IMG/VR virus record: IMGVR_UViG_3300027896_000010
Location: 129,438-193,437 of that record
Length of the DNA: 64,000 nt
Source: a virus
Reading direction: 5' to 3' (one strand)
Of the stretch, positions 1 to 64,000 are shown piece after piece (the stretch's first letter is position 1; the number at the start of each line of letters is the position of its first letter). The notes beneath the pieces are model-generated. The model did not search any database. It had not been told where the DNA came from and saw only the letters and a list, made by a program, of their open reading frames with translations. The position numbers and the translations under genes are program-made.

Positions 1-132
1 GAAGGTTATTCCCATCACTCCATAGGGACGAGTGACACCAATCAATGCACAAGGAATACCGTGAGCGTCAAGACGCATGGTGGTCTCGTCTGCAAAGTCT
101 CCTTGAAGCAATAACCAATTTGCCATCTCCAT
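1..132 (-). CDS. hypothetical protein, partial (runs off window edge)
   Basis: RBS GAGGAGGAG then ATG at 132; frame reads MEMANWLLLQGDFADETTMRLDAHG... with no stop before position 1. Confidence 0.5.
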   Translation of the reverse strand, partial: MEMANWLLLQGDFADETTMRLDAHGIPCALIGVTRPYGVMGITF

Positions 133-180
133 CTCCTCCTCTCGTCTTCGTCCCTGCGAATGATTCTATCCTAACAGAGT

Positions 181-492
181 CTAAAAGCTGAAGTCGTAAT
201 AAGGTCTCCGAACCCCAATTGCCAAGCCAGTTCCCCTGAGGCTCTCGCCCACCTTAACCCATCTATCGTTCTTCCGTAAACTGAACTTGTAGATTGCACC
301 ATTCGAGTTACGCTCTGTTCTGTATTCCTGAGCCTCACTCATGCCGTTGTTGTCCACCCTCGTTACCTTGTCTGTCTGAACCGTGACCACCTTACCGCTC
401 TTGGAAATGTTTATGATAGTCGCGGCTACCCTGTCAGACCAGTAGTAAATGGTAGCTCCATCGCCAACTTGGATTTCCTGCTTGTTATCCAT
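181..492 (-). CDS. phage hypothetical protein
   Basis: ORF 181..519, start reassigned to ATG 492 behind RBS AAGGAGG and downstream of promoter P1. Confidence 0.75.
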   Translation of the reverse strand: MDNKQEIQVGDGATIYYWSDRVAATIINISKSGKVVTVQTDKVTRVDNNGMSEAQEYRTERNSNGAIYKFSLRKNDRWVKVGESLRGTGLAIGVRRPYYDFSF

Positions 493-527
493 ATGGCACC
501 TCCTTGTCCTCGTCCACACGCATATCC

Positions 528-556
528 ATTATAGCATAAAACTATAAACTCTGCAA
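528..556 (-). promoter_or_regulatory. sigma-A/sigma-70 promoter P1 with extended -10
   Basis: minus strand TTGCAG (556-551), 17-nt spacer, TGcTATAAT (-10 at 533-528). Confidence 0.8.
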
Positions 557-636
557 GAAACTGTGATTTCACAGGAAGGTGGGAAGAGTGAGAGTCTGGC
601 GGCTCGTAGGGGAGTTGAATCATCCAAGATGGAAAT

Positions 637-711
637 TGGCGAGGCTGATGGGACTTGAACCCACGACCTCTGGCGCGACAAGCCAGCGCTCTTCCACTGA
701 GCTACAGCCCC
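637..711 (-). tRNA. tRNA-Asp(GTC)
   Basis: Folds as a cloverleaf: acceptor GGGGCTG/CAGCCTC, D-arm GCTCAGTGGAAGAGC, anticodon arm CTGGC-TTGTCGC-GCCAG, T-loop GTTCAAGTC, discriminator G, encoded CCA. Confidence 0.92.
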
Positions 712-740
712 GCGAGTCAATACGTCAGATGACCCCTCCT

Positions 741-971
741 CTAGTTCAAACTGCTCTTCTGGTCTTCGGTCATCTCGAACCAATCTGGGCACCTCGTCAT
801 CATGAAAGCAGTACCAAATCGCTTACACAATCTAAAGAATAATTTTGCTTTCAAGCAATGCTCAATATCTCCACAGTTCAGACATAAACATTCTTTTTTG
901 CGGGTCGTCTCAGATTTGATATTAACCCAGACCTTTCTGTCATAATGGACTTCTCGTGCTGGCTTATCCAT
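741..971 (-). CDS. hypothetical protein, Cys-rich (possible Zn binding)
   Basis: ORF 741..1010; likely start MDKPAR at 971 overlapping the upstream stop; CLCLNCGDIEHC motif. Confidence 0.65.
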   Translation of the reverse strand: MDKPAREVHYDRKVWVNIKSETTRKKECLCLNCGDIEHCLKAKLFFRLCKRFGTAFMMTRCPDWFEMTEDQKSSLN

Positions 972-1305
972 CGTTTCTAATCCTTCCCTCATATTCCCAA
1001 CAAGGGTCATTTTCTTCTATTCGGTTCCATAGCTTTTTCTTGTAGCACTCAAATAGATAACCCAGCCTAGGATGTTCGCATAAGTATATGCATCCTAAAC
1101 ATTGATATATTTCCACTTTGGTTTGCCCATCATTTTCATCCTCTTCTCTTTCTTGAAGACATAGCCCTTGGGATAATCCAGCTAGTAGCCGTTGGCTTTC
1201 AGCACACCATACCAAATCCGTTCCACGCCAAGGTGGAGCAACGCATACTATCTGCCCAATACTATTAATCGCCCATCCAGTATTCCCCAGTTCATACGTT
1301 TCCAT
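964..1305 (-). CDS. hypothetical protein
   Basis: 113-aa ORF tightly packed between neighbours; CxxC motifs. Confidence 0.7.
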   Translation of the reverse strand: METYELGNTGWAINSIGQIVCVAPPWRGTDLVWCAESQRLLAGLSQGLCLQEREEDENDGQTKVEIYQCLGCIYLCEHPRLGYLFECYKKKLWNRIEENDPCWEYEGRIRNDG

Positions 1306-1306
1306 T

Positions 1307-1552
1307 TTAACCTCTCTTGTTTCTTATACAACGCTCTATTCCTTCATCACATCTAAGGATGTTTTTTCTTTCATTTTCTAAAGTATCTTGAAGCTTAACT
1401 GCCCATTCGATATTCTCTACATCTTCGCCCTCTTCATACAGGCCGTCAATAATATCTTGGCCTTGAATTATTGCAAGCATCGAGTCTGCTTTGGACTGAG
1501 TATAAAAATCCACTAACTCTTGGTCGATTGGGTCTAGTTCCTTATCTGGCAT
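1307..1552 (-). CDS. hypothetical acidic protein
   Basis: 81-aa ORF abutting both neighbours. Confidence 0.7.
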   Translation of the reverse strand: MPDKELDPIDQELVDFYTQSKADSMLAIIQGQDIIDGLYEEGEDVENIEWAVKLQDTLENERKNILRCDEGIERCIRNKRG

Positions 1553-1553
1553 C

Positions 1554-2141
1554 TTACCTCTTTGTTAGCTCGTCAATTCTTGCTTGCTTTCGCCGTTGCA
1601 GGTCATTGAAATTCAGAGGACGAGTCGCCATGACCTCCCTTATTTCATCTAGACTCCACGGTTTAAAATCGTGGCTGTCACAGCCAACATCCAACAGCTT
1701 GCCCTCACCCTTAGCGTATTCATTCATCCCGCCATGACTGTGTCCGTACAGGTGCCACGAACCATAGTGAGAAAGAGGCCATGTTTTATGTAAATAGTGA
1801 TTCATGAAAATGTGTTGGTCTACATTCATATCATTTTTGAAATGAATCATATAGGACTCTTTGATGTCCTCGAAAACACCACTGGGCCTCTGCTTGTCGT
1901 GTGACCCTATGCACAGGAACTTATGACCATTAAGCATAGCTCCAAGCTCTTTATTCTGCTTGCCATTCCCAAACGAGAAATCACCAAGATGATAAATGAT
2001 ATCATCCTCGCCAACGACTTCGTTCCAGTTCTCAATCAACTTGGCATTCATATCCTCCGTTTTATAGAAAGGGCGATGACAGAAGGCCACGATATTGGCA
2101 TGGAAAAAATGGTGGTCGGCAGAGAAGTATAGCATTAGCAC
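1554..2141 (-). CDS. calcineurin-like metallophosphoesterase
   Basis: Motifs ADHHFFH, HLGDF, GSHD (GNHD variant), NHY, LYGHSH, DVGCD. Confidence 0.9.
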   Translation of the reverse strand: MLMLYFSADHHFFHANIVAFCHRPFYKTEDMNAKLIENWNEVVGEDDIIYHLGDFSFGNGKQNKELGAMLNGHKFLCIGSHDKQRPSGVFEDIKESYMIHFKNDMNVDQHIFMNHYLHKTWPLSHYGSWHLYGHSHGGMNEYAKGEGKLLDVGCDSHDFKPWSLDEIREVMATRPLNFNDLQRRKQARIDELTKR

Positions 2142-2557
2142 TTCTTCTTTTCGAACTCTTTTACAAAATACTGGATGGCCTCTTTATCTGCAGAAGTGAA
2201 CCTAAATCTTAAGTCGCCAGTTTCAATTCGTTCCAGCAAATTCTGCAAAATGATTTTACTATTTTTCGCCCTCTCATGGTCAACGACCTTGGTCGGGTCG
2301 AACATGTCTTTTATTTCATTCGAGGCATATTCGTTGTGAAAAAATTCATCTTCAACAGACCTGCCATCGGCTATTCTACTTGCATGATAAAGCGCAAGCC
2401 GCTCAATTGGTGTCACCTTGCTTTTAAGGTCTCCCTTTTCCATTCTATGACTCAAATTACGATAGATAACAGAGTGCTTCTTAGGGGTAGGTTTGTTTGC
2501 GATTCCACCCTTCCCCTTAGGGCTACGCTTCAAAGGAAAAATGCGTTCTTCTTCCAT
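2135..2557 (-). CDS. hypothetical protein
   Basis: ORF 2135..2587; start MEEERIF at 2557 behind GGAGG RBS, overlapping the upstream stop. Confidence 0.65.
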   Translation of the reverse strand: MEEERIFPLKRSPKGKGGIANKPTPKKHSVIYRNLSHRMEKGDLKSKVTPIERLALYHASRIADGRSVEDEFFHNEYASNEIKDMFDPTKVVDHERAKNSKIILQNLLERIETGDLRFRFTSADKEAIQYFVKEFEKKKC

Positions 2558-2784
2558 TATTCCTCCTCTCCAAAGCAATGACTGCACAAGGTGCCGTCTT
2601 CTGGGAATATCATACTATGGTAATGATAACCGCACTTGCCATCAAGAATACGATTCCCACACGCCGTTGAAAAGTAATCCCCCTCAGCGGAGATTATCCT
2701 ATGGATTTTACGGCTTCTCCATCCCGGGACGAGAAAGTAACCTATCATAAACTTTTCCTTTAGCATTTCATTTGTTTCCCACAT
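2557..2784 (-). CDS. hypothetical protein, Cys/His-rich
   Basis: 75-aa ORF with AGGAG RBS; H...C...CxxC pattern. Confidence 0.65.
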   Translation of the reverse strand: MWETNEMLKEKFMIGYFLVPGWRSRKIHRIISAEGDYFSTACGNRILDGKCGYHYHSMIFPEDGTLCSHCFGEEE

Positions 2785-2790
2785 AGTCTC

Positions 2791-2994
2791 CTAGTCCCTT
2801 ACAAACTCACTTGGCGCTCCCCCTGTCTTCATGTCGCCACAAACAGTACAACGCCACTTGCTACCACCAGATGTGCTAATACAACCGTTATGGAGCCTTA
2901 CGCCTTTACCGTACTTCTCGTCCTGATATTTGGCTCCATCCTTATTCCCTGCTTGGTTCGAGACACAGCTACATTTTTTTAACGCTGTCGCCAT
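2791..2994 (-). CDS. small phage Zn-ribbon-like protein
   Basis: CSC...QDEKYGKGVRLHN...CTVC pattern. Confidence 0.7.
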   Translation of the reverse strand: MATALKKCSCVSNQAGNKDGAKYQDEKYGKGVRLHNGCISTSGGSKWRCTVCGDMKTGGAPSEFVRD

Positions 2995-2995
2995 C

Positions 2996-3196
2996 TTATT
3001 CTCCTTCCCCTAATGTTACAAATTCATAAATAGCTTCTTCTATCAATTCTGAAGATGTTTTCCCTGTTATCTCTGACATTTCCTGCAACATCCTTCTAGC
3101 TTCCTTATTGTATTTTATCTTCAATTCCCACATGCCATTCGCCAACTGTGTTTCCTTAAGAATCTTGAAGCTTGGCTCCTTGGGTTTTCGTTTCAT
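2996..3196 (-). CDS. putative ribbon-helix-helix DNA-binding protein
   Basis: Start MKRKPKE at 3196 with GGAGG RBS; C-terminal IKYNKEARRMLQEMSEITGKTSSELIEEAIYEFV fits the CopG/RHH pattern. Confidence 0.6.
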   Translation of the reverse strand: MKRKPKEPSFKILKETQLANGMWELKIKYNKEARRMLQEMSEITGKTSSELIEEAIYEFVTLGEGE

Positions 3197-3381
3197 GATG
3201 TTTCCTCCTCGTACAGCCTCAAACATTCTTCACAATCGGCTAGCTTTTCGATACGGTTTATTATCGATTTGTTATCTTGTTGACCACACAGAGAAGTCAA
3301 TCGCTTGCTCCCAAGCCGTGTAACATATCTTCCTAGATGAATCCTATCATCTTCTTCCATCTTGAAGCTTACATACGCCAT
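3193..3381 (-). CDS. hypothetical protein
   Basis: 62-aa ORF; ATGA overlap with the downstream gene; H...C...CxxC. Confidence 0.65.
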   Translation of the reverse strand: MAYVSFKMEEDDRIHLGRYVTRLGSKRLTSLCGQQDNKSIINRIEKLADCEECLRLYEEETS

Positions 3382-3383
3382 TA

Positions 3384-4010
3384 TTACATCTTCTCCACCA
3401 TATCAAAACTCTCGTTATCCCTTAGAACGTCTTCTGCCATCTTGTTCTTTAATTTTTTCCTAGTCCTCGTGAGAGCATTATCTACAGCTTTAGTGCTACA
3501 CCCCAGTCTCTTTGCACTCTCTTCATAGTTATCACCTAGAAGATGATTTACCAAAGCTCCCTGCTCTATTTCCGTAAGGTCATTTTCTGCGAAATTCTCT
3601 ATGCCCTCCATGGTGCCCATCATTTCACTGTACTCATAGGGTTCATCAGGAATCGTAGGTAGATGTTTATCATTGATATCCTGAAGAGCCGTAGAAAGAC
3701 TCAGAAGCTTGTGCTTGATTCTGGAGTGGGACTTGACGGCAGTAAGCACCTCAGCCCACACACAACGCCCCACAAAGCTCTTCAGCGTACCCCTATCAGG
3801 ATTATAAGTGTTTATGGCCTTCAAAATTCCTATCGAAGCTTCCTGTATCATATCATCAGTTTCGGCTCCAAGCAGAAAATAATGCTGAATACAGCTATAG
3901 GCAAGATACTTATAGCGCCTGATAAACTCTTTGACCGCTATCTCGTCCCTGCCCCTAGCCAAAAACAAAATCTCTTCATCGGTTTTTCTCTTGTAATCAA
4001 TATAACCCAT
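3384..4010 (-). CDS. sigH: RNA polymerase sigma factor, SigH (Spo0H)-like
   Basis: Region 2 YFLLGAETDDMIQEASIGILKAINTY and region 4 YEESAKRLGCSTKAVDNALTRTRKKL match the SigH family pattern (YFLIGAD.EDI.QEGMIGL.KAI / K.IDNALQR.KRKL). Confidence 0.85.
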   Translation of the reverse strand: MGYIDYKRKTDEEILFLARGRDEIAVKEFIRRYKYLAYSCIQHYFLLGAETDDMIQEASIGILKAINTYNPDRGTLKSFVGRCVWAEVLTAVKSHSRIKHKLLSLSTALQDINDKHLPTIPDEPYEYSEMMGTMEGIENFAENDLTEIEQGALVNHLLGDNYEESAKRLGCSTKAVDNALTRTRKKLKNKMAEDVLRDNESFDMVEKM

Positions 4011-4043
4011 GTGACATCGACCTCCTTATTGTCGTTCATCATC

Positions 4044-4120
4044 TGGCGGGGTCAACGAGATTCGAACTCGTGTTGGCAGATTGAAGGTCTGCTATCCTGA
4101 CCTGACTAGATGATGACCCC
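4044..4120 (-). tRNA. tRNA-Glu(TTC)
   Basis: Cloverleaf: acceptor GGGGTCA/TGACCCC, anticodon arm GCAGA-CCTTCAA-TCTGC, T-arm CACGAG-TTCGAAT-CTCGT, G73, encoded CCA. Confidence 0.9.
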
Positions 4121-4587
4121 TAGCCTCTCAGTTTGTTCTGCTTGCAATATATTTCGTACTTGGCGAAATCACGTTCCTCGGCCAGATGCTTACATATATG
4201 GTTGAGCTTTTTTACAATCAACCTGAGTTTCTCGTTCTCTTCATCAGATGATGCCATCTTAGCCAACTGTATAGTTATATTTTCTAGGTCTACAACATGG
4301 TCTTCATCAAGCCTGATTTTCAATGGGATTCTGGCATCATCATCATGTTTGCGTTCCCAGTGCCGTGGCTTGGTATCATTTGGCTTAGTCTCAAATAGCG
4401 TATCTGGCACAAGAGACTTCGTGCCTTTTGCTTTTGGAGGAGATGGTTTCTTTTCTGGGTTGTTCTGAGGGCACCCCTCAGCCGTCTTGGAACAACACAT
4501 CCTGCCATCAGGCGCTGGCAAGTCATACTTGGCCACTTCCCCACAACCAAATTCACATAGCATATACCCAGTAACGTCTCTAGCCAT
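4120..4587 (-). CDS. hypothetical protein with N-terminal Cys cluster (CEFGCG...CC...C)
   Basis: Start MARDVTG at 4587 behind GAGGAGG; the stop codon shares one base with the tRNA-Glu 5' end. Confidence 0.7.
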   Translation of the reverse strand: MARDVTGYMLCEFGCGEVAKYDLPAPDGRMCCSKTAEGCPQNNPEKKPSPPKAKGTKSLVPDTLFETKPNDTKPRHWERKHDDDARIPLKIRLDEDHVVDLENITIQLAKMASSDEENEKLRLIVKKLNHICKHLAEERDFAKYEIYCKQNKLRG

Positions 4588-4954
4588 TAGTTTCCTCCTC
4601 AGCCAGTTTGATTGCATACTCTTCTGGAGTCAGCAAATCGACCTGATACCCTTCCTTTTGGAGAGCCTCAATACCTGCGTCATCAAGGGGATATGTCTCA
4701 ATCCCTAAGAAGTCCAGTATAGCATAATGGACGTAGGCTTCCAAGTCCTCTTGGAACTCAGGGCAATCGCCATGTTTCTTGGCGACCTCGACCAGATTCG
4801 CACAGGCCATCTCCTGCATCGTCTTCGGCACGAATCTGAGCAGGATGCTCTTAGAGAGCTTCTCCTCACCCTCAGGCGCTGGACGCTCCTTGTAAGCCTT
4901 CAGGCTCACAGGCAAATACACCGTTGCCACGAACTCGTCTCTCTCAGTCGTCAT
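4580..4954 (-). CDS. hypothetical protein
   Basis: AGGAGG RBS before MTTERDE; overlaps the downstream start. Confidence 0.7.
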   Translation of the reverse strand: MTTERDEFVATVYLPVSLKAYKERPAPEGEEKLSKSILLRFVPKTMQEMACANLVEVAKKHGDCPEFQEDLEAYVHYAILDFLGIETYPLDDAGIEALQKEGYQVDLLTPEEYAIKLAEEETNG

Positions 4955-4966
4955 ATGCTCCACCTC

Positions 4967-5149
4967 CTAAAAATCTTCGCCTTGGTGGTATTCTAGGGTC
5001 AAGCCTTTCCACTCCATAATCCCTTGGGACGGAAAGACATCACACTCATACTCATCTGGCAGTACCATTACTGCACCTGATGGCATGAGAATTACCACCC
5101 TGTCCTCTGGTATCTCTTTTGGGATACGGATTTCTTTAGTCTCTAACAT
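4967..5149 (-). CDS. hypothetical protein
   Basis: ORF 4967..5269 trimmed to MLETKEI (5149) to remove a 107-nt overlap. Confidence 0.55.
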   Translation of the reverse strand: MLETKEIRIPKEIPEDRVVILMPSGAVMVLPDEYECDVFPSQGIMEWKGLTLEYHQGEDF

Positions 5150-5162
5150 ACGTACCACCCCC

Positions 5163-5699
5163 TCACAGGAAGAAAACTTCCAGCTTGGTATCCATATCTT
5201 GCTCACGCATCTCGTGCAGGAATTCCCAGTCAACATCTTCACCGTTATAACCCCAGCCCTCGCTTTCATGGTCTATCCCAGCAAGCTTCTCAAGCATCCT
5301 GTCATAAACCTTCAGGAAATCGCTGGAACGCTTCATATTATCCTTGGCGATGACGTTATTATGAAACTCTACGGCCTCACTGACGGCAGTAGCCATATCC
5401 AGATAAAACTCAGCATTCTTGGCGTTCTTGGTCTCCATGCCCTTTTCACGAAAATAATAGAACGCATCCAGCCCCTTACAGAATACATGACTCCAGTATC
5501 TAGCCTGTAAGACCAGATTCTTCCTGAACTCCAACAGTTCGGCCTTGGTAGCCTCTGAGAGGCGCTCAGAAGCGTTCTCAAAGGCAAACTCTTCCAGAGT
5601 GTCCTCTACTACTGGCTCTGGCTCTTCAGCCGCCATCATAGCGTAGAAACTTATAATATCACCCACGGCTATCATCCCTTTCCTTAATGGTCTTCCCAT
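5163..5699 (-). CDS. hypothetical protein
   Basis: 178-aa ORF in operon-like packing. Confidence 0.7.
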   Translation of the reverse strand: MGRPLRKGMIAVGDIISFYAMMAAEEPEPVVEDTLEEFAFENASERLSEATKAELLEFRKNLVLQARYWSHVFCKGLDAFYYFREKGMETKNAKNAEFYLDMATAVSEAVEFHNNVIAKDNMKRSSDFLKVYDRMLEKLAGIDHESEGWGYNGEDVDWEFLHEMREQDMDTKLEVFFL

Positions 5700-6019
5700 T
5701 CACCTTTTTGCCACGCATACATACCCTCTTTCATCCACTGATAACCCATCACAGTGACTGTATGCAAAATAGCTCCATCCCCGGGGGCATGGATAAACCT
5801 CTCTGCCCTTTCTGGCACTGTCACCAGCTTCAATTCAGGGCGCTCTGCAACAGCCTTGAGAGCCTCTGCATGAGGACAGGTATCCCTATGGGCTTCGCCA
5901 TTTAGGAGACTGCAACGCCAAGTGCCAAATCTCCCCCGAACACGGCAAGGGCATTGCTTAGGATATTCGCCGTAGTACTCGCCTTCATATGTTCCGAAAC
6001 CATCTTCACAGATACTCAT
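5684..6019 (-). CDS. hypothetical protein
   Basis: 111-aa ORF, ATGA-coupled to the regulator gene. Confidence 0.65.
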   Translation of the reverse strand: MSICEDGFGTYEGEYYGEYPKQCPCRVRGRFGTWRCSLLNGEAHRDTCPHAEALKAVAERPELKLVTVPERAERFIHAPGDGAILHTVTVMGYQWMKEGMYAWQKGEWEDH

Positions 6020-6702
6020 GACTTATCCTTGATGAACAGATAACCGATTCCCCTGATAGTGTCGATAAACTTCGGATGGTCAACGACTACGTCTCCCAGC
6101 TTTGTCCTGAAGCGTCCGATATAGGGGGCTACGTTCCCAGCACCCATCTCGGCATCTTCGCCCCACACTTGCTCTATCAACTGTTCACGAGAAAAGATGA
6201 TGTTGGGATTACTAGCCAGCACCCACAGAAGGTCGAACTCTTTCTTACCAAAGGGAATCTTCTTGCCATCCAGCACCACTTCTCGCTTTTCAGAGTCAAT
6301 GGTGAGGTTGCCATTGGTATGATAGTGAAGCACCGTAGGGCGAGGCGGTTCAGCGGTGGCATGCAAAGCAAGATTGATTTGGCTCAATAACCGTGGCATC
6401 TCGAAAGGCGTAGATAGGTAGTTCATTGACCCTCGGTCTATATCACCAGCCCTCCATGTATCCTTTGCCCCGAAAACGATAGCTGGGATATGCTCGGTCT
6501 TCATCAACATTTCTACCAGACCAGACCCAGTCATCGTGGTGTGAGCCACAACGCAGTCAGGCTCTTCATTCTTGCAGAGCTTGAGAGCGTCTTTGACCTT
6601 GGAAGCCGTCAGCATCTCAACGCCAGCCTTCTTCAGGTAAGGAGCCAGCAATTCTATGTTCATTTCGTCATCATCGACCATAAGAACTTTCAGTTCTGCC
6701 AT
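6016..6702 (-). CDS. OmpR/PhoB-family response regulator with degenerate receiver domain
   Basis: N-terminal receiver fold (VLMVDDD...) plus C-terminal winged helix (KKEFDLL...FSREQLIEQVWG...IDTIRGIGY); phosphoacceptor Asp, Thr and Lys are not conserved. Confidence 0.9.
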   Translation of the reverse strand: MAELKVLMVDDDEMNIELLAPYLKKAGVEMLTASKVKDALKLCKNEEPDCVVAHTTMTGSGLVEMLMKTEHIPAIVFGAKDTWRAGDIDRGSMNYLSTPFEMPRLLSQINLALHATAEPPRPTVLHYHTNGNLTIDSEKREVVLDGKKIPFGKKEFDLLWVLASNPNIIFSREQLIEQVWGEDAEMGAGNVAPYIGRFRTKLGDVVVDHPKFIDTIRGIGYLFIKDKS

Positions 6703-6703
6703 C

Positions 6704-6973
6704 CTAGTCCTCCTCTCGCCTGAGTGGCATCAGTCGCCACTTGCAACCATGCTTTTCTTCGGCAATGAACCTACTAGGGTCAAACGCCTTCGAACGGTGC
6801 CTATGACCATCGATAACAGGAACATAAGTCAGCCATCGAACCTTCACTTTGTTCCCGATAGTTTCGACATCACCATACGCCAAGCGACCATCGCTTCGAG
6901 TACAAACCTTATCTCCCACGGTCATGATTGCTTTGACCTCTCGGCCTATCTTCCTACGCTCATTATCTGTCAT
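6704..6973 (-). CDS. hypothetical protein (SH3/KOW-like pattern)
   Basis: VGDKVCT...GDVETIGNKVKVRW. Confidence 0.6.
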   Translation of the reverse strand: MTDNERRKIGREVKAIMTVGDKVCTRSDGRLAYGDVETIGNKVKVRWLTYVPVIDGHRHRSKAFDPSRFIAEEKHGCKWRLMPLRREED

Positions 6974-6981
6974 AAGACCCC

Positions 6982-7284
6982 CTACTGCTCGTGGTTGGCG
7001 ATACGAGCCAACTGACCAGCGTACTTCATCATAGCTTTTTTGCCAGCGCTGAACTGCTTCTCGCTAAGGCTCCGACCATTGAGTATCTGCTTTGCCAGCG
7101 AAGTCAAGAACTCGTCGTCGGCACCGCTAAGCCCCACACCGTTCTGATGCTGGGTATGCTCAGTCACCTGTTCGTCTGCAGTCTGGTAATTATAGATAGC
7201 GACAATGCCCCTGATGACTGCCACAGGGTCATTCTCCAGTAGCCCCCTAGCCATCTGCTTAGTCCATTTCTTCTCTTCTGCCAT
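6982..7284 (-). CDS. phage hypothetical protein
   Basis: Start MAEEKK at 7284 behind RBS; first gene after promoter P2; QTADEQ...NGVGLSGADDEFLTSLAKQ. Confidence 0.75.
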   Translation of the reverse strand: MAEEKKWTKQMARGLLENDPVAVIRGIVAIYNYQTADEQVTEHTQHQNGVGLSGADDEFLTSLAKQILNGRSLSEKQFSAGKKAMMKYAGQLARIANHEQ

Positions 7285-7321
7285 AGCTATCACCTCTTTC
7301 CTCATCCATAGTTCCTATGAT

Positions 7322-7350
7322 ATTATACCATAAAAACTGTGAATTCGCAA
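7322..7350 (-). promoter_or_regulatory. sigma-A/sigma-70 promoter P2 with extended -10
   Basis: minus strand TTGCGA (7350-7345), 17 nt, TGgTATAAT (-10 at 7327-7322). Confidence 0.8.
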
Positions 7351-7351
7351 A

Positions 7352-7720
7352 TCAAGAGGCTGACTTCAACAGCTTTTCGTGCAGAGACTCGATGGTTTCG
7401 CCTTCGGATGAAGATGATAGAGACAGCCCCTGCTCATCCATCAATCGGAACAGAATGCTGGGGTCTTCCGCAATATCCTCTGGCCTGATATCGGCAGGAA
7501 CCTTGACCTTAATAGCATCTACATACCTGCTCTTGAACAACTGTGCCATGATAAACTCGTTAAGACCCACGAGGTACTCGTTCTCTTCCTCTAATTCCTC
7601 GACCCTTGCCAGCAACCCCGGTATGAGTTGCTCTGGCTTCGCCCAGCCAACGTGAGTCGTGCTAGGCTCCTCTTCCTTCTTCCTGTTGTTGATGTCTCTG
7701 TATCCTATCACCGACACCAC
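7352..7720 (-). CDS. hypothetical protein with coiled-coil segment
   Basis: AAGGAGG RBS, GTG start; LLARVEELEEENEYL. Confidence 0.65.
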   Translation of the reverse strand: MVSVIGYRDINNRKKEEEPSTTHVGWAKPEQLIPGLLARVEELEEENEYLVGLNEFIMAQLFKSRYVDAIKVKVPADIRPEDIAEDPSILFRLMDEQGLSLSSSSEGETIESLHEKLLKSAS

Positions 7721-8031
7721 CTCCTTGTCCTAGTCCTTGGCGAAGGGCGACGAACCTACTCCACTATCCCTTATCTACTCACCATCTGCTTTCCCTTCGG
7801 CACACGCCTTGCATATACCCCTCGGCTCGTCATACCCCTTTCCCTATCAGATGCAGAACACTCGCCCCTACTGCTCTCCCCGACTCCCATTGTGCTGACT
7901 CCTTCGCCTCATTATGGCGCTATCCCTGCCAGCCAACCGCCTGTACACGGCTGTCGGTTCCAAGCTCCCTCTCTTATCTTTTGCCATGGGCTTTTGAATT
8001 TACCTCCCAACCTCAGGGCGGTGTCTGCAAT

Positions 8032-8184
8032 CTATCTATCTTCAGGCTTACGAAGCCTATCCCTCTCCAGATTCTCCAGAGCCTGTTGCTTCAGTTCTGG
8101 CAAGTCCTCAAACATCTCTTCGATGACTGGACGCATCCAGTCTACTAGAACTTCTCTCATTTGTTCTACCTCACGCTCTCCCAT
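8032..8184 (-). CDS. small hypothetical protein (50 aa, not in ORF track)
   Basis: AGAAAGGAGG RBS, MGEREVEQMREVLVDWMRPVIEEMFEDLPELKQQALENLERDRLRKPEDR*. Confidence 0.6.
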   Translation of the reverse strand: MGEREVEQMREVLVDWMRPVIEEMFEDLPELKQQALENLERDRLRKPEDR

Positions 8185-8198
8185 CTGCATCCTCCTTT

Positions 8199-8600
8199 CT
8201 ATCTCCACCATTCACTTCCACCATCATACTGATGAAGCGTTCGTGATATCGCCCCTGCAGAAGCTGGGCGGTGACGATAATGATATTCTTTCTGCTTAGG
8301 CCCCCAGAACTCCTGATTAACTCCGCTTGTGTCGTATTCCTCATTGATATTAACGAACTCATGCTCTAGCTCTGGTATGTATGCTTTGCATATTGCTATC
8401 CCCATAGCGTATTCTATCTCAACTACGACTCCTGAAACACCCATACAGACTTGTGGAGGATACAGAACACACTCGCACCTGTCATCTGGCGATGCCCCTA
8501 TAGGCCACCATCTTGCACATGGAACACCAGTTAATTTATACATAGCCTTGCATACCCAGTTAGGCGCTTTCGGTTCTGGCTTGTTAGGCTTGGTGTCCAT
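8199..8600 (-). CDS. hypothetical protein
   Basis: 133-aa ORF with AAGGAG RBS directly after a terminator. Confidence 0.65.
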   Translation of the reverse strand: MDTKPNKPEPKAPNWVCKAMYKLTGVPCARWWPIGASPDDRCECVLYPPQVCMGVSGVVVEIEYAMGIAICKAYIPELEHEFVNINEEYDTSGVNQEFWGPKQKEYHYRHRPASAGAISRTLHQYDGGSEWWR

Positions 8601-8617
8601 ATCCTACTCCTTTCCAC

Positions 8618-8648
8618 AAAAAAAAGAGGGACGCCCGAAAGCGTCCCT
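8618..8648 (-). terminator. intrinsic terminator
   Basis: AGGGACGC-TTTCGG-GCGTCCCT stem-loop followed by C and 8 T on the minus strand. Confidence 0.85.
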
Positions 8649-8679
8649 TCTTCCTTCTGGGTCACTATCTTGCAGATGT

Positions 8680-8708
8680 ATTATACCACAGTAACCCTAT
8701 AATTTCAA
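8680..8708 (-). promoter_or_regulatory. sigma-A/sigma-70 promoter P3 with extended -10
   Basis: minus strand TTGAAA (8708-8703), 17 nt, TGgTATAAT (-10 at 8685-8680). Confidence 0.8.
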
Positions 8709-8710
8709 AC

Positions 8711-9025
8711 TTACGGTATCTCTGGAGGGGTGGGCTTGAATATGCTAGTCTTCTCATTCACCACTGTTTCCACCCCAGAATCTTTCCAGAAACTCGCATA
8801 TGTCGCCTGTGCCGCTACGAATACCAGAGCAATAGTACCGACAATATTTGCAGCAGTCCAACTCAACTGCCCAGTCGCCCATATCGTCAGAACTCCAGCA
8901 CCACCACATGCCACGATTGCCACTAACAGGTTCGCCCATCGAGGGAACTTGACCTGTTTCAGAACAGTAATTAAAAAGGTCATCAAAATACCAATTACTA
9001 TCGCCGCCGCTTGCGTGTTAACCAT
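8711..9025 (-). CDS. putative holin
   Basis: 104 aa, three hydrophobic segments, charged C-terminus, last gene of the structural cluster. Confidence 0.75.
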   Translation of the reverse strand: MVNTQAAAIVIGILMTFLITVLKQVKFPRWANLLVAIVACGGAGVLTIWATGQLSWTAANIVGTIALVFVAAQATYASFWKDSGVETVVNEKTSIFKPTPPEIP

Positions 9026-9073
9026 ACAATCTCACCTCCTCTAGCTTTAATATCTTATATGATAAACTTACGG

Positions 9074-12000
9074 TTACGAAACCCATGCAGTTAATTTAAA
9101 GTCGATACCTGAAGCATCCCCAGCAACAGCGTCACACAAAGTTGTAGTGGAAATTGTAGGCCAAACATGAGCAGTGTCATCATGACCATTATAGGCTTGT
9201 GCATGATAACCAGTTTTAAAAGCAATTACTCCGTAATTGACAGCATGGTCAAGCCCAGTTATCGAGTAATTTCCATCTGCACCTGTCATGGCCATATTGA
9301 CATATATAAGAGCTTTGCTCTTTTCGTCATAATCAATTGCCACTACATAACACCCCAGAAGATTTGCATTTGTAGGGTCTTTGACGTTACCTGTAATCGT
9401 GTCACTAGCACCTATCACTGGCAAGGTAATATCTGCCGAAATGCTAGGAGCTATTACAAGAGTAGCGCTGTCTATATCTGTCACTCCACCTGAATACTCA
9501 GACACAAAGTCAGAACCACCTACTTGAGCGTTGTAGTATGCTGCAGAATAATGGATAAGATAGAGTCCATCAAAAACTCCAAACCCATAACCGCCATTTT
9601 CTCCGTACGTATTCACTGGATTGTTAATTAATCCATTGTACTCAGAAAGTTGATTACCGTTAGTATCTAAAATTGTAGTGGTAATTTGACCCAAGAAGCC
9701 AAGACCAGTTCCATATACTATTCCATTTATTGCGGCGTACTCCATCTTAAAATCAACACTTGAACTACCTCCTTGAATTGGAGCAGCATTTTTGATTCTT
9801 TGAGCATAATAATAAGAATCATTTACAGGGGCTACGATATTACCGTAACTTGCAGTCTTGTAAGGAACGTTATTTATGTTACCTATAACTACTACTGCAT
9901 AAGCTATGTTTGAGTCAAGCCCAGTAAGTATATACTCGCCGTTAACGTCTGTTTGTGTTACACTTGTTATAACATAGGAGTTAGTATCGTCTTGGTTGTT
10001 TGACCACAAGTTATAAGCGTAAACCCAAGCTAGTTCCAAAGGCTCGTCACTTACTCCAGTAACTGTACCTGTAATTGTTGCATCACCAGCGGTAACTGTT
10101 GGCAGTACAACATCGGCTACAGCAGTGGTATTAGAAATTGCAGTAGCAGTTACTATACTTGACGCATTGGTGTACCAAATAGTTCTATAGAATGGTGGAC
10201 CCCCTCCCCAATAATTTTCCGTGTCAAATGAAATGTAATAATCGTACTTGTCAAGTCCAATAATTGTATAAACCCCATATTCATCTACATTACCATCACC
10301 CAAGCGATAAGCTATGCCATCACCTTTTATGTAATATCTAACATTGGGAGTTAATGGGTCACTAGTTGAATTGGTTATAGTGCCCGAAATGTCAATAAGG
10401 TCTCTTGGATGAAGTACAAAATCAATTCCAGTTGCCCCACCAGATACTGGGGTTGCATAATCCAGATTGTTTTCCCAAGGAGAAGAAGCTGTAGAAAAAC
10501 TTGAAGTTATTCCAGCATGGACTGCACCTTTGTAGGTGGCATTTACCCAATCCTCAACTACTATGAAGTAGTCTACTTGAGTATCAAGCCCAGCAATAGT
10601 GTAATACCCATCAACATCTGTAATTGCCATTTGAGTCATAGGGTAAATATATCCACCAGTTGTAATATCTGCTTCAATAGCACCAACCATTATGCCCTCT
10701 AAAGGCAGAGGTGTCTCGTCCGAATTTGTGACAGTCCCAGTAATAGTAGACAAACCAAGAACATCTGGAATGTGTGGAACAGTTATATCAAGTTCTGTTG
10801 CCGGTGCCGTTACCTCTGTTGCTTCCTCAAACGAGGTTTTGTTACCGTACCAAAGTGATTGATAGTTAGTTGCATTGTTGTAGTTGTAATACCCCATGTC
10901 AAAGTATATTTTGTAGGGGCCAAGACTCTGCAAGGGCTGGTCATACCATCTGCTTATTTCATAGTATCCACCGTATCGAGTCATTTGCATACCAACAAAG
11001 TTACCAGACAAATCATAAACATACACCATAACATCATTTAAGGTACTTCCACTTAAAGTCCCTGACAGTAAATATTCCATCTCTCCAGAACCGACAAGAT
11101 AGGCTTTAGCTCCTAGAGTATATGTACCACCCCATGTGCTTCCTCTTGCCGACAAGCTATACATTGAAGTGCGAGAGACATTTGCTTTTACATCGATGTC
11201 TTGTAATGAAAGATTGAAAATATTCGCCCATGCATCAAGCGTAACAGTTTCGGTGAGTCCTCTTAACATTGCCTTGGAAGTTAAAACTTGTTCTGAAATG
11301 GCAGAGATATCTGCTTGAGCATTAAGAGTTACACTAGTCGTCTCTGAGAGCATAAAGTCTATGCCTGTATCCCCACCAGTTACGGCTTCAGCCACAGACA
11401 AATTGGGGGGTATACCAACTTGGAAGATATGGGCGTCATATACAACAGTATCATATATACCCCCCCCAAAATCTATAGCCATGACTGCATATGTTCCACC
11501 AGCCTGTAATCCTCGAACTTCATAGTTACCCGACCCATCGGTAAAAGTTGCTCCCATAATGGCAGGAGCGGTTGCTGTTCTAGTAGCCCAATCTACAACC
11601 ATAACAGCCGCCGTGGGAATAGCGACACCAGAAAAATTTAATACAGTACCAGATATGGATGCATTAGCGTTATCCAATACAGGCAAAGTCGGGCTAATAG
11701 TTGTCGGTGGTAGAATCGCATCAGCAACTCCTGAAGACCATTTAGAATCATACCAATAACTATAGTATTCAATATCTGGTGGACCAGCCAACTGAGCCAT
11801 GAGGTTGAAGAACCAAGATGAGAACACCATGCGATACGGCTTAATTTTTGGGACGTAAACCAGATAAGTACCGTCAGAAGCCGAAGTGTCGTAGCCAACA
11901 AAACCCCCAGTACCATCATATGCATTCACTTGGATGCCTTCCAAAACGCTACCGCCGATTATCCCACCAATCATAGACCCTATCATTGCTTTAGCAGTCA

Positions 12001-12823
12001 GCGTTCGTTTTGCTATGATATTCGCTCTTGAACGAGACGTAACCGTATGTGTACGATTATAGATAAAAGCCCTCGATGACATCGACCTACCGATTGCCAG
12101 CCCACCGGGGTCACCGCCGTAATCAAACGCTACTTCATAGTCGTAGACTTGGAAGGTCGCTCCTAACGACCTGAAATGAAGTCTAAGACCAAATTGGTTC
12201 AGTATGCTCTTGTATTCTCCATCGGTTCTTCTGAACCGCTTGAACACATAATGAGTATTCTCTTTGTTCACTATTGCCGACACATCTTCCCATACCGTGA
12301 CATCGCCACCATCATCTTCGCCATAATTATTGGTAGCAAACCATTGGATGATTCCTAGGTCAGGATAATTGATATCAAAATCAACCGACAGCGATATGCT
12401 CTGAATATCCTGAGCGATTACCAGAGGATTTTCTTCACCAGCAGGGATAGAGCTATTTGCCCCAGATAAATAGTAATCAAAATCTTCAGGTGGATGAGCG
12501 CCCCCATTATAGATAATCCTTGCACGACCATTTATGGTTTGTTCAAAAGCCTCTCTAACATGGATATTGGCCTTACCAATCAAACTAACACTTTCAGTGG
12601 TGTCTATGAGCAATTTAATTCTGGCTCCCAAGTTACAATCATAACTAGACCTAAACCAACCCCCACCGATAGGAAGCATATGAAGCCGTATATGGCTTCT
12701 AGGAGCTATCGACCTTCGCCCTCGAATATTCGCTAGAGAGTCGCAATGGATTTCCCTAGAGATGGCTCCTATTATCCTCGCTTTTGCAGTTGTCTTTCTA
12801 ACAGTACTCGGGACTATGGGCAT
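9074..12823 (-). CDS. large virion surface/adhesin-like protein with about 8 carboxypeptidase-regulatory-like (prealbumin-like) modules
   Basis: Repeated (T/S)I(S/T)GTV...G.Y.I.GL...GIDF.L modules separated by xAKAxI-type linker repeats. Confidence 0.7.
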   Translation of the reverse strand: MPIVPSTVRKTTAKARIIGAISREIHCDSLANIRGRRSIAPRSHIRLHMLPIGGGWFRSSYDCNLGARIKLLIDTTESVSLIGKANIHVREAFEQTINGRARIIYNGGAHPPEDFDYYLSGANSSIPAGEENPLVIAQDIQSISLSVDFDINYPDLGIIQWFATNNYGEDDGGDVTVWEDVSAIVNKENTHYVFKRFRRTDGEYKSILNQFGLRLHFRSLGATFQVYDYEVAFDYGGDPGGLAIGRSMSSRAFIYNRTHTVTSRSRANIIAKRTLTAKAMIGSMIGGIIGGSVLEGIQVNAYDGTGGFVGYDTSASDGTYLVYVPKIKPYRMVFSSWFFNLMAQLAGPPDIEYYSYWYDSKWSSGVADAILPPTTISPTLPVLDNANASISGTVLNFSGVAIPTAAVMVVDWATRTATAPAIMGATFTDGSGNYEVRGLQAGGTYAVMAIDFGGGIYDTVVYDAHIFQVGIPPNLSVAEAVTGGDTGIDFMLSETTSVTLNAQADISAISEQVLTSKAMLRGLTETVTLDAWANIFNLSLQDIDVKANVSRTSMYSLSARGSTWGGTYTLGAKAYLVGSGEMEYLLSGTLSGSTLNDVMVYVYDLSGNFVGMQMTRYGGYYEISRWYDQPLQSLGPYKIYFDMGYYNYNNATNYQSLWYGNKTSFEEATEVTAPATELDITVPHIPDVLGLSTITGTVTNSDETPLPLEGIMVGAIEADITTGGYIYPMTQMAITDVDGYYTIAGLDTQVDYFIVVEDWVNATYKGAVHAGITSSFSTASSPWENNLDYATPVSGGATGIDFVLHPRDLIDISGTITNSTSDPLTPNVRYYIKGDGIAYRLGDGNVDEYGVYTIIGLDKYDYYISFDTENYWGGGPPFYRTIWYTNASSIVTATAISNTTAVADVVLPTVTAGDATITGTVTGVSDEPLELAWVYAYNLWSNNQDDTNSYVITSVTQTDVNGEYILTGLDSNIAYAVVVIGNINNVPYKTASYGNIVAPVNDSYYYAQRIKNAAPIQGGSSSVDFKMEYAAINGIVYGTGLGFLGQITTTILDTNGNQLSEYNGLINNPVNTYGENGGYGFGVFDGLYLIHYSAAYYNAQVGGSDFVSEYSGGVTDIDSATLVIAPSISADITLPVIGASDTITGNVKDPTNANLLGCYVVAIDYDEKSKALIYVNMAMTGADGNYSITGLDHAVNYGVIAFKTGYHAQAYNGHDDTAHVWPTISTTTLCDAVAGDASGIDFKLTAWVS

Positions 12824-12836
12824 ATCAACACCTAAC

Positions 12837-15800
12837 CTAAAGCGTAGGCCCTGCTTCTATGGATTGGTTATCACTATCGTAATGGAAAGTAGTTCGAGTT
12901 TCATCGATAAACAAAGTATTAGGAAACACCTCTCTCCAACTCTCAATATCTCTGCCAGCAGGTTTAGTGCCAAATGGGGAGATTTCCCTAACAGCGACAT
13001 AGTATTTATCAAGATGCGTCTTTGATAAAGCGAACGCCTTGAAGACCACTCTTAAACATTTCATTCTAGTTCTCGGGAAGTGATATGTGCCTGTTCTTAA
13101 AATAACATCATTATCATATGGGTCTGACTCATCGATATAAGACCCTCCCCCAATATCTATTTGCTGTACAGGGAGCCTCACATAATCATCGGACATGCCA
13201 GTTTTAGAGCTTTCCACATAAAACTTATAGCTATTGGTATCTGACATAATCATCAATTTATCGACAACAGGAAGCTCTCCATCTATGGGTGCCAATGTCA
13301 ATAACAACCACTCTTCTCTTATTGCAGTAGCAATATCTGGGTTCTCCAAGGTGCCTGATAGCATGGTCATCGGCACAATGCTTTCTGCTGATTTCCAGTA
13401 AGTAGACGATTGCTTATCAAGAGCCATGGTGGGTGACCAATTCTTCACACTTGTTATATAATTCGCTTGAACCTCATACAGACCAAAGAAGAATCCCGGC
13501 CTCACTGAATTAAAGCTCGACAAACCAATGTCTGGTTCTGGTGCCTTGTCTGTGTAGGGCTTTCCATATTGGACACTTACTCTATATGGTGCCTCAAGAT
13601 TCAAGATGGCAGAATCTGGTGTAAGAGATATTGTGCCTTTGGTGTAATCGATTATGTAATCAATATCTTTCGTATATACGATTTTTGTGATGGGCATCAA
13701 CGTTTGATGGTCATCATTTACGACTTCATAGTTTCTTTCCTTAAACACACTTTCAGTATTTATCTCTATATTCGTATCATGCAGATTGGCTGTCCATCGC
13801 CCACTATCGCCGGGAATAGCAAACGAAACCTCTTTTATCGTGGGCTTATATCCTGTTCTAAGAAGCCCCATGCCATAGGGTGGCAACCGCATTGGATTAT
13901 GTAACCTGATAATTAATTCAACACCCATCTTGGTTGGGAATGATATCGTTTCGTCCCTAGAGGCATTTATTTTACTAGCAACGAAGCCCCACTCTCCTTC
14001 ATTGACTGGAAGGTTAGCGATGTCTATCGTATCCATGCCCCCTATCTCTGCAATGCCACGAGGGGGCCATTGAGACTCTTTATATAGATGATGCACAATT
14101 ACTGAACTACCATTTTCAATCCTACTGGCAACATTGGGTGGCACATCAGGGCGTACCCTTATCATGCCATTGACATAATCAATTTCATAATCATTAGTCA
14201 AGCCATCTATCGATTTAGTATACATATAGAAATTACCAGTATAGGTAGGACTTGGCTCTCCACCTGTACTGCTATAGAAAGGCACTACTGTTTCATCCCC
14301 GGGGTAAAGATTTATACTTGGATATGAAGCCTCTGTATAGGCAATATTCCCTTCGACTACCTTATAGTATGTCTTTTCCATATGCGTTAGCTGAACCCAT
14401 CCATCAGTCCCGGTAGTAGGATTGATTAAGCCATTGTCTGCCCCAGACATGGTAGGAAAACGAACTGTTTCGTCGGCTGAGACGTAAGCAGTCTTTAGAT
14501 AGACCTCATACGCTTGACCTGCCCAAGGTGCATATAGCCTTACACTATTAATGGAAGAAGGACTACCATCAGCTTCTCTTATGTCATAGTGAATCTCATC
14601 ATAATCAGCATTGCTGGTATGTTCTCTAGAAAGCCATGACAGCCAGAACCCACCAGATTTATAGGCATCCTTCGTCAATTCTGGTGAGTGGTCATAGGTG
14701 TACCATAGATACTTGAGAGTAATACCAAATATTTTGGCGATATACCCTCCATACTTCTTATAATACACAGCGGTTTTGAAGAAAAACTCCACGTATTCTA
14801 CATCATGTACAGTAACTTCAGCACCTACATTATTTACAATTGGGTATTCCTCAATAGCCTTAGTTAAAAATGGAATGGTATGTTCTTCGGTTTTGCCATG
14901 GCCTTGGTGGAACACCATGCGAACAGATTGACCTACATGATGGCTATCTACTGCTAGACGTATTCTGTTAATACTCTCATGCTGTGACAGGTATATCGTG
15001 GCATAAACTTCTTCGTTAGCATGTTTAGCTTGACTAAGCCACGCAGTATTGTCATTACCGTCTATCAAATTATTGGCTGTATTGTCTTCGTGTCTCTCTC
15101 TAGAGTTAGTCCCCGGAACAGTTACCGTCTCCGTACGAGTCCAGTCATGCTCTTCCCAAGCCCAAACCTCACGCAATCCCGCTCGATAGTAATAAGGCCC
15201 CCAAGGAGAACGAGCCAGATTAGTAAACGTCAGACGCAACCTTGTTGCATTCATATACATATTATCTAGCAAGACCGTTGTCTGCTCTGGGTTCGGTGGT
15301 AACCAAATCTCTTTGACATACGGAACTAAGTTAGCGCCATTCGGGAATGCTGGCCTCACATTAGGCAAATATCCAGTACAATAGTTATTGCCTAGCCAAC
15401 CCTTGTCTGAAGTGGCGATATGGACAAACATTCGCATGCCACCCTGATAAGGATGTACACGAACACGGTCTATTGGAGTAGGCCCGGGGTCATAACCCGG
15501 CCCCCATGGAGTATGACCATCAATAGTAAACTCAATCCATTCCCAAGACCATGTCTCATTAGGCCCACTATTACCAACAGACATCCAGAACGTATCGAGA
15601 TTGCTATCTTTTGCGGAACTATTTGGATGGTCATAATAAGGTTGTCTGCCCGGAGGTGGTGGGTTACCATACCAACAGTCAACAGATGATGCTACTGCCC
15701 CCACCACACAATCTGGCCCAATTGCATGACCAGAAACAACATCCCTTTCTGTTTTGGCAGGACTCTTGGTATCGGTATACCACACCGAAGCGGCGGCTTT

Positions 15801-18800
15801 AACTTTTAACGGAGTAAGCATTTTAGCATGGTCTGTAGCATATTGGCTCGTACACGAAAGCACCCTGTTGATTTTATTAGAACCATACTGTTGCTCTTCG
15901 TATTCTGAAGATGCCTCTATCTTCTCAACCAATATGTCTGTTTCTTCTGTCACGCCGTCATTATCAACCGCATGTTCCGTATGCGAAGGCTTAAGGCGAC
16001 TGATAAAATCATTCACATAAGCTACTTCTGCTGCCCTCATGGTCTTATCAGGAATGATAGAGAACATCGCCATACCAGATTCAGATTCGGTCTTAACCCT
16101 TTTGACGGCCTGAATATTCTCAACATAGATATCATCATCTATAGTCAAATCACCCTTATGTACATCCCCGGGATAGTGGAACACAACCATGAGACCCGAA
16201 TAGAAACCGCTCCGTATTGGCACATAAAGTGGCTTAGACTCTTCGATACCATTAGCCAAATGAACAGGATTATTTGTTACTGGGAACCATGCGCCTCGCT
16301 TCTTATTGTCAGGTATCTCAGAGTAATACTGGTAATTGACTATCAAGCTCGTGCCATATGGGATAGGGCTAGAATTAGCTCTATGTATGGAAATAATACC
16401 CTTCTCGGCATTCTCTATATGAAAATGATTATTAGTAAGAGTCTCACTATATTCATACACTTCGCCAGTATCCAAATTGGTAAGACTAATGAAATGATAC
16501 GCAGGAGCGCCAGTCAGCACATCGACATCAGATTTGATATTGGGATTACTGAGGGTATATTGGAATGGAGTAGTGGTTCCAATCGCCCTTCCCATTGTGA
16601 AAGTTTCTGCTTGAGTAATCCATTCCCAATCGCCATGAATCGGAGCAAGATATTCATCTTCAGTGAACCAGTCATCGTACTTATCTGTAGCCAAACCATA
16701 TACAGAAACGAATGCCCCGCCGGGGCTATTAAGTCTCCAGCCCTTGTTGAGATGTATTCTTAGATAGTCAATCTGAGGCGTTTCGTCAGCAATATCATAT
16801 GTGTAACTGAGATTAACATCGGTTGTAATTGGTATGGTAATAGAATCTATTACGCCAGTAATAGTATCAACCATATAATCAGTATCTTCGACATATGGTA
16901 TTTTTGAAGCGCCACCCGTAATTACAAGAGTACCATTTACCAGAGGACTATAAACAGTGGCGATAGCATTAGTATGTGCCCCATCAAGATAAGCAAACTC
17001 CTTGGTCTCTTGATAAAACACCCATTTACGGTCATCCCGCTTAGGCCAATGCGTGGCAATAAACTGATACGGAGGTTCACCGACTGCGTCATGATGAAGA
17101 ATGGTTATAGGCTTGCCTAACAATTCATTATTGTCGAAAGCGTTATAGCATCTATTGCTTGCATGGTCATAATCACAACTATCTGGAACTGCATTGGCAT
17201 AGTGCCACCATGGATAATCATTGGTCTTGAACTGCCCCTGATAACCCTTGTATAGCTCGTCAAACTTAAGCACCAAGCCTGTCTCGCCACACGCCCACGC
17301 CTTTTCTTGCGACCAGCCTTCTATGTCATATATGATATCAGCTAGGAGAGGAGGTTTCTGGTAACGCCATGTGATGCCATCATAATAGAGAATGGTGCCA
17401 GCCTTTACAGGAGCTTGTTCCTGTTGTAGTACTCCTGTAGCCCATGCGGTTGTTGGGCTAAGTACATAGACCCCATAGAAGTCATCATCAAAGACAAGAC
17501 CTGAATCAGCCCATGTAACACCACTATTTGTGCAATAGAGAATGGTGCCACCATCGCCAACCGCTATAATATTAGAGGCGCTAGAAGCATGAACTCCCCT
17601 AAGAGTTTGAGTCGTCCCACTAGCCCTATTATCCCAATGTCCACCAGCATTTGATGTTGATATTATATGACCACTCTTGCCCACTGCGACCACATTGGTA
17701 GTAGACATAGCAACCACACTATACAAATCCATATAGCCATTTACATCAAACATGGCGTAATCAAATTCAACCCAGTGTCGTAACGTACTTACACTATCTA
17801 CATTTTCGCCATAGAATCTAAGATTCACATACTTAGTATTCGCTGGGGTAGTTATAACCCCAGTGTAATGGGTGAAAGAGTGAGCCGTAGAAGTAGAAGC
17901 CTTTACCGTCTGAGATGGTGGGGTTACAGGATTTTTGCTGATATCATAGAAGTCAGCATATACTGCGAACTTTGGTAGAGTACGAGACATACTACAGGCT
18001 ATTGACCAGACAAGAATAATAGTGTCATAAACGATATTGACACGCTCTGTAGGGCCTATCGATGACGTAGACGGTTTACGCCGTATAGTGCCAGCCGAAT
18101 AGTCAATTAAATAATCAACATTCTCGACAAAAACATGACCCGAAGAAGCAGAAGTCACTTTTTCCGAATTTGTCCTGATGTCATGGTAACGTAATGAAAT
18201 ATTACTATTATTCGTAGGCAACAGAACATTCCCCTCAGTTACCAAATAACTACTGAAAGGGGTTGTCCCAATTCTAACCCAAGAGCCTGTTCGCCCAGTA
18301 CGAGAGTACACGCCCTGAGTATGTGTCCCACCATAGATTGTGTCACGAGAAGTATTACCAGAAAGAGTAGGCCAATAACCATCTTCCGTTCCTGTCGTTA
18401 CTACCGACCAGTTACCGCCCACATAGTGCCAACACCTGTGATATTGAGTACCTGCGTATAATATGTTATGCGTTGTGTCCCAAAGCAGACACCCTATTGT
18501 TTCTTTTTCGAATGTTGTCCCACCACCAGTGCTAGACCATTGGGTTGCCCAATCCCATGGTTTATTTGTCTCCATAACCCCATGACCTGAAGCAGGAGAT
18601 TCGAAAGCACTAGCATAAAGAGTATCGCCAGACATTGCCATGCCATACACGCCATAATAGGGCTTCATTGTGCCTGTACTTATATTCCTCCAACCGTATG
18701 GGTCGGCTATGTCATGTGGCTTGATTACGCTTAACGAACACATCCATACACCCACATTATATGTGCCAACATACAAACAGCCATCTGGATAATCATATGG

Positions 18801-21140
18801 TGTGCCATCTGGATAATGATGTGCATGCGAAGGGTCATCATCATAACGTGGCGTATTGGCTACAACCATGACATCTATGCCAATCTGATTACCTCCCCCT
18901 ACAGGGCCAAACATATTTATCCAAGCACCTGTACCATTTACCAATGCCCAAACCCCATGGCCTCTCTCTTGAGGCTCGGCTCCTACTGTGCCTGTGCCAG
19001 CATAGAGGGTGTTATTATGTGAATTATAAACTAAATACTTCACGCATTGATTGGTGGCATTAAGCGTAGACGTCTTAGTCCAAACACCACTAACATCATT
19101 CCAGTATACAACTCCATGCCCTGAGGTTCCTGCATATAGCCTCTGCCTAGTTTCGTCCCAAGCGAGAGAATAAACCGTCTCATTATTTGTATAGACACCC
19201 GGTGTATTGGGAAGTTGAGACCATGCCGACCCATCCCATTTCCATACGCCATGGTCTTGAGTAGCGGCGAACAAAAGGTCATCGCCCTTTACATAAACAG
19301 AAAAATCATAATCAGTGCCATCATCCACTTCGACCCAATTGGGATTGTTTAACCCCAAAGTACCATTCGAAGCATCTGGCAACACAATTCTGGCTGAGTA
19401 TTGGCCATGATAAGAATCGTTGGTTTGGGCTAGCGTAGCTCCAGTGCTAGAAGTTAGTGACCAATTATTTAAAACACTACCAGCCCATGATTCCATGTCT
19501 CCATTGGGCAATGATGTGGTCGATTCAGCAGGATGTGATTGTGTAGCCCATGATGCACCAGCATTAGAAGTATAAAGTATCTTGCCATTAGCCCCAACGG
19601 CCCAAGCTCTTGAAGTGTCATAGGCATAAACAGCATACAAATTTTCGGTTGTCCCACTGGTTTGAGGAGACCAAGTCAGCCCTCCATCATTGCTATACAA
19701 TATTCTTCCACGTTGCCCCACAGCCCATAAGACTTCAGTGGTAGGGGATGTCACTCCATACAAATCATCGCCAACTCCACTAGCGATAATCGCCACCTCT
19801 GTTCCGTTATATCGCACAATCGTGCCAGAACCACCCACCACCACAATGATAGGGGTAACATTATCAACTGCAGTTATGCCATAAAGGGATACTCCTGTGG
19901 GACAGTCCTTTTGGAGCCACATCAAACCACTTGCCGCACCGTTAACACCAACCTCTCCAAACAAAGAAAATCTGCTTTCAATATCTCCTTCGTGCCAATC
20001 AATCTCATTGGGCAATTGGTCGTCTTTAGACTTATAGCCCTCATGCACTTTTGACACTTCATGCGTAAGCGAACGAACAACCTTCTGCATCCCAGCTTCC
20101 GTACAGCCTTGGTTAACTGCATCGATAAAATGGATGATTCGATTACGATAGCGATTGTCTTTATCCCTTACCTCTTCCTCGGGGGGATATGCCGACCTAG
20201 GGCTTTCATAAGAATACTTGCAAATTAACTTAGCCTTAAGAGGCATCGTGTTGGGACCGCCAGCAATTCGCAGTATCGTACCTTCACTGTAATTGATACT
20301 AAAGTCTGCGTCTGGTGGGATAACTGTCGGCCCACCCTCTTTTTCCACATATTGCGTAGGAACCGCATGCCAGTCGAAGACGCTTACTGTGGACGGAGAA
20401 GTGAATTGGATATTACTATGAGCAAGATTATCTGGAACTGGTGGGTTGTTCACACCCAGCGTAACAATATCACCAGATTCATATACATACTCATGGGAGG
20501 AAAGAATAGTGTCATAAATGATATTGACATACTCTGTCCGGCCTATTGAACAAGTATTGGGCTTACGTTGCATAGTGCCTGTTGGATAATCAATTAGATA
20601 GTCAACGTCTTTGATATAAATCTTGTTTGAAAGAGTCGAAGTTACCCTTTCTGAGTTTTCTTTGACGTTATCATAACGTAACTCAATTTTGCTATTGTCC
20701 CAAGGCAAAAGGCGCTTCTCAGCCACATAGCTCTCATAAGGGTTATATTCATATGTCTCATCTAGCTGGACATCATAAGCCCCGGGGTCAGTCGCACTAT
20801 ACTTGCCATCAAGACGATGGATGCCATACAAATCACCAAAATTGTTATCAATAGTATCGTATCTGGCAGAGTATACACAGATAGCATCTCTAGCAAAGTT
20901 TATCCATTCGAGAGTATCCATGAATGATTGGGACACTGCCTCATTGATAAAATAGATAGTCGAAGCAGTTCTCTCATAAAGAACTTCGGGGATATCGTTG
21001 AGAAGATTATTAAGAAAGTCATTTACGGTAAATAGGTCTGGTTGTCCTTCCCAGACCGTACTGCCGTCTCGAACCGCTATCGGCTCAAGAACTATCCATG
21101 CCCCACAGCGCATATGTTGCTTTGTAGTAGTGTAAGCCAT
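12837..21140 (-). CDS. giant baseplate wedge/receptor-binding protein with BNR/YCF48-like propellers, CBM4/9-like and discoidin-like domains
   Basis: Directly downstream of baseplate J; repeats WAVG..G.ILY...G..W, PNGDMES...Y.FSVYVK, NLIDGNDNTAWLS and AMDxQSSTYWKS-type starts, several DYxIDY..G.I modules. Confidence 0.75.
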   Translation of the reverse strand: MAYTTTKQHMRCGAWIVLEPIAVRDGSTVWEGQPDLFTVNDFLNNLLNDIPEVLYERTASTIYFINEAVSQSFMDTLEWINFARDAICVYSARYDTIDNNFGDLYGIHRLDGKYSATDPGAYDVQLDETYEYNPYESYVAEKRLLPWDNSKIELRYDNVKENSERVTSTLSNKIYIKDVDYLIDYPTGTMQRKPNTCSIGRTEYVNIIYDTILSSHEYVYESGDIVTLGVNNPPVPDNLAHSNIQFTSPSTVSVFDWHAVPTQYVEKEGGPTVIPPDADFSINYSEGTILRIAGGPNTMPLKAKLICKYSYESPRSAYPPEEEVRDKDNRYRNRIIHFIDAVNQGCTEAGMQKVVRSLTHEVSKVHEGYKSKDDQLPNEIDWHEGDIESRFSLFGEVGVNGAASGLMWLQKDCPTGVSLYGITAVDNVTPIIVVVGGSGTIVRYNGTEVAIIASGVGDDLYGVTSPTTEVLWAVGQRGRILYSNDGGLTWSPQTSGTTENLYAVYAYDTSRAWAVGANGKILYTSNAGASWATQSHPAESTTSLPNGDMESWAGSVLNNWSLTSSTGATLAQTNDSYHGQYSARIVLPDASNGTLGLNNPNWVEVDDGTDYDFSVYVKGDDLLFAATQDHGVWKWDGSAWSQLPNTPGVYTNNETVYSLAWDETRQRLYAGTSGHGVVYWNDVSGVWTKTSTLNATNQCVKYLVYNSHNNTLYAGTGTVGAEPQERGHGVWALVNGTGAWINMFGPVGGGNQIGIDVMVVANTPRYDDDPSHAHHYPDGTPYDYPDGCLYVGTYNVGVWMCSLSVIKPHDIADPYGWRNISTGTMKPYYGVYGMAMSGDTLYASAFESPASGHGVMETNKPWDWATQWSSTGGGTTFEKETIGCLLWDTTHNILYAGTQYHRCWHYVGGNWSVVTTGTEDGYWPTLSGNTSRDTIYGGTHTQGVYSRTGRTGSWVRIGTTPFSSYLVTEGNVLLPTNNSNISLRYHDIRTNSEKVTSASSGHVFVENVDYLIDYSAGTIRRKPSTSSIGPTERVNIVYDTIILVWSIACSMSRTLPKFAVYADFYDISKNPVTPPSQTVKASTSTAHSFTHYTGVITTPANTKYVNLRFYGENVDSVSTLRHWVEFDYAMFDVNGYMDLYSVVAMSTTNVVAVGKSGHIISTSNAGGHWDNRASGTTQTLRGVHASSASNIIAVGDGGTILYCTNSGVTWADSGLVFDDDFYGVYVLSPTTAWATGVLQQEQAPVKAGTILYYDGITWRYQKPPLLADIIYDIEGWSQEKAWACGETGLVLKFDELYKGYQGQFKTNDYPWWHYANAVPDSCDYDHASNRCYNAFDNNELLGKPITILHHDAVGEPPYQFIATHWPKRDDRKWVFYQETKEFAYLDGAHTNAIATVYSPLVNGTLVITGGASKIPYVEDTDYMVDTITGVIDSITIPITTDVNLSYTYDIADETPQIDYLRIHLNKGWRLNSPGGAFVSVYGLATDKYDDWFTEDEYLAPIHGDWEWITQAETFTMGRAIGTTTPFQYTLSNPNIKSDVDVLTGAPAYHFISLTNLDTGEVYEYSETLTNNHFHIENAEKGIISIHRANSSPIPYGTSLIVNYQYYSEIPDNKKRGAWFPVTNNPVHLANGIEESKPLYVPIRSGFYSGLMVVFHYPGDVHKGDLTIDDDIYVENIQAVKRVKTESESGMAMFSIIPDKTMRAAEVAYVNDFISRLKPSHTEHAVDNDGVTEETDILVEKIEASSEYEEQQYGSNKINRVLSCTSQYATDHAKMLTPLKVKAAASVWYTDTKSPAKTERDVVSGHAIGPDCVVGAVASSVDCWYGNPPPPGRQPYYDHPNSSAKDSNLDTFWMSVGNSGPNETWSWEWIEFTIDGHTPWGPGYDPGPTPIDRVRVHPYQGGMRMFVHIATSDKGWLGNNYCTGYLPNVRPAFPNGANLVPYVKEIWLPPNPEQTTVLLDNMYMNATRLRLTFTNLARSPWGPYYYRAGLREVWAWEEHDWTRTETVTVPGTNSRERHEDNTANNLIDGNDNTAWLSQAKHANEEVYATIYLSQHESINRIRLAVDSHHVGQSVRMVFHQGHGKTEEHTIPFLTKAIEEYPIVNNVGAEVTVHDVEYVEFFFKTAVYYKKYGGYIAKIFGITLKYLWYTYDHSPELTKDAYKSGGFWLSWLSREHTSNADYDEIHYDIREADGSPSSINSVRLYAPWAGQAYEVYLKTAYVSADETVRFPTMSGADNGLINPTTGTDGWVQLTHMEKTYYKVVEGNIAYTEASYPSINLYPGDETVVPFYSSTGGEPSPTYTGNFYMYTKSIDGLTNDYEIDYVNGMIRVRPDVPPNVASRIENGSSVIVHHLYKESQWPPRGIAEIGGMDTIDIANLPVNEGEWGFVASKINASRDETISFPTKMGVELIIRLHNPMRLPPYGMGLLRTGYKPTIKEVSFAIPGDSGRWTANLHDTNIEINTESVFKERNYEVVNDDHQTLMPITKIVYTKDIDYIIDYTKGTISLTPDSAILNLEAPYRVSVQYGKPYTDKAPEPDIGLSSFNSVRPGFFFGLYEVQANYITSVKNWSPTMALDKQSSTYWKSAESIVPMTMLSGTLENPDIATAIREEWLLLTLAPIDGELPVVDKLMIMSDTNSYKFYVESSKTGMSDDYVRLPVQQIDIGGGSYIDESDPYDNDVILRTGTYHFPRTRMKCLRVVFKAFALSKTHLDKYYVAVREISPFGTKPAGRDIESWREVFPNTLFIDETRTTFHYDSDNQSIEAGPTL

Positions 21141-21159
21141 CTAATTCTAAGCTCCCTGC

Positions 21160-22674
21160 CTAGGTCTGCGCGTCATATACAATTTTGTTATCAAATGCTA
21201 GAGTTCCGATTGTAACTGCTGTCACGCTGTCAAATTGGATATCTCGTGTATGGGTTCCGACTATAACTCCAGCCTCATTTTTGATTGCGATGCTATTAAT
21301 CAAGAGATTATCTACGCCAGCAACTTTCGTCCTTACATCACTTGTTATATCTGAAAACTCAAGCTTCGACCCCAAATCGTAATTGTTCGAAACATAACCA
21401 GTGATATCAGACACAATAAAGTTCTTGGTATCAGTCCAATCGTATCCAGCATTCGCAATGAAACTGATATTGAAATTAAGTTCTTGCACTTCTGATTTCC
21501 TTACGATGGCATCAGCGGTAACACATTTCGTTAAGTCCACTTGAGCTTGACCATCCTCAACAACTTTGTCATATGAAAAATCTTCTACTCTAAACACATA
21601 ATTATCGGGTGGTCTTTCAGCCGTTCTCGTCCCTGCAGTCAACCCAGCCCCTCCCCAGCCAGTAGCAGTTGTCAACCACAGCAACCCATCAGAGCCATAA
21701 ATCGAATTCTCTAGATTATTGCAAGCAATTTTTGGCCCTCGATACATAGCAAAGTCCTGACTGCCATACAGTATCGGTTCTGTACCACCATAATATGTCC
21801 CCAAGACTGCCCAATCACTTCCTGACCCTACTAGCGCATTAATAGTAGTAGGTAATTCAGTAACTGGTTGCTTGGAAAGAGAATACGATAGATATGGGTC
21901 TTCCATAGCAATATAATCACTATATATCTGCACGTTCGCGCCCTTAACAATAATATCCACTGTTCCCGGCCCTCTAGAATAAGGGTCACCATCTTCAGGC
22001 TTAATAACCTTTGCGGAATCTGTTCCTATCTGCGCCAGTACGGCTCCTAGATAACCAGCTTCTGTGCCAGCACTGTTTTGGAAAATGGTTGACCTAATAC
22101 GCTGATAAAATGCTCGGTCTGTTTCAACATCTATACCGCCCGTCATCGCCATAACATTATCTACAGACGAAACCATATACAAACTTGATGTCAAATTGAT
22201 TACCTGATGTTCTCCTATGTTCCCAGCCGCTCCAGCAACAGTACATCTGACTGGGGCATCCACCTGCATAGAACCCTTGGACATTACCGCCTTCGAAGTA
22301 GTCTCATAGTCTATCGCTGGAACATTGAAGGCTCTAGGAGTACTAACTACAGTACCAATAGGAATAACAACATCTTCTCCTACCACAGAGCTACTAAAAA
22401 ATGTTACTGTTCCTGTGGCAGGAACCGCTTTATTTCTCGTCATGCCAACGTTTGCTGCTAAGGCATCAAGATACTTCCCTTGAGCGGTCAACATGCTCTG
22501 ATTCTGCATCACGAAATCTATCAGATAATACAGTCGCTCTAGCTCAGAAGCTTGAGGCTCAACAAAGCAAGTAGCCCAAGGAGACCCCTCTTTAGTATCA
22601 AGATAAGGAGCGGTATTCAAAATGTAATTTTTTAGAGAATCTACTATCTCAAGAAAACCCTTGTTTAAAGCCAC
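21160..22674 (-). CDS. baseplate J-like protein
   Basis: AQGKYLDALAANVGMTR..A..ATG.VTF...PIGTVVST, AGAAGNI, GGIDVETD..F..RI motifs. Confidence 0.9.
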   Translation of the reverse strand: MALNKGFLEIVDSLKNYILNTAPYLDTKEGSPWATCFVEPQASELERLYYLIDFVMQNQSMLTAQGKYLDALAANVGMTRNKAVPATGTVTFFSSSVVGEDVVIPIGTVVSTPRAFNVPAIDYETTSKAVMSKGSMQVDAPVRCTVAGAAGNIGEHQVINLTSSLYMVSSVDNVMAMTGGIDVETDRAFYQRIRSTIFQNSAGTEAGYLGAVLAQIGTDSAKVIKPEDGDPYSRGPGTVDIIVKGANVQIYSDYIAMEDPYLSYSLSKQPVTELPTTINALVGSGSDWAVLGTYYGGTEPILYGSQDFAMYRGPKIACNNLENSIYGSDGLLWLTTATGWGGAGLTAGTRTAERPPDNYVFRVEDFSYDKVVEDGQAQVDLTKCVTADAIVRKSEVQELNFNISFIANAGYDWTDTKNFIVSDITGYVSNNYDLGSKLEFSDITSDVRTKVAGVDNLLINSIAIKNEAGVIVGTHTRDIQFDSVTAVTIGTLAFDNKIVYDAQT

Positions 22675-22690
22675 TTTAGAACTCCTTTAC

Positions 22691-23539
22691 TTATACTGGT
22701 AATGTGGTCACCGTGAACACAACCGCAATATCAATCGCGCCACTATCTGATATCTCAGTCAACTCTGCTCCTATATACTGGCCTTCAGTGACAACCTCTG
22801 GTGAACTGGGAGTCCAATCATCAACCACATACGAACCAGCACTCAAAGTCAGAGTCGTAAAGACCTCGTCCCATCCTGCGCCCTTAGTGCCATCTGAATC
22901 CCTGAACACAGCTATATCCACATGGTCAATTGTTGGCGTGGCTCCTACTGAAACCTGATAAGCAAATGCCTGTATATTTTGGATTATGAACCCACCAAAT
23001 CCCAAAGGAAGGAAGAACGCTTTCATCCTGCCAGTGTCAGAAAACGAAGGGGTGTCAAACGACAATGTGATGTATTGCACATTGGCAATCGTATCTAAGA
23101 CATCTACACCATTAATCTGAAAGGCTCCTGTAGCTGATACGTTTACCGTGCCATCTTGCACGACAGAGACCGCATTTGTACCAGTATAACTATTGACCAG
23201 AAGTATAGGGGTAGTACCCATTGAGGCCGCTGGCTGTAAGGTTTCTGTGTAAGCGTCGATATTACCTACGACAGTAATCTCAGTTATGGCCCTTGAACCA
23301 TCTACCAGAACATATTGAGGGTGGTCATCAACAGTCAAATCGCTCAAATTATGATGGTCAAGCACAGGGGCATCATTCGATGTCCCTGTATGCTTGTGAC
23401 CAGCAGTAGAATCAAATTGGCCCTGTAACAGTCTTACATTGTTGTCAATAGTTTGTGTGAAACTATTGAAATAAGAGAAATTATTCTGCAATTTTTCAGC
23501 AACGACTTCTGTTCCCGGTTCGATATCATCAATAGCCAT
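22691..23539 (-). CDS. tail/baseplate structural protein (possible short fibre)
   Basis: GHKHTG and DDHPQY fibre-type motifs; position within the baseplate cluster. Confidence 0.6.
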   Translation of the reverse strand: MAIDDIEPGTEVVAEKLQNNFSYFNSFTQTIDNNVRLLQGQFDSTAGHKHTGTSNDAPVLDHHNLSDLTVDDHPQYVLVDGSRAITEITVVGNIDAYTETLQPAASMGTTPILLVNSYTGTNAVSVVQDGTVNVSATGAFQINGVDVLDTIANVQYITLSFDTPSFSDTGRMKAFFLPLGFGGFIIQNIQAFAYQVSVGATPTIDHVDIAVFRDSDGTKGAGWDEVFTTLTLSAGSYVVDDWTPSSPEVVTEGQYIGAELTEISDSGAIDIAVVFTVTTLPV

Positions 23540-23550
23540 AATATTCTCCC

Positions 23551-24117
23551 CTATCTATAGACAACTCCACTGTTATATGGAACTCCAGTATTATATCGAG
23601 CAAACCTCATATTATCGACGCCAGATTGCATTACGGGGCCGCGTGGCACTAAATACACATTGAATGGAACGATTACCTCTTCATAAGCTTCAGTGACAAC
23701 TGCAATCCTTATCCTGACCCTATCAGGCAAGGGGAAATCAATAGCTATAGAAGTCATTTGTTCATACTCTTGCACATTTGATGCTCTGAATATATGTCGA
23801 GAATTAAGCTCCATGATAACCTCGGCACCAACTATAGATTGATATCTTTTTTGCTTGGTCTGGATATTCTTAAAATACGCTAGAGCCTCTACAACTGCTC
23901 TTTGTAAATTAACAGCAGTTAGCTTTTGGCTAATAGGGAATCCAATTCGCAGAGGAACATCACAACCATAATTAGGATGAAACACATTATCTCCCCTTGG
24001 GGTCAAGATTATATGACTCAAATCCTGTATAAGCTTCTGCTTGTCCTCTATGAAATGTGGCCTCTTATCTGCATCTATGACAAAATCACCATCTAATATT
24101 TGAGGGGTCACCGACAT
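23551..24117 (-). CDS. baseplate wedge protein, gp25/GPW-like
   Basis: KLIQDLSHIILTPRGDNVFHPNYGCDV motif. Confidence 0.85.
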   Translation of the reverse strand: MSVTPQILDGDFVIDADKRPHFIEDKQKLIQDLSHIILTPRGDNVFHPNYGCDVPLRIGFPISQKLTAVNLQRAVVEALAYFKNIQTKQKRYQSIVGAEVIMELNSRHIFRASNVQEYEQMTSIAIDFPLPDRVRIRIAVVTEAYEEVIVPFNVYLVPRGPVMQSGVDNMRFARYNTGVPYNSGVVYR

Positions 24118-24132
24118 AATTTTCTCCTTACT

Positions 24133-25275
24133 TTACCCCAACATCGAAATAAGAACGCCCTCTTTTAACATCCCGCTTATCTCTTTCAATGCTTCTTGAC
24201 CAATAAACACACCTAAGTTCGTTCCAGCACCTGAGTCTGACTCATAACCAACCGCCCAGCCTCTCTTCTCAGATAACACTGATATCGCCATCATGTTATC
24301 TATTATCGTCGGCGGTATTCCACTCCACATGTCAAAAGATACATACTCCACACGCCAATATGCAGTACCACTTTCCCATCGGTTAAATCTTAATAGGAAA
24401 TTGATTCCTACCGCCCAAAGGTCATTATTCGATATGGCTGATATATCACCAATTGCACTATATGGCAGAGGATACCATCCCTCTGGGTAGCCATGACCAG
24501 CGGGTATCCATAGTTCCATAACCATAGGGGTTAAGACCCAAGAATTACCGTCATAGTACAAAATTTCACTACTACCAACGCTATAGCCACCAGCCCAAAC
24601 GTGGGTCGCATCCGTGGCGCATATCGTAAAAAGTGCATTGCTCCCTGTGTGAGGGTTCAGATACTGCACACTCCATGTCGCCCCATCCCAATGATAAATA
24701 TGTCCACTACCAGATGTAGCCCACGCTGAAGTGGGAGACAGAGCTGAGATTTGCGTGATGTTGCTACTGCCATACATCCCGACAGTCCCATAAAATTGCT
24801 TAGTCCAAGCATCCCCATCCCAGAAGTAAATAACATCATGGATATCCCCCCATATGCTGGTGGTCTGCTGCCCACCTGCCCATATACAATGGTCATTTAA
24901 AGCACACACACAATAGAAGCCAAGACCGTCATTGATGGGGTCAGCTATTACATGGGACTGTACCCAATGTGTTCCACCGTTATAAAGTACCAAACCAATA
25001 CTTGTTTCATAGCCCAAATCGTGCCTAGATGGGTCAATCGCTTGCCCTACAATCCAACCATTCTTCTCTACGCCAGCATCCACATACATTAATTCCGAAT
25101 GAACTTGGTCATAATCAGCCGGTAGGGCTTCCGAAATCCAATCGTTTTTCTTATATCTTGCTATGACATCTCCTGTGGAGGTCTGGCCTACCGCCCATGC
25201 CTGAGTATCGCTGACCGTTACAACAGACCGCAAGTTGGCAAATTCGCTCCAAAGCTTTATGACCTGCCAGTCCAT
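24133..25275 (-). CDS. beta-propeller tail-associated protein
   Basis: Repeats of the type ALS...AWAVG...IY.WDG..W. Confidence 0.7.
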   Translation of the reverse strand: MDWQVIKLWSEFANLRSVVTVSDTQAWAVGQTSTGDVIARYKKNDWISEALPADYDQVHSELMYVDAGVEKNGWIVGQAIDPSRHDLGYETSIGLVLYNGGTHWVQSHVIADPINDGLGFYCVCALNDHCIWAGGQQTTSIWGDIHDVIYFWDGDAWTKQFYGTVGMYGSSNITQISALSPTSAWATSGSGHIYHWDGATWSVQYLNPHTGSNALFTICATDATHVWAGGYSVGSSEILYYDGNSWVLTPMVMELWIPAGHGYPEGWYPLPYSAIGDISAISNNDLWAVGINFLLRFNRWESGTAYWRVEYVSFDMWSGIPPTIIDNMMAISVLSEKRGWAVGYESDSGAGTNLGVFIGQEALKEISGMLKEGVLISMLG

Positions 25276-25279
25276 GTCA

Positions 25280-26029
25280 TCACCGCACGAAATCGAGGTC
25301 TACCATAATCAGTTTCCCAGCCGCTGTCTTTGGAGTTAGCTCTACTCTTACCTTCTTGCCAGCAAACAGATAAATAGGCTTCTGGAATCTAATATTCTCT
25401 GGAACGTTCTTGAGGCATGAGTCTTTGACTACCTGTAGCTCATCATCGTCACCACTATTAATCCAAGCCGACCACTTATCTCCAGCTTCAAACGTTACCT
25501 CACCTATGATGATATTAAAGAGATAAGCATCATCAGTTAGGGCATCAGAAGTTATCGTGATTTTGCTATTAGCCAATGCATCTTCACTATACCCATCTCT
25601 ATAACTCTCGCCACCCGTTATTGGAAAGTAATCTTCCATAAGCCCTAAAATTTCGCCTCCCGGCATAAAATAAATATTCCCTTCAGGGGCTATCAGCAAA
25701 TCGCCGTCATTCATCCACTCGAACATATCCTGACCATCTTTGGCTACTTGACCGACTGCCCAGAGATTATCTCCTGTGCGTACGCCTATCATCTTGGCAC
25801 CATGAGTTGGTCTGTAATAAATACCACCAGAACCAGCAAGCCTTAGTTCAGTAGTACCTATCGTCGAGCTTGGTAATCCCTTGGCATAAGGATATTGAAC
25901 GTTACTATCTTGAGGGACTATCTCATTGATATGAACAATTTGAGCGCCACCACTTCGGATACCTCTCTGGTCTATCTGTTGCCGTCTTAGCATATCGGTT
26001 TTTCTTTTAGCATCATGTGGTGAGAGCAT
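25280..26029 (-). CDS. putative baseplate spike/hub-associated protein
   Basis: Position after the hub gene; N-terminal OB-like segment; assignment mainly by synteny. Confidence 0.5.
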   Translation of the reverse strand: MLSPHDAKRKTDMLRRQQIDQRGIRSGGAQIVHINEIVPQDSNVQYPYAKGLPSSTIGTTELRLAGSGGIYYRPTHGAKMIGVRTGDNLWAVGQVAKDGQDMFEWMNDGDLLIAPEGNIYFMPGGEILGLMEDYFPITGGESYRDGYSEDALANSKITITSDALTDDAYLFNIIIGEVTFEAGDKWSAWINSGDDDELQVVKDSCLKNVPENIRFQKPIYLFAGKKVRVELTPKTAAGKLIMVDLDFVR

Positions 26030-26046
26030 TTATTCTCCTACCCAAA

Positions 26047-29000
26047 TTAATACAAATGTGGTAATGCTTCCGAAACGCCACTAACTCTGCTATCCACCCA
26101 TTCTTGCATGGACTGGTCGCTCCCCTTTTTTGGCATTCCTCGAATTATATTCCACTCTGCCTTGGCTGTGTCATCTGCTTGCCATGCGGCTTCCATATCT
26201 GATTGTGCGCTACTAACCTGCTTATTTCGTGCCGTATTCAACCACGCACGAAGGCTCCCTAATTCATCTGGGCTAATACCTGCAACAAGTGTTAGCGTTG
26301 TTGAATTCTGGGCATCAATCCCGAACTGGTGCTGTATCCCAGTTATCGTGAACATCATGTTCTTACTTTCCACAAAAACTTGGTCAAAGAATTCTGGCCC
26401 GGGCATTAATATCGTCGTGCATTGCGCTGTGCATCGCATACGGTTTGCCTCTACAAATTTATACATAGCATATCTAGCACATTGCTGGCGATTATGTAAG
26501 AACTTGTTGTCATAAATAGTTTTTCTTATCCCGAATTTATTACATATTTCTCGTGGGCTTGCTCCCTTGTTCCATGCAAAGACGGTGGCGTTCATGTCCT
26601 CCACAGTACACTGCCCAGTTTCCATAGCATCAGGAGTAAATGGCGTATCATCAACTGCCCAATCCCAGTTGATATCTCCAACCACAAAAGCATGGGTCAC
26701 CATATCTCTATCGGTTTTCATTAAAGTACAGTCAAGAGTCATCTCTTTAGGGATATAGAATTTGGGGTTCGAAAAATATCTGGGGTGTCTCGCTATGAAC
26801 CTGCCCATCCCATCGGCCCAGAAATGATAGCCACCATAGTCGATAGATTCTTTCATCAAATCAATAATCTTTACCTCATCAAAGAATGGCAATTTCATGG
26901 CCTTAGAGAACTGCCTATTTTCTGTCTTAGTAATCCATTCTTGAGCGAAGATATAGGGACTGAATTCCATATCAGAATAAGTAAGGTCGCCCTTGCCAGA
27001 AGTTTGAGCCTGTTGCAAAAGTAACCCGGGGTCTTCGAATTTCCCAGTGAGACCATAGGGACTAAAACGGAATGATAATCTAGGAGACTGAGTGTTTTCG
27101 TCTACCCCAGAAGCGCCTATCGTGCCTATCGTATCACCGGGCTTAACCTTGCTACCTGACTTAACCGCTAAGTCGCCTTTGTCTTCACCAAGATGGGAAT
27201 AAAAGAAATAGCATTTCATAGCAGAAGTAGAAGGAGCACCCGTATCCCCTGTGATGCCATTCTCACTTCTCCATTTTGCAGTAGTTGCATCCGTATAATC
27301 CTTCTCTTGGGGATACTTATCTTTCAATTCATCATGATGGTCCCAGTAATATTGACGGGCATTTTGTTCAATTGAAACCTGCTGTTGGGTCTGAGACACT
27401 TGGTCATCAGCTTCAATAATAACTCTACGTCCGATGCCAGCCTGTACTTTCGAAAGGTCGGCTGACACAACAGTCCCATAACAACATGACACGGCTAGCC
27501 ATCCATCATAAAGACATTCCGTTTTGTCCTTATATGCTATCTTGGTGTCCAAAGCGCAATCATTACCCTTTTTACTCAAATAATCTAACTGCTTATTGGT
27601 CAGTTGACTATTTAAGTTATCTTTTAGGTTTTGAGCCGCTTGGGCTTCACTTTGCTGTTGAGGAGTCTGTAATGCTACAATACCATCCGTAATATCTACA
27701 GTCTCAGTTCCCACAACCTGTTTTACAGCATTAACCCAACTCTTGCCCTTCGCCATGGCGTCATCTATCTTCTTATTAATGGTATCTTTTTCTTCTTGAG
27801 ACATTGTTAAATTCCCTTTACGAGTAGGAATAAAAGTCACTTCGTCTTTTTCATTGTCTATCATTAAATCCTTATAGAAATCTGAATGCCCTACTCTCAC
27901 AATTGGATAGACCATGTCTGGTCTTACGAACTTGCTATTTTCAAGATTCTGCTTAATCTTTTTCATCTTAGCTACGGCATCCCCAAACTCTCCACCTAAG
28001 ACATTCTTATCTAACCATTGTGCTAAGGTATTAGCATCGGTTTTCCCATCCAAAAGCTTTTTCTGTAAAGCCTCTATTAATGCCATAGATTCTTTTTTAG
28101 CTGTGCTTGCATCACTATTAGAAAAGATAGACTGGAGGTCATGCAGGATGAATAATCCTGTGCCAAAATTCCACAGCTTAGTAAAATTCGATTCATTATA
28201 ACCCATCTTGTCTCTCAAATTTTGTACTGCGTCAGGATGGTCAAAAAGATTCTCGGTTGGAGGATAGCCATTATCATGCTTAAATTGCTCTTCTGCCTTC
28301 TGCTGAGACATTCCGTCAACTAGGACATATGTAGCCATTTGATAGGCTTGTAGATTTTGAGCCGCTTCACGAACACTATCGTCTACTGAGGATGTGTCCT
28401 TTCCGGTTACTCCCGCTGCGGCTTGTGCAACTACGGCTTTATCCCCAGCAACATTGTCAGGGTTCTCAATATAATCAGCTACAGCTTTTGCAATATCACT
28501 GGCACCATACTTGCCATCTACACCCTCTGGGGTAACTGGTTGCCATTCATCCCATCTACCCGGGAATCCCTCCATATCTTCCATAGGCTCGACTTGAACA
28601 TCTTGTGGCAGAAACCCAGCTTTCTTGGCGAAGAATTCTATGTATTTATTGACAGGTTCAAATGACGTTACCGTTTTAAGTAGTGTCTCGTCACCCGGAG
28701 AAACTGTATAAACCTGAAACCGTTTGGCTACGTCATAGCATTGGAATATTAATTCGCCACCCTGCATTATCGGGTCTTTATCAGAAATGTCCTGAATGAA
28801 CCCTGTAAACACCTGTTTGAAGTCTCCTACTGCCCCCTTCAGGAAGACAGCCACCATGTCCATAGCTTCAAAAGCATTGCTAAAAACATAACCAGTATTG
28901 TTAAGGGTGAAAGTCAAACTAGCCGCCCCATCCTCTTCCTTATTCAGGGTTCCCATGCCTGTCATGGCATTAGTAACTCGCCATAGATTGCCAGTCTTCG

Positions 29001-29229
29001 ATACATATCTGGGGTCGCTACTATACTTAGGGCCGGGAGACATCCCAATAGTTTTAATGAAAATTTCATATAGAGGTCGATAAGCAAAGTTAGGCCCTCG
29101 CAATGCATACCCTGCTCCCTCAGAAAACTGACCACCCATTTGTTGCCCAGTAGTTTTAATAGCCTTAGGAACAGGAGCGCCAGATGGCCCTATAGGATTC
29201 ATTGCCTCTTTCGTCTGTTCAAATACCAT
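26047..29229 (-). CDS. baseplate hub protein with inserted M23-peptidase-like domain
   Basis: Hub-like N-terminus (VFTGFI...CYDVAKR) and C-terminus (FWADGMGRF, FTITGIQHQF); YSHL...VKSGSKVKPGDTIGTIGASG M23 signature. Confidence 0.75.
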   Translation of the reverse strand: MVFEQTKEAMNPIGPSGAPVPKAIKTTGQQMGGQFSEGAGYALRGPNFAYRPLYEIFIKTIGMSPGPKYSSDPRYVSKTGNLWRVTNAMTGMGTLNKEEDGAASLTFTLNNTGYVFSNAFEAMDMVAVFLKGAVGDFKQVFTGFIQDISDKDPIMQGGELIFQCYDVAKRFQVYTVSPGDETLLKTVTSFEPVNKYIEFFAKKAGFLPQDVQVEPMEDMEGFPGRWDEWQPVTPEGVDGKYGASDIAKAVADYIENPDNVAGDKAVVAQAAAGVTGKDTSSVDDSVREAAQNLQAYQMATYVLVDGMSQQKAEEQFKHDNGYPPTENLFDHPDAVQNLRDKMGYNESNFTKLWNFGTGLFILHDLQSIFSNSDASTAKKESMALIEALQKKLLDGKTDANTLAQWLDKNVLGGEFGDAVAKMKKIKQNLENSKFVRPDMVYPIVRVGHSDFYKDLMIDNEKDEVTFIPTRKGNLTMSQEEKDTINKKIDDAMAKGKSWVNAVKQVVGTETVDITDGIVALQTPQQQSEAQAAQNLKDNLNSQLTNKQLDYLSKKGNDCALDTKIAYKDKTECLYDGWLAVSCCYGTVVSADLSKVQAGIGRRVIIEADDQVSQTQQQVSIEQNARQYYWDHHDELKDKYPQEKDYTDATTAKWRSENGITGDTGAPSTSAMKCYFFYSHLGEDKGDLAVKSGSKVKPGDTIGTIGASGVDENTQSPRLSFRFSPYGLTGKFEDPGLLLQQAQTSGKGDLTYSDMEFSPYIFAQEWITKTENRQFSKAMKLPFFDEVKIIDLMKESIDYGGYHFWADGMGRFIARHPRYFSNPKFYIPKEMTLDCTLMKTDRDMVTHAFVVGDINWDWAVDDTPFTPDAMETGQCTVEDMNATVFAWNKGASPREICNKFGIRKTIYDNKFLHNRQQCARYAMYKFVEANRMRCTAQCTTILMPGPEFFDQVFVESKNMMFTITGIQHQFGIDAQNSTTLTLVAGISPDELGSLRAWLNTARNKQVSSAQSDMEAAWQADDTAKAEWNIIRGMPKKGSDQSMQEWVDSRVSGVSEALPHLY

Positions 29230-29245
29230 GTCTTGACCTCAAGGC

Positions 29246-30148
29246 TTAAGTAGTACCATATTCATTAGGGTCTACTCCTTTATAGCCACCAACTGAGCCT
29301 GTCGAACTATCAATGCCACCAAGCCCAGACTTTTGACCGCCAATTGATGCATTAGCGGCTTTAAGGGCATCTGCTCCAGTACTTTCTCTATCAAGTGCTG
29401 TACCACTCTGCCCATAATAATCAGCGACAGTCGTGTTAGCATAATCTGTTTCTGTAATATTAGGGATAGCAATAGTCGCACCGGGAATTGGTTCTCCTGT
29501 TGGGGATACAGAATTGGGCTGAATCTGTGCATTATAAGACCGCAAATAACCTGCGAATGCTCTTGAACCATAAGCGGCTTGTGCCATCCCCGCGAATGTG
29601 TCTGCCGATTGTGCAGTAATATTGGTTTGCCCACCACTTACCATGGTTCTTGCAGTATTGAAATCGCCCTGCCCCATATTCATATCGCTCGGATTCATGC
29701 TTCTCCCTGCCAAACTTGGGTTACTCAGGTCACCCAGAATTACAAAATTGACACCAAAAGTCCAACGCCATGGCTTTTCCCAAGACTCGGTATAAGTAAC
29801 AGAAGTTATGATTACCTCAAAGTCTTCACCACGCATCGGATTTACATACCTTACTGTATCTCGTTTCTTTTGTTGGTGACGCCATATGTTCTTTAATCTC
29901 ATTACGGTTCCAATAGAATTCTTGGTGGTCTCTCCCGCCCAAGTTAACTCTACTGGTTTCTCTGGGCCTAGCTGGTAAACAACACCACCCTGAGTATCTA
30001 GCTCCATTGTTCGAGTAGTGATTGTATATGTCATTGACTGTGGGTTAATAAACACATCCAAGCCAGCGATATTGACCCTCTCTAGTGGAGCCATCGCATT
30101 AACTGGATTAGGCCCACCACCCAATACCGTTGCAGGAGTTTCAGGCAT
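29246..30148 (-). CDS. tail tube initiator-like protein with LysM-like domain
   Basis: VFINPQSMTY N-terminus; DTFAGMAQAAYGS...YN...PGATIAIP LysM pattern; follows the tape measure gene. Confidence 0.7.
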   Translation of the reverse strand: MPETPATVLGGGPNPVNAMAPLERVNIAGLDVFINPQSMTYTITTRTMELDTQGGVVYQLGPEKPVELTWAGETTKNSIGTVMRLKNIWRHQQKKRDTVRYVNPMRGEDFEVIITSVTYTESWEKPWRWTFGVNFVILGDLSNPSLAGRSMNPSDMNMGQGDFNTARTMVSGGQTNITAQSADTFAGMAQAAYGSRAFAGYLRSYNAQIQPNSVSPTGEPIPGATIAIPNITETDYANTTVADYYGQSGTALDRESTGADALKAANASIGGQKSGLGGIDSSTGSVGGYKGVDPNEYGTT

Positions 30149-30166
30149 ATCTTATCTCCTTATCAT

Positions 30167-32104
30167 CTACTGATTGCCATATAGTCCACTGCCCTTTTGC
30201 ATAGAATAGTCTGCTTCAGCGGAAGCATTGGTTTTAAACACAGTTGCCTTAAACTGGTCAGAAGGCTCAATCTTAACTGTTAACCCGCCCTGAGTTGCTG
30301 TCAAACTACCATCGCTACCCTGATTAACATTCAACTGGACTCCACCATACGTTTTTTCCGAAGCCGCTACCTTTTTGGTTGCACCTGATTCTGCCCATCC
30401 AGCCGCCGCATTTGTACCTGACTCCATCCACTCTCCCATCTGAGTGCCTATCCCCATAGGAAGATTCTTGACAATATGGGCTATGCCCCCTCCCCACTTT
30501 CGTATACCTGCGGCTACTCCTGCTGGCCCCTTCATAATAGCCGCCGCCCTTCTGGCTTTGATATCCATTTGATGGGCAACCTCTGCTGGGGACCCCATAC
30601 CCCCCATTCTGTAGTATTCTATTGCTTGCTCTATATCTATGCCAAATTTTCTCTGCAAATATTCGACGCCAGCAGTCTCATTAGCGCCAAACATTCTATG
30701 AGCATAAGCCGCCTCTGCGGCTATATATGCCGTCCCTGCTTGACCTGTATCTTTAGGGCCACCCATTGATGGTGGGCCTATCTCACTAAGAGGCACCTGT
30801 AATCTCTGTGCCGCTGCTTTATATTCCATAACGGTGGTTGGCATCTGTGCAATAATCTTAGATGCATCTGTCATCCCCGGCACCATTGTTCTCAAGCCCT
30901 GAGTCATAGAGGTGGCGGCTTGCAATGACATAGCTCCATAACCATGAGCTTGCAATTCCTTAGCTCCCTGCAATGCTGATTGGGTAAACTGTTCCACACT
31001 CATACCAGAGGATAGAGCCGCCCCAGCCATATAATCCATATTTTTAGTAACATCTTTGGTCGATGTCCCAAGAATTTCATATTGATATGAAAGCAAATCG
31101 GTTGCCGTTGATGTAGTCATACCATAGCCATATATGGCTTTCGCAGATTGCCCTACTGCCGCCCGTAATTCCCTAAACTCAAGACCAGACTGGGCAAGAG
31201 CGGTTATCGCTTGGCTAACCTCATCAAGTCCAGCCATGCTATATACCCCAGCGGCAGCAGCCGCACCCGCCCCTATGCCCGGACCGCCTATCATACCGAC
31301 ATAATTTTTAGCGGTTTGTGTAACCATTGGCATAATTATTTTATTAAGAGCCTTGCCAGTTTCCATAACCCCAGCGACAATTAACCCAACAGGTCCTGCC
31401 ATCATCGCTTCAGACCCAGCCATTCCACCAGCAAGCTCTTCGGCTGTTGCGGGGCCAGATGCTCCCGGGGTAACCTGTCCAAGTAAATCTTCTATGTCAC
31501 CAACTTCCGCTCCACCACCCGGAGCGGTAGGAATACCCGTAGAAGCAGTCAGCCCTCTCTGCTTGAGTTGTTTATTCATATACAATTTACCAACATAATT
31601 CTGAACGGCACCAGACTGAAAAGCAGATTTCCAGATTCCTCCACCCATCCTATTAGCCAGAGGGCCTAAAACAGTTTGCCCTATGTCTGTTTCCGTTATC
31701 GCTCTTTCTGCCTGTCCTCTAAGCCCACCATCACCACCGCCAGCCTGAGTACTTATCTCCCCACCGATACCGTAAGTCCCGGGTGGGCGATAATTGGTTC
31801 CAACAGGCCCCCCAGCGGTAGGGGCAGGAACAGTAGCATAATAAGTGCCACCCGGGCCAGTAGGCCCAGTAGGATAATGGTCAGCTATACTCTTTGCAAT
31901 AGCCTTTCCTATTCTGCCTGTAATAGTAGTATCATTCTCTAAAGAATCAGCAATGCCAGCAGAAATCTTCTTGCCCATATCAGCAAAGACTTGATTCATG
32001 CTATCGCCAAAGATAGTACCCAAAGCCGTACTGAGATTATTTCTCATCTGCTCTTCTACAAACACAATGTTTGCTGTTAGGGTGATATCATAATCAGTAG
32101 CCAT
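30167..32104 (-). CDS. tape measure protein (short)
   Basis: Ala/Gly/Met-rich helical protein directly after the tail chaperones. Confidence 0.75.
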   Translation of the reverse strand: MATDYDITLTANIVFVEEQMRNNLSTALGTIFGDSMNQVFADMGKKISAGIADSLENDTTITGRIGKAIAKSIADHYPTGPTGPGGTYYATVPAPTAGGPVGTNYRPPGTYGIGGEISTQAGGGDGGLRGQAERAITETDIGQTVLGPLANRMGGGIWKSAFQSGAVQNYVGKLYMNKQLKQRGLTASTGIPTAPGGGAEVGDIEDLLGQVTPGASGPATAEELAGGMAGSEAMMAGPVGLIVAGVMETGKALNKIIMPMVTQTAKNYVGMIGGPGIGAGAAAAAGVYSMAGLDEVSQAITALAQSGLEFRELRAAVGQSAKAIYGYGMTTSTATDLLSYQYEILGTSTKDVTKNMDYMAGAALSSGMSVEQFTQSALQGAKELQAHGYGAMSLQAATSMTQGLRTMVPGMTDASKIIAQMPTTVMEYKAAAQRLQVPLSEIGPPSMGGPKDTGQAGTAYIAAEAAYAHRMFGANETAGVEYLQRKFGIDIEQAIEYYRMGGMGSPAEVAHQMDIKARRAAAIMKGPAGVAAGIRKWGGGIAHIVKNLPMGIGTQMGEWMESGTNAAAGWAESGATKKVAASEKTYGGVQLNVNQGSDGSLTATQGGLTVKIEPSDQFKATVFKTNASAEADYSMQKGSGLYGNQ

Positions 32105-32109
32105 ATGAT

Positions 32110-32555
32110 TTACCTCTTATCATCTTGGCGATATATACTGCCATCTTCCTCTAATGGCGATATCAAATCTGGCATGTCATCATCATCAACTGGGAAGGAA
32201 GGAAGTTTATTCATTTCCATAACCAATTTTTCGAAGTCTTCCTTCTCTACATCTGGCAACTCGACGTATTCATACTCTGCGCCCTCTGCCGCTTCCAGTT
32301 CTTCCTCTTGCTCTGCCTTCCATTCCTTATATGCTTTTGGCTGAAGCATGAGAAACATAAACTCGGCAAAATCATTAAGCTCCTTCCTCAGTGTCTTGGT
32401 CATGACAAACTCATTCTCTTCAACCTTATCAGTCTTATCCATCATCTCGACAGCCTCTATGATGGCGAGTTGAGACCAAGATAGTTCTTTGTTATCAAAA
32501 TATCCCCGTTTTGATAGGGAGCGAACCCGGGAACGAAACTCCGACTCCCTTAATC
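32110..32555 (-). CDS. tail assembly chaperone, frameshift extension (T segment)
   Basis: The -1 frame is open from the slippery site at 32556-32562 into ORF 32110..32445 (RLRESEFRSRVRSLSKRGYFDNKELSWSQLAIIEAVEMMDK...). Confidence 0.8.
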
Positions 32556-33143
32556 TTTTTTTAACTCCTCGAAATAGAGGCTCTCTTTATCAAGTAGTGG
32601 CAACCATGCCTTATCATAAATCTCAACAAGGGCTTGCTCACTCCACTTCTCAATAACCCTTCTCGCCATGCGATACTTTTCGGCTGGAGATACAACCGTT
32701 TCAAGTTCAGGGGCAACTGGTTCGCCATCTATGCTCACAATAGCTCGTGCGAAAGTTTCAATGAGGGTCAGGAGCTTGTAACTCTCCAATCCCAATAGAG
32801 AGCCTGTCCTCTCTACGTTACGAGCTATAAGAGCCTTCTCACCAGCGGATAATGTCCTAACCCTGATGGTCATTTTGCCACCAAATATCGGAAATTCATC
32901 CTCGACGTTTCCAGTCATCAGCATATGGTCAGAAGCCTCACCCAACTTAAGTTCTTCAAGCATACTTTTTTGCTGTTTGATTGAGTCAGGAGGGGCTTCA
33001 AATATTTCCTCAATATCAGCTTCTTCCTCTACCATCTCTTTCGCAATAGCCTCATTGATTTCTTTATCAATCTCTTCTTGCAAGAAATCATCCTCTTCAT
33101 CATAGACCCCATAGACTCCATCGCCAACCTGTTCTTTCGCCAT
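32550..33143 (-). CDS. tail assembly chaperone (G segment)
   Basis: Start MAKEQV at 33143 behind AAGGAGG; IRVRTLSAGE...ARAIVSIDG; lies between tube and tape measure. Confidence 0.8.
   Translation of the reverse strand: MAKEQVGDGVYGVYDEEDDFLQEEIDKEINEAIAKEMVEEEADIEEIFEAPPDSIKQQKSMLEELKLGEASDHMLMTGNVEDEFPIFGGKMTIRVRTLSAGEKALIARNVERTGSLLGLESYKLLTLIETFARAIVSIDGEPVAPELETVVSPAEKYRMARRVIEKWSEQALVEIYDKAWLPLLDKESLYFEELKKD
32556..32562 (-). other. -1 programmed ribosomal frameshift slippery site A AAA AAA
   Basis: TTA AAA AAA GAT TAA; hairpin GGGAG...CTCCC starts 6 nt downstream; open -1 frame. Confidence 0.8.
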
Positions 33144-33267
33144 TACCTTCCTCCTTTTCTTTGTCCCGATACACAAAACGTGGATAGCTTCGTGGGCAAC
33201 TCGATTTCTCAAAATGCCTTGGATGCTATCCACGATTTTCGGCTATACAGACTTATTCAATTTAGAA

Positions 33268-33302
33268 CATGGGGAGTCGGAATTTTAGCCCCGACCCCCA
33301 TG
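33268..33302 (-). terminator. stem-loop after tail tube gene (terminator or mRNA stabiliser)
   Basis: CATGGGGGTCGG...CCGAC(T)CCCCATG inverted repeat; weak T tract. Confidence 0.55.
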
Positions 33303-33314
33303 AGGAACACTAAT

Positions 33315-33755
33315 CTATCGCACCCTCTTCTTGTACTCGTATATAATGACTGTGTGCTGCTTGAGACGAGGCGCACGTTGCTCTTCAGTGAAATCAGGAG
33401 TACGTGTTTCTGCGGAGAACAAACATCCAGTATAAATGTTGATTGCAACCGTTCCGTTAGGCTTCATTATATACTCTTCTGCGACGAAGGGGTCCATAAT
33501 ATCAGCCAACTTGTCAACAGGATAACCAACCGCATCCTGAAGTTCTGAGTCCCACAAAATGAACCTTTCCAGTTCAATCTGACCGCCCTTATAAGCCCCT
33601 CTGGCATTCTCATTTGGTATAGGCCCATCACGACCAATTTCGTAAGCCAAAGTAGGTTCGACCTGAGGCTCACCCTGATTCCATTTTGTAACGTAACCAA
33701 CAGGTCGTCCGTTAATCTTAATACTGATTGCTCGGACTAGCCTAATCTTACCCAT
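33315..33755 (-). CDS. tail tube protein
   Basis: 146 aa directly after the sheath; IKINGRPVGYV...EIG...IELERF pattern. Confidence 0.8.
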   Translation of the reverse strand: MGKIRLVRAISIKINGRPVGYVTKWNQGEPQVEPTLAYEIGRDGPIPNENARGAYKGGQIELERFILWDSELQDAVGYPVDKLADIMDPFVAEEYIMKPNGTVAINIYTGCLFSAETRTPDFTEEQRAPRLKQHTVIIYEYKKRVR

Positions 33756-33791
33756 TATGCGTCACCACCTTGTTAGTGTATCGTCGTTTCA

Positions 33792-35381
33792 TTAAATTCC
33801 TCCCAGTCCCTTGTCAGCCGCAGCTTCGGCGGTTTGACTAGTCATGAGCTTTGGGTTAATCGTGAATTCGATGGTAATATAATTCAATGGATAAGCCGGA
33901 CAATATTCGTATTTGACAAGCACTTCTGTCGGCAAATCAGGATTCGCTCGTGCCTTCACATTCTGGAAATCATAGATAATTCCAGCGTCTTTCAGCAACA
34001 CAAGCATCGCATATGTCATAGAAGCTATTGACATGAAAGTCGTGCTAACCATCGGCTGGCCGATGAACGCTTCTTCCAGCCTCGCCCTAAGATACTTGCA
34101 CATGTAATGCTTGGCTCTAACAATGGATGGCTCAGTCCTTTCAAGGCGGGTGGTGTCACAGGTCAAACCGTGGCGAACCCTCAATCCCCCGGGCTTAACC
34201 TCCATTACTGTACAACCCTTGGAAGCAACTGTATTCTGCTCTAGCGGATGATACGAATCGCCAAGGTCATGGAAGATATCTGCCTTCTTGCGAGTAAGTG
34301 GCATCTGCGGGTCATTGTGGGCTAGTATGCCAGCAAGATAAGCAGCAAGATAGTTACCATCTAGCTGTTCACCATAGCCCTCTGTGCCATCGAAAGGATT
34401 CTTCTTCCTGTAATTGAACCAATCAACTCCCGGTGGGCAAACATAGATTTCCTCTTCCCTATCTTTGCCCCAAATATGAGTCGTGGCAGTATTCATCATG
34501 TCAGGCATATAAGGGTCGTCACTAAAGATATCAAGCCCGTATATATCTGACCATATCCAGATACGCTCCATCCTGCCAACTTCACTGCACATATCAGAAA
34601 GATGATTATCCATGTAACCGTAAAGCTGTTGCGCCTTACCATCTGAGTCGCCCTCTAGCGGAGTATAATCTTTAAGCGCAAACTCAGTTTGTGTCACTAC
34701 GATATCAACGTCTTCCAACGCAAGCTTTTCGTCTATAGTGATTCTCCAATCCTCATTGGTGATTATTTCATCTCCTGTTCCATCAAGATGGGGGTCAATC
34801 GGGAAGCATTTCACCCAAGGAGCATTCTGGAGAGCAAATCCAGCAGACAGCACCATTGGACTCTGTATATGACCGTCAGCATCAAGAGGGTCTCCGTAAA
34901 ACCCTATGACATCGTCGTAATCATAGAAATCTTTTGGCGCATAGAACTTCTGGCCCTGAGGAAGATGCGTATAGGTAATAAGAATCCAAGTGTCTTCATC
35001 GGCTATTGGATAGGTGGCCGAACCCTCTTTCAAGAACGTAATCGCCCCAGTCTCATAATCTATGGTGTAATCTGTATTTTCAAGGAAATAGGTAGGAGTT
35101 GTCTCATGTGACATCAAAACCGTATGGATAAGCACAGGGCAAGCAGCACCTGATTCATCTGTGACCACAACCCTGCCATACGCTAGTTGATATACCCAAT
35201 CATCCCCCGACTTTGTATACGGGGTGGTATTCTTAATCTCTTCTCCATTAGTCGTGAGATAATGCTCCGTAACACGACCAAGAATCGCTATACACGCAGG
35301 TCGGTAAAAGGGCGCAGGTGTTGAAGGAGCCACCCCCTCCCTTGTGTAGACCCCCGGAGGCCTATAATCAATCGTTACCAT
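33792..35381 (-). CDS. tail sheath protein
   Basis: YRPPGVYTRE N-terminus; C-terminal RVRHGLT...EPSIVRAKHY...YCPAYPLNYITIEF. Confidence 0.9.
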   Translation of the reverse strand: MVTIDYRPPGVYTREGVAPSTPAPFYRPACIAILGRVTEHYLTTNGEEIKNTTPYTKSGDDWVYQLAYGRVVVTDESGAACPVLIHTVLMSHETTPTYFLENTDYTIDYETGAITFLKEGSATYPIADEDTWILITYTHLPQGQKFYAPKDFYDYDDVIGFYGDPLDADGHIQSPMVLSAGFALQNAPWVKCFPIDPHLDGTGDEIITNEDWRITIDEKLALEDVDIVVTQTEFALKDYTPLEGDSDGKAQQLYGYMDNHLSDMCSEVGRMERIWIWSDIYGLDIFSDDPYMPDMMNTATTHIWGKDREEEIYVCPPGVDWFNYRKKNPFDGTEGYGEQLDGNYLAAYLAGILAHNDPQMPLTRKKADIFHDLGDSYHPLEQNTVASKGCTVMEVKPGGLRVRHGLTCDTTRLERTEPSIVRAKHYMCKYLRARLEEAFIGQPMVSTTFMSIASMTYAMLVLLKDAGIIYDFQNVKARANPDLPTEVLVKYEYCPAYPLNYITIEFTINPKLMTSQTAEAAADKGLGGI

Positions 35382-35436
35382 TTTGTTTCCTCCTTTAGGC
35401 CATTCGCCAGCCCAAAATCATTATTGGTCTTTCCCA

Positions 35437-36090
35437 TTAGGATAGCCCTTGTGGTGGATACCAATATCCATCTGGCATCGGGTCATCTTGCCTTATGTCG
35501 TAAACAACCAATCCTACAGACTCTACGACATTTCTTACCGGGTCTCTGCGAACCCAACACTCTCCTGATACCTGAATTGTCATAGTCTCTGTATGGATAA
35601 TATCCTGAGACTCATCTGGCATTGATGTCTCGTTATCTCCAGCCCAAGTATGTACAATTTCGAACTCTACGCCATGCCCATGGAGAAATGACCTAAGTGG
35701 TCTGCTCCACATCAGCACCTTTGTGATTTCATCACAAATAGCATCTCGTTCGTTCGTAGTTCTCGCCCCAACATTTATGTTCAACTTGCCATCAAATAGA
35801 TAACCATCGCTCCTATACTGTTCCAAATCTGACCCTTCACCCATCGGTTCGCCAACTCTGATATCAAACCAATATAGATAATCATCACCTATATTCGATG
35901 GGTGCAGATAACAATCTGCCCAACTTACTACTACCCCCTGAAACTCAATCTTCGTATAAGGGAATTGTCCAGTAATCACCAAATCTGGATAAACTGGGTG
36001 ATTGCTATCAAAGTTCTGTCGGAAAGCTTCTATGAACAGGTCTTTAACCTGCATTTTCACAAAACCATGAGGCTCTGTATGCTCAGCCAT
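35437..36090 (-). CDS. putative tail terminator/completion protein
   Basis: Immediately upstream of the sheath; NINVGARTTNERDAICDEI pattern. Confidence 0.6.
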   Translation of the reverse strand: MAEHTEPHGFVKMQVKDLFIEAFRQNFDSNHPVYPDLVITGQFPYTKIEFQGVVVSWADCYLHPSNIGDDYLYWFDIRVGEPMGEGSDLEQYRSDGYLFDGKLNINVGARTTNERDAICDEITKVLMWSRPLRSFLHGHGVEFEIVHTWAGDNETSMPDESQDIIHTETMTIQVSGECWVRRDPVRNVVESVGLVVYDIRQDDPMPDGYWYPPQGLS

Positions 36091-36615
36091 TTATATCCAT
36101 CCCCTACGAATGGGAAGATTCGTCGGACTGCTACCAAGCCTATTGGTGCCATCCTGTTGACCAGCTACTGTTTTTCGGGCCACATCCTCAATAGCTCTGC
36201 CAGTAACACTACTTAAATAAGGCTGGCCTACCTCTTCTGTCCCATCGTCAGGGTCATCAATTGATAACTGGACATTCTCCGCAGTCTCTAGAATCGTCAT
36301 TATCTCTCTATCATTTATTGGGGTCGTCTTAAATGTTTGGAAATAGGCTTTCGAAACATATTCTTTTCGGAGCATGACATACATCATGCCATTGACAGTG
36401 TCTTTAATTGTGGTCACTTGGTCACGAACACTACCAATTGGCGGTAGCTCCTGATTCAGTCTAAATTTCAAAGCATCATCAAGTTTGTCGAAGATTGCCT
36501 GATTGATTTTTCTCCTGCCTACATCACTCAGGGCTATATTCAATGAATCATCCATAAAAGCCCTCCAGAAGCTCTGAGAGCCATCAGGAAGCGAGATAAC
36601 GGTGGAAGCATACAA
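36091..36615 (-). CDS. putative neck/tail completion protein
   Basis: Position in the neck cluster only. Confidence 0.5.
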   Translation of the reverse strand: MYASTVISLPDGSQSFWRAFMDDSLNIALSDVGRRKINQAIFDKLDDALKFRLNQELPPIGSVRDQVTTIKDTVNGMMYVMLRKEYVSKAYFQTFKTTPINDREIMTILETAENVQLSIDDPDDGTEEVGQPYLSSVTGRAIEDVARKTVAGQQDGTNRLGSSPTNLPIRRGWI

Positions 36616-36619
36616 TTCC

Positions 36620-37156
36620 CTATATCTTAAAAGGAATCTTCAATTCCACATCGGTTCTCGCATCAAGACGGACTAATTCAATCTCGTGAGCAATCTTCTC
36701 GGTATCCCAAATGACATAGTTTACCGACTCGATTTTATACCGCCACAACTCGTCTATAATCTCGTGTCTCTGTGAGTCAAAAAGTATCCAAGCCATCAGG
36801 TCTTCGTCTTGAAGCCTTGGCTCCATTGGCAAGGTCGCAGTAGGAGTCGAAATTATTAATTTACCCTTTTCAAATCTGACTATCTTCTCAGCCTCATCTG
36901 ATACCGAACCCCGAACAATTTCAATAGGATAGTAGCCATCCATGAAACCAGTGCCCCAGCAATACTTGCAATGAAGCTGTGGTTCTCTACGTTGCTCATT
37001 CCAACAATAGGAACATCGTCCGGGCTGAGGATTGTCGTCCTCTCGCATCCTCCTGCGAACCGCAATCCAGTCTGCCATATTCAGAGCGATATTATTCATA
37101 AGAGTGGCATGCTTAATCCACTTATGTCTAATATCATAATCAGTCGGCAATCTCAT
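36620..37156 (-). CDS. putative head closure (neck) protein with Zn-finger insert
   Basis: RCSYCW...HCKYCWGTGFMDGYY motif; synteny. Confidence 0.65.
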   Translation of the reverse strand: MRLPTDYDIRHKWIKHATLMNNIALNMADWIAVRRRMREDDNPQPGRCSYCWNEQRREPQLHCKYCWGTGFMDGYYPIEIVRGSVSDEAEKIVRFEKGKLIISTPTATLPMEPRLQDEDLMAWILFDSQRHEIIDELWRYKIESVNYVIWDTEKIAHEIELVRLDARTDVELKIPFKI

Positions 37157-37225
37157 TCCTTGTGCATCCTTCGCTACAATGGTTTACGCCATGAATATTA
37201 CGAACCTTCATCTTGCCCTCCTTCT

Positions 37226-37480
37226 TTAATCTCTCCCAAGAATCCTGTCATGGACTACTGCCGCAATAGCTTCATTACTTTCAGTATCCCATGCACCTGC
37301 GAATCCAAACTCCTTTTGAACTTGACGAAGTTGCACAAGAAAATCATTTATGCAATCATCAAGAGCCTTGCTTGCTTGCCCAGTTTCTGGTAAATCAAAC
37401 AAAGCGTATTCATCATTCCTGCCACCCAGAACTTCTTTTACTGCCTCTGTAACAATACGGGTGATATCTTTCTCGTTCAT
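37226..37480 (-). CDS. small protein with RIVTEAVKEVLGG motif
   Basis: 84-aa ORF; motif shared with two other ORFs. Confidence 0.7.
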   Translation of the reverse strand: MNEKDITRIVTEAVKEVLGGRNDEYALFDLPETGQASKALDDCINDFLVQLRQVQKEFGFAGAWDTESNEAIAAVVHDRILGRD

Positions 37481-37490
37481 GGGCTTCTTC

Positions 37491-38024
37491 TTATCTTGGC
37501 ATAAAGTCTACAGTCTTATAGGTCTTGAAAACATCTTTGATTCTATCTACCAAGGGCTTGCGTGGCGGGTTCAATACATAGCTCCTGAATCTCCACATGC
37601 ATTCGCTTTGCAATTTAGGGCCAGCCCTGATACCAAATTGTGGCTCAACTAAATAGTTATTAATCCACCAATTCATCATGCTTGGATTCGAATAATCCTT
37701 ATCCATCATGATGCAGGTATCCATGTAGTCATACCAGCAACTGCCATAGAACCACTCTGGCATTTTCACATCGCCCTGTAACATCATCTGGCGATATGCT
37801 TCATCAACCTTGTTCGTGTCCCAGACTATCTTCTGGAGAGCCTGATAGATATCCTGAGGTCTTATGCCTCTTCGGACTCCCTCTTGGAAGCACCGCAAAA
37901 ATGACCAGTTCTGTGTCCTGCACATCAGGCATAGCCACTTCTCTGTCGAACCCTCATTGAACGTAGTGCAGGTAGGGTCTCGAAGCGATGCGGCTACCTT
38001 TTCATGCTTTGCTGTGACTTCCAT
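37491..38024 (-). CDS. hypothetical protein
   Basis: 177-aa ORF in the neck cluster. Confidence 0.65.
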   Translation of the reverse strand: MEVTAKHEKVAASLRDPTCTTFNEGSTEKWLCLMCRTQNWSFLRCFQEGVRRGIRPQDIYQALQKIVWDTNKVDEAYRQMMLQGDVKMPEWFYGSCWYDYMDTCIMMDKDYSNPSMMNWWINNYLVEPQFGIRAGPKLQSECMWRFRSYVLNPPRKPLVDRIKDVFKTYKTVDFMPR

Positions 38025-38038
38025 GTTTGCCCTTATAG

Positions 38039-38368
38039 TTAACTTTTATAGTGCGCTAATCCTGTCCAACCACACTCTTCACACCGTATGTTATATACGC
38101 CTTCATAATATGAAACATCTTCAGCTAAATTGGTAGAACCACATTCTGGACACTCATATTTGTTAGACAAAAAATTCCCAATATCATCAGTTAACTCTTC
38201 AAACCCTTCTTCTCTTTGCCCAACAACTTCCCTGACGGCTTCAACGATAATACGAGTCAATTCCTTTTCGCTTAGCTTTCCTCCCCACACCTGAGTCGGT
38301 AGTTGATAGTAACGCCTGTTATGCTGAAATTCCTTTTTGCGCCTTTTGTCGTTTTTGTCGTCAGGCAT
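38039..38368 (-). CDS. small protein with RIIVEAVREVVG motif and Zn ribbon
   Basis: CPECGS...CEECGW. Confidence 0.7.
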   Translation of the reverse strand: MPDDKNDKRRKKEFQHNRRYYQLPTQVWGGKLSEKELTRIIVEAVREVVGQREEGFEELTDDIGNFLSNKYECPECGSTNLAEDVSYYEGVYNIRCEECGWTGLAHYKS

Positions 38369-38401
38369 TTTGACCCCCTATTATTCAATTCGATATCAAA
38401 C

Positions 38402-38884
38402 CTATGGATGCCAATATCCCGGTCTAGCAAGCACAGGACCGACCGGCGGCAAACCATAAGCATAGTTATCAATGGTCAACCGCATACCGGGCAGATAATA
38501 AGACCACTTGAACTTCTTCTTCTCAAGCTCATACTTCTCTGCCAGTTTATCGTATCGCTTCTCCCATCTGTCCATAAGTGTCTGGAGATTCGCATATGCG
38601 CCATGCATATTAATAAGCTCTGGAACCTCCACATATTTATCTATCATGTAAAAATAGAAAAGCTTCTTTATCCCCATCATCAATAGTGGTCGCCATTGAA
38701 CTGGATAACCATGAACCGAATAGCCAGTAATGGGCTGACAGAGATTGATATCTTCCCCAATTTCTAGAAGCATTGAAGACCATTCGTCTTTGGTGAACTC
38801 TGGTTCGTCGGCTTTTTCCATGAGCCTCATTGCTTCTTCAATGATATCTTTTTCGAAGACGGTCATCTCATCGTACATTATCAT
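38402..38884 (-). CDS. putative head-tail adaptor
   Basis: Helical 160-aa protein in the neck cluster; EDINLCQPITGY motif; by synteny. Confidence 0.55.
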   Translation of the reverse strand: MIMYDEMTVFEKDIIEEAMRLMEKADEPEFTKDEWSSMLLEIGEDINLCQPITGYSVHGYPVQWRPLLMMGIKKLFYFYMIDKYVEVPELINMHGAYANLQTLMDRWEKRYDKLAEKYELEKKKFKWSYYLPGMRLTIDNYAYGLPPVGPVLARPGYWHP

Positions 38885-40420
38885 CTAAGCAATCTCCCCT
38901 GATTCTATCTGCCTCTGGGATATGGCCTTCCTCGGGGCGGGTGGCTTTAGTTCCTCTGCTCGTTTAAGAATTGATGCTGTCCATGCGTCTTGAGTGGCCT
39001 TGTCTTTGGGCCAATCATCACCTTGGATATTCTCTACCCTGCCACCGTTTTTGCCCCAATGGACTTCAAACTTCACATCGGTTCCCTGCGTCTCACCATC
39101 TATAAAGGGTTCGCCTTTATCATTGTAATCCCATGAATTAGCAAACTTTAAAGTTGCATTCGCAGGAGCCGTTTCCTGTTGGGGAGCCTCTTGCTTTGGA
39201 GCTTCGACAGGAGCTTCTTGTTTCTGCTCTTCTTCCTTAGGCTGTAACTTGCTTTTGTCTGGTGCAGGTAGCTTGCCAACTGCATCGCCTATCATTTCAT
39301 ACCATGCTTCGAATTTCTTGCCATCTGTTGGTCTAGGCCCTTTCCAGTCCTCATATTCAAATTGACCGTTAGCCATTTGAGTGGCAGTAAACGTAACGGG
39401 CTTGTCTTTTTCCATGCCTATATACTCTACTTGGCAATCAATACTCGGCAGATTATTATCGCCAAGATACCAATCGCCAGTAAATGAAACCTTGACCGGG
39501 TTCATCTTGTTCTCAATCGTTACGGGAATCTGGTCAGGAGTCTGAGCAGGAGCAGGAGCGGGAGCGGGAGTACCCGCTGGTTGTCCAGTAGGAGCAGGTG
39601 CCGTAGTCGGTGCCGCCTGACCCGATGGAGGTGGAGGAGGTACTTGTGCTGGCGTTGGCACTGCTGGAATGGCAGTTGGGTCTTTATATGTGCCTTTCTG
39701 CTTCTGGTCTTTAATCGCTTCCTGACTAATATCGCCCATTATCATTCGCTCATAATTCTGCCTGAGTCTTGTCGGTTTGGGCTTAGGGTGCCATGTGATT
39801 GTGGGGTTAGACTGGTGGTACATCACCTCGCCAGTATTCTCGTCGTTATAATATTGCATCTTCTCTGAGAAGGTAAATGGATGTTTAGTAGTCTGCCCAG
39901 TATCATGATTCTTTGCTATGAAAACACCATTGCGCCAGTTTTGGGTTTTCTCCATATGCCAACCGGGGTTATCAACATTTGCCCAATCAATATTGGCACC
40001 TACATTGCCAATATCCCCGGGAACCTTACTCAACCCGAACATATCCATCTTGTCTTTCAGCCCGGGGATTGATTCGATAAATTTCTTTGGCACCAATGCA
40101 TTTGCCTTGGGGTTGTTGTAGAGATTCATTACAACCGTTGGCATGACATTGGTTATAAAACCACCCCAGATTGCGTTATTGATATCATCGCTTACTGGTT
40201 GATTCTGCCTGTCAAGGACATCCCATTTCGTCTGCGTATCATTGAACATATTAGTGCTATAGTTGAAATGGTAAAGCTCTTCATCGAGCATCGCCATCCC
40301 ATTGGTCAGGGCAAGTGTGCCATCGGGGTCGATATTATAATGTAAAGATGGAGAAAATTGTGCTTCAGGCTCTGCCGCAAGCCTCACAATTTCTTCATAC
40401 AAATAGTCATCGTTATTCAA
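38885..40420 (-). CDS. modular hypothetical protein with Pro/Ala/Gln linkers
   Basis: TTG start after GGAG RBS; two related C-terminal domains separated by PAP- and EQKQEAP-rich linkers. Confidence 0.7.
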   Translation of the reverse strand: MNNDDYLYEEIVRLAAEPEAQFSPSLHYNIDPDGTLALTNGMAMLDEELYHFNYSTNMFNDTQTKWDVLDRQNQPVSDDINNAIWGGFITNVMPTVVMNLYNNPKANALVPKKFIESIPGLKDKMDMFGLSKVPGDIGNVGANIDWANVDNPGWHMEKTQNWRNGVFIAKNHDTGQTTKHPFTFSEKMQYYNDENTGEVMYHQSNPTITWHPKPKPTRLRQNYERMIMGDISQEAIKDQKQKGTYKDPTAIPAVPTPAQVPPPPPSGQAAPTTAPAPTGQPAGTPAPAPAPAQTPDQIPVTIENKMNPVKVSFTGDWYLGDNNLPSIDCQVEYIGMEKDKPVTFTATQMANGQFEYEDWKGPRPTDGKKFEAWYEMIGDAVGKLPAPDKSKLQPKEEEQKQEAPVEAPKQEAPQQETAPANATLKFANSWDYNDKGEPFIDGETQGTDVKFEVHWGKNGGRVENIQGDDWPKDKATQDAWTASILKRAEELKPPAPRKAISQRQIESGEIA

Positions 40421-40443
40421 TGCTCTCCTGCCTCTATAAGAAA

Positions 40444-40474
40444 GAAAGCCCCAGCATTATTAACTGGGGCTTTC
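40444..40474 (-). terminator. intrinsic terminator
   Basis: GAAAGCCCCAG-9 nt-CTGGGGCTTTC then TTTCTT on the minus strand. Confidence 0.75.
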
Positions 40475-40500
40475 ATTTCATAACGTTACTTTGCCCCAGC

Positions 40501-41139
40501 TTACTTGGGCTGGCCCTTTTCTTGAACCTTCAGTTTCTCAACTGTATCTTCAAGGCTAGCCAAATCTACTGCATCAACAGTAGTGGCCTTTCCTTCCTGA
40601 TACATAATATGTTGAGGGTCAACCACAGGGCTATCCTTTGGAGGCCCCGCAACCCTTCGCTGTGGCTCAAGCCTAGTAACTTCCTGAGGCGATGTGTGAG
40701 TATGTTCCCTCTGATATTCATGCTTCACGCAAAAATATGGGCGTTTCACATTTGGGTCAGAAGTGTAAATCCGACACTGGTCGCCAGTCATCTCTTCGCC
40801 AGAGCAAAAAGTGATGCCCTCGTCTTGAGGGCGAGTCAGGTAAGCACCATAATCTTCGCCACCTTCTTCCTGCTCTTGCATATCAAGCTCAAAGGTATCT
40901 GCATCGATAATTTCGAGCTTCATCATGTCTATGCCGGGGATTGGCTGGTTCAACATCTTCTGCAGACCTGTTGAAGTCGCTATAATCTCTTCTGGCACCA
41001 CATGGACTGATTCGGGTGACCCCTTCGGGTTCCAAATCAAGTTCAGTTCAGATACGACGATAACGCCGTCTGAGTTGTTGCGAACGTGCCTTCCAGTAGT
41101 CGGCACTATCTTTTTCTTTGCCTTCGCCATTACCTTCAC
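40501..41139 (-). CDS. hypothetical protein downstream of major capsid gene
   Basis: HVRNNSDGVIV...WNPKGSPESVHVVP resembles, from memory, the gene following the capsid gene in Bxz1-like phages. Confidence 0.6.
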   Translation of the reverse strand: MKVMAKAKKKIVPTTGRHVRNNSDGVIVVSELNLIWNPKGSPESVHVVPEEIIATSTGLQKMLNQPIPGIDMMKLEIIDADTFELDMQEQEEGGEDYGAYLTRPQDEGITFCSGEEMTGDQCRIYTSDPNVKRPYFCVKHEYQREHTHTSPQEVTRLEPQRRVAGPPKDSPVVDPQHIMYQEGKATTVDAVDLASLEDTVEKLKVQEKGQPK

Positions 41140-41161
41140 CTCTCTGTTTATATTGGTTAGA

Positions 41162-41192
41162 GGGGGCGACTGCGAATTGCAAAATCGCCCCC
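41162..41192 (-). terminator. GC-rich stem-loop after major capsid gene
   Basis: GGGGGCGA-15 nt-TCGCCCCC; no clear T tract. Confidence 0.55.
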
Positions 41193-41223
41193 ATAAAACC
41201 GTTTCTTTGCTACTCCAATAAGC

Positions 41224-42243
41224 CTAAAGCTTATGGATTCGCACGATACCTCGCGGGTTCACTATCAACATCCCTATAAGCTCGTCCAAAACCCAACCGA
41301 CCTCAAGATAATCAGGCCGGGGATACTCGACGGCTTCTAGCGAATAACGGACAGGCATGTAGCCCAAGTACTCCGGTGCTGGAGTAACAAAAGCCGTACC
41401 TCTGGTCACAACGATGGACTTCGTAATTTGAAGCTCACCGTACCTGACTATCGGTACACCATAGACCACATCGTCCTTCATTTTCCAGCCGCCAGAATCA
41501 ATCGCCCATGTGAACAAGTCGTAATATTCGGCATTGTTCATCACGATACGGTCAGCCTGTAGTTCGTGGCTGGCTACGATGCTCATAGCAGTTGCAAAAG
41601 CCGCAGCGCCCCATGCTCCAGTATTTGAGACCACATGATTAGGGGTCACGGTATGAAGAGGATGAGTGCTGTAATCAGTTAGAGCAACATTGAGCAAAGC
41701 GAACAGACGAATGTCCTCCTTTTTCCTGATGTCATCTTCGGTGAAATCCTTCGCGTACTTGACAATATCCGCACGAAGTGCATAGATATCATCCTTACCT
41801 ACGACCGGGAACGAAGCGACATGGAAAAGCTCCACGTGAACGCGCTTACCCTCGAACCTGCGTACCATAACCTGCCCTTCGGACTGGTTAAGAATGTACG
41901 CTAGCCCAAGCGTATCAAGCACATCGTACTCTGGAGCCTCGCCCTTTCCAAGCGGGGTCTCGACCACGATGTTACGCACGAGGCCTTCATACTTAAGCTT
42001 GACCATGATGGGAGCCACCATAGCTTGGCCTATTTTCTGAAGGCTTTCTCGCGAGTCACGGTATGCATGAAGAATCTTGCTCAGAGCTTCCTTAGAGGGA
42101 GTTTCGGGAGTCCCACCAGTCGTCTTCGCTATCTTCTGCATCCGCTTCACGTACTCCATAGAAGCATGTGCCTCACGCTGAGGTATTTCGGGGAGTGTAT
42201 CAACTCCCGCTGTCTTTCTTTCTCTCGCCATTTGTATTTCCAC
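41224..42243 (-). CDS. major capsid protein (HK97 fold, Bxz1-like)
   Basis: KIGQAMVAPI...YEGLVRN...YDVLDTLGLAYIL...FEGKRV...VASFP...EDIRLFALL...GWVLDELIGMLIVNPRG recalled as Bxz1-type capsid motifs; synteny. Confidence 0.9.
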   Translation of the reverse strand: MEIQMARERKTAGVDTLPEIPQREAHASMEYVKRMQKIAKTTGGTPETPSKEALSKILHAYRDSRESLQKIGQAMVAPIMVKLKYEGLVRNIVVETPLGKGEAPEYDVLDTLGLAYILNQSEGQVMVRRFEGKRVHVELFHVASFPVVGKDDIYALRADIVKYAKDFTEDDIRKKEDIRLFALLNVALTDYSTHPLHTVTPNHVVSNTGAWGAAAFATAMSIVASHELQADRIVMNNAEYYDLFTWAIDSGGWKMKDDVVYGVPIVRYGELQITKSIVVTRGTAFVTPAPEYLGYMPVRYSLEAVEYPRPDYLEVGWVLDELIGMLIVNPRGIVRIHKL

Positions 42244-42286
42244 CTCCCTTTTAGTAAGATTTTTTGTCGAACATTAGCCCTCCACC

Positions 42287-42802
42287 CTAGGCGGGAGGAA
42301 GCAGTTCAACGGTGATAACGTGACCATCAACCGAAAGTAGCAGAGCTACCGTAGGCTGGTCATCTGCGGTTACGTCTCCCCTCGGAATAAGCTTACCTTT
42401 GTTGCCATCGCTGGTATTACCAACGATAAGCTCGGTATATCCCGAAGAAGACACCGCGTAGGTCGAACCTGAATCAAGGGCATCGCCCATGATTTGATAA
42501 GTCCCCCTATCCTTCCAGATGGCGACAGGGTTAATTCCCGCATTGCTTTCATCTACACTCGCAGTGACGAAATGGTCACACAGGCCGTAGAAGTGGCCCC
42601 CAATAGCGTCAGCCCCAGTCACATCGCCATCAGCCAAATCAAACGTAAAGTCATCAACTAGCTGAAGCACCATGCCCGGGTAGATAGCACCATCAGTAGC
42701 AATACTGTAACCAGTCTTAAGATAGGCTGGCCCGAACGCATCGCCATAATAGAGCGGAGCAAGAGTTCTTATCTCTGTCGGTTTCTTTGTCCACCAAGTC
42801 AT
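42287..42802 (-). CDS. capsid decoration/minor capsid protein
   Basis: RTLAPLY...IYPGMVL...FYGL; immediately upstream of the capsid gene. Confidence 0.7.
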   Translation of the reverse strand: MTWWTKKPTEIRTLAPLYYGDAFGPAYLKTGYSIATDGAIYPGMVLQLVDDFTFDLADGDVTGADAIGGHFYGLCDHFVTASVDESNAGINPVAIWKDRGTYQIMGDALDSGSTYAVSSSGYTELIVGNTSDGNKGKLIPRGDVTADDQPTVALLLSVDGHVITVELLPPA

Positions 42803-42850
42803 ATCTATTCACCTCCTCTTAAAGGTTAATACCAACTCCTAATCCGTTAC

Positions 42851-45800
42851 CTATTGTGGTAGGTATTCGTCGCCCAAGAACATAAATTCAAGACTGTTCT
42901 CGGCATCTTCCATTGAATCATTATCGGAATCATCTACTATACTCGCTTCTATACGAGCTACCGTAGCCATGCCGCTGTTCGCCCTCCCGGGGATTGCTAT
43001 CCTATCTGGACGCCTACGAGATGTCTTCTCGCTACGTTCGGCTTCTTCACTACGGTCTCTCTCTTGAGCCTCGACTACGCTCCTGAAAGCCTCGGTCTTG
43101 CTCTGGATTTCAGCCATGCTGTGAGCATCGACGATTTCCTGAACAGCTTCCCCGACTTCCATGTCAGACCCAGCCCCAGCCCTATCCATCAGGCCGACAA
43201 GACTGATAGCCGCCATGACCTTTTCTTTTTCACTTGCCTCTTTATCCTTCTTGCTCTTCTCGGGAACTTCGATAGGCTCTTCTGCTATATCTCCACCAAA
43301 CCCCTCGTCCTCATTCATGAACATAGGCTCACCAGCGGGGCCAGTCTCTACGTCGAAGTCAAAGTCCTTGTCTTCGAGTTCGCCCTCGCCTTCGCCCTCT
43401 TCGCCTTCTATAACCTCTTCTACCATCTCTTCAAGATGCTCATCGAGATACTTGTCAACAGCCTTCTCGATGTCAGTCTCTTTCTTGTCTTTCTTGTCTT
43501 CCTTCTTCTCTTCTTTGTCTTCTTTCTTATCTTCTTTGTCTTCTGCCTTATCTACCTTATCTTCTGCCTTGTCTGCCTTATCTTCTGCCTTGTCAAACAG
43601 GTCTTCTGCCTTATCCAGTTTTTCTATGTCCTCATCAGCAAGCTCTTTCTTTAGCTCAGCCATAACAGCGGCCTTGACTTTCTGCCACTTCTTATCTGGA
43701 GTGGTCAATGGGTCTGTGCTGTTCGTCTGGACGATAGGATTAACCTTCAAGGTTTCCTTGGGCTGTGACTTCGGAGCTTGGTCTCTGGTCTTCAGAAACT
43801 CTTCGGCAAGCGCCTTGTGAAGCTCTCGCTCCAATTTTGCCTCAAGAGCCTTCTGCTTTTCCCCAGTCACCTTCTGCCACTTGTCAAGAGGAGAAGTGCT
43901 AGTCGTAGTAGGAATAGGGTTCTCCTTCTGGGTCTCATAGGGCGGCTTGCCCTTATCGGCTGGCTCTTTGGTAAGAAGCTCTTCTGCTTCCCTGCGAGTC
44001 GGCTCACGACCATGCTCCTTCGCCCACTTGGTATAAGACCACTCTTTCTTCCGACGAGCATACTCTGCCTCACGAGCAGTCTCAGCCGGACCCTGCTCAG
44101 AGTTAATCCTAGTAGTCTCACTATCATGGTGGTCTACATAAGAATCACCCTTACGCCTCAACCTCGCCTCTTTACGAGACTGTTGCTGAAGCTTTTGGTC
44201 AACCTTCTGCCTTATAGCCTTTACAATGTCATCTGACTTTTTCTCAACCATTTGATTTACCCCCTGTTGTCCACCAGCAGGACTAGTAACCGTAGGTGCA
44301 TATGAAGGCGCTTGTGCATAAGCCCTACGGTTCGTTGTTACTGGCTTCCTTTCAGCAGGGCCAGTAGCATCATTAATTTTCTTGACTTCATCGGCATATA
44401 CTTTACCGTGCCACGCACGGTTATTTCCTATCACATAAAGAGCATGGAATTCGCCCAGCTTCTGTTCACCATCTTCTACAATCTGTTTGGTGCCACTATC
44501 AATCCTTACAACCCTTGCTTTCTTGCCAGTAATCTCTTCCCCATTCATTGATTTTACGGATGGGTTTTCGCTGACAACCTCAACCCAATCACCAGCTTTA
44601 ATGACATTTTCATTAATGTCTTTGGCGACTAGACGCTTACGAGAAGTCCTGCGAGAAGCAGTCGCTTCAAATTTTTCAAGGTCGTTTTTCATTCTATCCA
44701 TCTCCTTCTGTGAGTTAAAAATTCTACTTCCAATTTCTTGCATACTTGCAACCCATCCGCTATAGATGGATTTGATAGAATCCCAAAGACCTGCATCGAT
44801 TTTCAGGCTGGCTTTGAGAGATTTCTCCAGTTCTTCTTCCGTAAAAGTAGGCATGGTCACAGGTTCTGTAGCCTCAAAAGCCTCTTCCTCTCCCTCTTCT
44901 GGAACGACTCCCGTCTGGAACAGCCCCTCTATGAACTCAATCACTTCTGGCAACATCTTGAGTAACTGAGTAGGTCTGCCAGTAGTCTCCAAAAACCTCT
45001 TAAAAATCATCTGTTTCTTGGGGTTACCCTTGACGATTTCATGCATCACAGCAAGAATGCCTTCCCAGCCCTTTTCAGCCGCATCGGCGGCATCCTCAGC
45101 GCCAGCCAAAAGTGAATCGGCATATTTATCTGCGAAATAACTCTGGAAATCTGAGAGACCAATTCTAGGATTCTCTAGAATCCCCCACATTTGAGTTGAA
45201 ACTGTTACCCCGTCAATACTAAGCATCTGCCCATTATCAATTACGTCAGCAACCTCTTCCAGATTAAGTACCTTATCAATCTCGGCATTGATTACGCCTT
45301 GGAATTTGCTAATTATCTTTGACAAAGCATTGAGCAATGCCCTGCTATTGCGAAACATCGGAAGCGCTCTAGCCAGCCAAGGATATTGAGCAACCATCTC
45401 TTTTCTATCTATATGAACTTCAGAGCCTTCTCCCTTTGGTTTCTTTCGAGGTTCCCCTAGCTCTGGAAACTCAACAGGATGTTTTGCCTCGAACTCATCC
45501 TTGAGTCTTTTCTTCTCTTTCTGTAGCTGGGCTGGAGACAATTCTGTATCAACTGCTAGCTTGGACAAAGCAATTCGCAATTGCATTCTATCCGCAATGT
45601 ACCCATTTACATCAAACTCGCTTGCCATCAACTCCCTCCTGTGCTCCGAACGCTTTGCTGTTTTGCTTTGCATCATCCCACCACATTCGGGGCATGGAGT
45701 CTCATTCGCTGGTTGCCCTTCTATGTGCGGCTCTGTGTGACCACAACTTGTGCATACATCAATCGCTTGTGTTTCCTGACCAATTGCACTCTTCCTTCCC

Positions 45801-46435
45801 ATCAGAATCCTCTTGGCGGTTGCATTCTGATTCTGATTCTCTGAGTATTTATCCTGAGGATTAAACCCAGCCTGATTAGCCGCCTGTGGAAACTGGCAGT
45901 TGACCTTCCCTTCCTGCTGTTCCTTGTTATACATACAGCCATTGCAATCGGTTGCTACTATTTGGACAGGTAATGCCGAACAAGTAAACGGCACTCCACC
46001 CGCCCCGCCTGTATCTTCATCAGAGCCATGGAACATCTGCTCATCTGAATCAGGCATCAATACAGAAATGCCATCTCCCTCTTCATCCCCACCAGCATCT
46101 TCATTGGCTTGGTCTTCGGCTTCCTCGTTGCGGGGAGTCACCTTGGACATATCAAGATTATCTTGCTCTTTATCATCCTTATCAGTATCTTTGCCCTTAC
46201 CTTTATCCTTGACTTGCCGCAATGCTTTCTCAAGAACATCTGCAAGTTCAGTTGCCACATCATCGTCAGCGGCTTCGGTAAATATCTTGGGGGTATTATC
46301 ACTAGCCTGTTTCACAGGAGTCTCTGCCCTGATTTCATCGAAAAAATCATCCTCACATTCACAGGCATCAGGATGCTTCCCAAGCTTGTCTGCTAGAGCT
46401 TTGAGACTCTCTGATAACGTGCGTTTCTTGCCCAT
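42851..46435 (-). CDS. large scaffold/prohead core-like protein
   Basis: Highly acidic coiled-coil and DKAEDK low-complexity tracts; between protease and capsid genes. Confidence 0.65.
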   Translation of the reverse strand: MGKKRTLSESLKALADKLGKHPDACECEDDFFDEIRAETPVKQASDNTPKIFTEAADDDVATELADVLEKALRQVKDKGKGKDTDKDDKEQDNLDMSKVTPRNEEAEDQANEDAGGDEEGDGISVLMPDSDEQMFHGSDEDTGGAGGVPFTCSALPVQIVATDCNGCMYNKEQQEGKVNCQFPQAANQAGFNPQDKYSENQNQNATAKRILMGRKSAIGQETQAIDVCTSCGHTEPHIEGQPANETPCPECGGMMQSKTAKRSEHRRELMASEFDVNGYIADRMQLRIALSKLAVDTELSPAQLQKEKKRLKDEFEAKHPVEFPELGEPRKKPKGEGSEVHIDRKEMVAQYPWLARALPMFRNSRALLNALSKIISKFQGVINAEIDKVLNLEEVADVIDNGQMLSIDGVTVSTQMWGILENPRIGLSDFQSYFADKYADSLLAGAEDAADAAEKGWEGILAVMHEIVKGNPKKQMIFKRFLETTGRPTQLLKMLPEVIEFIEGLFQTGVVPEEGEEEAFEATEPVTMPTFTEEELEKSLKASLKIDAGLWDSIKSIYSGWVASMQEIGSRIFNSQKEMDRMKNDLEKFEATASRRTSRKRLVAKDINENVIKAGDWVEVVSENPSVKSMNGEEITGKKARVVRIDSGTKQIVEDGEQKLGEFHALYVIGNNRAWHGKVYADEVKKINDATGPAERKPVTTNRRAYAQAPSYAPTVTSPAGGQQGVNQMVEKKSDDIVKAIRQKVDQKLQQQSRKEARLRRKGDSYVDHHDSETTRINSEQGPAETAREAEYARRKKEWSYTKWAKEHGREPTRREAEELLTKEPADKGKPPYETQKENPIPTTTSTSPLDKWQKVTGEKQKALEAKLERELHKALAEEFLKTRDQAPKSQPKETLKVNPIVQTNSTDPLTTPDKKWQKVKAAVMAELKKELADEDIEKLDKAEDLFDKAEDKADKAEDKVDKAEDKEDKKEDKEEKKEDKKDKKETDIEKAVDKYLDEHLEEMVEEVIEGEEGEGEGELEDKDFDFDVETGPAGEPMFMNEDEGFGGDIAEEPIEVPEKSKKDKEASEKEKVMAAISLVGLMDRAGAGSDMEVGEAVQEIVDAHSMAEIQSKTEAFRSVVEAQERDRSEEAERSEKTSRRRPDRIAIPGRANSGMATVARIEASIVDDSDNDSMEDAENSLEFMFLGDEYLPQ

Positions 46436-46443
46436 ACCAACTC

Positions 46444-47175
46444 CTACATTTCTTTCAAGAGATTGACTAGTTTATCTAGCTGTTCTCTTACTTGATTTGC
46501 ATAGTGGATAGCATCTTCATTAGGCTCCACATACTCTATCTCTGTTTCTAGAGACGAGAAATGGTGTCCTAAAAGCCCAACTATCATCTTCACTTTTTCT
46601 ATCTTATCTGCCCCCAGCACTTTGCTTGCCGCGATATCCAGCGCAGGAGCCTCATAAGCCATCTTGAACTCCTCGCCGCTCATGGCATCTATCTCAGCCT
46701 CGGTATAGCCCTTGGCTAGCAGTTCCTCATACATCTCGTTATACCAATCTTCTGGGCTAGAAGGTTGTGTGAAATCATAAATCTCGCCACCCAGAACTTC
46801 TTTTACCGACTCGGTGACAATACGAGTGAGAGAGGCTTCTGAAATACCCTCCATGGAACTGAAATCTCCACCAGCCCTTTCGTCCTGTATCTTCTTTTCT
46901 TTCTTAAGCCCTCTCGCCACTGACTTCCATTCTCCCGATTCAGTTTCTGCCTTACTAATCATAAAGCCCTCTATGCGGTCTTTTTCGCCGGTAGCAAGCC
47001 ATTTACCGAACACAGCATTGCCATTCGTTGCGGCGCTCGAACCAAACCCACCATCAGGAGCGCCAACACATTTAAATAGCCGATGTTCAACATCTTTAAA
47101 TTCTGGCCTGAGATACTGGGCTTTGACTACAACTATCTCGCCCTTTTTAATATCCCTCTGTAGTGCATTAGCCAT
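46444..47175 (-). CDS. modular hypothetical protein with RIVTESVKEVLGG motif
   Basis: 243-aa ORF; N-terminal globular domain, shared motif, acidic helical domain. Confidence 0.7.
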   Translation of the reverse strand: MANALQRDIKKGEIVVVKAQYLRPEFKDVEHRLFKCVGAPDGGFGSSAATNGNAVFGKWLATGEKDRIEGFMISKAETESGEWKSVARGLKKEKKIQDERAGGDFSSMEGISEASLTRIVTESVKEVLGGEIYDFTQPSSPEDWYNEMYEELLAKGYTEAEIDAMSGEEFKMAYEAPALDIAASKVLGADKIEKVKMIVGLLGHHFSSLETEIEYVEPNEDAIHYANQVREQLDKLVNLLKEM

Positions 47176-47184
47176 CGCTTCCTC

Positions 47185-48129
47185 CTATAGTCTTTTTGCT
47201 ATCGAATCTAGGAGTGATGCTACATGCTCCTGATTCACAACAGGTCGGTGAGCTTCCGCAAGCAATTCATATACAAGAGCTTTGTCGGCTCTGTCGTTAT
47301 CAAGCAACTCCTCACCAAGAACCTTCAGGGTCACTCCTAGAATCTCAAGATTACAGGCAGTACTCTGAAGCCCGCTGCTCAGTTCAAGCAGTGTTGCTGA
47401 AGTATCAGCAGGATTCTTGACGGCTGATATCTCAAAGAAACTAAGGTCTCGGTTATCTTCATAAACATAAATCTTAGGGGTGTTCCCAGCCTTCTGAATC
47501 CATTGCCCCTTCTGGTTCATCACATGGGAGCAATACTCGGCTGGCGTCTTCGCCAGATTGCCACATGCTGAACAATAACTTCTCTCGACATCGGTTCCCA
47601 TACTGAACGTGGAAATCTTATTCTCAAGCAATGCTGTGGCATACTTGGGATACGATTCGGCATCAACCTCTACCAGAAGCTCTACCCAATCGTCCCTGTT
47701 GAAGTTCACAGCTAATTTGTCGTCAATCAGGGCGTAATGCTCTATATGTTCTTCGGGAGTCCAGATGACAGGGTCATATTTGAATTTGCTATCAAACGAC
47801 TCTCGCTGGGATTTCAGCAAATCGGCAGAAGCTTCTTGCTTATGAAATGCCGCATCGACGACTACGCCACGAGCCTTGCGCCAGTTGCTATTGTCATGTT
47901 CTATGAAATGGGGGCATCCCCTGAAAGTTTCCCAGTGAGCCTCAAGCTCCATCGGTATGAAGCCATCATGGTTCTCATTGCATCGACTCGAAATAGCTCG
48001 GACAGTTATATAAAGATAGCCATCTCTAGCATCGAATTCAAAATCTGAATTATTTGCTAATTTACGAAATGACTTGGCACTATCAGCTACAGCAAGTATT
48101 GGAGAATTTGCATACTTGGTTATTGACAT
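47185..48129 (-). CDS. prohead (capsid maturation) protease
   Basis: VRAISSRCNENHDGF...HFIEH...SMGT...CSACGN...YCSH...FFEISAVKNPAD; start MSITKY at 48129. Confidence 0.8.
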   Translation of the reverse strand: MSITKYANSPILAVADSAKSFRKLANNSDFEFDARDGYLYITVRAISSRCNENHDGFIPMELEAHWETFRGCPHFIEHDNSNWRKARGVVVDAAFHKQEASADLLKSQRESFDSKFKYDPVIWTPEEHIEHYALIDDKLAVNFNRDDWVELLVEVDAESYPKYATALLENKISTFSMGTDVERSYCSACGNLAKTPAEYCSHVMNQKGQWIQKAGNTPKIYVYEDNRDLSFFEISAVKNPADTSATLLELSSGLQSTACNLEILGVTLKVLGEELLDNDRADKALVYELLAEAHRPVVNQEHVASLLDSIAKRL

Positions 48130-48782
48130 AAACCCCTCTCTATCATTTTCTGCCGATAGAAAATAATCCACTCATCACGCCGAACATTTGCCCTCAAATT
48201 ACAGGCGTTACAAACTGCCACCAAATTCTCTGGCAGACAATTCTTTTTGTCATAATCAATATGATGAACATCTAACTTGCGACCAGCCTCTCGCTGTGTT
48301 TTGCCACAATGTTGACAAGTCCACCCATCTCGCTCTCTTATAAAATCCTTAAGATTTCTATTAAATTCTGGGGAATAAGGCTCAAATGAAATCCCACCCT
48401 TCCATCGAGGGTGCTTTTCTCCCCTTTTTGCCTCACTCAACTTTCGCTTATGCTCTTCAGATAACACCTTGCCAGTATGAGCCTCACTCAATTTCTGTTT
48501 GGCTTCTTCGGTATGATGTCTCCCATTGGTTGGCCCCTTTTTGCCTAACCAATATCGAGCATTGTTTTCTTTGATTTTCTGCTTTGACTCTTCTGTATGC
48601 TTAAACCCCTCAAGACTTTTACTTATTTTGGGGCCAACAGTCTCACCCCTAGGGAATCCTTTACGGCATTCTCTGGAACAAAAATACCTCTGATAATCAT
48701 TCAGAGGTTCTCCACACTTTAGGCACCCATCTGGATAAGCCCCGTATTCACCTACCCCGTTCGGGTCTTTCTTCCTTGGCAT
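48120..48782 (-). CDS. HNH homing endonuclease with NUMOD3 repeats
   Basis: KHTEESKQKI / HHTEEAKQKLSEAH / LSEEHKRKLSEAK repeats; CQHCG...DVHHIDYDKKN...NLVAVCNACN. Confidence 0.92.
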   Translation of the reverse strand: MPRKKDPNGVGEYGAYPDGCLKCGEPLNDYQRYFCSRECRKGFPRGETVGPKISKSLEGFKHTEESKQKIKENNARYWLGKKGPTNGRHHTEEAKQKLSEAHTGKVLSEEHKRKLSEAKRGEKHPRWKGGISFEPYSPEFNRNLKDFIRERDGWTCQHCGKTQREAGRKLDVHHIDYDKKNCLPENLVAVCNACNLRANVRRDEWIIFYRQKMIERGLCQ

Positions 48783-48815
48783 CTAGTCCTCACAAAAACT
48801 CCTGATACTCCCTTC

Positions 48816-48859
48816 CACTAATAGGTAGTCAATAACCCCTGTGATTTGATAACCTTTTT
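48816..48859 (-). promoter_or_regulatory. conserved intergenic motif, copy B
   Basis: minus strand AAAAAAGGTTATCAAATCACAGGGGTTATTGACTACCTATTAGTG, aligns with 57868-57911. Confidence 0.6.
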
Positions 48860-48864
48860 TCAAT

Positions 48865-49302
48865 CTATAACATCAAAAACTCTTGAAGCTCCTCAATACC
48901 ATCCCCATTAAACACAATAGTCAGCACTTGATTCTCTGATTTCGCATCTGATTTCAAAGCATCAAGGTTACGAGCCTCAAATTCCCCAGTAGCTTCTGAT
49001 ATAAGGTCATTAAGCTCGTCATCTGCAATATCACTGCCAGAAATGGCAACCATCATGTCTTCTGGAAGGTCGTAACTAACCCCAAACCCCTTCAGTCGAG
49101 TCTGGTTGCCAAGTGCTTCGTGCCTGTTTCTCCACTTCATACTCAGATTAGGAGATACGATAATCTGCTCATCGTCTTCCGAGCCTAGCACCTCACGAGC
49201 TACCTCTTCATTCCAGAGGGGCATCTCCTTCGTCGTCACTTTCGTTATCCTCGCCAGTTTCTCCATTCTTCTCTGCCTCCCTTTTCTTACGAGATTCCTC
49301 AA
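48865..49302 (-). CDS. hypothetical protein
   Basis: 145-aa ORF; true start probably near MEKLARI. Confidence 0.6.
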   Translation of the reverse strand: MRNLVRKGRQRRMEKLARITKVTTKEMPLWNEEVAREVLGSEDDEQIIVSPNLSMKWRNRHEALGNQTRLKGFGVSYDLPEDMMVAISGSDIADDELNDLISEATGEFEARNLDALKSDAKSENQVLTIVFNGDGIEELQEFLML

Positions 49303-51553
49303 GTTCGGCTAGCTTTTCTTTCACCAATTCCATATCCTCATCAGTTAACTGAGCCGATTTTGCTATCGTATTTATAACTGTGAGAGATTTGAGGTTATCA
49401 TCAGCCCTATCTGCCTTACGAGTCTCATCGAAAGTCTTACGGACTACCTCATTTCCCTCCTTGTCAACATAGATTGCGGCTCCAGCCACACCAGCGCCAC
49501 CTCCAGCAGGAGCGCCACCTCCACCGCCACCAGCAGGGGCGGGAGCGGCTCCAGCCCCACCCCCGGGAGCCGTCTCGGGAGCCTCAGGAGCGGCTATCTG
49601 CTCAGGTGTAGCCTTGTCTCTCATCTCGTCAGATATATCAGGTCGATTCTTAATCCTTGGTGCGCCACCCATCTCTTCATCATTCATCATGTCTGGTGGT
49701 GGGCCACCGCCGATATCGCCCTCTGGCTGTTCCATGTCTCCGAACATACTCTCAGGAACCTCACCACCAAACTTTGTGGCAACTACCTTGGCAATATATT
49801 CTTTATCAATCGGGATGCCGTGTTCCTTAAACGCCTTCTCCATCTCACGAATGGTTTCAGCCTTGGCGAGTTCACGCTCTATCAGTTCAGTCTTGATTTT
49901 GTCTGTTTCGTCATCTAGCGAGTAATCGATTCCAACCATCATCGCGCCATCAGAAATTGGGACGCCCATCTGCCGTAACTCTGTGAGGAACTGTCTCTGA
50001 GTAGCCTCATCTCTCAAGTTCATCGATGCGAGATGGACATCAGGGATAAGCAGTTTCGGAACCTCTCTGATTACAAGTTCGCCCTCTTCATCTAGCGTCT
50101 GGATACGCTCATAAATAATCTCCCTACGACCACCTTTCAAATTGTAGTCATAGAATTCATGCGCCCTAGCAACTGGCTCATATCGTTTCTTATATAGGAA
50201 CTGCTTCAGCATCTCTTGGTTATGAGCTAGGTTCTGTGACAGAATGTCTGCACTCAATGCCGTGCTTGCAAACGGTGCGCTTCCACCACCCTTAAGCAGG
50301 TCAAGAGGAATACCAAAAATCATGCACATCTTTTCTTCAATAGCGGCGAACTCTTCGCCCAGTTTCGGCATAACTTCAAAGCCTAGGACGGCTTCGATAT
50401 TAACTGCAAAGTGAGTCGAAAGAACTTTATAGTCGCTATCCATCGCCTCTTCTAATGTCCTCTGTAAGTGGTCAATATCTTCCTGCATAGGCATATAGGG
50501 GAATCCATCTGGCATAGTAATTGAAGCATCCCCCAGCTTAGCAAGAATCAACGGAGTTATCATACGCTCTGTGATAGCGTGGTAAGCCCTGAATAGTTTT
50601 TCTTCTATCATCATGTGTCGGAGAATCCTCATTAACAAAGGCTCACCACGAGGTGCCCACCTTGGGCCACGCTTCAACTGGGTGACTCTATCAGCACTTA
50701 ATTCGAATCCATGACCTGCCTGTATCGCCTTAAGAATGTCATCATTCAGGCTCTGAGTTAGCACCTGAAATTCAACGTATGGGCGACCTTTAGTGGCGAT
50801 TTCTTGTAGATATGATGGCGGCTCAAAAATGAATCTACGCTGTCCAAGAATCGGGTAAACTTCGACCCGAACATGAATCGGAGACATCAATTCATCAGCA
50901 ACCCAACAGCCTAAGTCATCCGACCAATCTGCCATGGGGAGAACCTCGCCAACCTTCCAAAATTCCGTATTCAAGTCGAGCAAAAACTGGAGGTAATCTA
51001 GCTCTTCCAAGAAGAGGTGGTCAAAGAACTTTTGGATGTATGGGTCTTTGCATTGATGCTCAAAACCGACGAGCGGAAACCGTGCATAAATGTCCACCAA
51101 AGTCGGAAAAAGATAGTGTGTTGCATAGAAGAATTGAGTCCATTGATAGAGCCGCTTGTATTGCTCCGGGTCTGTCTGAATGTTAAACGGAATCATCCAG
51201 AGCGTAGGACTTCGTGTCGGGTCCCAATACGCTTTTTCTCTCGCCCTTTGCGCTACAGGCCCAGTACCTGCTTCGCGTCTAAACCCTGACCTTACTGCAT
51301 TCTCAGAAGCCGCCATTGCACTGCTGGCGTTCTGTATAAATCGAGACGCAGATTGGCTATAGAATTCTTGTTGACCTATCGGTCTTGCAGGAAGCGTAAT
51401 GTTATGACCAGTGCCGACATCATAAGAGCCAGTCTTACCATGTTCACTAGCCATGCGATGTATCTTCATCGCTTCCTGTGTGGTAGCATTATCGGGAATG
51501 ATAATGCCATCTATGGGTGGCAAGTATCTACTCTCGCCCTGTTCCTCAGCCAA
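49208..51553 (-). CDS. portal protein with long low-complexity C-terminal extension
   Basis: FFYATHYLFPTLVDIYARFPL...EFWKVGE...RGEPLLMR...AKLGD recalled as Bxz1-type portal motifs; synteny. Confidence 0.85.
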   Translation of the reverse strand: MAEEQGESRYLPPIDGIIIPDNATTQEAMKIHRMASEHGKTGSYDVGTGHNITLPARPIGQQEFYSQSASRFIQNASSAMAASENAVRSGFRREAGTGPVAQRAREKAYWDPTRSPTLWMIPFNIQTDPEQYKRLYQWTQFFYATHYLFPTLVDIYARFPLVGFEHQCKDPYIQKFFDHLFLEELDYLQFLLDLNTEFWKVGEVLPMADWSDDLGCWVADELMSPIHVRVEVYPILGQRRFIFEPPSYLQEIATKGRPYVEFQVLTQSLNDDILKAIQAGHGFELSADRVTQLKRGPRWAPRGEPLLMRILRHMMIEEKLFRAYHAITERMITPLILAKLGDASITMPDGFPYMPMQEDIDHLQRTLEEAMDSDYKVLSTHFAVNIEAVLGFEVMPKLGEEFAAIEEKMCMIFGIPLDLLKGGGSAPFASTALSADILSQNLAHNQEMLKQFLYKKRYEPVARAHEFYDYNLKGGRREIIYERIQTLDEEGELVIREVPKLLIPDVHLASMNLRDEATQRQFLTELRQMGVPISDGAMMVGIDYSLDDETDKIKTELIERELAKAETIREMEKAFKEHGIPIDKEYIAKVVATKFGGEVPESMFGDMEQPEGDIGGGPPPDMMNDEEMGGAPRIKNRPDISDEMRDKATPEQIAAPEAPETAPGGGAGAAPAPAGGGGGGAPAGGGAGVAGAAIYVDKEGNEVVRKTFDETRKADRADDNLKSLTVINTIAKSAQLTDEDMELVKEKLAELEESRKKREAEKNGETGEDNESDDEGDAPLE

Positions 51554-51556
51554 AGC

Positions 51557-54151
51557 CTAACTCCTTTTTTGACGTTCTATATCAGTAACACCTAGCTTCC
51601 TACGATAGCGATTAGCCGCAGTCCAGAAGGGATGCGGTTCGGTAGAAGTTTTCTCCACATCCTTAAGACCTAGAAAGGAACCGCACTCTGGACACCGATG
51701 AGGTTGCTCTTCATCTTTCCAGTCATTAAAGTGCTTATCCACCGCTAAGTCTTTATTTTCCCCTGTCCAACCGCAATCAGTACAATGCACTTCGGGTTCT
51801 GCTTCGGCAGTCTTACGAGAAGCATATGCCTCAATAGAATTCATGCAATAATCCATCAATCGCTTTCTCAAATCAAGCGGTTCGTTCTCAAGCATAATTC
51901 TGAATTCTTCCTCGGCTTCTTCTATTGTTAGCTCATCTAACATAACAGAAGCCGCCACACCATCTATATAATCTCCGTATGATTCTAAAGCCTCTTCAAG
52001 TTCTTGGTCTTCAGCAGTCTTATGCCCTGCGTACCTATGCAGAAAAGGGTCTTCATCAGTAGTCGGGATGACTTCTCCAGTCGTATCCTTCCCCTTAAGA
52101 GATTGGTCTATCTGGCGCTTGCCCCTCGCATACGATTCCTCAAGCTGGTCAGCCACGCTAGACTCGGTGACCTCGCCCTTCTTGACAGCCGCTTTGATAG
52201 CATCATCAACGACATGGAAATCGTCTTCTGTCATATAATCCATCATCATCTTCTCGAAGAGCGGAGTAGAGCCTCGCCAGTCTTCCATATCTTCAGCACT
52301 GTACTTGGCTGTCCATGTGTACATATTGCCGTTGTACTGAACTGCTCCACGAGCCATGCTCAGTTTGGCATGAGGGTCAATCGGATTAGCAGGGACTATC
52401 TTCTCTACCATCACCCTAGGCTCGGAGACCGTGTTGCGGTCAGGCCAAGTACGAGCGGCAGCTTCCCTGCGAGAAGCAATAGTATCACCAGCCTGATATT
52501 CTCCATTCAATAGACTATCTTCGATTTGATATTGCTCTTCCAGACTAATAGCCCCCTCATCTGGATAAAGCATTCCTTCTACCATGTCCAAATCATTATC
52601 AAAAGCCATACCAACTTGTTCGGCATCAATAGCTGATAGACCATAATTCTCAGCCTCTGAAACCAAAGCTGTTCTTATGTTGGGTATGCTACGCAAATCA
52701 CCTTGCGTAGCCGCAATAATGGTCTCCCACCATTCCTTGCCTAATGACTGGATATACCCTTGGGCTGGATGTTGGGCAGTCTTGCGACCAAATGACTTCG
52801 GGACTTCTTCCAGAGACTTATCTTCTGGATTGAATTCATTGGAAACCATCTCGGTACGCTCATCAAAGAACCCTTCGTCCTTAAGGTCTTCAAGAACACT
52901 ATTAAGCGTATGATAGTTGTAGTCTTCCAGTATGTCATAATCCTCATCGGTAAACACATAATCAGGCATATCATCCGTTAGGAACTTAGATATTTCATCT
53001 CTAAAAAGTTCGTCGTCTACCATCCCACCATGTGTCCAGCCTTGTGACTCCCAAATATCATTATCTGCTTGCATCAGTTGCATGGCAGTAGAGCTTACAT
53101 CAGACATATCTTTTGTCCATGCAGTCTTGCGAGAAGCATAATTTGATTCCTGTGGGTTCTTTATTGTCCCTACCTCATCGGGTTCCATTTCTATAAGAAG
53201 CGTATCAGCAGAACCACATTCTGGGTTAGTACACTCTTCAACATTGCCCTCATGATGCTCACCTGTCATACCACAGCGTTGACACCACCATGCTTCAACA
53301 TAATCCTCCTCAGCAGTCTTGCGAGAAGCCCTCGTCAGTTTCATATCTTTCTCATAGCTCTTGACATCTTCATCACGAGCCTTGAGCTTGTCTACAAAAT
53401 CATTAGCGCCTTCCTTGGTGCGGAAATATTCCATCACAGGATTAGTCTGTACTGTTGTAGTCCACTCAACTACCCACAGACCATCCTTGGGAGACTGAGC
53501 TACCTTGGTCTTAAGCCCTTCATACTTAGCAATGCGCTGGCTAGCCACCATCGGCTCTCGTAGTTCTTCTTCCTCCTCTTCATCACGCTTACGCCTACGG
53601 AACCGCTCTGGAACAGGAGGAGCCATCTCTACCACGATTTCCTCTTCCTTAGGGCTAAGCTCTCTGGGACGCCCCTCGAACTGTCGCCATGGCTTCATAT
53701 CCCTAGCGGCTTCACGACTACTGGGCCGATTCTTGCCTTCTGGATTACACTCTGGACACGGCTCAAGCCCAAGACCTTGGCATCTGGAGCATTCCTTCGA
53801 TGGCGGGTTTACTCCGCGCTCCATACACTCACCACACGTTATCCAGCCGTCATCGCACTCTCCACAACTGCCAACAGAAGTTTCCGCTTCTACACTCGCC
53901 CTAGGAGCGATTTTATCCATACCCCTATCGCTGGCGGCTTCTGCCTTCAGAACCTCTTCGTAGACCTCTTCATACACAAGCTGAGCGTCCGAAGAAGCTA
54001 TCCTGTCCTCTTGGACAAAGTGGTTCACAGCAGAGCCTATAACCAATATAAGCTCATCCTCTTTGTCGCCAAGCATCTCGTCATCCTGCATGGCTTCTTT
54101 GACAAGCTCTACCAACTCAGTTATTGCCTTGCCAATCTTCCTTGAAAACAT
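51557..54151 (-). CDS. modular polyprotein-like head-associated protein (864 aa, five KTA sites)
   Basis: Short domains and Zn fingers separated by ASRKTA/GRKTA/GHKTA; directly upstream of portal. Confidence 0.75.
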   Translation of the reverse strand: MFSRKIGKAITELVELVKEAMQDDEMLGDKEDELILVIGSAVNHFVQEDRIASSDAQLVYEEVYEEVLKAEAASDRGMDKIAPRASVEAETSVGSCGECDDGWITCGECMERGVNPPSKECSRCQGLGLEPCPECNPEGKNRPSSREAARDMKPWRQFEGRPRELSPKEEEIVVEMAPPVPERFRRRKRDEEEEEELREPMVASQRIAKYEGLKTKVAQSPKDGLWVVEWTTTVQTNPVMEYFRTKEGANDFVDKLKARDEDVKSYEKDMKLTRASRKTAEEDYVEAWWCQRCGMTGEHHEGNVEECTNPECGSADTLLIEMEPDEVGTIKNPQESNYASRKTAWTKDMSDVSSTAMQLMQADNDIWESQGWTHGGMVDDELFRDEISKFLTDDMPDYVFTDEDYDILEDYNYHTLNSVLEDLKDEGFFDERTEMVSNEFNPEDKSLEEVPKSFGRKTAQHPAQGYIQSLGKEWWETIIAATQGDLRSIPNIRTALVSEAENYGLSAIDAEQVGMAFDNDLDMVEGMLYPDEGAISLEEQYQIEDSLLNGEYQAGDTIASRREAAARTWPDRNTVSEPRVMVEKIVPANPIDPHAKLSMARGAVQYNGNMYTWTAKYSAEDMEDWRGSTPLFEKMMMDYMTEDDFHVVDDAIKAAVKKGEVTESSVADQLEESYARGKRQIDQSLKGKDTTGEVIPTTDEDPFLHRYAGHKTAEDQELEEALESYGDYIDGVAASVMLDELTIEEAEEEFRIMLENEPLDLRKRLMDYCMNSIEAYASRKTAEAEPEVHCTDCGWTGENKDLAVDKHFNDWKDEEQPHRCPECGSFLGLKDVEKTSTEPHPFWTAANRYRRKLGVTDIERQKRS

Positions 54152-54162
54152 ATCGTCCTCCT

Positions 54163-57100
54163 CTACTCTCGCTCACGTAGATAAGCCGTGAAGTGGTCTC
54201 CACTCTCGCAAAGCCACGCTTCATACACTTCTAATCCGGGGTTTAAACTCTCAAGTGTCGTAGCCAGTGCCGTCCCTGCCGTAGCCGAAAACGGGTCGTG
54301 GTTCGGCACGTATTCCTCAAACGAACCAGTTAGCTCGAAAGTCTTACCTGTACTCGCACAGGCTCTGCACTTCGTATCCCAATCGTTATACTCAAAAGGC
54401 TCCGCTTTATACACGCTTCCACAACCATCGCACTTCTTTACTTCGTCAATCTTGTCCCATGGGGAAGGTCTCTGATAAACATCAGACATCCCTTTGCCCC
54501 CATCCATCATGCCGTCCTGCGAAGTGTACTGACCATCAGCAGTCTTGCGCGAAGCTATCTTCATGCGCTTCTTGATTTTGTCTCTGACTTTCCCAAGCTC
54601 AAAAGCCGTGCCTTCATCAAGTTCGCCATCTTCCTCATAGCCCTTAGCATAGACAATGGCTTCATCCAGCCCGTAGACTTTCATATCCCTGAAGAACTGC
54701 ATCATCAGCGGTACGTTATTACGAGCGCCAAGCTCCAGAGTCATCTCCAGTTCTCTTATATAAGAAGAGTTGTGCTTCATGTCCCAGTCCTGTATCTCTT
54801 GGAACATGAGACGCTTACCAGCGGCGGTCTTATGAGAAGCTTCCCTTCCCCCCATCTCTTTGGCCTGACAATCTGGACATAAGAATCTTTGATTCGGTGA
54901 CTCTTTTACAAGTTCACGCTGAGGTATTTCAAATAGTGTTCCACACTCATCACAAGTAGTCTGAGTGAACTCATCATCTCCCCACACTTGCTCTTGATGT
55001 TCTTGGTCTTTTATATCAACACCCAAATCACTCATCTCTTTGGCTTTAGCTTCAGATAATGGGCAGGGTTTCCAGTACTTATCGCGTTCGATAGTAATGC
55101 CCATTGGCCCCCTGACAGACTCAAGCTCGTCAAGCGAGAAATACCCAAGCTCAGGATAATCGCCTATAACGAACCCGAAGAACAGTCTCTGCTCAGGGTC
55201 ATACTCCGTAGCCAGCCATGTCCAGTTGCTCCATGGGGTAAAGAACTTCACCCATACCATTGGGTCTGGATTATCTTCCTGACTATAAAGCGGAGGAATT
55301 TTATTGAGGATGTCCTTGGTCATCAACATCATAGCAGTCTTACGGGAACCGAATATCTCCCGCTCGTACTCAGCCGACCTAGCCCAGTTATCTAGTTCCT
55401 CATCGCTCATGCTGGAAGGGATGACCCCATCCAGAGCAAGCTCGGCTAAAATAGCATTGGTGAGATGGTAATTATAGTCTTCAAGGATATCCATATCGCC
55501 CTCGTTGAGGACATAAGCCTCAGACATCGACATCAATTTGTCTTTGATATACTTTTTGGCTTCATCATAAGTTGGGCGATGCTCAGGAGTATGGATACCA
55601 TTGGTAAAATCCATCAGCATCTTGGCACCACGAGACACATCTGGCATATCCTCTGTCCATGCGGTCTTAGAAGCTTGCGTTGGTTGCACAGGAGTTCTTT
55701 GCCTGCCGTGACCGTATTCTACTTTGGCAAGATAGAATCTGCCCTCAGACCTTATGAGAGCATCATAGGGCCAATACGCCTCGGCATCCAAAGTCTGAAC
55801 TAAATCCCACCCGACTTCAAAGTTCATCCAGTCTAGGTCTTCTTGGTCAAGGACATAAGCACCATCCTCATCAAGACCATCCATTGGCTTAGAAGCATCG
55901 GCGCTCTGGGCTTTCTCTACCCACAACTCAGATACATTGAAATCTTCCCAATTGGCGGTCTTGCTCCCACCCCTAGTGACCCTCTCATGCTTCTTCCTGA
56001 TACAATCCCCACAGACGTTCCACTTGCTCAGGAACTGCTCTGGGCCTAGCTCCTTGCCACACTCTTCGCATTTAACAGACGGGAGATTATCAAAAGCTTC
56101 CTGCACATCTTCGGGTCTCGCCGTGTAGCTCCTATCCTCTCGACCAGCCGCCTTGTCCTTATCCTTTATCCTCATCTCAAGAAGCTCACCCATTATCTGG
56201 GTCGTTACAACTTTCTCCGCAAGGGTAGAAGTACTCCAATGATTTAGTATGTTATAGAGCCTCACACCTTCTTCTAGAGTTATCTTTTCTTCCATGACGG
56301 CAAGGCTCTTCTCATTTTGATATGCGGATAATTCTTGAAGGGGCAAATCTTCGAGGGACTCTTCCAGATGCTTGACCTTATCGGGGTCAGCCTCTGCTAT
56401 CTTTTTCCCCATGCCGATGATTGCGGAATCAATACGATTAGCAGTTTTACGAGAAGCCAAAACTTGCCCATGCTCTTTCGCGTACTCCACAATATCATGA
56501 ACATTCGGAGAAGGATAATCAGATGAATCAGGATTGTTCATTCTGCGTATCATGTCTGCAACCTCACCAGCCGCATCTGGCGAGAGGTTGATTTGATGAT
56601 TTTGGTTACCATCTTCATCTGCCTCAATTGACCAATAGGCCAATGTCCCACTCGCCGGGTATTCTTCTGGGCCAGCCACCAATGTGCCACTAGAGTGTTC
56701 CCCTTCCCAACTCAATTCCATCTCCACGCCCGTCTGAGAAGAATCCTGAGGCAGAAGCTCTTGGAAGTCCACCGCAGTTTTACAAGAACCCTCTTTCAGA
56801 TAAGCCTTGATACGGCTCTTGATTTCATAAGCTTGGTCTTTGGTAAGTTTGATATCATTTGCAACCATCTCATATGGGCGGTATCCTGTGTCGAAACGAG
56901 ACTTCTTTAGCTTCGGAGCTTTCTTTTCTTCGCTCTCTGGACTGGGAAGCTCTTCGTCCCAACGACCCGGGAGCAGTTCACCTTTTTTTAGCTCACCACG
57001 CTTGTGTTTCTTCTTGGAATTCTCTTCTATGATATTAAAGACTCCATGAGCATATTCATAATCTCTCGGCGTCTCAAGTTTACCAAGCTCTTCTTCGGCG

Positions 57101-57822
57101 GCCCCTTCTCCTTGATGCCAATGCTTGCGTTGCTTTTTGGTCTTCACGAAGCCCGGGTGCTTGGCTTCTACGTCTCGTGCCACCCTTTGTGTGAATCCGC
57201 AGCTATCACAGACACGACGATAAGAACCGTACCGTTTCAGACTGCCATGACAAACTGGGCAATCTGTCTTTGCCACAAATGTCTGGAATGTCTGCGGTCT
57301 GCCACGCTCATTTTGCATTCTAAAATCATTTATGAAGTTAGAAACCTCTTCTTCGCGTTCCTCATCGGACTGGAATGTTTCAGGGGGGTAGGCTGGTTGG
57401 AAGTTGGGGGCTGGCTGATGTTTACGAGGCTTCTTGGGGATAGCTTGCTTCTCAGCCTCTATTTTAGAAGCCTCAGAGGGACGAGAGGCGAATGGCTTAC
57501 CCTCTACGTCATAGCCATAAGACTCCTGCTCGACCATGCCTGTACCCTCACAATCAGGACATTCTTCAACCTCTCCCGTCTCTACATCATTCTCAATGAC
57601 AGGAGCCATGCCGGTTCCATCACAAATGGGACATTTTACTTTCCCAGCAGTTCTACGGGCCTCTACCTCGTCAAGATACTCATCAACTAGAGATGCGTAT
57701 TTGGGGTCGAACACAGTATTGCACCCACTCTCTTGATATAGGCAATCACATATCTCGACAGCCTCTTCTCTAGATAGCTTTTTTGAGAAATGTCGCCTAC
57801 AAGCTCTCTCATTTGGATTCAT
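54163..57822 (-). CDS. modular polyprotein-like head-associated protein (1219 aa, eight K/R-T-A sites) including a DUF2958-like domain
   Basis: MMLMTKDILNKIPPLYSQE...VKFFTPWSNWTWLATEYD...ELGYFSLDELE...IERD is the DUF2958 pattern; several CxxC fingers. Confidence 0.8.
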   Translation of the reverse strand: MNPNERACRRHFSKKLSREEAVEICDCLYQESGCNTVFDPKYASLVDEYLDEVEARRTAGKVKCPICDGTGMAPVIENDVETGEVEECPDCEGTGMVEQESYGYDVEGKPFASRPSEASKIEAEKQAIPKKPRKHQPAPNFQPAYPPETFQSDEEREEEVSNFINDFRMQNERGRPQTFQTFVAKTDCPVCHGSLKRYGSYRRVCDSCGFTQRVARDVEAKHPGFVKTKKQRKHWHQGEGAAEEELGKLETPRDYEYAHGVFNIIEENSKKKHKRGELKKGELLPGRWDEELPSPESEEKKAPKLKKSRFDTGYRPYEMVANDIKLTKDQAYEIKSRIKAYLKEGSCKTAVDFQELLPQDSSQTGVEMELSWEGEHSSGTLVAGPEEYPASGTLAYWSIEADEDGNQNHQINLSPDAAGEVADMIRRMNNPDSSDYPSPNVHDIVEYAKEHGQVLASRKTANRIDSAIIGMGKKIAEADPDKVKHLEESLEDLPLQELSAYQNEKSLAVMEEKITLEEGVRLYNILNHWSTSTLAEKVVTTQIMGELLEMRIKDKDKAAGREDRSYTARPEDVQEAFDNLPSVKCEECGKELGPEQFLSKWNVCGDCIRKKHERVTRGGSKTANWEDFNVSELWVEKAQSADASKPMDGLDEDGAYVLDQEDLDWMNFEVGWDLVQTLDAEAYWPYDALIRSEGRFYLAKVEYGHGRQRTPVQPTQASKTAWTEDMPDVSRGAKMLMDFTNGIHTPEHRPTYDEAKKYIKDKLMSMSEAYVLNEGDMDILEDYNYHLTNAILAELALDGVIPSSMSDEELDNWARSAEYEREIFGSRKTAMMLMTKDILNKIPPLYSQEDNPDPMVWVKFFTPWSNWTWLATEYDPEQRLFFGFVIGDYPELGYFSLDELESVRGPMGITIERDKYWKPCPLSEAKAKEMSDLGVDIKDQEHQEQVWGDDEFTQTTCDECGTLFEIPQRELVKESPNQRFLCPDCQAKEMGGREASHKTAAGKRLMFQEIQDWDMKHNSSYIRELEMTLELGARNNVPLMMQFFRDMKVYGLDEAIVYAKGYEEDGELDEGTAFELGKVRDKIKKRMKIASRKTADGQYTSQDGMMDGGKGMSDVYQRPSPWDKIDEVKKCDGCGSVYKAEPFEYNDWDTKCRACASTGKTFELTGSFEEYVPNHDPFSATAGTALATTLESLNPGLEVYEAWLCESGDHFTAYLRERE

Positions 57823-57867
57823 ATCTTTCCCCTTGTTCCTGAGTTACTATAAACATAACCATAACTA

Positions 57868-57911
57868 TCACTATACAAGGTCAATAATCCTAGGAATTGA
57901 TAACCATTTTT
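57868..57911 (-). promoter_or_regulatory. conserved intergenic motif, copy A
   Basis: minus strand AAAAATGGTTATCAATTCCTAGGATTATTGACCTTGTATAGTG, upstream of the 1219-aa gene. Confidence 0.6.
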
Positions 57912-58182
57912 ATATGACCTTATATCCCTGAAGTATCTCGGCCTCTTTCCAACAGTAGTACAATGCCCCTGAACCAAACGTGCTTTTGATATGTTTGACG
58001 TTGAGCATAGCATCATCATAATCCTGAACTGGATACGGATAGCATCCTACAGGGCATCTAATTTCATACCAATGAGCGCCGTTCGGGATATTGGTTATCA
58101 GTATATCTTCGGGCGGTGACCACCCATCTAATACAAAATCAAAATCATTAGACGACAATGTCCTTTCCCTCCAAATTTTCAA
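57910..58182 (-). CDS. hypothetical protein
   Basis: 90-aa ORF overlapping the end of the upstream gene. Confidence 0.55.
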   Translation of the reverse strand: MKIWRERTLSSNDFDFVLDGWSPPEDILITNIPNGAHWYEIRCPVGCYPYPVQDYDDAMLNVKHIKSTFGSGALYYCWKEAEILQGYKVI

Positions 58183-58705
58183 ATGCCTTTTCTCTTTCCT
58201 TGGGAATTATGACTTCTCTGGTGTATATATAGCCTGTAATTGTGCCTTGGAATTCAAATATATACGTTGAATCTGCGGGAGCCAAATCAATATTCGGGTA
58301 CAAGAACAATTGCCACCAGCCATCGGTACTAGTGGTAGTCGAAATTTCGTCGGCTATCACTTCTCCTGTGTCAACCCTCATGAGCATTCTGGGTTGAGCC
58401 TTTACTTTAACGGTAGCATTAGCCATTGGCTGGAAAGTAGAATCTGTAAGCCGCCCGAATACCCTACAGACAGGTGGGTCAAAAGACTGTATCGGAGGAC
58501 TAAAGTCGCCACGAGAGCTACCGTCATTATATGCCCTGACTTTATACCAATCCCCTAGCGTACCAGCCTCATCCGTATACGATAAGACATCCTCTGAAAC
58601 ATTAACTATTAATTCATAAGTCCCATCCTCTGTGCCACATCGCCATAACTCATAACCATCTATGTCCTTTTCGGGATTCTGTAACCATGTCACCGTTACC
58701 GACAT
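58148..58705 (-). CDS. fibronectin type III/Ig-like structural protein
   Basis: VTVTW...IDGYELWR...YTD...YKVRAYN...SPP FN3 pattern plus a second beta domain. Confidence 0.7.
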   Translation of the reverse strand: MSVTVTWLQNPEKDIDGYELWRCGTEDGTYELIVNVSEDVLSYTDEAGTLGDWYKVRAYNDGSSRGDFSPPIQSFDPPVCRVFGRLTDSTFQPMANATVKVKAQPRMLMRVDTGEVIADEISTTTSTDGWWQLFLYPNIDLAPADSTYIFEFQGTITGYIYTREVIIPKEREKAFENLEGKDIVV

Positions 58706-58710
58706 TTACC

Positions 58711-61700
58711 TCATCTCCTTGCAATACTGGCTTTAGCTCCTATCGTTTTCACATGCACTTTCGGCCCTATTGGCAAACAGTGCGCTGGGTACAAAGTACT
58801 TACCCATGCTTCAAGTCTCGGTGGATGTATCTCAGGCGTATGCTCTGGTAAGCAATATGCCGTATACAATGTGCTTATCCATGTTTTGATGCTGGGCGTA
58901 TACATCCAATCCTTAGCATGTGCTGGCTTGCAATGTGCCGCATATAACGTGCTTACCCAGACCTTAATCCCCGGCTGGTATATCCAATCCTTAGCGTGTG
59001 CTGGCTTACAATGCACTGGATACAATGTACTTGCCAACGCTAGAATGCTCGGTGGATACATCAAGCCAGAGTTATTGGCTGACAGGCAATGTACTGGATA
59101 CAATGTGCTTGTCTGTGCCTTAACACTCGGTGAATATACCCAGTCTGGAGTATGCGCTGGCAGGCAATGCGGCCTGTACATTTCGGTACAAGACACCACA
59201 ATCGGTGGACTTGGTACAAGATACTCTATAAACGCACGGCATTCTAGCTTGCGTTCGCTAAGCCCCTTAACCGATGCCTTGCTTGTCTCTGTCCTAGTAC
59301 GAAGCCCTGACAAGTATGCTCTGGCATCCAGAGATTTACTTGCCGTCCGTTTGATATCAGCCGATGCTATTAAATACTGAACTGACCAGCTAGCAATATC
59401 AGCACTAGACTGCTCGTGATACTCAACAGTTCCTTTGATATTTGCTTTTGAAAGCTCATACTGATGAGAAATGTATTGGATAAAAGCCTTCGATTGTTCA
59501 TGCCAAACCGAAGTCTTCCATGCTCCTATACGAGCCTTACCCGTCAGCCAATGCTGAGTGAACCCTGCTATATCGGCCTTTGAGCTTTCAGTGTATCTAT
59601 ATATGTGTTCAATTCGGGCTTTAGATGATAACGCTTTTTCTATAGTATTTTTAACATCCGCTTGAGAATCCAGCGTCGAGAAACTGGTCGCCTCTATACA
59701 AGCCTTCGAAGTTTCAGTTTGCTTACCCTGTATATTCGCCTTAGAGCTTTCGGTATAGCTCGTAGTCGTTTTGATATAAGCCCTGCTGGCCTCAGTCCTA
59801 GTAGTTACAGAAGCAATATCAGCCTTGGCGTCTATCCTTTGATACTCGCCCTCTTTGATAGAAGCCTTCGAGCTTTCAGTCCTCTCAACCGTCTTGGCTA
59901 TAGAGGCTAGCGATTCAGTATCATGCTGGTATCTTTTTTCAATACAAGCCTTACTTGTCTCCGTATGTAAGGGGGTTCCCTTGACATCTGCCTTAGCCGA
60001 TATGGTTCTGGAAGTCGTCGTCTTGATATCAGCCTTGGCGTCTATCCTTTGATACTCGCCCTCTTTGATAGAAGCTCTGGCAGTAAGGGTTCTAGTCGTT
60101 ACCCCTTTGATATCGGCCTGAGCCTTAAGCTCATAAGAGATAGTCTTTTTGATATAAGCCTTGGCCGTAAATGTCCCAATGCCAATCTCTGCGATACTAG
60201 CTTTAGCATCAAAGGTTTTTTGAGTAACCTTCGTTATATAGGCCTTGGCTGTCAGGGTTCTACCAATAATTCCAGCAATATCTGCTTTCGAACTTTCAGC
60301 CCTAGACGTAGTAGACTTAATATCAGACTTGAAGAGCGGAGAGGAATAACCTCTCGTCTCTATCCTTGCCCTAGACTCTTCAGTCCTATCGGTAGTAGAC
60401 TCGATATCAGACTTAGAATATTCGGTTCTGGAAACTACCTTTGCTATATCGGCTCTAGACTGCTCAGTTCTGGTAGTAGCCGTCTTGATATCGGCCTTGG
60501 AATCTTCAGCCCTAGCGATAGTCTTTTTAATATCTGCTTTGGAATCTCCAGTCCTATCTGTAGTACCAAAAATACTAGCCTTGGCATTGAAGATATAATC
60601 CCCAATATGCTTAATGAATGCCTTAGATATTTCAGTTCTAGATGTGACACCCTTAACATCAGCCGTGGATGTTTCGGTGTAAGTAGACCTAGTCTGGATA
60701 CGAGCCTTCGAGGTCTCGGTATGCTTGGCGACAGTTTCGATTCTCGCCTTGCTGGATTCAGTTCGAACAATAGTCTTCTTAATATCAGACTGAGACCATT
60801 CGGTTTGGGCAGTCGTGGATTTGATATCTGCTCTAGCAACTAATGTCGGATAGTATTTTCCCTGTATTCTAGCCCATGACAATTCATACCTATCGATATG
60901 GCTCTTAACATCAGCCATAGACGTTACAGCATGAGTTGTCGCACTCTTGACACTGGCTCTAGAACTTTCAGTTCGTGAAGTGGTGGTCTCGATACGAGCC
61001 TTAGACGCATCAGTTCTAGATACGACATTCTTAATATCCGCTTTAGATGTTAAAGTATAAGCGGTGATGCCTTTGATGTCTGCTCTGGCATTGAAAATGA
61101 AATCTTCAATGTGCTTAACAAATGCCCTGCTTATTTCAGTTCTAGCAGTAGTCCCCTTAATATCTGCTCTAGATATTAGGGCAACAGAATTTTTCGTCTG
61201 AATACGAGCTTTGGATGTTTCAGTATAAGCGGAACGAGTCTGGATACGAGCCTTACTGATTTCGGCTCTAGATACAGTTTTCTTTATGTCTGCTCTGGAC
61301 GCTTCTGCTTGAGCAGACGTAATCTCAATACGAGCCTTAGAAGTTTCTGTGCGGGTATAGCGAATCTGGATACGAGCCTTACTAAGCTCAGCCCTATCTG
61401 TAGTACCAAAAATACTAGCCTTAGCATTGAGGATGAAATCTTCAATGTGCTGGATGAATGCCTTAGATATTTCGGTTCTAGATGTGACTTCCTTAATGTC
61501 TGCCCTAGACACTAGAGCATAGGAACTCTTCTTTTGTATTCTCGCTCTAGAGGCCTCGGCCTTACCATAAGTAATTTGGATTCTAGCTTTGGATATCTCA
61601 GCACGAGTAATACTCTTCTTGATATCAGCTTTCGATGTTTCGGTTCTAGAAGACCTAGTCTGAATCCTAGCTTTGGAGGTTTCTGTTCGAGTAATACTCC

Positions 61701-63852
61701 TCTTGATATCAGATTTTGAAGTCTCAGTTCTAGAAGACCTAGTCTGAATCCTAGCTTTGGAAGTCTCTGTTTTAGTAGACCTAGTCTGAATCCTAGCTTT
61801 CGATGTTTCGGTTTGAGTAGAACGAACCTGAATCCTAGCTTTGGAAGTTTCTGTTCGAGTAATACTCCTCTTGATATCAGATTTTGAAGTCTCTGTTTTA
61901 GTAGAACGAACCTGAATCCTAGCTTTCGATGTTTCGGTTTTAGTAGAACGAACCTGAATCCTAGCCTTAGAAATCTCTGTATGAGTAGAACGAACCTGAA
62001 TACGAGCCTTAGAGGTTTCGGCTCTGGTAGAACGAACCTGAATACGAGCCTTAGAGGTTTCGGTACGAGAGACAGCTTTTTTGATATCAGCTTTGGCAGA
62101 ACAATACTCCAGTAGAAATACATTCCCACCATGGATATCCTCTGTATAATAAGAAGCAAATTCTACCGTGTAAGTATCATCAGTAAAGACTCTTATAGAC
62201 CTGTCAGAGCCAGAAGGAATAAGAGTAATGATTCCACTTACTTCAACAGCCTCATCTATTACACTGGCTCCAGAATAGACTCTAGCCGCCATTCCAGAAG
62301 GAACGTTAGTTATTGTTATCTTAAGTAAGTCATTCCAATCGGTAATTGCATTGACAGTTGCCCGTTCTCCAGAAGATAAAATCCTGCCCCAAATAGCTGA
62401 AAGTTGAGAACCAGTAACCCAAGACCATCCACCCGTATTAGAACCAAAGAAGCAGTTTACTCCTTCAGCAGATTCCCTAACGCCAACACCAGCCTTATCT
62501 GTTGCAGCTACACCATCCAAGTAAAGGTCTATAGTATTATCAGCAGCCAGCGTAGCTATTATCTTATGTGTACCTGCCGCCCAATTTGTACTATCTACTG
62601 CTATACGAGCATACTTATAATCAGGGAATCCTGTAGATGCGACAACCAAGAGATACAGGTAGTTGTCTCCACTCTTAAAAATACTTACACTGTTTGGTAA
62701 TATGGTTGTAACACCATTGACAAATACAAGGTGGGTATCATTGTCATCTCCAACCCAAGATGTATTAGTAGTAAAGAACAGCGTTAGTGAATCACCAATA
62801 GCAAAAGGCGTTGCTATTTCACATGACGTATATTCATCTGTCGAAATCTTAGGCGCAGCTACCCCCAACAAGTTTTCGGTTGCTGGTGTACCCGTAGTGG
62901 CAAAAGAAACCCCTGTTATTGCATCTATTATTCCGCTTGTACCATCCGACAATAAGAGCTTTTGGTCATCAAACGTCTTTACCAGACGAGTGGTAGACAT
63001 AGTTTTCTTTATGTCTGACTTAGAAGTTTCAGTGCGTGAGATAGGAGCGAAGATACTAGCTTTAGAGGTCTCTGTTTTGGCAAGAGTAATCTGGATACGA
63101 GCCTTGGAGGTTTCAGTTCTGGTACGAGCATGCTTAATATCAGATTTGGAAGTCTCGGTTCGAGACGTAGCCTTTTTAATGTCTGCCTTGGCTACTAACC
63201 GATATATTTCCCCTTCTTTGATACAAGCCCTTGAAGTTTCTGTGCGATAGGTAACACGTTTGATATCAGACTTAGAGGTCTCTGTTTTAGTAGAACGAAC
63301 CTGAATCCTAGCTTTGGAAGTCTCGGTTTTAGTAGAACGAACCTGAATCCTAGCTTTGGATGTCTCTGTTCTGGTATGAGTAAGCTTGATATCGGACTTA
63401 GAGGTCTCAGTTCGAGACATAGCCTTTTTGATATCTGCTTTGGAAATTTCTGTACGAGTAAAACGAACCTGAATCCTAGCTTTGGAAGTCTCGGTTCTAG
63501 TAGAACGCGCCTGAATCCTAGCTTTGGAAGTCTCGGTACAAGTGCGGGTTGTAAACGCAGATTTGAGATTAGCCTTGGAGGTTTCGGTGTGAGTGGAACG
63601 AGTCTGAATCCTAGCTTTGGAAGTCTCAGTTCGAGACGTAACCTTTTTGATATCAGACTTAGAGGTTTCTGTTCTGGAAACAGGCTTTTTGATACTGGCT
63701 TTGCCAGTGAGGGTTACAGTAGATTTCTTTCGGATATCTGCTTTGGCAGTAGAGGTTTTGGAAGCAACCTTTCTAATATCTGCTTTGGCAGTAAAGCTCC
63801 ACTCTGCTCCGTATTTAGCTTCACCGTATAGAAAATTACCGTAAATAGGCAT
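58711..63852 (-). CDS. giant 14-aa-repeat fibre-like protein with inserted LamG/ConA-like domain
   Basis: Consensus xxTETSKA(R/D)I(Q/K)xx; LamG-like segment (HKIIATL...LYLDG...FFGS...IWGRILS) at about 62300-62830. Confidence 0.8.
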   Translation of the reverse strand: MPIYGNFLYGEAKYGAEWSFTAKADIRKVASKTSTAKADIRKKSTVTLTGKASIKKPVSRTETSKSDIKKVTSRTETSKARIQTRSTHTETSKANLKSAFTTRTCTETSKARIQARSTRTETSKARIQVRFTRTEISKADIKKAMSRTETSKSDIKLTHTRTETSKARIQVRSTKTETSKARIQVRSTKTETSKSDIKRVTYRTETSRACIKEGEIYRLVAKADIKKATSRTETSKSDIKHARTRTETSKARIQITLAKTETSKASIFAPISRTETSKSDIKKTMSTTRLVKTFDDQKLLLSDGTSGIIDAITGVSFATTGTPATENLLGVAAPKISTDEYTSCEIATPFAIGDSLTLFFTTNTSWVGDDNDTHLVFVNGVTTILPNSVSIFKSGDNYLYLLVVASTGFPDYKYARIAVDSTNWAAGTHKIIATLAADNTIDLYLDGVAATDKAGVGVRESAEGVNCFFGSNTGGWSWVTGSQLSAIWGRILSSGERATVNAITDWNDLLKITITNVPSGMAARVYSGASVIDEAVEVSGIITLIPSGSDRSIRVFTDDTYTVEFASYYTEDIHGGNVFLLEYCSAKADIKKAVSRTETSKARIQVRSTRAETSKARIQVRSTHTEISKARIQVRSTKTETSKARIQVRSTKTETSKSDIKRSITRTETSKARIQVRSTQTETSKARIQTRSTKTETSKARIQTRSSRTETSKSDIKRSITRTETSKARIQTRSSRTETSKADIKKSITRAEISKARIQITYGKAEASRARIQKKSSYALVSRADIKEVTSRTEISKAFIQHIEDFILNAKASIFGTTDRAELSKARIQIRYTRTETSKARIEITSAQAEASRADIKKTVSRAEISKARIQTRSAYTETSKARIQTKNSVALISRADIKGTTARTEISRAFVKHIEDFIFNARADIKGITAYTLTSKADIKNVVSRTDASKARIETTTSRTESSRASVKSATTHAVTSMADVKSHIDRYELSWARIQGKYYPTLVARADIKSTTAQTEWSQSDIKKTIVRTESSKARIETVAKHTETSKARIQTRSTYTETSTADVKGVTSRTEISKAFIKHIGDYIFNAKASIFGTTDRTGDSKADIKKTIARAEDSKADIKTATTRTEQSRADIAKVVSRTEYSKSDIESTTDRTEESRARIETRGYSSPLFKSDIKSTTSRAESSKADIAGIIGRTLTAKAYITKVTQKTFDAKASIAEIGIGTFTAKAYIKKTISYELKAQADIKGVTTRTLTARASIKEGEYQRIDAKADIKTTTSRTISAKADVKGTPLHTETSKACIEKRYQHDTESLASIAKTVERTESSKASIKEGEYQRIDAKADIASVTTRTEASRAYIKTTTSYTESSKANIQGKQTETSKACIEATSFSTLDSQADVKNTIEKALSSKARIEHIYRYTESSKADIAGFTQHWLTGKARIGAWKTSVWHEQSKAFIQYISHQYELSKANIKGTVEYHEQSSADIASWSVQYLIASADIKRTASKSLDARAYLSGLRTRTETSKASVKGLSERKLECRAFIEYLVPSPPIVVSCTEMYRPHCLPAHTPDWVYSPSVKAQTSTLYPVHCLSANNSGLMYPPSILALASTLYPVHCKPAHAKDWIYQPGIKVWVSTLYAAHCKPAHAKDWMYTPSIKTWISTLYTAYCLPEHTPEIHPPRLEAWVSTLYPAHCLPIGPKVHVKTIGAKASIARR
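58745..59190 (-). repeat. about six 26-aa (78-bp) His-Cys repeats
   Basis: STLYP(V/A)HC(L/K)PAH..DW.Y.P.I units. Confidence 0.8.
59235..63800 (-). repeat. coding 42-bp tandem repeat array, interrupted at about 62100-63000
   Basis: e.g. agaacgaacctgaatcctagctttggaagtctcggttttagt recurs at 42-bp period near 63292. Confidence 0.9.
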
Positions 63853-63939
63853 TAATTACCACCGTTGTATCGGCGCACCTAGAACCCACATTGAATTGTG
63901 AGTGGTATGAAGCCATGTGCAACTCTATCTTATAAGCAA

Positions 63940-63965
63940 AATACCCGACTTAATTGTCGGGTATT
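63940..63965 (-). terminator. stem-loop, probable terminator of an upstream unit
   Basis: AATACCCGAC-6 nt-GTCGGGTATT perfect 10-bp stem then TTGCTT. Confidence 0.65.
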
Positions 63966-64000
63966 CCTTGCCAATCCTCAGCTAGATTTAAATCAAATTA

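Follow-up and report, generated by a model that had tools for sequence, protein, structure and literature searches.

A (K/R)-x-A motif bounds exchangeable modules in two putative head polyproteins of an uncultured phage

Two neighbouring genes on the minus strand of an uncultured phage with a 193-kb genome, located beside the portal gene, encode long proteins in which one short peptide recurs between small, dissimilar segments, which raises the question whether the peptide is a chance feature, a linker, or a signal for proteolytic cleavage. The DNA analyzed here, hereafter the window, is a stretch of 64,000 nucleotides from that genome. According to the open reading frames and their translations, the first protein (P0002, 54163..57822) has 1219 aa and about 10 modules of 59-170 aa, with RTA at residue 57 and seven copies of KTA (residues 348, 459, 621, 719, 828, 998 and 1093), while the second (P0001, 51557..54151) has 864 aa and about nine modules of 59-149 aa, with five copies of KTA (residues 278, 342, 457, 711 and 780). 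The most common context is (A/G)-S-(R/H)-K-T-A. All 13 positions listed in the earlier note are real, and there is an additional RTA at residue 493 of P0001, which lacks the Ser/Gly-basic context and is probably a chance occurrence. The small segments that the note had placed between the sites measure 59-170 aa, with about 19 modules in the two proteins together. Among them only zinc ribbons and a DUF2958 domain are recognizable (15 CxxC motifs are spread over six segments), and we recognized neither an anti-defence function nor an enzyme or peptidase domain in any module. The AlphaFold2 model of P0001 has a pLDDT of 37.8, too low to place the joints in linkers.

The shortness of the motif is the only argument for the view that amino-acid composition or low complexity accounts for the recurrence of KTA, and the probability of that view is practically nil. 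In 20,000 composition-preserving shuffles KTA appeared 0.54 times on average and five times at most, against 12 times in the real proteins, where it is the most frequent of all tripeptides. The 12 copies fall in 2083 aa, whereas the remaining 254 genomic ORFs, which amount to 58,267 aa, contain 11 (about 30-fold excess; Fisher p = 2.6e-12, Poisson p = 2e-14), hence the motif is far from being equally frequent genome-wide, and it exceeds the expectation for a tripeptide by either measure. The excess is replicated in Rhodococcus phage Finch, whose head-gene products gp12, gp13, gp16 and gp17 contain 16 copies in 3100 aa, while the remaining 28,463 aa contain six (p = 3e-12). An origin by chance is refuted by these three comparisons. 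The broader pattern S-[RQHK]-[KR]-[TIVELM]-A occurs 11 times genome-wide, nine times in P0001/P0002 and once in a 1194-aa head protein, and 16 of the 25 genomic matches to R-(K/R)-x-A are in proteins of the head module.

To what the motif corresponds within the proteins is best seen from a comparison with a close relative, in which we found one orthologue of each: P0004 (867 aa), which shares with P0002 the ends and differs in the middle modules, and P0155 (1018 aa), which shares with P0001 the backbone (residues 1-85, 150-275 and 567-711) and has the rest swapped. The portals of the phages compared are 80% identical, yet the polyprotein modules have been exchanged. All five clean indels relative to orthologous proteins of this phage begin 0-3 residues behind (K/R)-x-A, a class of position that makes up 7-9% of the total. 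The same comparison revealed four variant sites, SSREAA, ASQRIA and SRREAA (ending at residues 149, 208 and 565 of P0001) and TQRVA (ending at 215 of P0002).

Along P0002 (all coordinates on the minus strand; the arrow marks the presumed cut), the first joint is EARRTA↓G (residues 54-59, 57646..57663), and both the TA of this motif and the following zinc-finger module are missing from P0004. The variant FTQRVA↓R (210-215, 57178..57195) directly precedes a 53-aa insertion relative to P0004, and GSCKTA↓V (345-350, 56773..56790) coincides with the end point of homology to that protein. Next come ASRKTA↓N (456-461, 56440..56457), the reference copy of the 18-nt DNA repeat family D1, and GGSKTA↓N (618-623, 55954..55971), which lies behind a zinc-ribbon module 69% identical to part of a 1172-aa KTA-bearing protein of viral contig L004. 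QASKTA↓W (716-721, 55660..55677) opens a module that is a paralogue of residues 345-459 of P0001, and the two paralogous modules span from joint to joint. GSRKTA↓M (825-830, 55333..55350) immediately precedes the DUF2958 module, ASHKTA↓A (995-1000, 54823..54840) is followed by a module shared with the metagenomic polyprotein P0008, and ASRKTA↓D (1090-1095, 54538..54555) marks the start of a conserved C-terminal module that is found also in P0004, P0028 and P0048 and is always preceded by K/R-T-A.

In P0001 the variant SSREAA↓R (144-149, 53705..53722) ends a 56-aa zinc-finger module found only in the window, and at the variant ASQRIA↓K (203-208, 53528..53545) the orthologue has ASRRVA followed, at the same point, by an extra 55-aa zinc-ribbon module. 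ASRKTA↓E (275-280, 53312..53329) corresponds to SRKIA in P0155, which indicates that the residue before Ala is variable while K and A are fixed. The orthologue has ASRRTA in place of ASRKTA↓W (339-344, 53120..53137), and instead of the module behind it there are two zinc-ribbon modules, each with a terminal ASRKTA. The motif of FGRKTA↓Q (454-459, 52775..52792) is retained in the orthologue between unrelated flanking modules; the variant SRREAA↓A (560-565, 52457..52474) lies upstream of a module 77% conserved with the relative; at AGHKTA↓E (708-713, 52013..52030) the orthologue has AGRKTA and homology ends directly behind it; and ASRKTA↓E (777-782, 51806..51823) is a further copy of repeat family D1.

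An independent view of a module edge is offered by the DUF2958 and zinc-ribbon module of P0002 (residues 831-1000, 54823..55332, minus strand), in which Pfam PF11171 matches residues 848-919 (E = 4e-17; bit score 63, cut-off 21), as the earlier note had surmised. This module attracts nearly all of the 3408 matches in our library search. Among the best 150 of these, about 50 are free-standing DUF2958 proteins of around 100 aa, whose residues 1-3 align to residue 831/832 of P0002, i.e. the first one after KTA. In three other, unrelated polyproteins (P0102, P0007 and P0019) DUF2958 begins 1-6 residues after K-(T/S)-A. The indels, the paralogous modules and the starts of free DUF2958 proteins together support the claim that the motif separates unrelated modules, and the content of the cassettes differs between relatives exactly at the motifs.

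Modules that begin and end flush with a repeated sequence could also be the outcome of events at the DNA level. Among direct repeats within 51557-57822 the largest family consists of the 18-nt coding unit of the joint (eight copies, 78-100% identity), and the Arg codon of the motif is CGY at 8/8 sites, as compared to a background of 41%. With such non-random codons and repeats, the pattern may partly reflect shared ancestry or recombination of the joints rather than selection for cleavage, and nearly identical 18 nt at each joint could offer recombination points, which would account for gains, losses and swaps of modules precisely at the motif. Taken to its end, this would mean that the proteins act uncut and at full length, in the manner of polyvalent proteins, some of which are packaged unprocessed (e.g. 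the virion RNA polymerase of N4; PMC5512222), and that SRKTA is a flexible linker maintained as recombination microhomology. We regard this explanation as quite unlikely, because in the GC-rich Finch and Mangeria the peptide is retained with different codons, because the protease (15 homologues) and the portal (four lineages) also carry the motif, each at one position outside any modular context, where no cassettes are exchanged, and because at the orthologous site mentioned above T has changed to I while K and A remained. Judging from these sequences, selection acts on the peptide and not on the DNA.

The nearby prohead protease, portal and capsid genes noted earlier are corroborated by PHROGs profiles, and a protease of the T4 gp21 fold and the motif in the protease, portal and other head proteins are indeed found in the same head module. 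The protease (47185..48171, minus strand; phrog_18299, E = 4e-20) is homologous to gp19 of phage G and to the N-termini of Finch gp17 and Mangeria gp97. Its AlphaFold2 model (pLDDT 76.9) matches T4 gp21 (5jbl_A) with Z 11.2 and rmsd 2.9 A over 143 aa, and VZV assemblin with Z 7.0, and we classify the protein as a serine protease with the T4 gp21/herpesvirus assemblin fold. It contains a candidate self-processing site, S-F-R-K-L-A↓N (48055-48072), and (R/K)-K-x-A-(S/H) is present just upstream of the catalytic core in nearly all of the 15 homologues. The portal protein (49208..51553, minus strand; phrog_2833, E = 2e-110) has a candidate N-terminal processing site, F-R-R-E-A↓G (residues 91-96, 51266-51283), and R-(K/R)-x-A-(G/S) occurs at the equivalent place in four lineages, namely that of the window, Finch (MRKTAG), Mangeria (RQRLAS) and phage G (QRKMAS). 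The acidic, scaffold-like head protein of 1194 aa (42851..46435, minus strand) contains SKTA at 257-260, SRKEA at 753 and a degenerate joint, ASRRTS; in its 1289-aa orthologue from the relative, ASRRTA and ASRKTA exactly enclose an additional module of about 100 aa.

The major capsid protein (41224..42243, minus strand; phrog_2522, E = 7e-75) is homologous to the HK97-type gp27 of phage G (PDB 6wkk). KTA is present in its leader, as claimed previously (residues 10-12 when the longest ORF is taken), but the close relative lacks this copy. Comparison of the sequences makes K-I-A (37-39) and K-I-G↓Q (70-73) the likelier cut sites. K-(I/M)-A occurs in the N-terminal extension of the capsid protein in the window, in the close relative and in Finch. 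N-terminal sequencing showed that mature gp27 of phage G comprises 255 of 282 aa, i.e. starts at Q28 (PMC5646251); our mass check agrees with a start at Q28, after Ala27, and this Gln aligns to Q73 of the capsid protein in the window. The phage G site, V-A-L-A↓Q, has no Lys/Arg two residues ahead of Ala, thus either a basic residue can be dispensed with or the N-terminus is trimmed further.

The same arrangement extends to distant relatives. The gene order of large motif-rich proteins, portal, protease, long acidic protein, small protein and capsid protein is common to the window, L005/L009, Finch and Mangeria (a Bxz1-type mycobacteriophage), the last of which has the RTAG form of the motif, and the head module of phage G contains nine copies of KTA. 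A long protein with the protease fused at its N-terminal end is present in Finch and Mangeria (in Finch it is gp17, of 989 aa, with KTA sites in the C-terminal part), and no sequence match between it and the 1194-aa protein was found.

The occurrence of the motif in the protease N-terminus, portal and capsid protein, classic substrates of prohead proteases, bears on the identity of the enzyme. Iyer et al. proposed that domains of polyvalent proteins are released by a metallopeptidase (PMC5512222), and SQRKIA and HRKLA occur in a polyvalent protein of 1761 aa from another part of this genome, so that cleavage by the zincin of that protein, or by a host protease, in the cytoplasm or after injection, might be envisaged. 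We find it very improbable, given those substrates and given that no zincin was noticed in the motif-bearing head modules inspected in Finch, Mangeria and phage G.

We therefore favour, as reasonably probable on the comparative evidence, the interpretation that the phage's own prohead protease processes P0001 and P0002, as polyproteins of the head, at (K/R)-x-A. In each, some 9-10 modules that fold independently would follow one another (among them zinc ribbons, helical domains, a single DUF2958 and two paralogous modules), and (A/G)-S-(R/H)-K-T-A would be one strong form of a broader recognition signal. The scissile bond is probably directly behind Ala. Herpesvirus assemblins cleave between Ala and Ser, at (V/L/I)-x-A↓S, also when they process themselves, hence Ala ahead of the cut would be natural for this fold. 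HK97-type proteases cleave after Lys, which makes K↓TA a possible alternative. We identified no separate targeting leader on either polyprotein, and they would enter the prohead probably via the conserved N-terminal and backbone modules. The activated protease would then trim itself, the portal, the capsid protein and the scaffold-like protein, and simultaneously cut the polyproteins into pieces of 6-19 kDa. These would stay with the DNA inside the head and probably accompany it into the host, while the joints would double as recombination points for module exchange. We infer the cutting of the polyproteins and the packaging and ejection of the pieces, as well as any role against the host.

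The fate of the pieces is where another explanation diverges from this proposal, namely that the polyproteins help to assemble the prohead interior and the only use of the sites is to break them up, so that the fragments leave before DNA packaging and the host receives nothing. In T4 and SPN3US propeptides and scaffold fragments mostly exit the head, and long propeptides are cut repeatedly (PMC10052503); the acidic 1194-aa protein nearby resembles such a scaffold and has the same sites; and residues 1-85 and 567-711 of P0001 are strongly conserved between relatives, as expected for parts of an assembly. Most modules, however, are compact domains of 7-19 kDa, such as the zinc ribbons and DUF2958, and not coiled-coil scaffold, their swapping between phages with such similar portals fits diversifying cargo better than a structural core, and DUF2958 is found elsewhere as a free-standing protein or in ParB/SNF2-type multi-domain proteins of mobile elements (P0017, P0116). 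We consider this explanation unlikely, and regard the earlier interpretation as a whole, judged by such comparisons, as partly supported.

Leaders of T4 internal head proteins are cleaved after Glu, in the motif (L/I)-x-E. The internal proteins IPI, IPII and IPIII and Alt of T4, together with gp21, resemble the present case in the fold of the protease, the short peptide signal and the variable set of cargo: they are packaged after processing, their repertoire is hypervariable, at least one piece, IPI*, is an injected anti-restriction protein, and foreign proteins fused to the targeting signal are packaged as well (PMC3012670). In T4, however, each cargo protein has a small gene of its own and a single N-terminal leader of about 10 aa, whereas here up to about 10 modules share a polypeptide and the signal is an internal joint, (K/R)-x-A, with an inferred Ala before the cut. 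In phiKZ and SPN3US (proteases gp175 and gp245) one consensus is common to the capsid protein, the protease, abundant ejection proteins and the portal, whose N-terminal propeptide is long, and some of the substrates are cut at more than one site (PMC10052503), which is similar to the distribution seen here; their motif is A-x-E (or S/A/G-x-E), cut after Glu, processing mainly removes N-terminal propeptides and does not separate many unrelated modules, and they differ in capsid lineage. Polyvalent proteins (Iyer, Burroughs, Anand, de Souza and Aravind 2017) unite 2 to 15 unrelated domains in one polypeptide, are encoded among late or structural genes, have highly mosaic content and were proposed to be packaged and to be delivered with the DNA (PMC5512222). 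What defines them, however, are enzymatic effector domains, and autoproteolysis by a zincin-like domain of their own was proposed as the means of release, while the modules of P0001/P0002 are bounded by a motif common to other substrates of the prohead protease. Herpesvirus assemblin belongs to the same fold superfamily, and its preference for Ala before the cut resembles both the site proposed here and K-x-A↓(S/H) of the phage protease, but it comes from a eukaryotic virus, has only the protease and the scaffold as substrates, and processes no cargo polyproteins. With such precedents (PMC3012670, PMC10052503, PMC5512222) "candidate new system" is an overstatement: the principle is already known, and what is new is the proposed specificity of the cut site and the many-jointed cassette form.

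The head-module genes, all on the minus strand, lie in the final 64 kb of the 193,437-bp IMG/VR record of an uncultured virus. Read 5' to 3' on that strand, they encode a 1713-aa repeat protein (58711-63852), a 185-aa protein, the two polyproteins P0002 (1219 aa, 54163-57822) and P0001 (864 aa, 51557-54151), the portal (49208-51553; phrog_2833, E 2e-110), an HNH/NUMOD3 homing endonuclease (48120-48782), a protease (47185-48171), a 243-aa ORF (46444-47175), an acidic protein of 1194 aa (42851-46435), a 171-aa protein, and the major capsid protein (41224-42243; phrog_2522, E 7e-75). Since the capsid protein has a homolog in phage G gp27 (PDB 6wkk, E 2e-30) and the portal is 35% identical to the portals of Rhodococcus phage Finch and Bxz1-type mycobacteriophages, we regard the phage as a distant member of the phage G/Bxz1/Finch large myoviruses. 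Close relatives are limited to one 32-kb Logan contig (L005/L009), whose portal and protease are 80% and 83% identical to those of the window; blastn against phages, the portal alone as query, and a portal N-terminal alignment run against viral and metagenome contigs yielded no close relatives.

Several other features of this region were observed. The 243-aa ORF has no family match, is absent from L009, where the protease and long-protein genes abut, and looks like an inserted gene. The mobile elements are unlike between the relatives: the L005 homolog of the HNH gene sits elsewhere, and the L005 portal gene (14484-18056) contains an intein with weak Hint and LAGLIDADG matches. The 1713-aa protein, which may be a fibre or surface protein, is built mostly from several blocks of a 14-aa tandem repeat (consensus about TETSKARIQVRSTK), broken by a non-repetitive stretch of about 280 aa; close to the N-terminus, at residue 27, it carries a single R-K-V-A. 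The corresponding region of L005 is divided among four genes, and a weak Laminin_G_3 match was seen in one of these.

Analysis of P0001 and P0002 confirmed every motif position that the earlier note had read in them. Together the two proteins contain 12 KTA and two RTA, against 11 KTA in the remaining 58,267 aa of the genome, so that KTA, the most frequent tripeptide of the pair, is 30-fold over the rest (Fisher p 2.6e-12; Poisson p 2e-14). Shuffling the pair 20,000 times gave a mean of 0.54 KTA and a maximum of 5, and chance origin of the recurrence is excluded. The usual context is (A/G)-S-(R/H)-K-T-A; the RTA at P0001 residue 493, which has no upstream Ser/Gly-basic context, was taken as chance. 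Comparison with the relative added four weaker variants, namely SSREAA, ASQRIA and SRREAA in P0001 and TQRVA in P0002. Genome-wide, R-(K/R)-x-A has 25 matches, 16 of them in head-module proteins. The only S-K-T-A context outside the head genes is found in a 165-aa ORF (4120-4617, minus strand), with C-S-K-T-A at residues 42-46.

The motif and variant sites split the two proteins into about 19 segments of 59-170 aa, in agreement with the small domains proposed before; the zinc fingers appear as CxxC zinc-ribbon signatures in six segments, and DUF2958 (PF11171) was identified at P0002 848-919 with 63 bits (Pfam gathering cut-off 21). We found no functional literature on DUF2958. Searches of whole P0001 and P0002 against Pfam and PHROGs returned only DUF2958 and weak sub-threshold zinc-finger matches, and neither the conserved module P0001 564-711 nor the C-terminal module of P0002 could be assigned to a usable family by Atlas search. 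An AlphaFold2 model of P0001 from a two-sequence alignment (mean pLDDT 37.8, pTM 0.20) was too poor to show whether the joints fall in linkers.

Three independent lines show that the motif marks module edges. First, P0002 residues 57-1219 were searched against 1.84 billion representative proteins, and nearly all of the 3408 matches were to DUF2958; among the best 150, about 50 are stand-alone DUF2958 proteins, each ~100 aa long, and the alignment puts their residue 1-3 at P0002 831/832, immediately behind KTA830. A Met is retained at this spot in P0002, where KTA is followed by MMLMTKDIL, and in three unrelated metagenomic polyproteins (P0102, P0007 and P0019) DUF2958 starts 1-6 residues behind K-(T/S)-A. 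Second, the only internal duplication (P0001 328-459 and P0002 706-830, 36% identity) runs from joint to joint. Third, all five clean indels between window and relative start 0-3 residues after (K/R)-x-A; since only 7-9% of positions are equally near such a tripeptide, this would occur by chance with a probability of about 1e-5. In P0001, the site ASQRIA corresponds in the relative to ASRRVA with an extra 55-aa zinc ribbon behind it, and a 56-aa module ends in SSREAA; in P0002, TQRVA precedes 53 aa and EARRTA precedes a zinc-finger module, both seen in the window only. In the 1194-aa protein, the relative's extra module of ~100 aa lies exactly between ASRRTA and ASRKTA, and the fused joint in the window reads ASRRTS.

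The relative encodes orthologs of both polyproteins, P0155 (1018 aa) for P0001 and P0004 (867 aa) for P0002, and these are the only full-length homologs of either. Comparison of cassette content, suggested in the earlier note, reveals a conserved backbone (P0001 1-85, 150-275 and 567-711, and both ends of P0002), between the parts of which modules have been inserted, deleted or replaced, e.g. the module between P0001 joints 344 and 459 has two zinc ribbons in its place in the relative, each with its own ASRKTA. Most middle modules have been replaced despite the 80% and 83% identity of portal and protease, a hypervariability among close relatives that is also a mark of T4-type internal proteins.

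At the DNA level, the largest direct-repeat family in 51557-57822 is an 18-nt joint-encoding unit, present in eight copies of 78-100% identity, with similarity that does not extend past the unit. Joint codons are biased, with Arg encoded by CGY at 8/8 sites (41% elsewhere) and Thr by ACT at 9/13. The repeat and the codon bias suggest that the joints are partly related by descent and could act as recombination points. They also count in favour of a reading less likely than cleavage, and in our judgment decidedly improbable, in which P0001 and P0002 are uncut polyvalent proteins with recombination joints. Packaged proteins with many domains have been described as polyvalent proteins (PMC5512222), and the two genes immediately before the portal, which together encode about 19 modules, agree with that class; its hallmark domains (zincin-like peptidase, ART, ParB-like, ArdC-N) were not detected in P0001 or P0002 by Pfam or PHROGs. 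Selection is nonetheless on the joint peptide: at an orthologous joint the window's SRKTA corresponds to SRKIA in the relative, GC-rich Finch retains KTA, syntenic proteins of the Bxz1-type phage Mangeria carry RTAG, and the phage G head module carries 9 KTA. In Finch, gp12, gp13, gp16 and gp17 around the portal contain 16 KTA in 3100 aa, versus 6 in 28,463 aa elsewhere (p 3e-12).

The prohead protease that had been noticed nearby (phrog_18299, E 4e-20) has homologs in phage G gp19 and, over their N-terminal parts, in Finch gp17 and Mangeria gp97; it has no Pfam match, nor did the protease and its neighbours give any at E up to 5. An AlphaFold2 model from 15 homologs (pLDDT 76.9) was aligned exhaustively with T4 capsid assembly protease gp21 (5jbl_A; Z 11.2, rmsd 2.9 A, 143/165 residues) and resembles VZV assemblin as well (Z 7.0); Foldseek gave a probability of 0.97 for gp21, but with a best E of 0.04-0.06, not significant by Foldseek alone. 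By PHROG match and modelled fold, the head module encodes a capsid maturation protease of the gp21/assemblin fold. H78 and S176 (in S-M-G) are invariant in the 15 homologs and, with the His-then-Ser order of clan SH, are candidate catalytic residues; the alignment also reveals an inserted Cys3-His zinc site.

Just ahead of the conserved protease core, nearly all of the 15 homologs carry (R/K)-K-x-A-(S/H), which looks as expected of a self-processing site and is our candidate for one. R-(K/R)-x-A-(G/S) occurs at the equivalent N-terminal position of the portal in four lineages (FRREAG in the window, MRKTAG in Finch, RQRLAS in Mangeria and QRKMAS in phage G), so that one short motif is common to protease, portal and internal proteins. 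The capsid sites are weaker: K-(I/M)-A occurs in the N-terminal extension of the window, relative and Finch proteins, and the KTA previously reported from the capsid leader is present in the window but absent from the relative, and was rejected as a conserved site. That the joints are cut by another protease is very unlikely, less likely than cleavage by the enzyme that itself carries the motif. No paper found in the open-access literature, whose coverage of phage G and mycobacteriophage proteomics is incomplete, links KTA or K-x-A to a prohead protease, and those on Bxz1 or phage G proteolysis give no motif.

The one experimental anchor for the cut, an indirect one, comes from phage G, in which the mature capsid protein comprises 255 of 282 residues by N-terminal sequencing and has a published mass of 28.2 kDa (PMC5646251); residues 28-282 of gp27 have a computed mass of 28.17 kDa, which places the cut after Ala27. 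In the alignment this cut falls between K-I-G and Q73 of the window capsid protein. Assemblins cut after Ala. On the strength of the phage G anchor and this precedent we take the joint to be cut behind its Ala; an HK97-like cut after the Lys is possible.

Taken together, the motif at module edges and its recurrence on protease and portal make it probable that P0001 and P0002 are head polyproteins jointed by prohead protease sites. They would enter the prohead, perhaps via the conserved backbone modules; the activated protease would trim itself, the portal, the capsid protein and the scaffold-like 1194-aa protein, and cut the polyproteins into pieces of 6-19 kDa, which would remain with the DNA and probably enter the host. 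The earlier interpretation is partly supported; delivery of the pieces as effectors, to which we give a little less than an even chance, is argued by analogy. Retention with the DNA and host entry are suggested by T4 internal proteins (PMC3012670) and phiKZ/SPN3US ejection proteins (PMC10052503), by the rapid module turnover, and by DUF2958, which is also part of ParB/SNF2-type multi-domain proteins (P0017, P0116). The main rival, which takes the polyproteins for disposable core proteins and has their fragments leave the shell, shares the cleavage and parts from delivery at these last two steps; we consider it unlikely.

Related sequences were found elsewhere. In the full genome (G000), outside the window, several small proteins at about 40388-43270 and further upstream share a similar amphipathic leader (MD-E/D-x-x-L-E-x-I-I/V ... 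V-L-A/G), and elsewhere in the genome two small proteins starting with MNQR(K/R)IA adjoin a 1761-aa protein with SQRKIA and HRKLA; these may form another cargo set, of leader type, for the same protease. A further KTA-jointed polyprotein lineage comprises L012 10001-12640 (a JGI 3300037067 contig), P0007 and P0019, in which the joints lie within a longer repeated unit of ~30 aa (…E-E-A-x-K-W-E-x-x-N-x-K-Y-K-D-x-F-K-T-A) and a C-terminal module (…YGYPAKTASLG…) is shared; genes for a Cpn60-type chaperonin and a C39-like peptidase lie on the L012 contig as well, where the neighbours of P0102 have no PHROG match. P0008 and P0028, which share modules with P0002, lie on contigs of <3 kb. A 1168-aa protein from a 151-kb viral contig (L004 7115-10621, IMGVR_UViG_3300020123_000589) has one zinc-ribbon module 69% identical to that of P0002; its punctuation, KTA mixed with K-(D/Q/K/E)-A variants (SLNKDA, SLDKQA, HKKA), suggests another "dialect" of the P0002 joint. 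The four RTA of a 323-aa L015 protein were rejected as joints, as they belong to a 51-aa tandem repeat (DAAAARTAIGA), an unrelated repeat-protein motif.

Phage proteases of the gp21/assemblin fold cut after Glu (T4, phiKZ) or after Lys (HK97). If the joints are real cut sites, they represent a third specificity, and the internal and ejected proteome of a large, poorly annotated lineage, comprising phage G, >200 Bxz1-type mycobacteriophages in GenBank, Finch-like Rhodococcus phages and many uncultured relatives, becomes predictable from sequence; dozens of small uncharacterised modules would then be candidates for early host-takeover or counter-defence proteins, and there would be a natural design rule for packing several foreign proteins into one capsid. 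The claim can be tested directly in harmless cultured laboratory systems (e.g. Mycobacterium smegmatis or Rhodococcus phages). A wider reading, which we put forward only tentatively, is that the SRKTA joint is dual-purpose, i.e. both a protease cut peptide that makes each inserted domain a separate packaged, host-entering protein and an 18-nt recombination point for domain capture, duplication and exchange, with a (K/R)-x-A code common to the phage G/Bxz1/Finch protease lineage. If this were true, the cargo packaged by hundreds of cultured actinophages could be predicted directly from their sequences.

One short prohead-protease motif on capsid, portal, protease and internal proteins, with variable cargo, is known from T4 (PMC3012670) and from phiKZ/SPN3US (PMC10052503), and 201phi2-1 follows the same principle, with one protease motif on several head proteins. 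The T4 and phiKZ-type systems have x-x-E specificity, whereas here it would be (K/R)-x-A; they have one leader per protein, whereas here up to ten unrelated modules per polypeptide are separated by sites, and cassettes are exchanged flush at a joint that doubles as an 18-nt DNA repeat. T4 internal proteins carry an N-terminal leader of ~10 aa, ending in a protease site, one per cargo; P0001 and P0002 instead have an internal joint 8-9 times per protein, and their N-termini are unrelated to each other, with the first site at residue 59 or 149. The underlying principle is known, while the proposed cut-site specificity and the many-jointed architecture would be new.

Follow-up and report, generated by a model that had tools for sequence, protein, structure and literature searches.

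A complete DUF2958 domain directly behind a junction word in a probable head-cargo polyprotein of a 193-kb phage

In a 193-kb phage, known as an uncultured IMG/VR genome, a 1219-aa protein encoded within the head module, two genes upstream of the portal gene, contains a complete DUF2958 domain whose first residue, Met831, directly follows the short word GSRKTA (Table 1; positions refer to the window, the whole stretch of 64,000 nucleotides that was analysed). Words of the form [AG][SG][RH]KTA mark the cassette borders of this protein and of a second, 864-aa protein encoded between it and the portal. We favour, with some confidence, the reading of the 1219-aa protein as a head-cargo polyprotein from a Bxz1/Myrna-type myovirus, cut between its cassettes at this word by the head protease, and, jointly with this, of M831-A1000 as an entire formerly free-standing DUF2958 gene, start methionine included, followed by a Zn-ribbon tail.

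Table 1. Features of the head module and of the DUF2958 cassette, in window positions
Feature	Position	Strand	Remarks
1219-aa cassette polyprotein (P0001)	54163..57822	-	Shine-Dalgarno AAGGGG upstream of ATG
Junction word G825-S-R-K-T-A830, directly before the DUF2958 cassette	55333..55350	-	one of 7 KTA sites
Complete DUF2958 domain, M831 to about residue 930	55033..55332	-	Pfam and full alignments
Zn-ribbon-like tail, CxxC at 957 and 982	54859..54963	-	weak treble-clef matches; pLDDT 81-90
Junction word A995-S-H-K-T-A1000, closing the 170-aa cassette	54823..54840	-	pLDDT ~57
Second cassette polyprotein, 864 aa	51557..54151	-	5 KTA junctions
Portal protein	49208..51553	-	phrog_2833, E 1.8e-110; directly downstream of both polyproteins
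Head maturation protease (P0156), 314 aa, assemblin/T4 gp21-type fold	47185..48129	-	phrog_18299, E 3.8e-20
Scaffold-like protein, 1194 aa, between the protease and capsid genes	42851..46435	-	QSKTA and GRKSA present
Major capsid protein, true ATG at 42231	41224..42231	-	phrog_2522, E 6.5e-75; Shine-Dalgarno

The DUF2958 cassette and its borders

A preliminary description of this DNA had drawn attention to the string FGSRKTA followed by a methionine and a DUF2958-like domain. The string is real and lies on the minus strand in the ORF 54163-57822, with R827-K828-T829-A830 at 55344-55333 and the codon of M831 at 55332-55330. The domain is indeed DUF2958: it matches Pfam PF11171 with 63 bits (cut-off 21, E 4e-17), and a six-frame search of the genome gives 67.6 bits. 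That the domain has its own start methionine directly behind RKTA also holds, since M831 aligns with Met1 of free DUF2958 proteins of ~100 aa. The Pfam boundary agrees in part: the local HMM match (residues 848-919, profile positions 19-93 of 111) starts 17 residues later, but direct alignments reach Met831. Specifically, many matches of an exhaustive phmmer search run one-to-one from residue 1, phmmer and BLAST align the whole of cassette residues 1-100 with free members, and by tblastn the first cassette residue falls on the start codon of a free 106-aa gene of Moorella phage MTATph1 (58% identity).

The residues themselves are those of the family. M1, L3 and P13 are at least 90% conserved in an alignment of 56 sequences, and all of its near-invariant columns are present in the cassette (K29, F31, P33, W39, E43, F52, G53, E61, G63, E69, G78 and E82-R83-D84). 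Free proteins typically begin MKLLTKEI..LPP, compared with MMLMTKDILNKIPP in the 1219-aa protein, and among the best 150 representatives 56 are stand-alone proteins that begin at the domain.

The predicted structure of cassette residues 1-100 has a pLDDT of 93-98, the linker from DUF2958 to the Zn-ribbon tail has low model confidence, and the closing junction A995-A1000 is a low-confidence stretch that is probably flexible. As modelled, the fold is a small beta-barrel without a solved match. A sequence search of solved structures with the cassette gave nothing relevant; with the model, Foldseek against the PDB gave no match at E<=0.001, the wide VIA search reached at best Z 4.9, with nothing but small barrels of generic SH3/KOW/Sm-like type, all BFVD matches were DUF2958 homologues, and a protein atlas gave only DUF2958 clusters, mostly viral. 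The product predicted to be released would be M831-A1000, i.e., 170 aa of DUF2958 with its Zn-ribbon tail, and not the bare domain.

The position of the cassette within the protein fits a free gene acquired as a cassette, since DUF2958 lies in the variable middle and is missing from the orthologue. A homologue search with the whole protein found a single relative, the orthologue P0004 of a related phage, which keeps both ends (the N-terminal module 1-343 and the C-terminal module 1087-1218) and has the middle swapped, without DUF2958. At the nucleotide level the gene has no match among 50,697 phage records, and single-protein scans of IMG/VR, with the portal and with DUF2958, found no related polyprotein and between them gave only one stand-alone DUF2958 locus. 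The proposal that a whole free gene was captured in frame thus stands as far as the complete domain and the family N-terminus at Met831 are concerned, but the capture is not recent: the GC and GC3 of the cassette match the rest of the gene, and the closest DUF2958 homologues are ~60% identical to it. DUF2958 and the Zn-ribbon-like motifs are the only recognisable parts of the protein, the other 7-8 cassettes having no family. Because cassettes 351-830 have no short homologues, a captured free gene is demonstrated for the DUF2958 cassette only.

The junction word and the head module

The tripeptide KTA occurs seven times in the 1219-aa protein against 0.31 expected (none of 20000 shuffles reached seven) and five times in the 864-aa protein against 0.22 expected. 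In the whole phage (61,276 aa) there are eight occurrences of RKTA, seven of them in the two polyproteins and one at residues 5-8 of the capsid protein, and the strict word [AGS][SG][RH]K[TISE][AS] has eight matches in the polyproteins and occurs in one other ORF among the 718 of the genome. Cassettes also appear to be exchanged as units: residues 345-459 of the 864-aa protein are a paralogue of residues 722-830 of the 1219-aa protein, with the junction word at both borders of each and different neighbours. The fusion of DUF2958, with its own methionine, exactly at the word further supports the view that the word is a true border between modules. A single ASRKTA in P0031 and an ASKTA in P0009 could be due to chance and were left out of the evidence.

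Conservation is confined to the N-terminal side of the border, and the P1' position can be filled by V, N, W, M, A, D, E, Q, G or K, a pattern typical of a protease site. In relatives the core ASR[KR] is invariant while the last two positions of the word vary, so the cut could follow Lys/Arg rather than Ala. The new N-terminus would accordingly be either the native Met831, for a cut after Ala830, or Thr-Ala-Met, for a cut after Lys828.

A protease that may perform the cut is encoded in the same module. Its model aligns with T4 gp21 (5jbl_A) at Z 9.8 and 3.2 Å rmsd over 143 residues, the next match scoring 5.8, and H78, H96, S176 and H202 are invariant; this match was found by VIA-align alone, Foldseek giving none with the same model. 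The capsid protein, 41% identical to Myrna/Bxz1-type capsid proteins, begins with an 8-residue leader MARERKTA (42208-42231) that holds the one RKTA found beyond the polyproteins. In the closest relative the capsid protein begins MAKELTNA..., a leader without RKTA, so processing of the leader is not conserved and the RKTA in the capsid could be incidental. Words of this type are also present in the scaffold-like protein, whose orthologue in the relative has ASRRTA, ASRKTA and QSKTA. Pfam and PHROGs detect no peptidase domain in either the 1219-aa protein or its 864-aa neighbour.

These elements suggest the following course. The polyprotein would be built into the prohead beside the portal, where the phage's assemblin/gp21-fold protease would cut the junction words, the same word closing the 8-residue leader of the capsid protein. 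The freed cassettes would then remain inside the capsid until they pass into the host together with the DNA. In plasmids and other phages DUF2958 is expressed as an early gene; delivered in this way, the protein would already be there at the onset of infection.

Related phages and known systems

A distant lineage, L007, with a portal 33% identical to that of the 193-kb phage, carries DUF2958 behind ASRKTS in a 255-aa protein, followed by two polyproteins with 11 ASR[KR] junctions, a few genes upstream of the portal. Its DUF2958 is not the closest relative of the one in the 1219-aa protein. Mycobacterium phage Myrna (Bxz1-type, cluster C) shares the head-module lineage, as the capsid identity shows, and its gp87 (1296 aa) lies upstream of the portal like the 1219-aa protein, with recurring [AGS]SRR words and CxxC pairs or Zn-ribbons. 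Unlike the 1219-aa protein, gp87 is without DUF2958 and has long, acidic, Pro-rich linkers of low complexity, and there is no detectable sequence similarity between the two.

The 1219-aa protein resembles the polyvalent proteins (Iyer, Burroughs, Anand, de Souza and Aravind, 2017; PMC5512222) in being a large late-gene protein beside packaging and portal genes, in which apparently unrelated modules, of which DUF2958 also exists solo, are strung together and which would enter with the DNA. Polyvalent proteins combine at least two disparate, mostly enzymatic conflict-related domains; the recognisable parts here are DUF2958 and the Zn-ribbon-like motifs. The main text of that paper does not name DUF2958; elsewhere the domain is fused to the signature polyvalent domains ddrB-ParB, SNF2 and RadC. 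The differences are that the 1219-aa protein has neither the embedded peptidase seen in many members nor a recognised enzymatic effector domain, and that its modules are separated by a fixed short word common to the capsid leader. This shared word points to the head protease, acting in trans, as the processing enzyme.

The substrates of prohead proteases (T4 IPI-III and Alt, and the ejection proteins of SPN3US/phiKZ; PMC9026906, PMC10052503, PMC5694885) offer the second comparison, the likeness being an assemblin/gp21-fold protease, a short consensus site common to capsid, scaffold and internal proteins, and cargo destined for ejection, which is predicted here. In SPN3US all identified cleavages, except self-cleavage of the protease, yield N-terminal propeptides (PMC10052503), whereas the polyproteins here would resemble strings of beads, each setting free as many as 8-9 cassettes of similar size. 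The junction site is also basic (S-R-K-T-A), compared with the x-x-Glu of the prohead-protease substrates.

Relative to the free DUF2958 genes of plasmids, ICEs and phages, the cassette belongs to the same family, is full length and keeps the N-terminal M-x-L-[LM]-T-K. Unlike them, it lies inside a head protein at residue 831, without its own ribosome-binding site and with a Zn-ribbon tail, and would reach the host already as a protein instead of being expressed there after entry. We see in it a clean natural example of how cargo polyproteins grow, by in-frame fusion of a free gene, and the junction word as a module border helps to read similar polyproteins in other phages.

Alternative readings and a possible role for DUF2958

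The data could also be explained by a protein that is never cut, i.e., a multidomain virion or assembly protein in which ASRKTA is a structural or binding repeat, for the portal, the scaffold or DNA, and DUF2958 one domain of a polyvalent protein. In many proteins DUF2958 is stably fused to SNF2, ddrB-ParB, ChaB or RadC, delivery of the intact protein is common among published polyvalent proteins, N4 vRNAP and ArdC being examples (PMC5512222), and the missing word in the relative's capsid leader points the same way. However, a binding repeat does not account well for conservation that ends exactly at the cassette border, for cassettes swapped at the word, for its presence in the scaffold-like protein and in a capsid leader of no more than eight residues, or for an assemblin-fold protease encoded in the same module, and we consider an uncut protein unlikely. 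Less probable still is that the word is cut by another enzyme at another time, either a host protease or, after injection, the putative zincin peptidase of the phage's 1761-aa protein. Processing after injection by embedded peptidases was proposed by Iyer et al. (PMC5512222), and the 1761-aa protein has related QR[KRQ]IA words of its own, but the junction word is found in head-module proteins only, among them the capsid and scaffold-like proteins, which are normal substrates of prohead proteases, and the polyproteins themselves have no detectable peptidase domain.

Met831 might instead be a working internal start that yields a nested DUF2958 product, its position behind RKTA being coincidental. 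The ATG is retained, and a methionine is also kept at this position in 20 of 68 N-extended homologues; many fused homologues, however, have His or Gln there, and the methionine follows directly on a word that recurs 12 times. Moreover, there is no Shine-Dalgarno sequence within 20 nt upstream of Met831, while the polyprotein, portal and capsid genes have strong ones, so that the methionine looks like a relic and not a working start. An internal start is therefore very improbable, and cleavage by the head protease of a cargo polyprotein remains the reading we prefer.

The literature searched contained no functional study of DUF2958, and its role can be approached through its genomic company. 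The family is large (4003 representative clusters at E<=0.001 in a phmmer search of 1.8 billion proteins), and its members lie fused or adjacent to SNF2, ddrB-ParB and RadC, with ChaB fusions also seen; the contexts of P0075, P0027, P0011 and P0009 were left out because their contigs are too short or uninformative. Two conjugative plasmids have ArdC-like, DUF2958 and large ParB genes in a row. WhiB and ddrB-ParB are absent from the genome of the present phage, for which PADLOC returned zero matches. A role as DNA mimic was considered and set aside, the family being only mildly acidic (median net charge -5).

By analogy, the ArdC, ParB and SNF2 contexts would fit a role in early establishment or anti-defence, in line with the preliminary description, which had suggested that the domain may act early and possibly against host defence. 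DUF2958 would most likely bind rather than catalyse, helping incoming DNA to establish or blocking a nuclease-type host defence, alongside functions of the ParB, ArdC and SNF2 types. T4 IPI is an injected anti-restriction protein. We tentatively raise the possibility that DUF2958 acts at 'time zero', as an injected factor for establishment or against defence, and that it moved repeatedly and independently, in the present phage and in the L007 lineage, into the ASR[KR]-punctuated cargo polyproteins of the Bxz1-type head lineage. If so, the junction word would amount to a code that predicts which small phage proteins arrive as protein. That a complete DUF2958 cassette sits in a polyprotein whose pieces are probably injected suggests a concrete time and place of action for the family, namely DNA entry, toward which its ArdC, ParB and SNF2 company elsewhere points too. 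A DUF2958 already present when the DNA enters would parallel the situation on conjugative plasmids, where its gene neighbours those of ArdC and ParB.

The DUF2958 cassette and its N-terminus

The record of 193 kb is ~95% complete, and in the window, its final 64 kb, the genes lie almost throughout on the minus strand. In the putative head-cargo polyprotein P0001, residues 824-830 read F-G-S-R-K-T-A and are followed from 831 (window 55332) by M-M-L-M-T-K-D-I-L-N-K-I-P-P, so the string quoted in the preliminary description is correct. Its assignment of the domain to DUF2958 is also confirmed by Pfam (PF11171, 63 bits with a cut-off of 21); the other Pfam matches in P0001 are weak and of Zn-ribbon type only, and PHROGs and PADLOC searches of P0001 gave nothing beyond the Pfam assignment. 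The local match (residues 848-919, profile positions 19-93 of 111) begins 17 residues past Met831, which, taken to the letter, might count as failing the check proposed in the preliminary description, but other comparisons do reach that residue. By tblastn, cassette residue 1 pairs with the initiation codon of a 106-aa stand-alone gene in Moorella phage MTATph1 (58% identity over 98 residues). When 1.84 billion representatives were searched exhaustively with phmmer, 4003 proteins had E<=0.001, and many top matches are ~100-aa proteins aligned 1-to-1 from their own first residue; among the best 150 of the 4003, 56 stand alone from the domain start, 54 are N-extended, 29 internal and 11 C-extended. 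Stand-alone proteins begin MKLLTKEI..LPP. A1, an alignment of 56 DUF2958 sequences, shows conservation of 90% or more at M1, L3 and P13 of the window cassette, which also has all of the near-invariant core residues.

We regard the identity and boundary of DUF2958 in P0001 as virtually certain and, on these alignments, the family N-terminus is exactly Met831. One cassette is demonstrably, as judged by sequence comparison, an entire formerly free gene with its Met abutting the junction word. This is specific to the DUF2958 cassette and provides a functional lead for DUF2958. The observation in the preliminary description thus stands, while its interpretation (in-frame capture of a free gene, cleavage to the native N-terminus and an early, possibly anti-defence, role) is supported in part, the cleavage and the role with the strengths given below.

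The domain itself ends near residue 930, after which come a low-confidence linker, a Zn-ribbon-like unit with its CxxC pairs at 957 and 982, and the closing word A-S-H-K-T-A (residues 995-1000). Because the cassette runs through this unit to the closing word, the predicted released product would be 170 aa rather than the bare domain. Five of the nine P0001 segments contain CxxC...CxxC units, which are present several times in the adjacent 864-aa protein and likewise in the polyproteins of relatives and in Myrna gp87 (contigs L013, L007 and L006); their recurrence in many cassettes suggests a common role for small Zn-stabilized units across such cargo proteins.

Residues preceding the domain are non-random in 68 N-extended DUF2958 proteins (within P0005-P0154): Arg stands at -2 in 30 (background 7%), Gly at -4 in 19, and in 20 of them His takes the place of Met1 (G-x-R-[KR]-H-K-L-L-T). 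Such a bias might reflect either a fold extension peculiar to a subfamily or a further site of processing.

The junction word and the head module

P0001 has 7 copies of KTA where 0.31 would be expected, a count that no shuffle out of 20000 attained, and the 864-aa protein has 5 where 0.22 would be expected. The usual junction form is [AG][SG][RH]KTA, and across 718 genome ORFs this strict word is matched 8 times in the two polyproteins plus one other, doubtful ORF. RKTA is found 8 times in ~61,000 phage residues. Seven of these copies are in the two polyproteins, and the eighth forms residues 5-8 of the major capsid protein, whose true ATG is preceded by a strong SD and gives the leader MARERKTA. 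The scaffold-like 1194-aa protein carries QSKTA and GRKSA. Conservation is confined to the N-terminal side of every border, the residue following Ala being free. Residues 722-830 of P0001 and 345-459 of the 864-aa protein are paralogous cassettes (36% identity), each with the word on both flanks and with different neighbours.

Head-module genes and other features of this and other phages (window positions unless a contig is named)
Feature	Location	Strand	Details
1713-aa repeat protein		minus	first in gene order
185-aa protein		minus	
P0001	54163-57822	minus	1219-aa polyprotein
864-aa polyprotein	51557-54151	minus	
Portal		minus	phrog_2833, E 1.8e-110; 781 aa
HNH/NUMOD3 endonuclease	48120-48782	minus	between portal and protease genes
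Head maturation protease		minus	phrog_18299, E 3.8e-20
243-aa, 1194-aa and 171-aa proteins		minus	in this order; 1194-aa between protease and capsid genes
Capsid protein	ATG 42231	minus	phrog_2522
Junction codons GCT TCT CGY AAG ACT GCH	53120-53137, 53312-53329, 51806-51823, 54538-54555		
1761-aa protein	G000:C1:5676-12079		same phage, outside window
SNF2-family helicase	G000:C1:119994-120812		same phage, outside window; 552-aa frame, PF00176, E 8.8e-51
Portal of closest relative	L013:6001-9573		1190 aa
P0043	L009:7376-10483		ChaB-headed modular protein
DUF2958 homologue, Microcystis phage Mwe-JY31 (PP438423.1)	L002:623-919		unannotated; 45% identical

The capsid protein shares 41% identity with its counterparts in cluster-C-type myoviruses of Mycobacterium/Gordonia, e.g., Myrna. 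Modelled from 15 homologues (mean pLDDT 69), the protease matches T4 gp21 (5jbl_A) with Z 9.8 and rmsd 3.2 A over 143 aligned residues, well ahead of the next match at Z 5.8; a herpesvirus protease appears at Z 5.4. Two His and one Ser in invariant columns are candidate catalytic residues.

Junctions often use identical codons, so they have 15-18 nt of near-identical DNA in common, and cassettes could be exchanged through this microhomology. The 1761-aa protein contains two copies of a related word, Q-R-[KRQ]-I-A, and the products of two small genes beside it begin MNQRKIA and MNQRRIA; the same protease may act on these proteins too. The longer portal of the closest relative contains an intein with a LAGLIDADG homing endonuclease (precomputed Pfam marks).

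Predicted cleavage and competing readings (ALTERNATIVES)

Sites of this protease fold are usually determined by P3 and P1, as in L/I-x-E (T4), S/A/G-x-E (phiKZ-like phages) and V/L-x-A (herpesviruses). K-T-A would fit this rule by analogy, with Ala as P1 and Met831 as the new N-terminus. Since the invariant core between lineages is A-S-R-[KR] and the following two positions vary, cleavage could also follow Lys/Arg, in which case Thr-Ala would remain ahead of Met831. We consider it reasonably likely that the head protease cleaves at the junction word, and give delivery of the cassettes into the host an even chance.

The readings weighed against this were internal initiation, recent transfer, an uncut protein and another enzyme. 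Internal initiation at Met831 is unlikely, as this codon has no SD before it, unlike the real starts nearby, which carry AAGGGG, GAGGAGG, AAAGGAG and GGGAGG; recent transfer of the cassette is unlikely given a GC content of 0.473 against 0.477 for the gene. It is possible that P0001 is a structural protein left uncut, or that an enzyme other than the head protease cuts it. Processing of P0001 by the head protease, which would act in trans, is suggested by the presence of the fixed word in the capsid leader as well. The nearest concept to P0001 is that of the polyvalent proteins, for which domain release by embedded peptidases was proposed (Iyer et al., 2017; PMC5512222), but P0001 has no embedded peptidase. 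Processing of internal or ejection proteins by the prohead protease is established in T4 and SPN3US. In SPN3US all identified cleavages, except self-cleavage of the protease, give N-terminal propeptides (PMC10052503), whereas for P0001 cutting into many equal cassettes is predicted.

Relatives, fold and function

In a 5.8-billion-protein collection a single homologue of P0001 was detectable, the 867-aa P0004, whose 32-kb contig has the gene order of the window. The N-terminal module of P0004 is 44-63% and its C-terminal module 64% identical to P0001, and its middle is unrelated and lacks DUF2958. Polyproteins of that phage carry SRKTA, SRRTA, SRKIA and SRKSV and its scaffold-like protein ASRRTA and ASRKTA; the word was not found in its capsid leader. 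In Myrna gp87 (1296 aa), encoded upstream of the portal, both [AGS]SRR words and pairs of CxxC occur. In the distant contig L007, whose portal is 33% identical to that of the window phage, the 255-aa P0088 is followed by 784- and 860-aa proteins with 11 ASR[KR] words, three small genes and the portal. In P0088 an N-domain is followed by A-S-R-K-T-S, and DUF2958 comes after a spacer of 7 residues. A quick maximum-likelihood tree of 148 domain sequences, weakly resolved for a 100-residue domain, groups the window copy with a free-standing protein of 108 aa (support 0.72) and places the P0088 copy far from it, at rank 117 of 147; this distance hints that the two captures would be independent.

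A literature search found no study characterizing DUF2958. Its AlphaFold model (pLDDT above 93, residues 1-100) predicts a small barrel of four strands with a helix at the N-terminus and two further helices. Foldseek gave no match among solved structures, and the best VIA Z, 4.9, falls among generic SH3/KOW/Sm-like barrels. Family members are mildly acidic, with a median net charge of -5. Two conjugative plasmids have the gene flanked by an ArdC-like zincin gene on one side and a large ParB gene on the other; in the Moorella phage it is near helicase, ParB-like, HicB and integrase genes, and in some contexts it directly adjoins giant SNF2 helicase genes. Fusions are to ddrB-ParB plus SNF2, to RadC and within ChaB-headed modular proteins. 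With context as the sole guide, these arrangements fit a role in establishment of incoming DNA or counter-defence, which we propose only tentatively and think less likely than not.

SNF2 helicases are the commonest recognizable partner of DUF2958 elsewhere, and the window phage has its own, with the two genes ~64 kb apart. In P0043 and P0044, ChaB-headed proteins of 832-1035 aa, DUF2958 is one module among others. A Gly/His-rich word, R-G-G-P-G-S-G-H-x-G-H-x-G-R-P-G-x-x-G-G-S, stands three times between the modules and forms a linker code unlike that of P0001, in a separate phage lineage; the 1034-aa protein adjoining P0043 has a ParB-like N-terminus. The Mwe-JY31 homologue has three in-frame TGA codons, two of them on family-conserved Gly columns, and a TAG end, and looks like either a frame in which UGA is read as Gly or a pseudogene.
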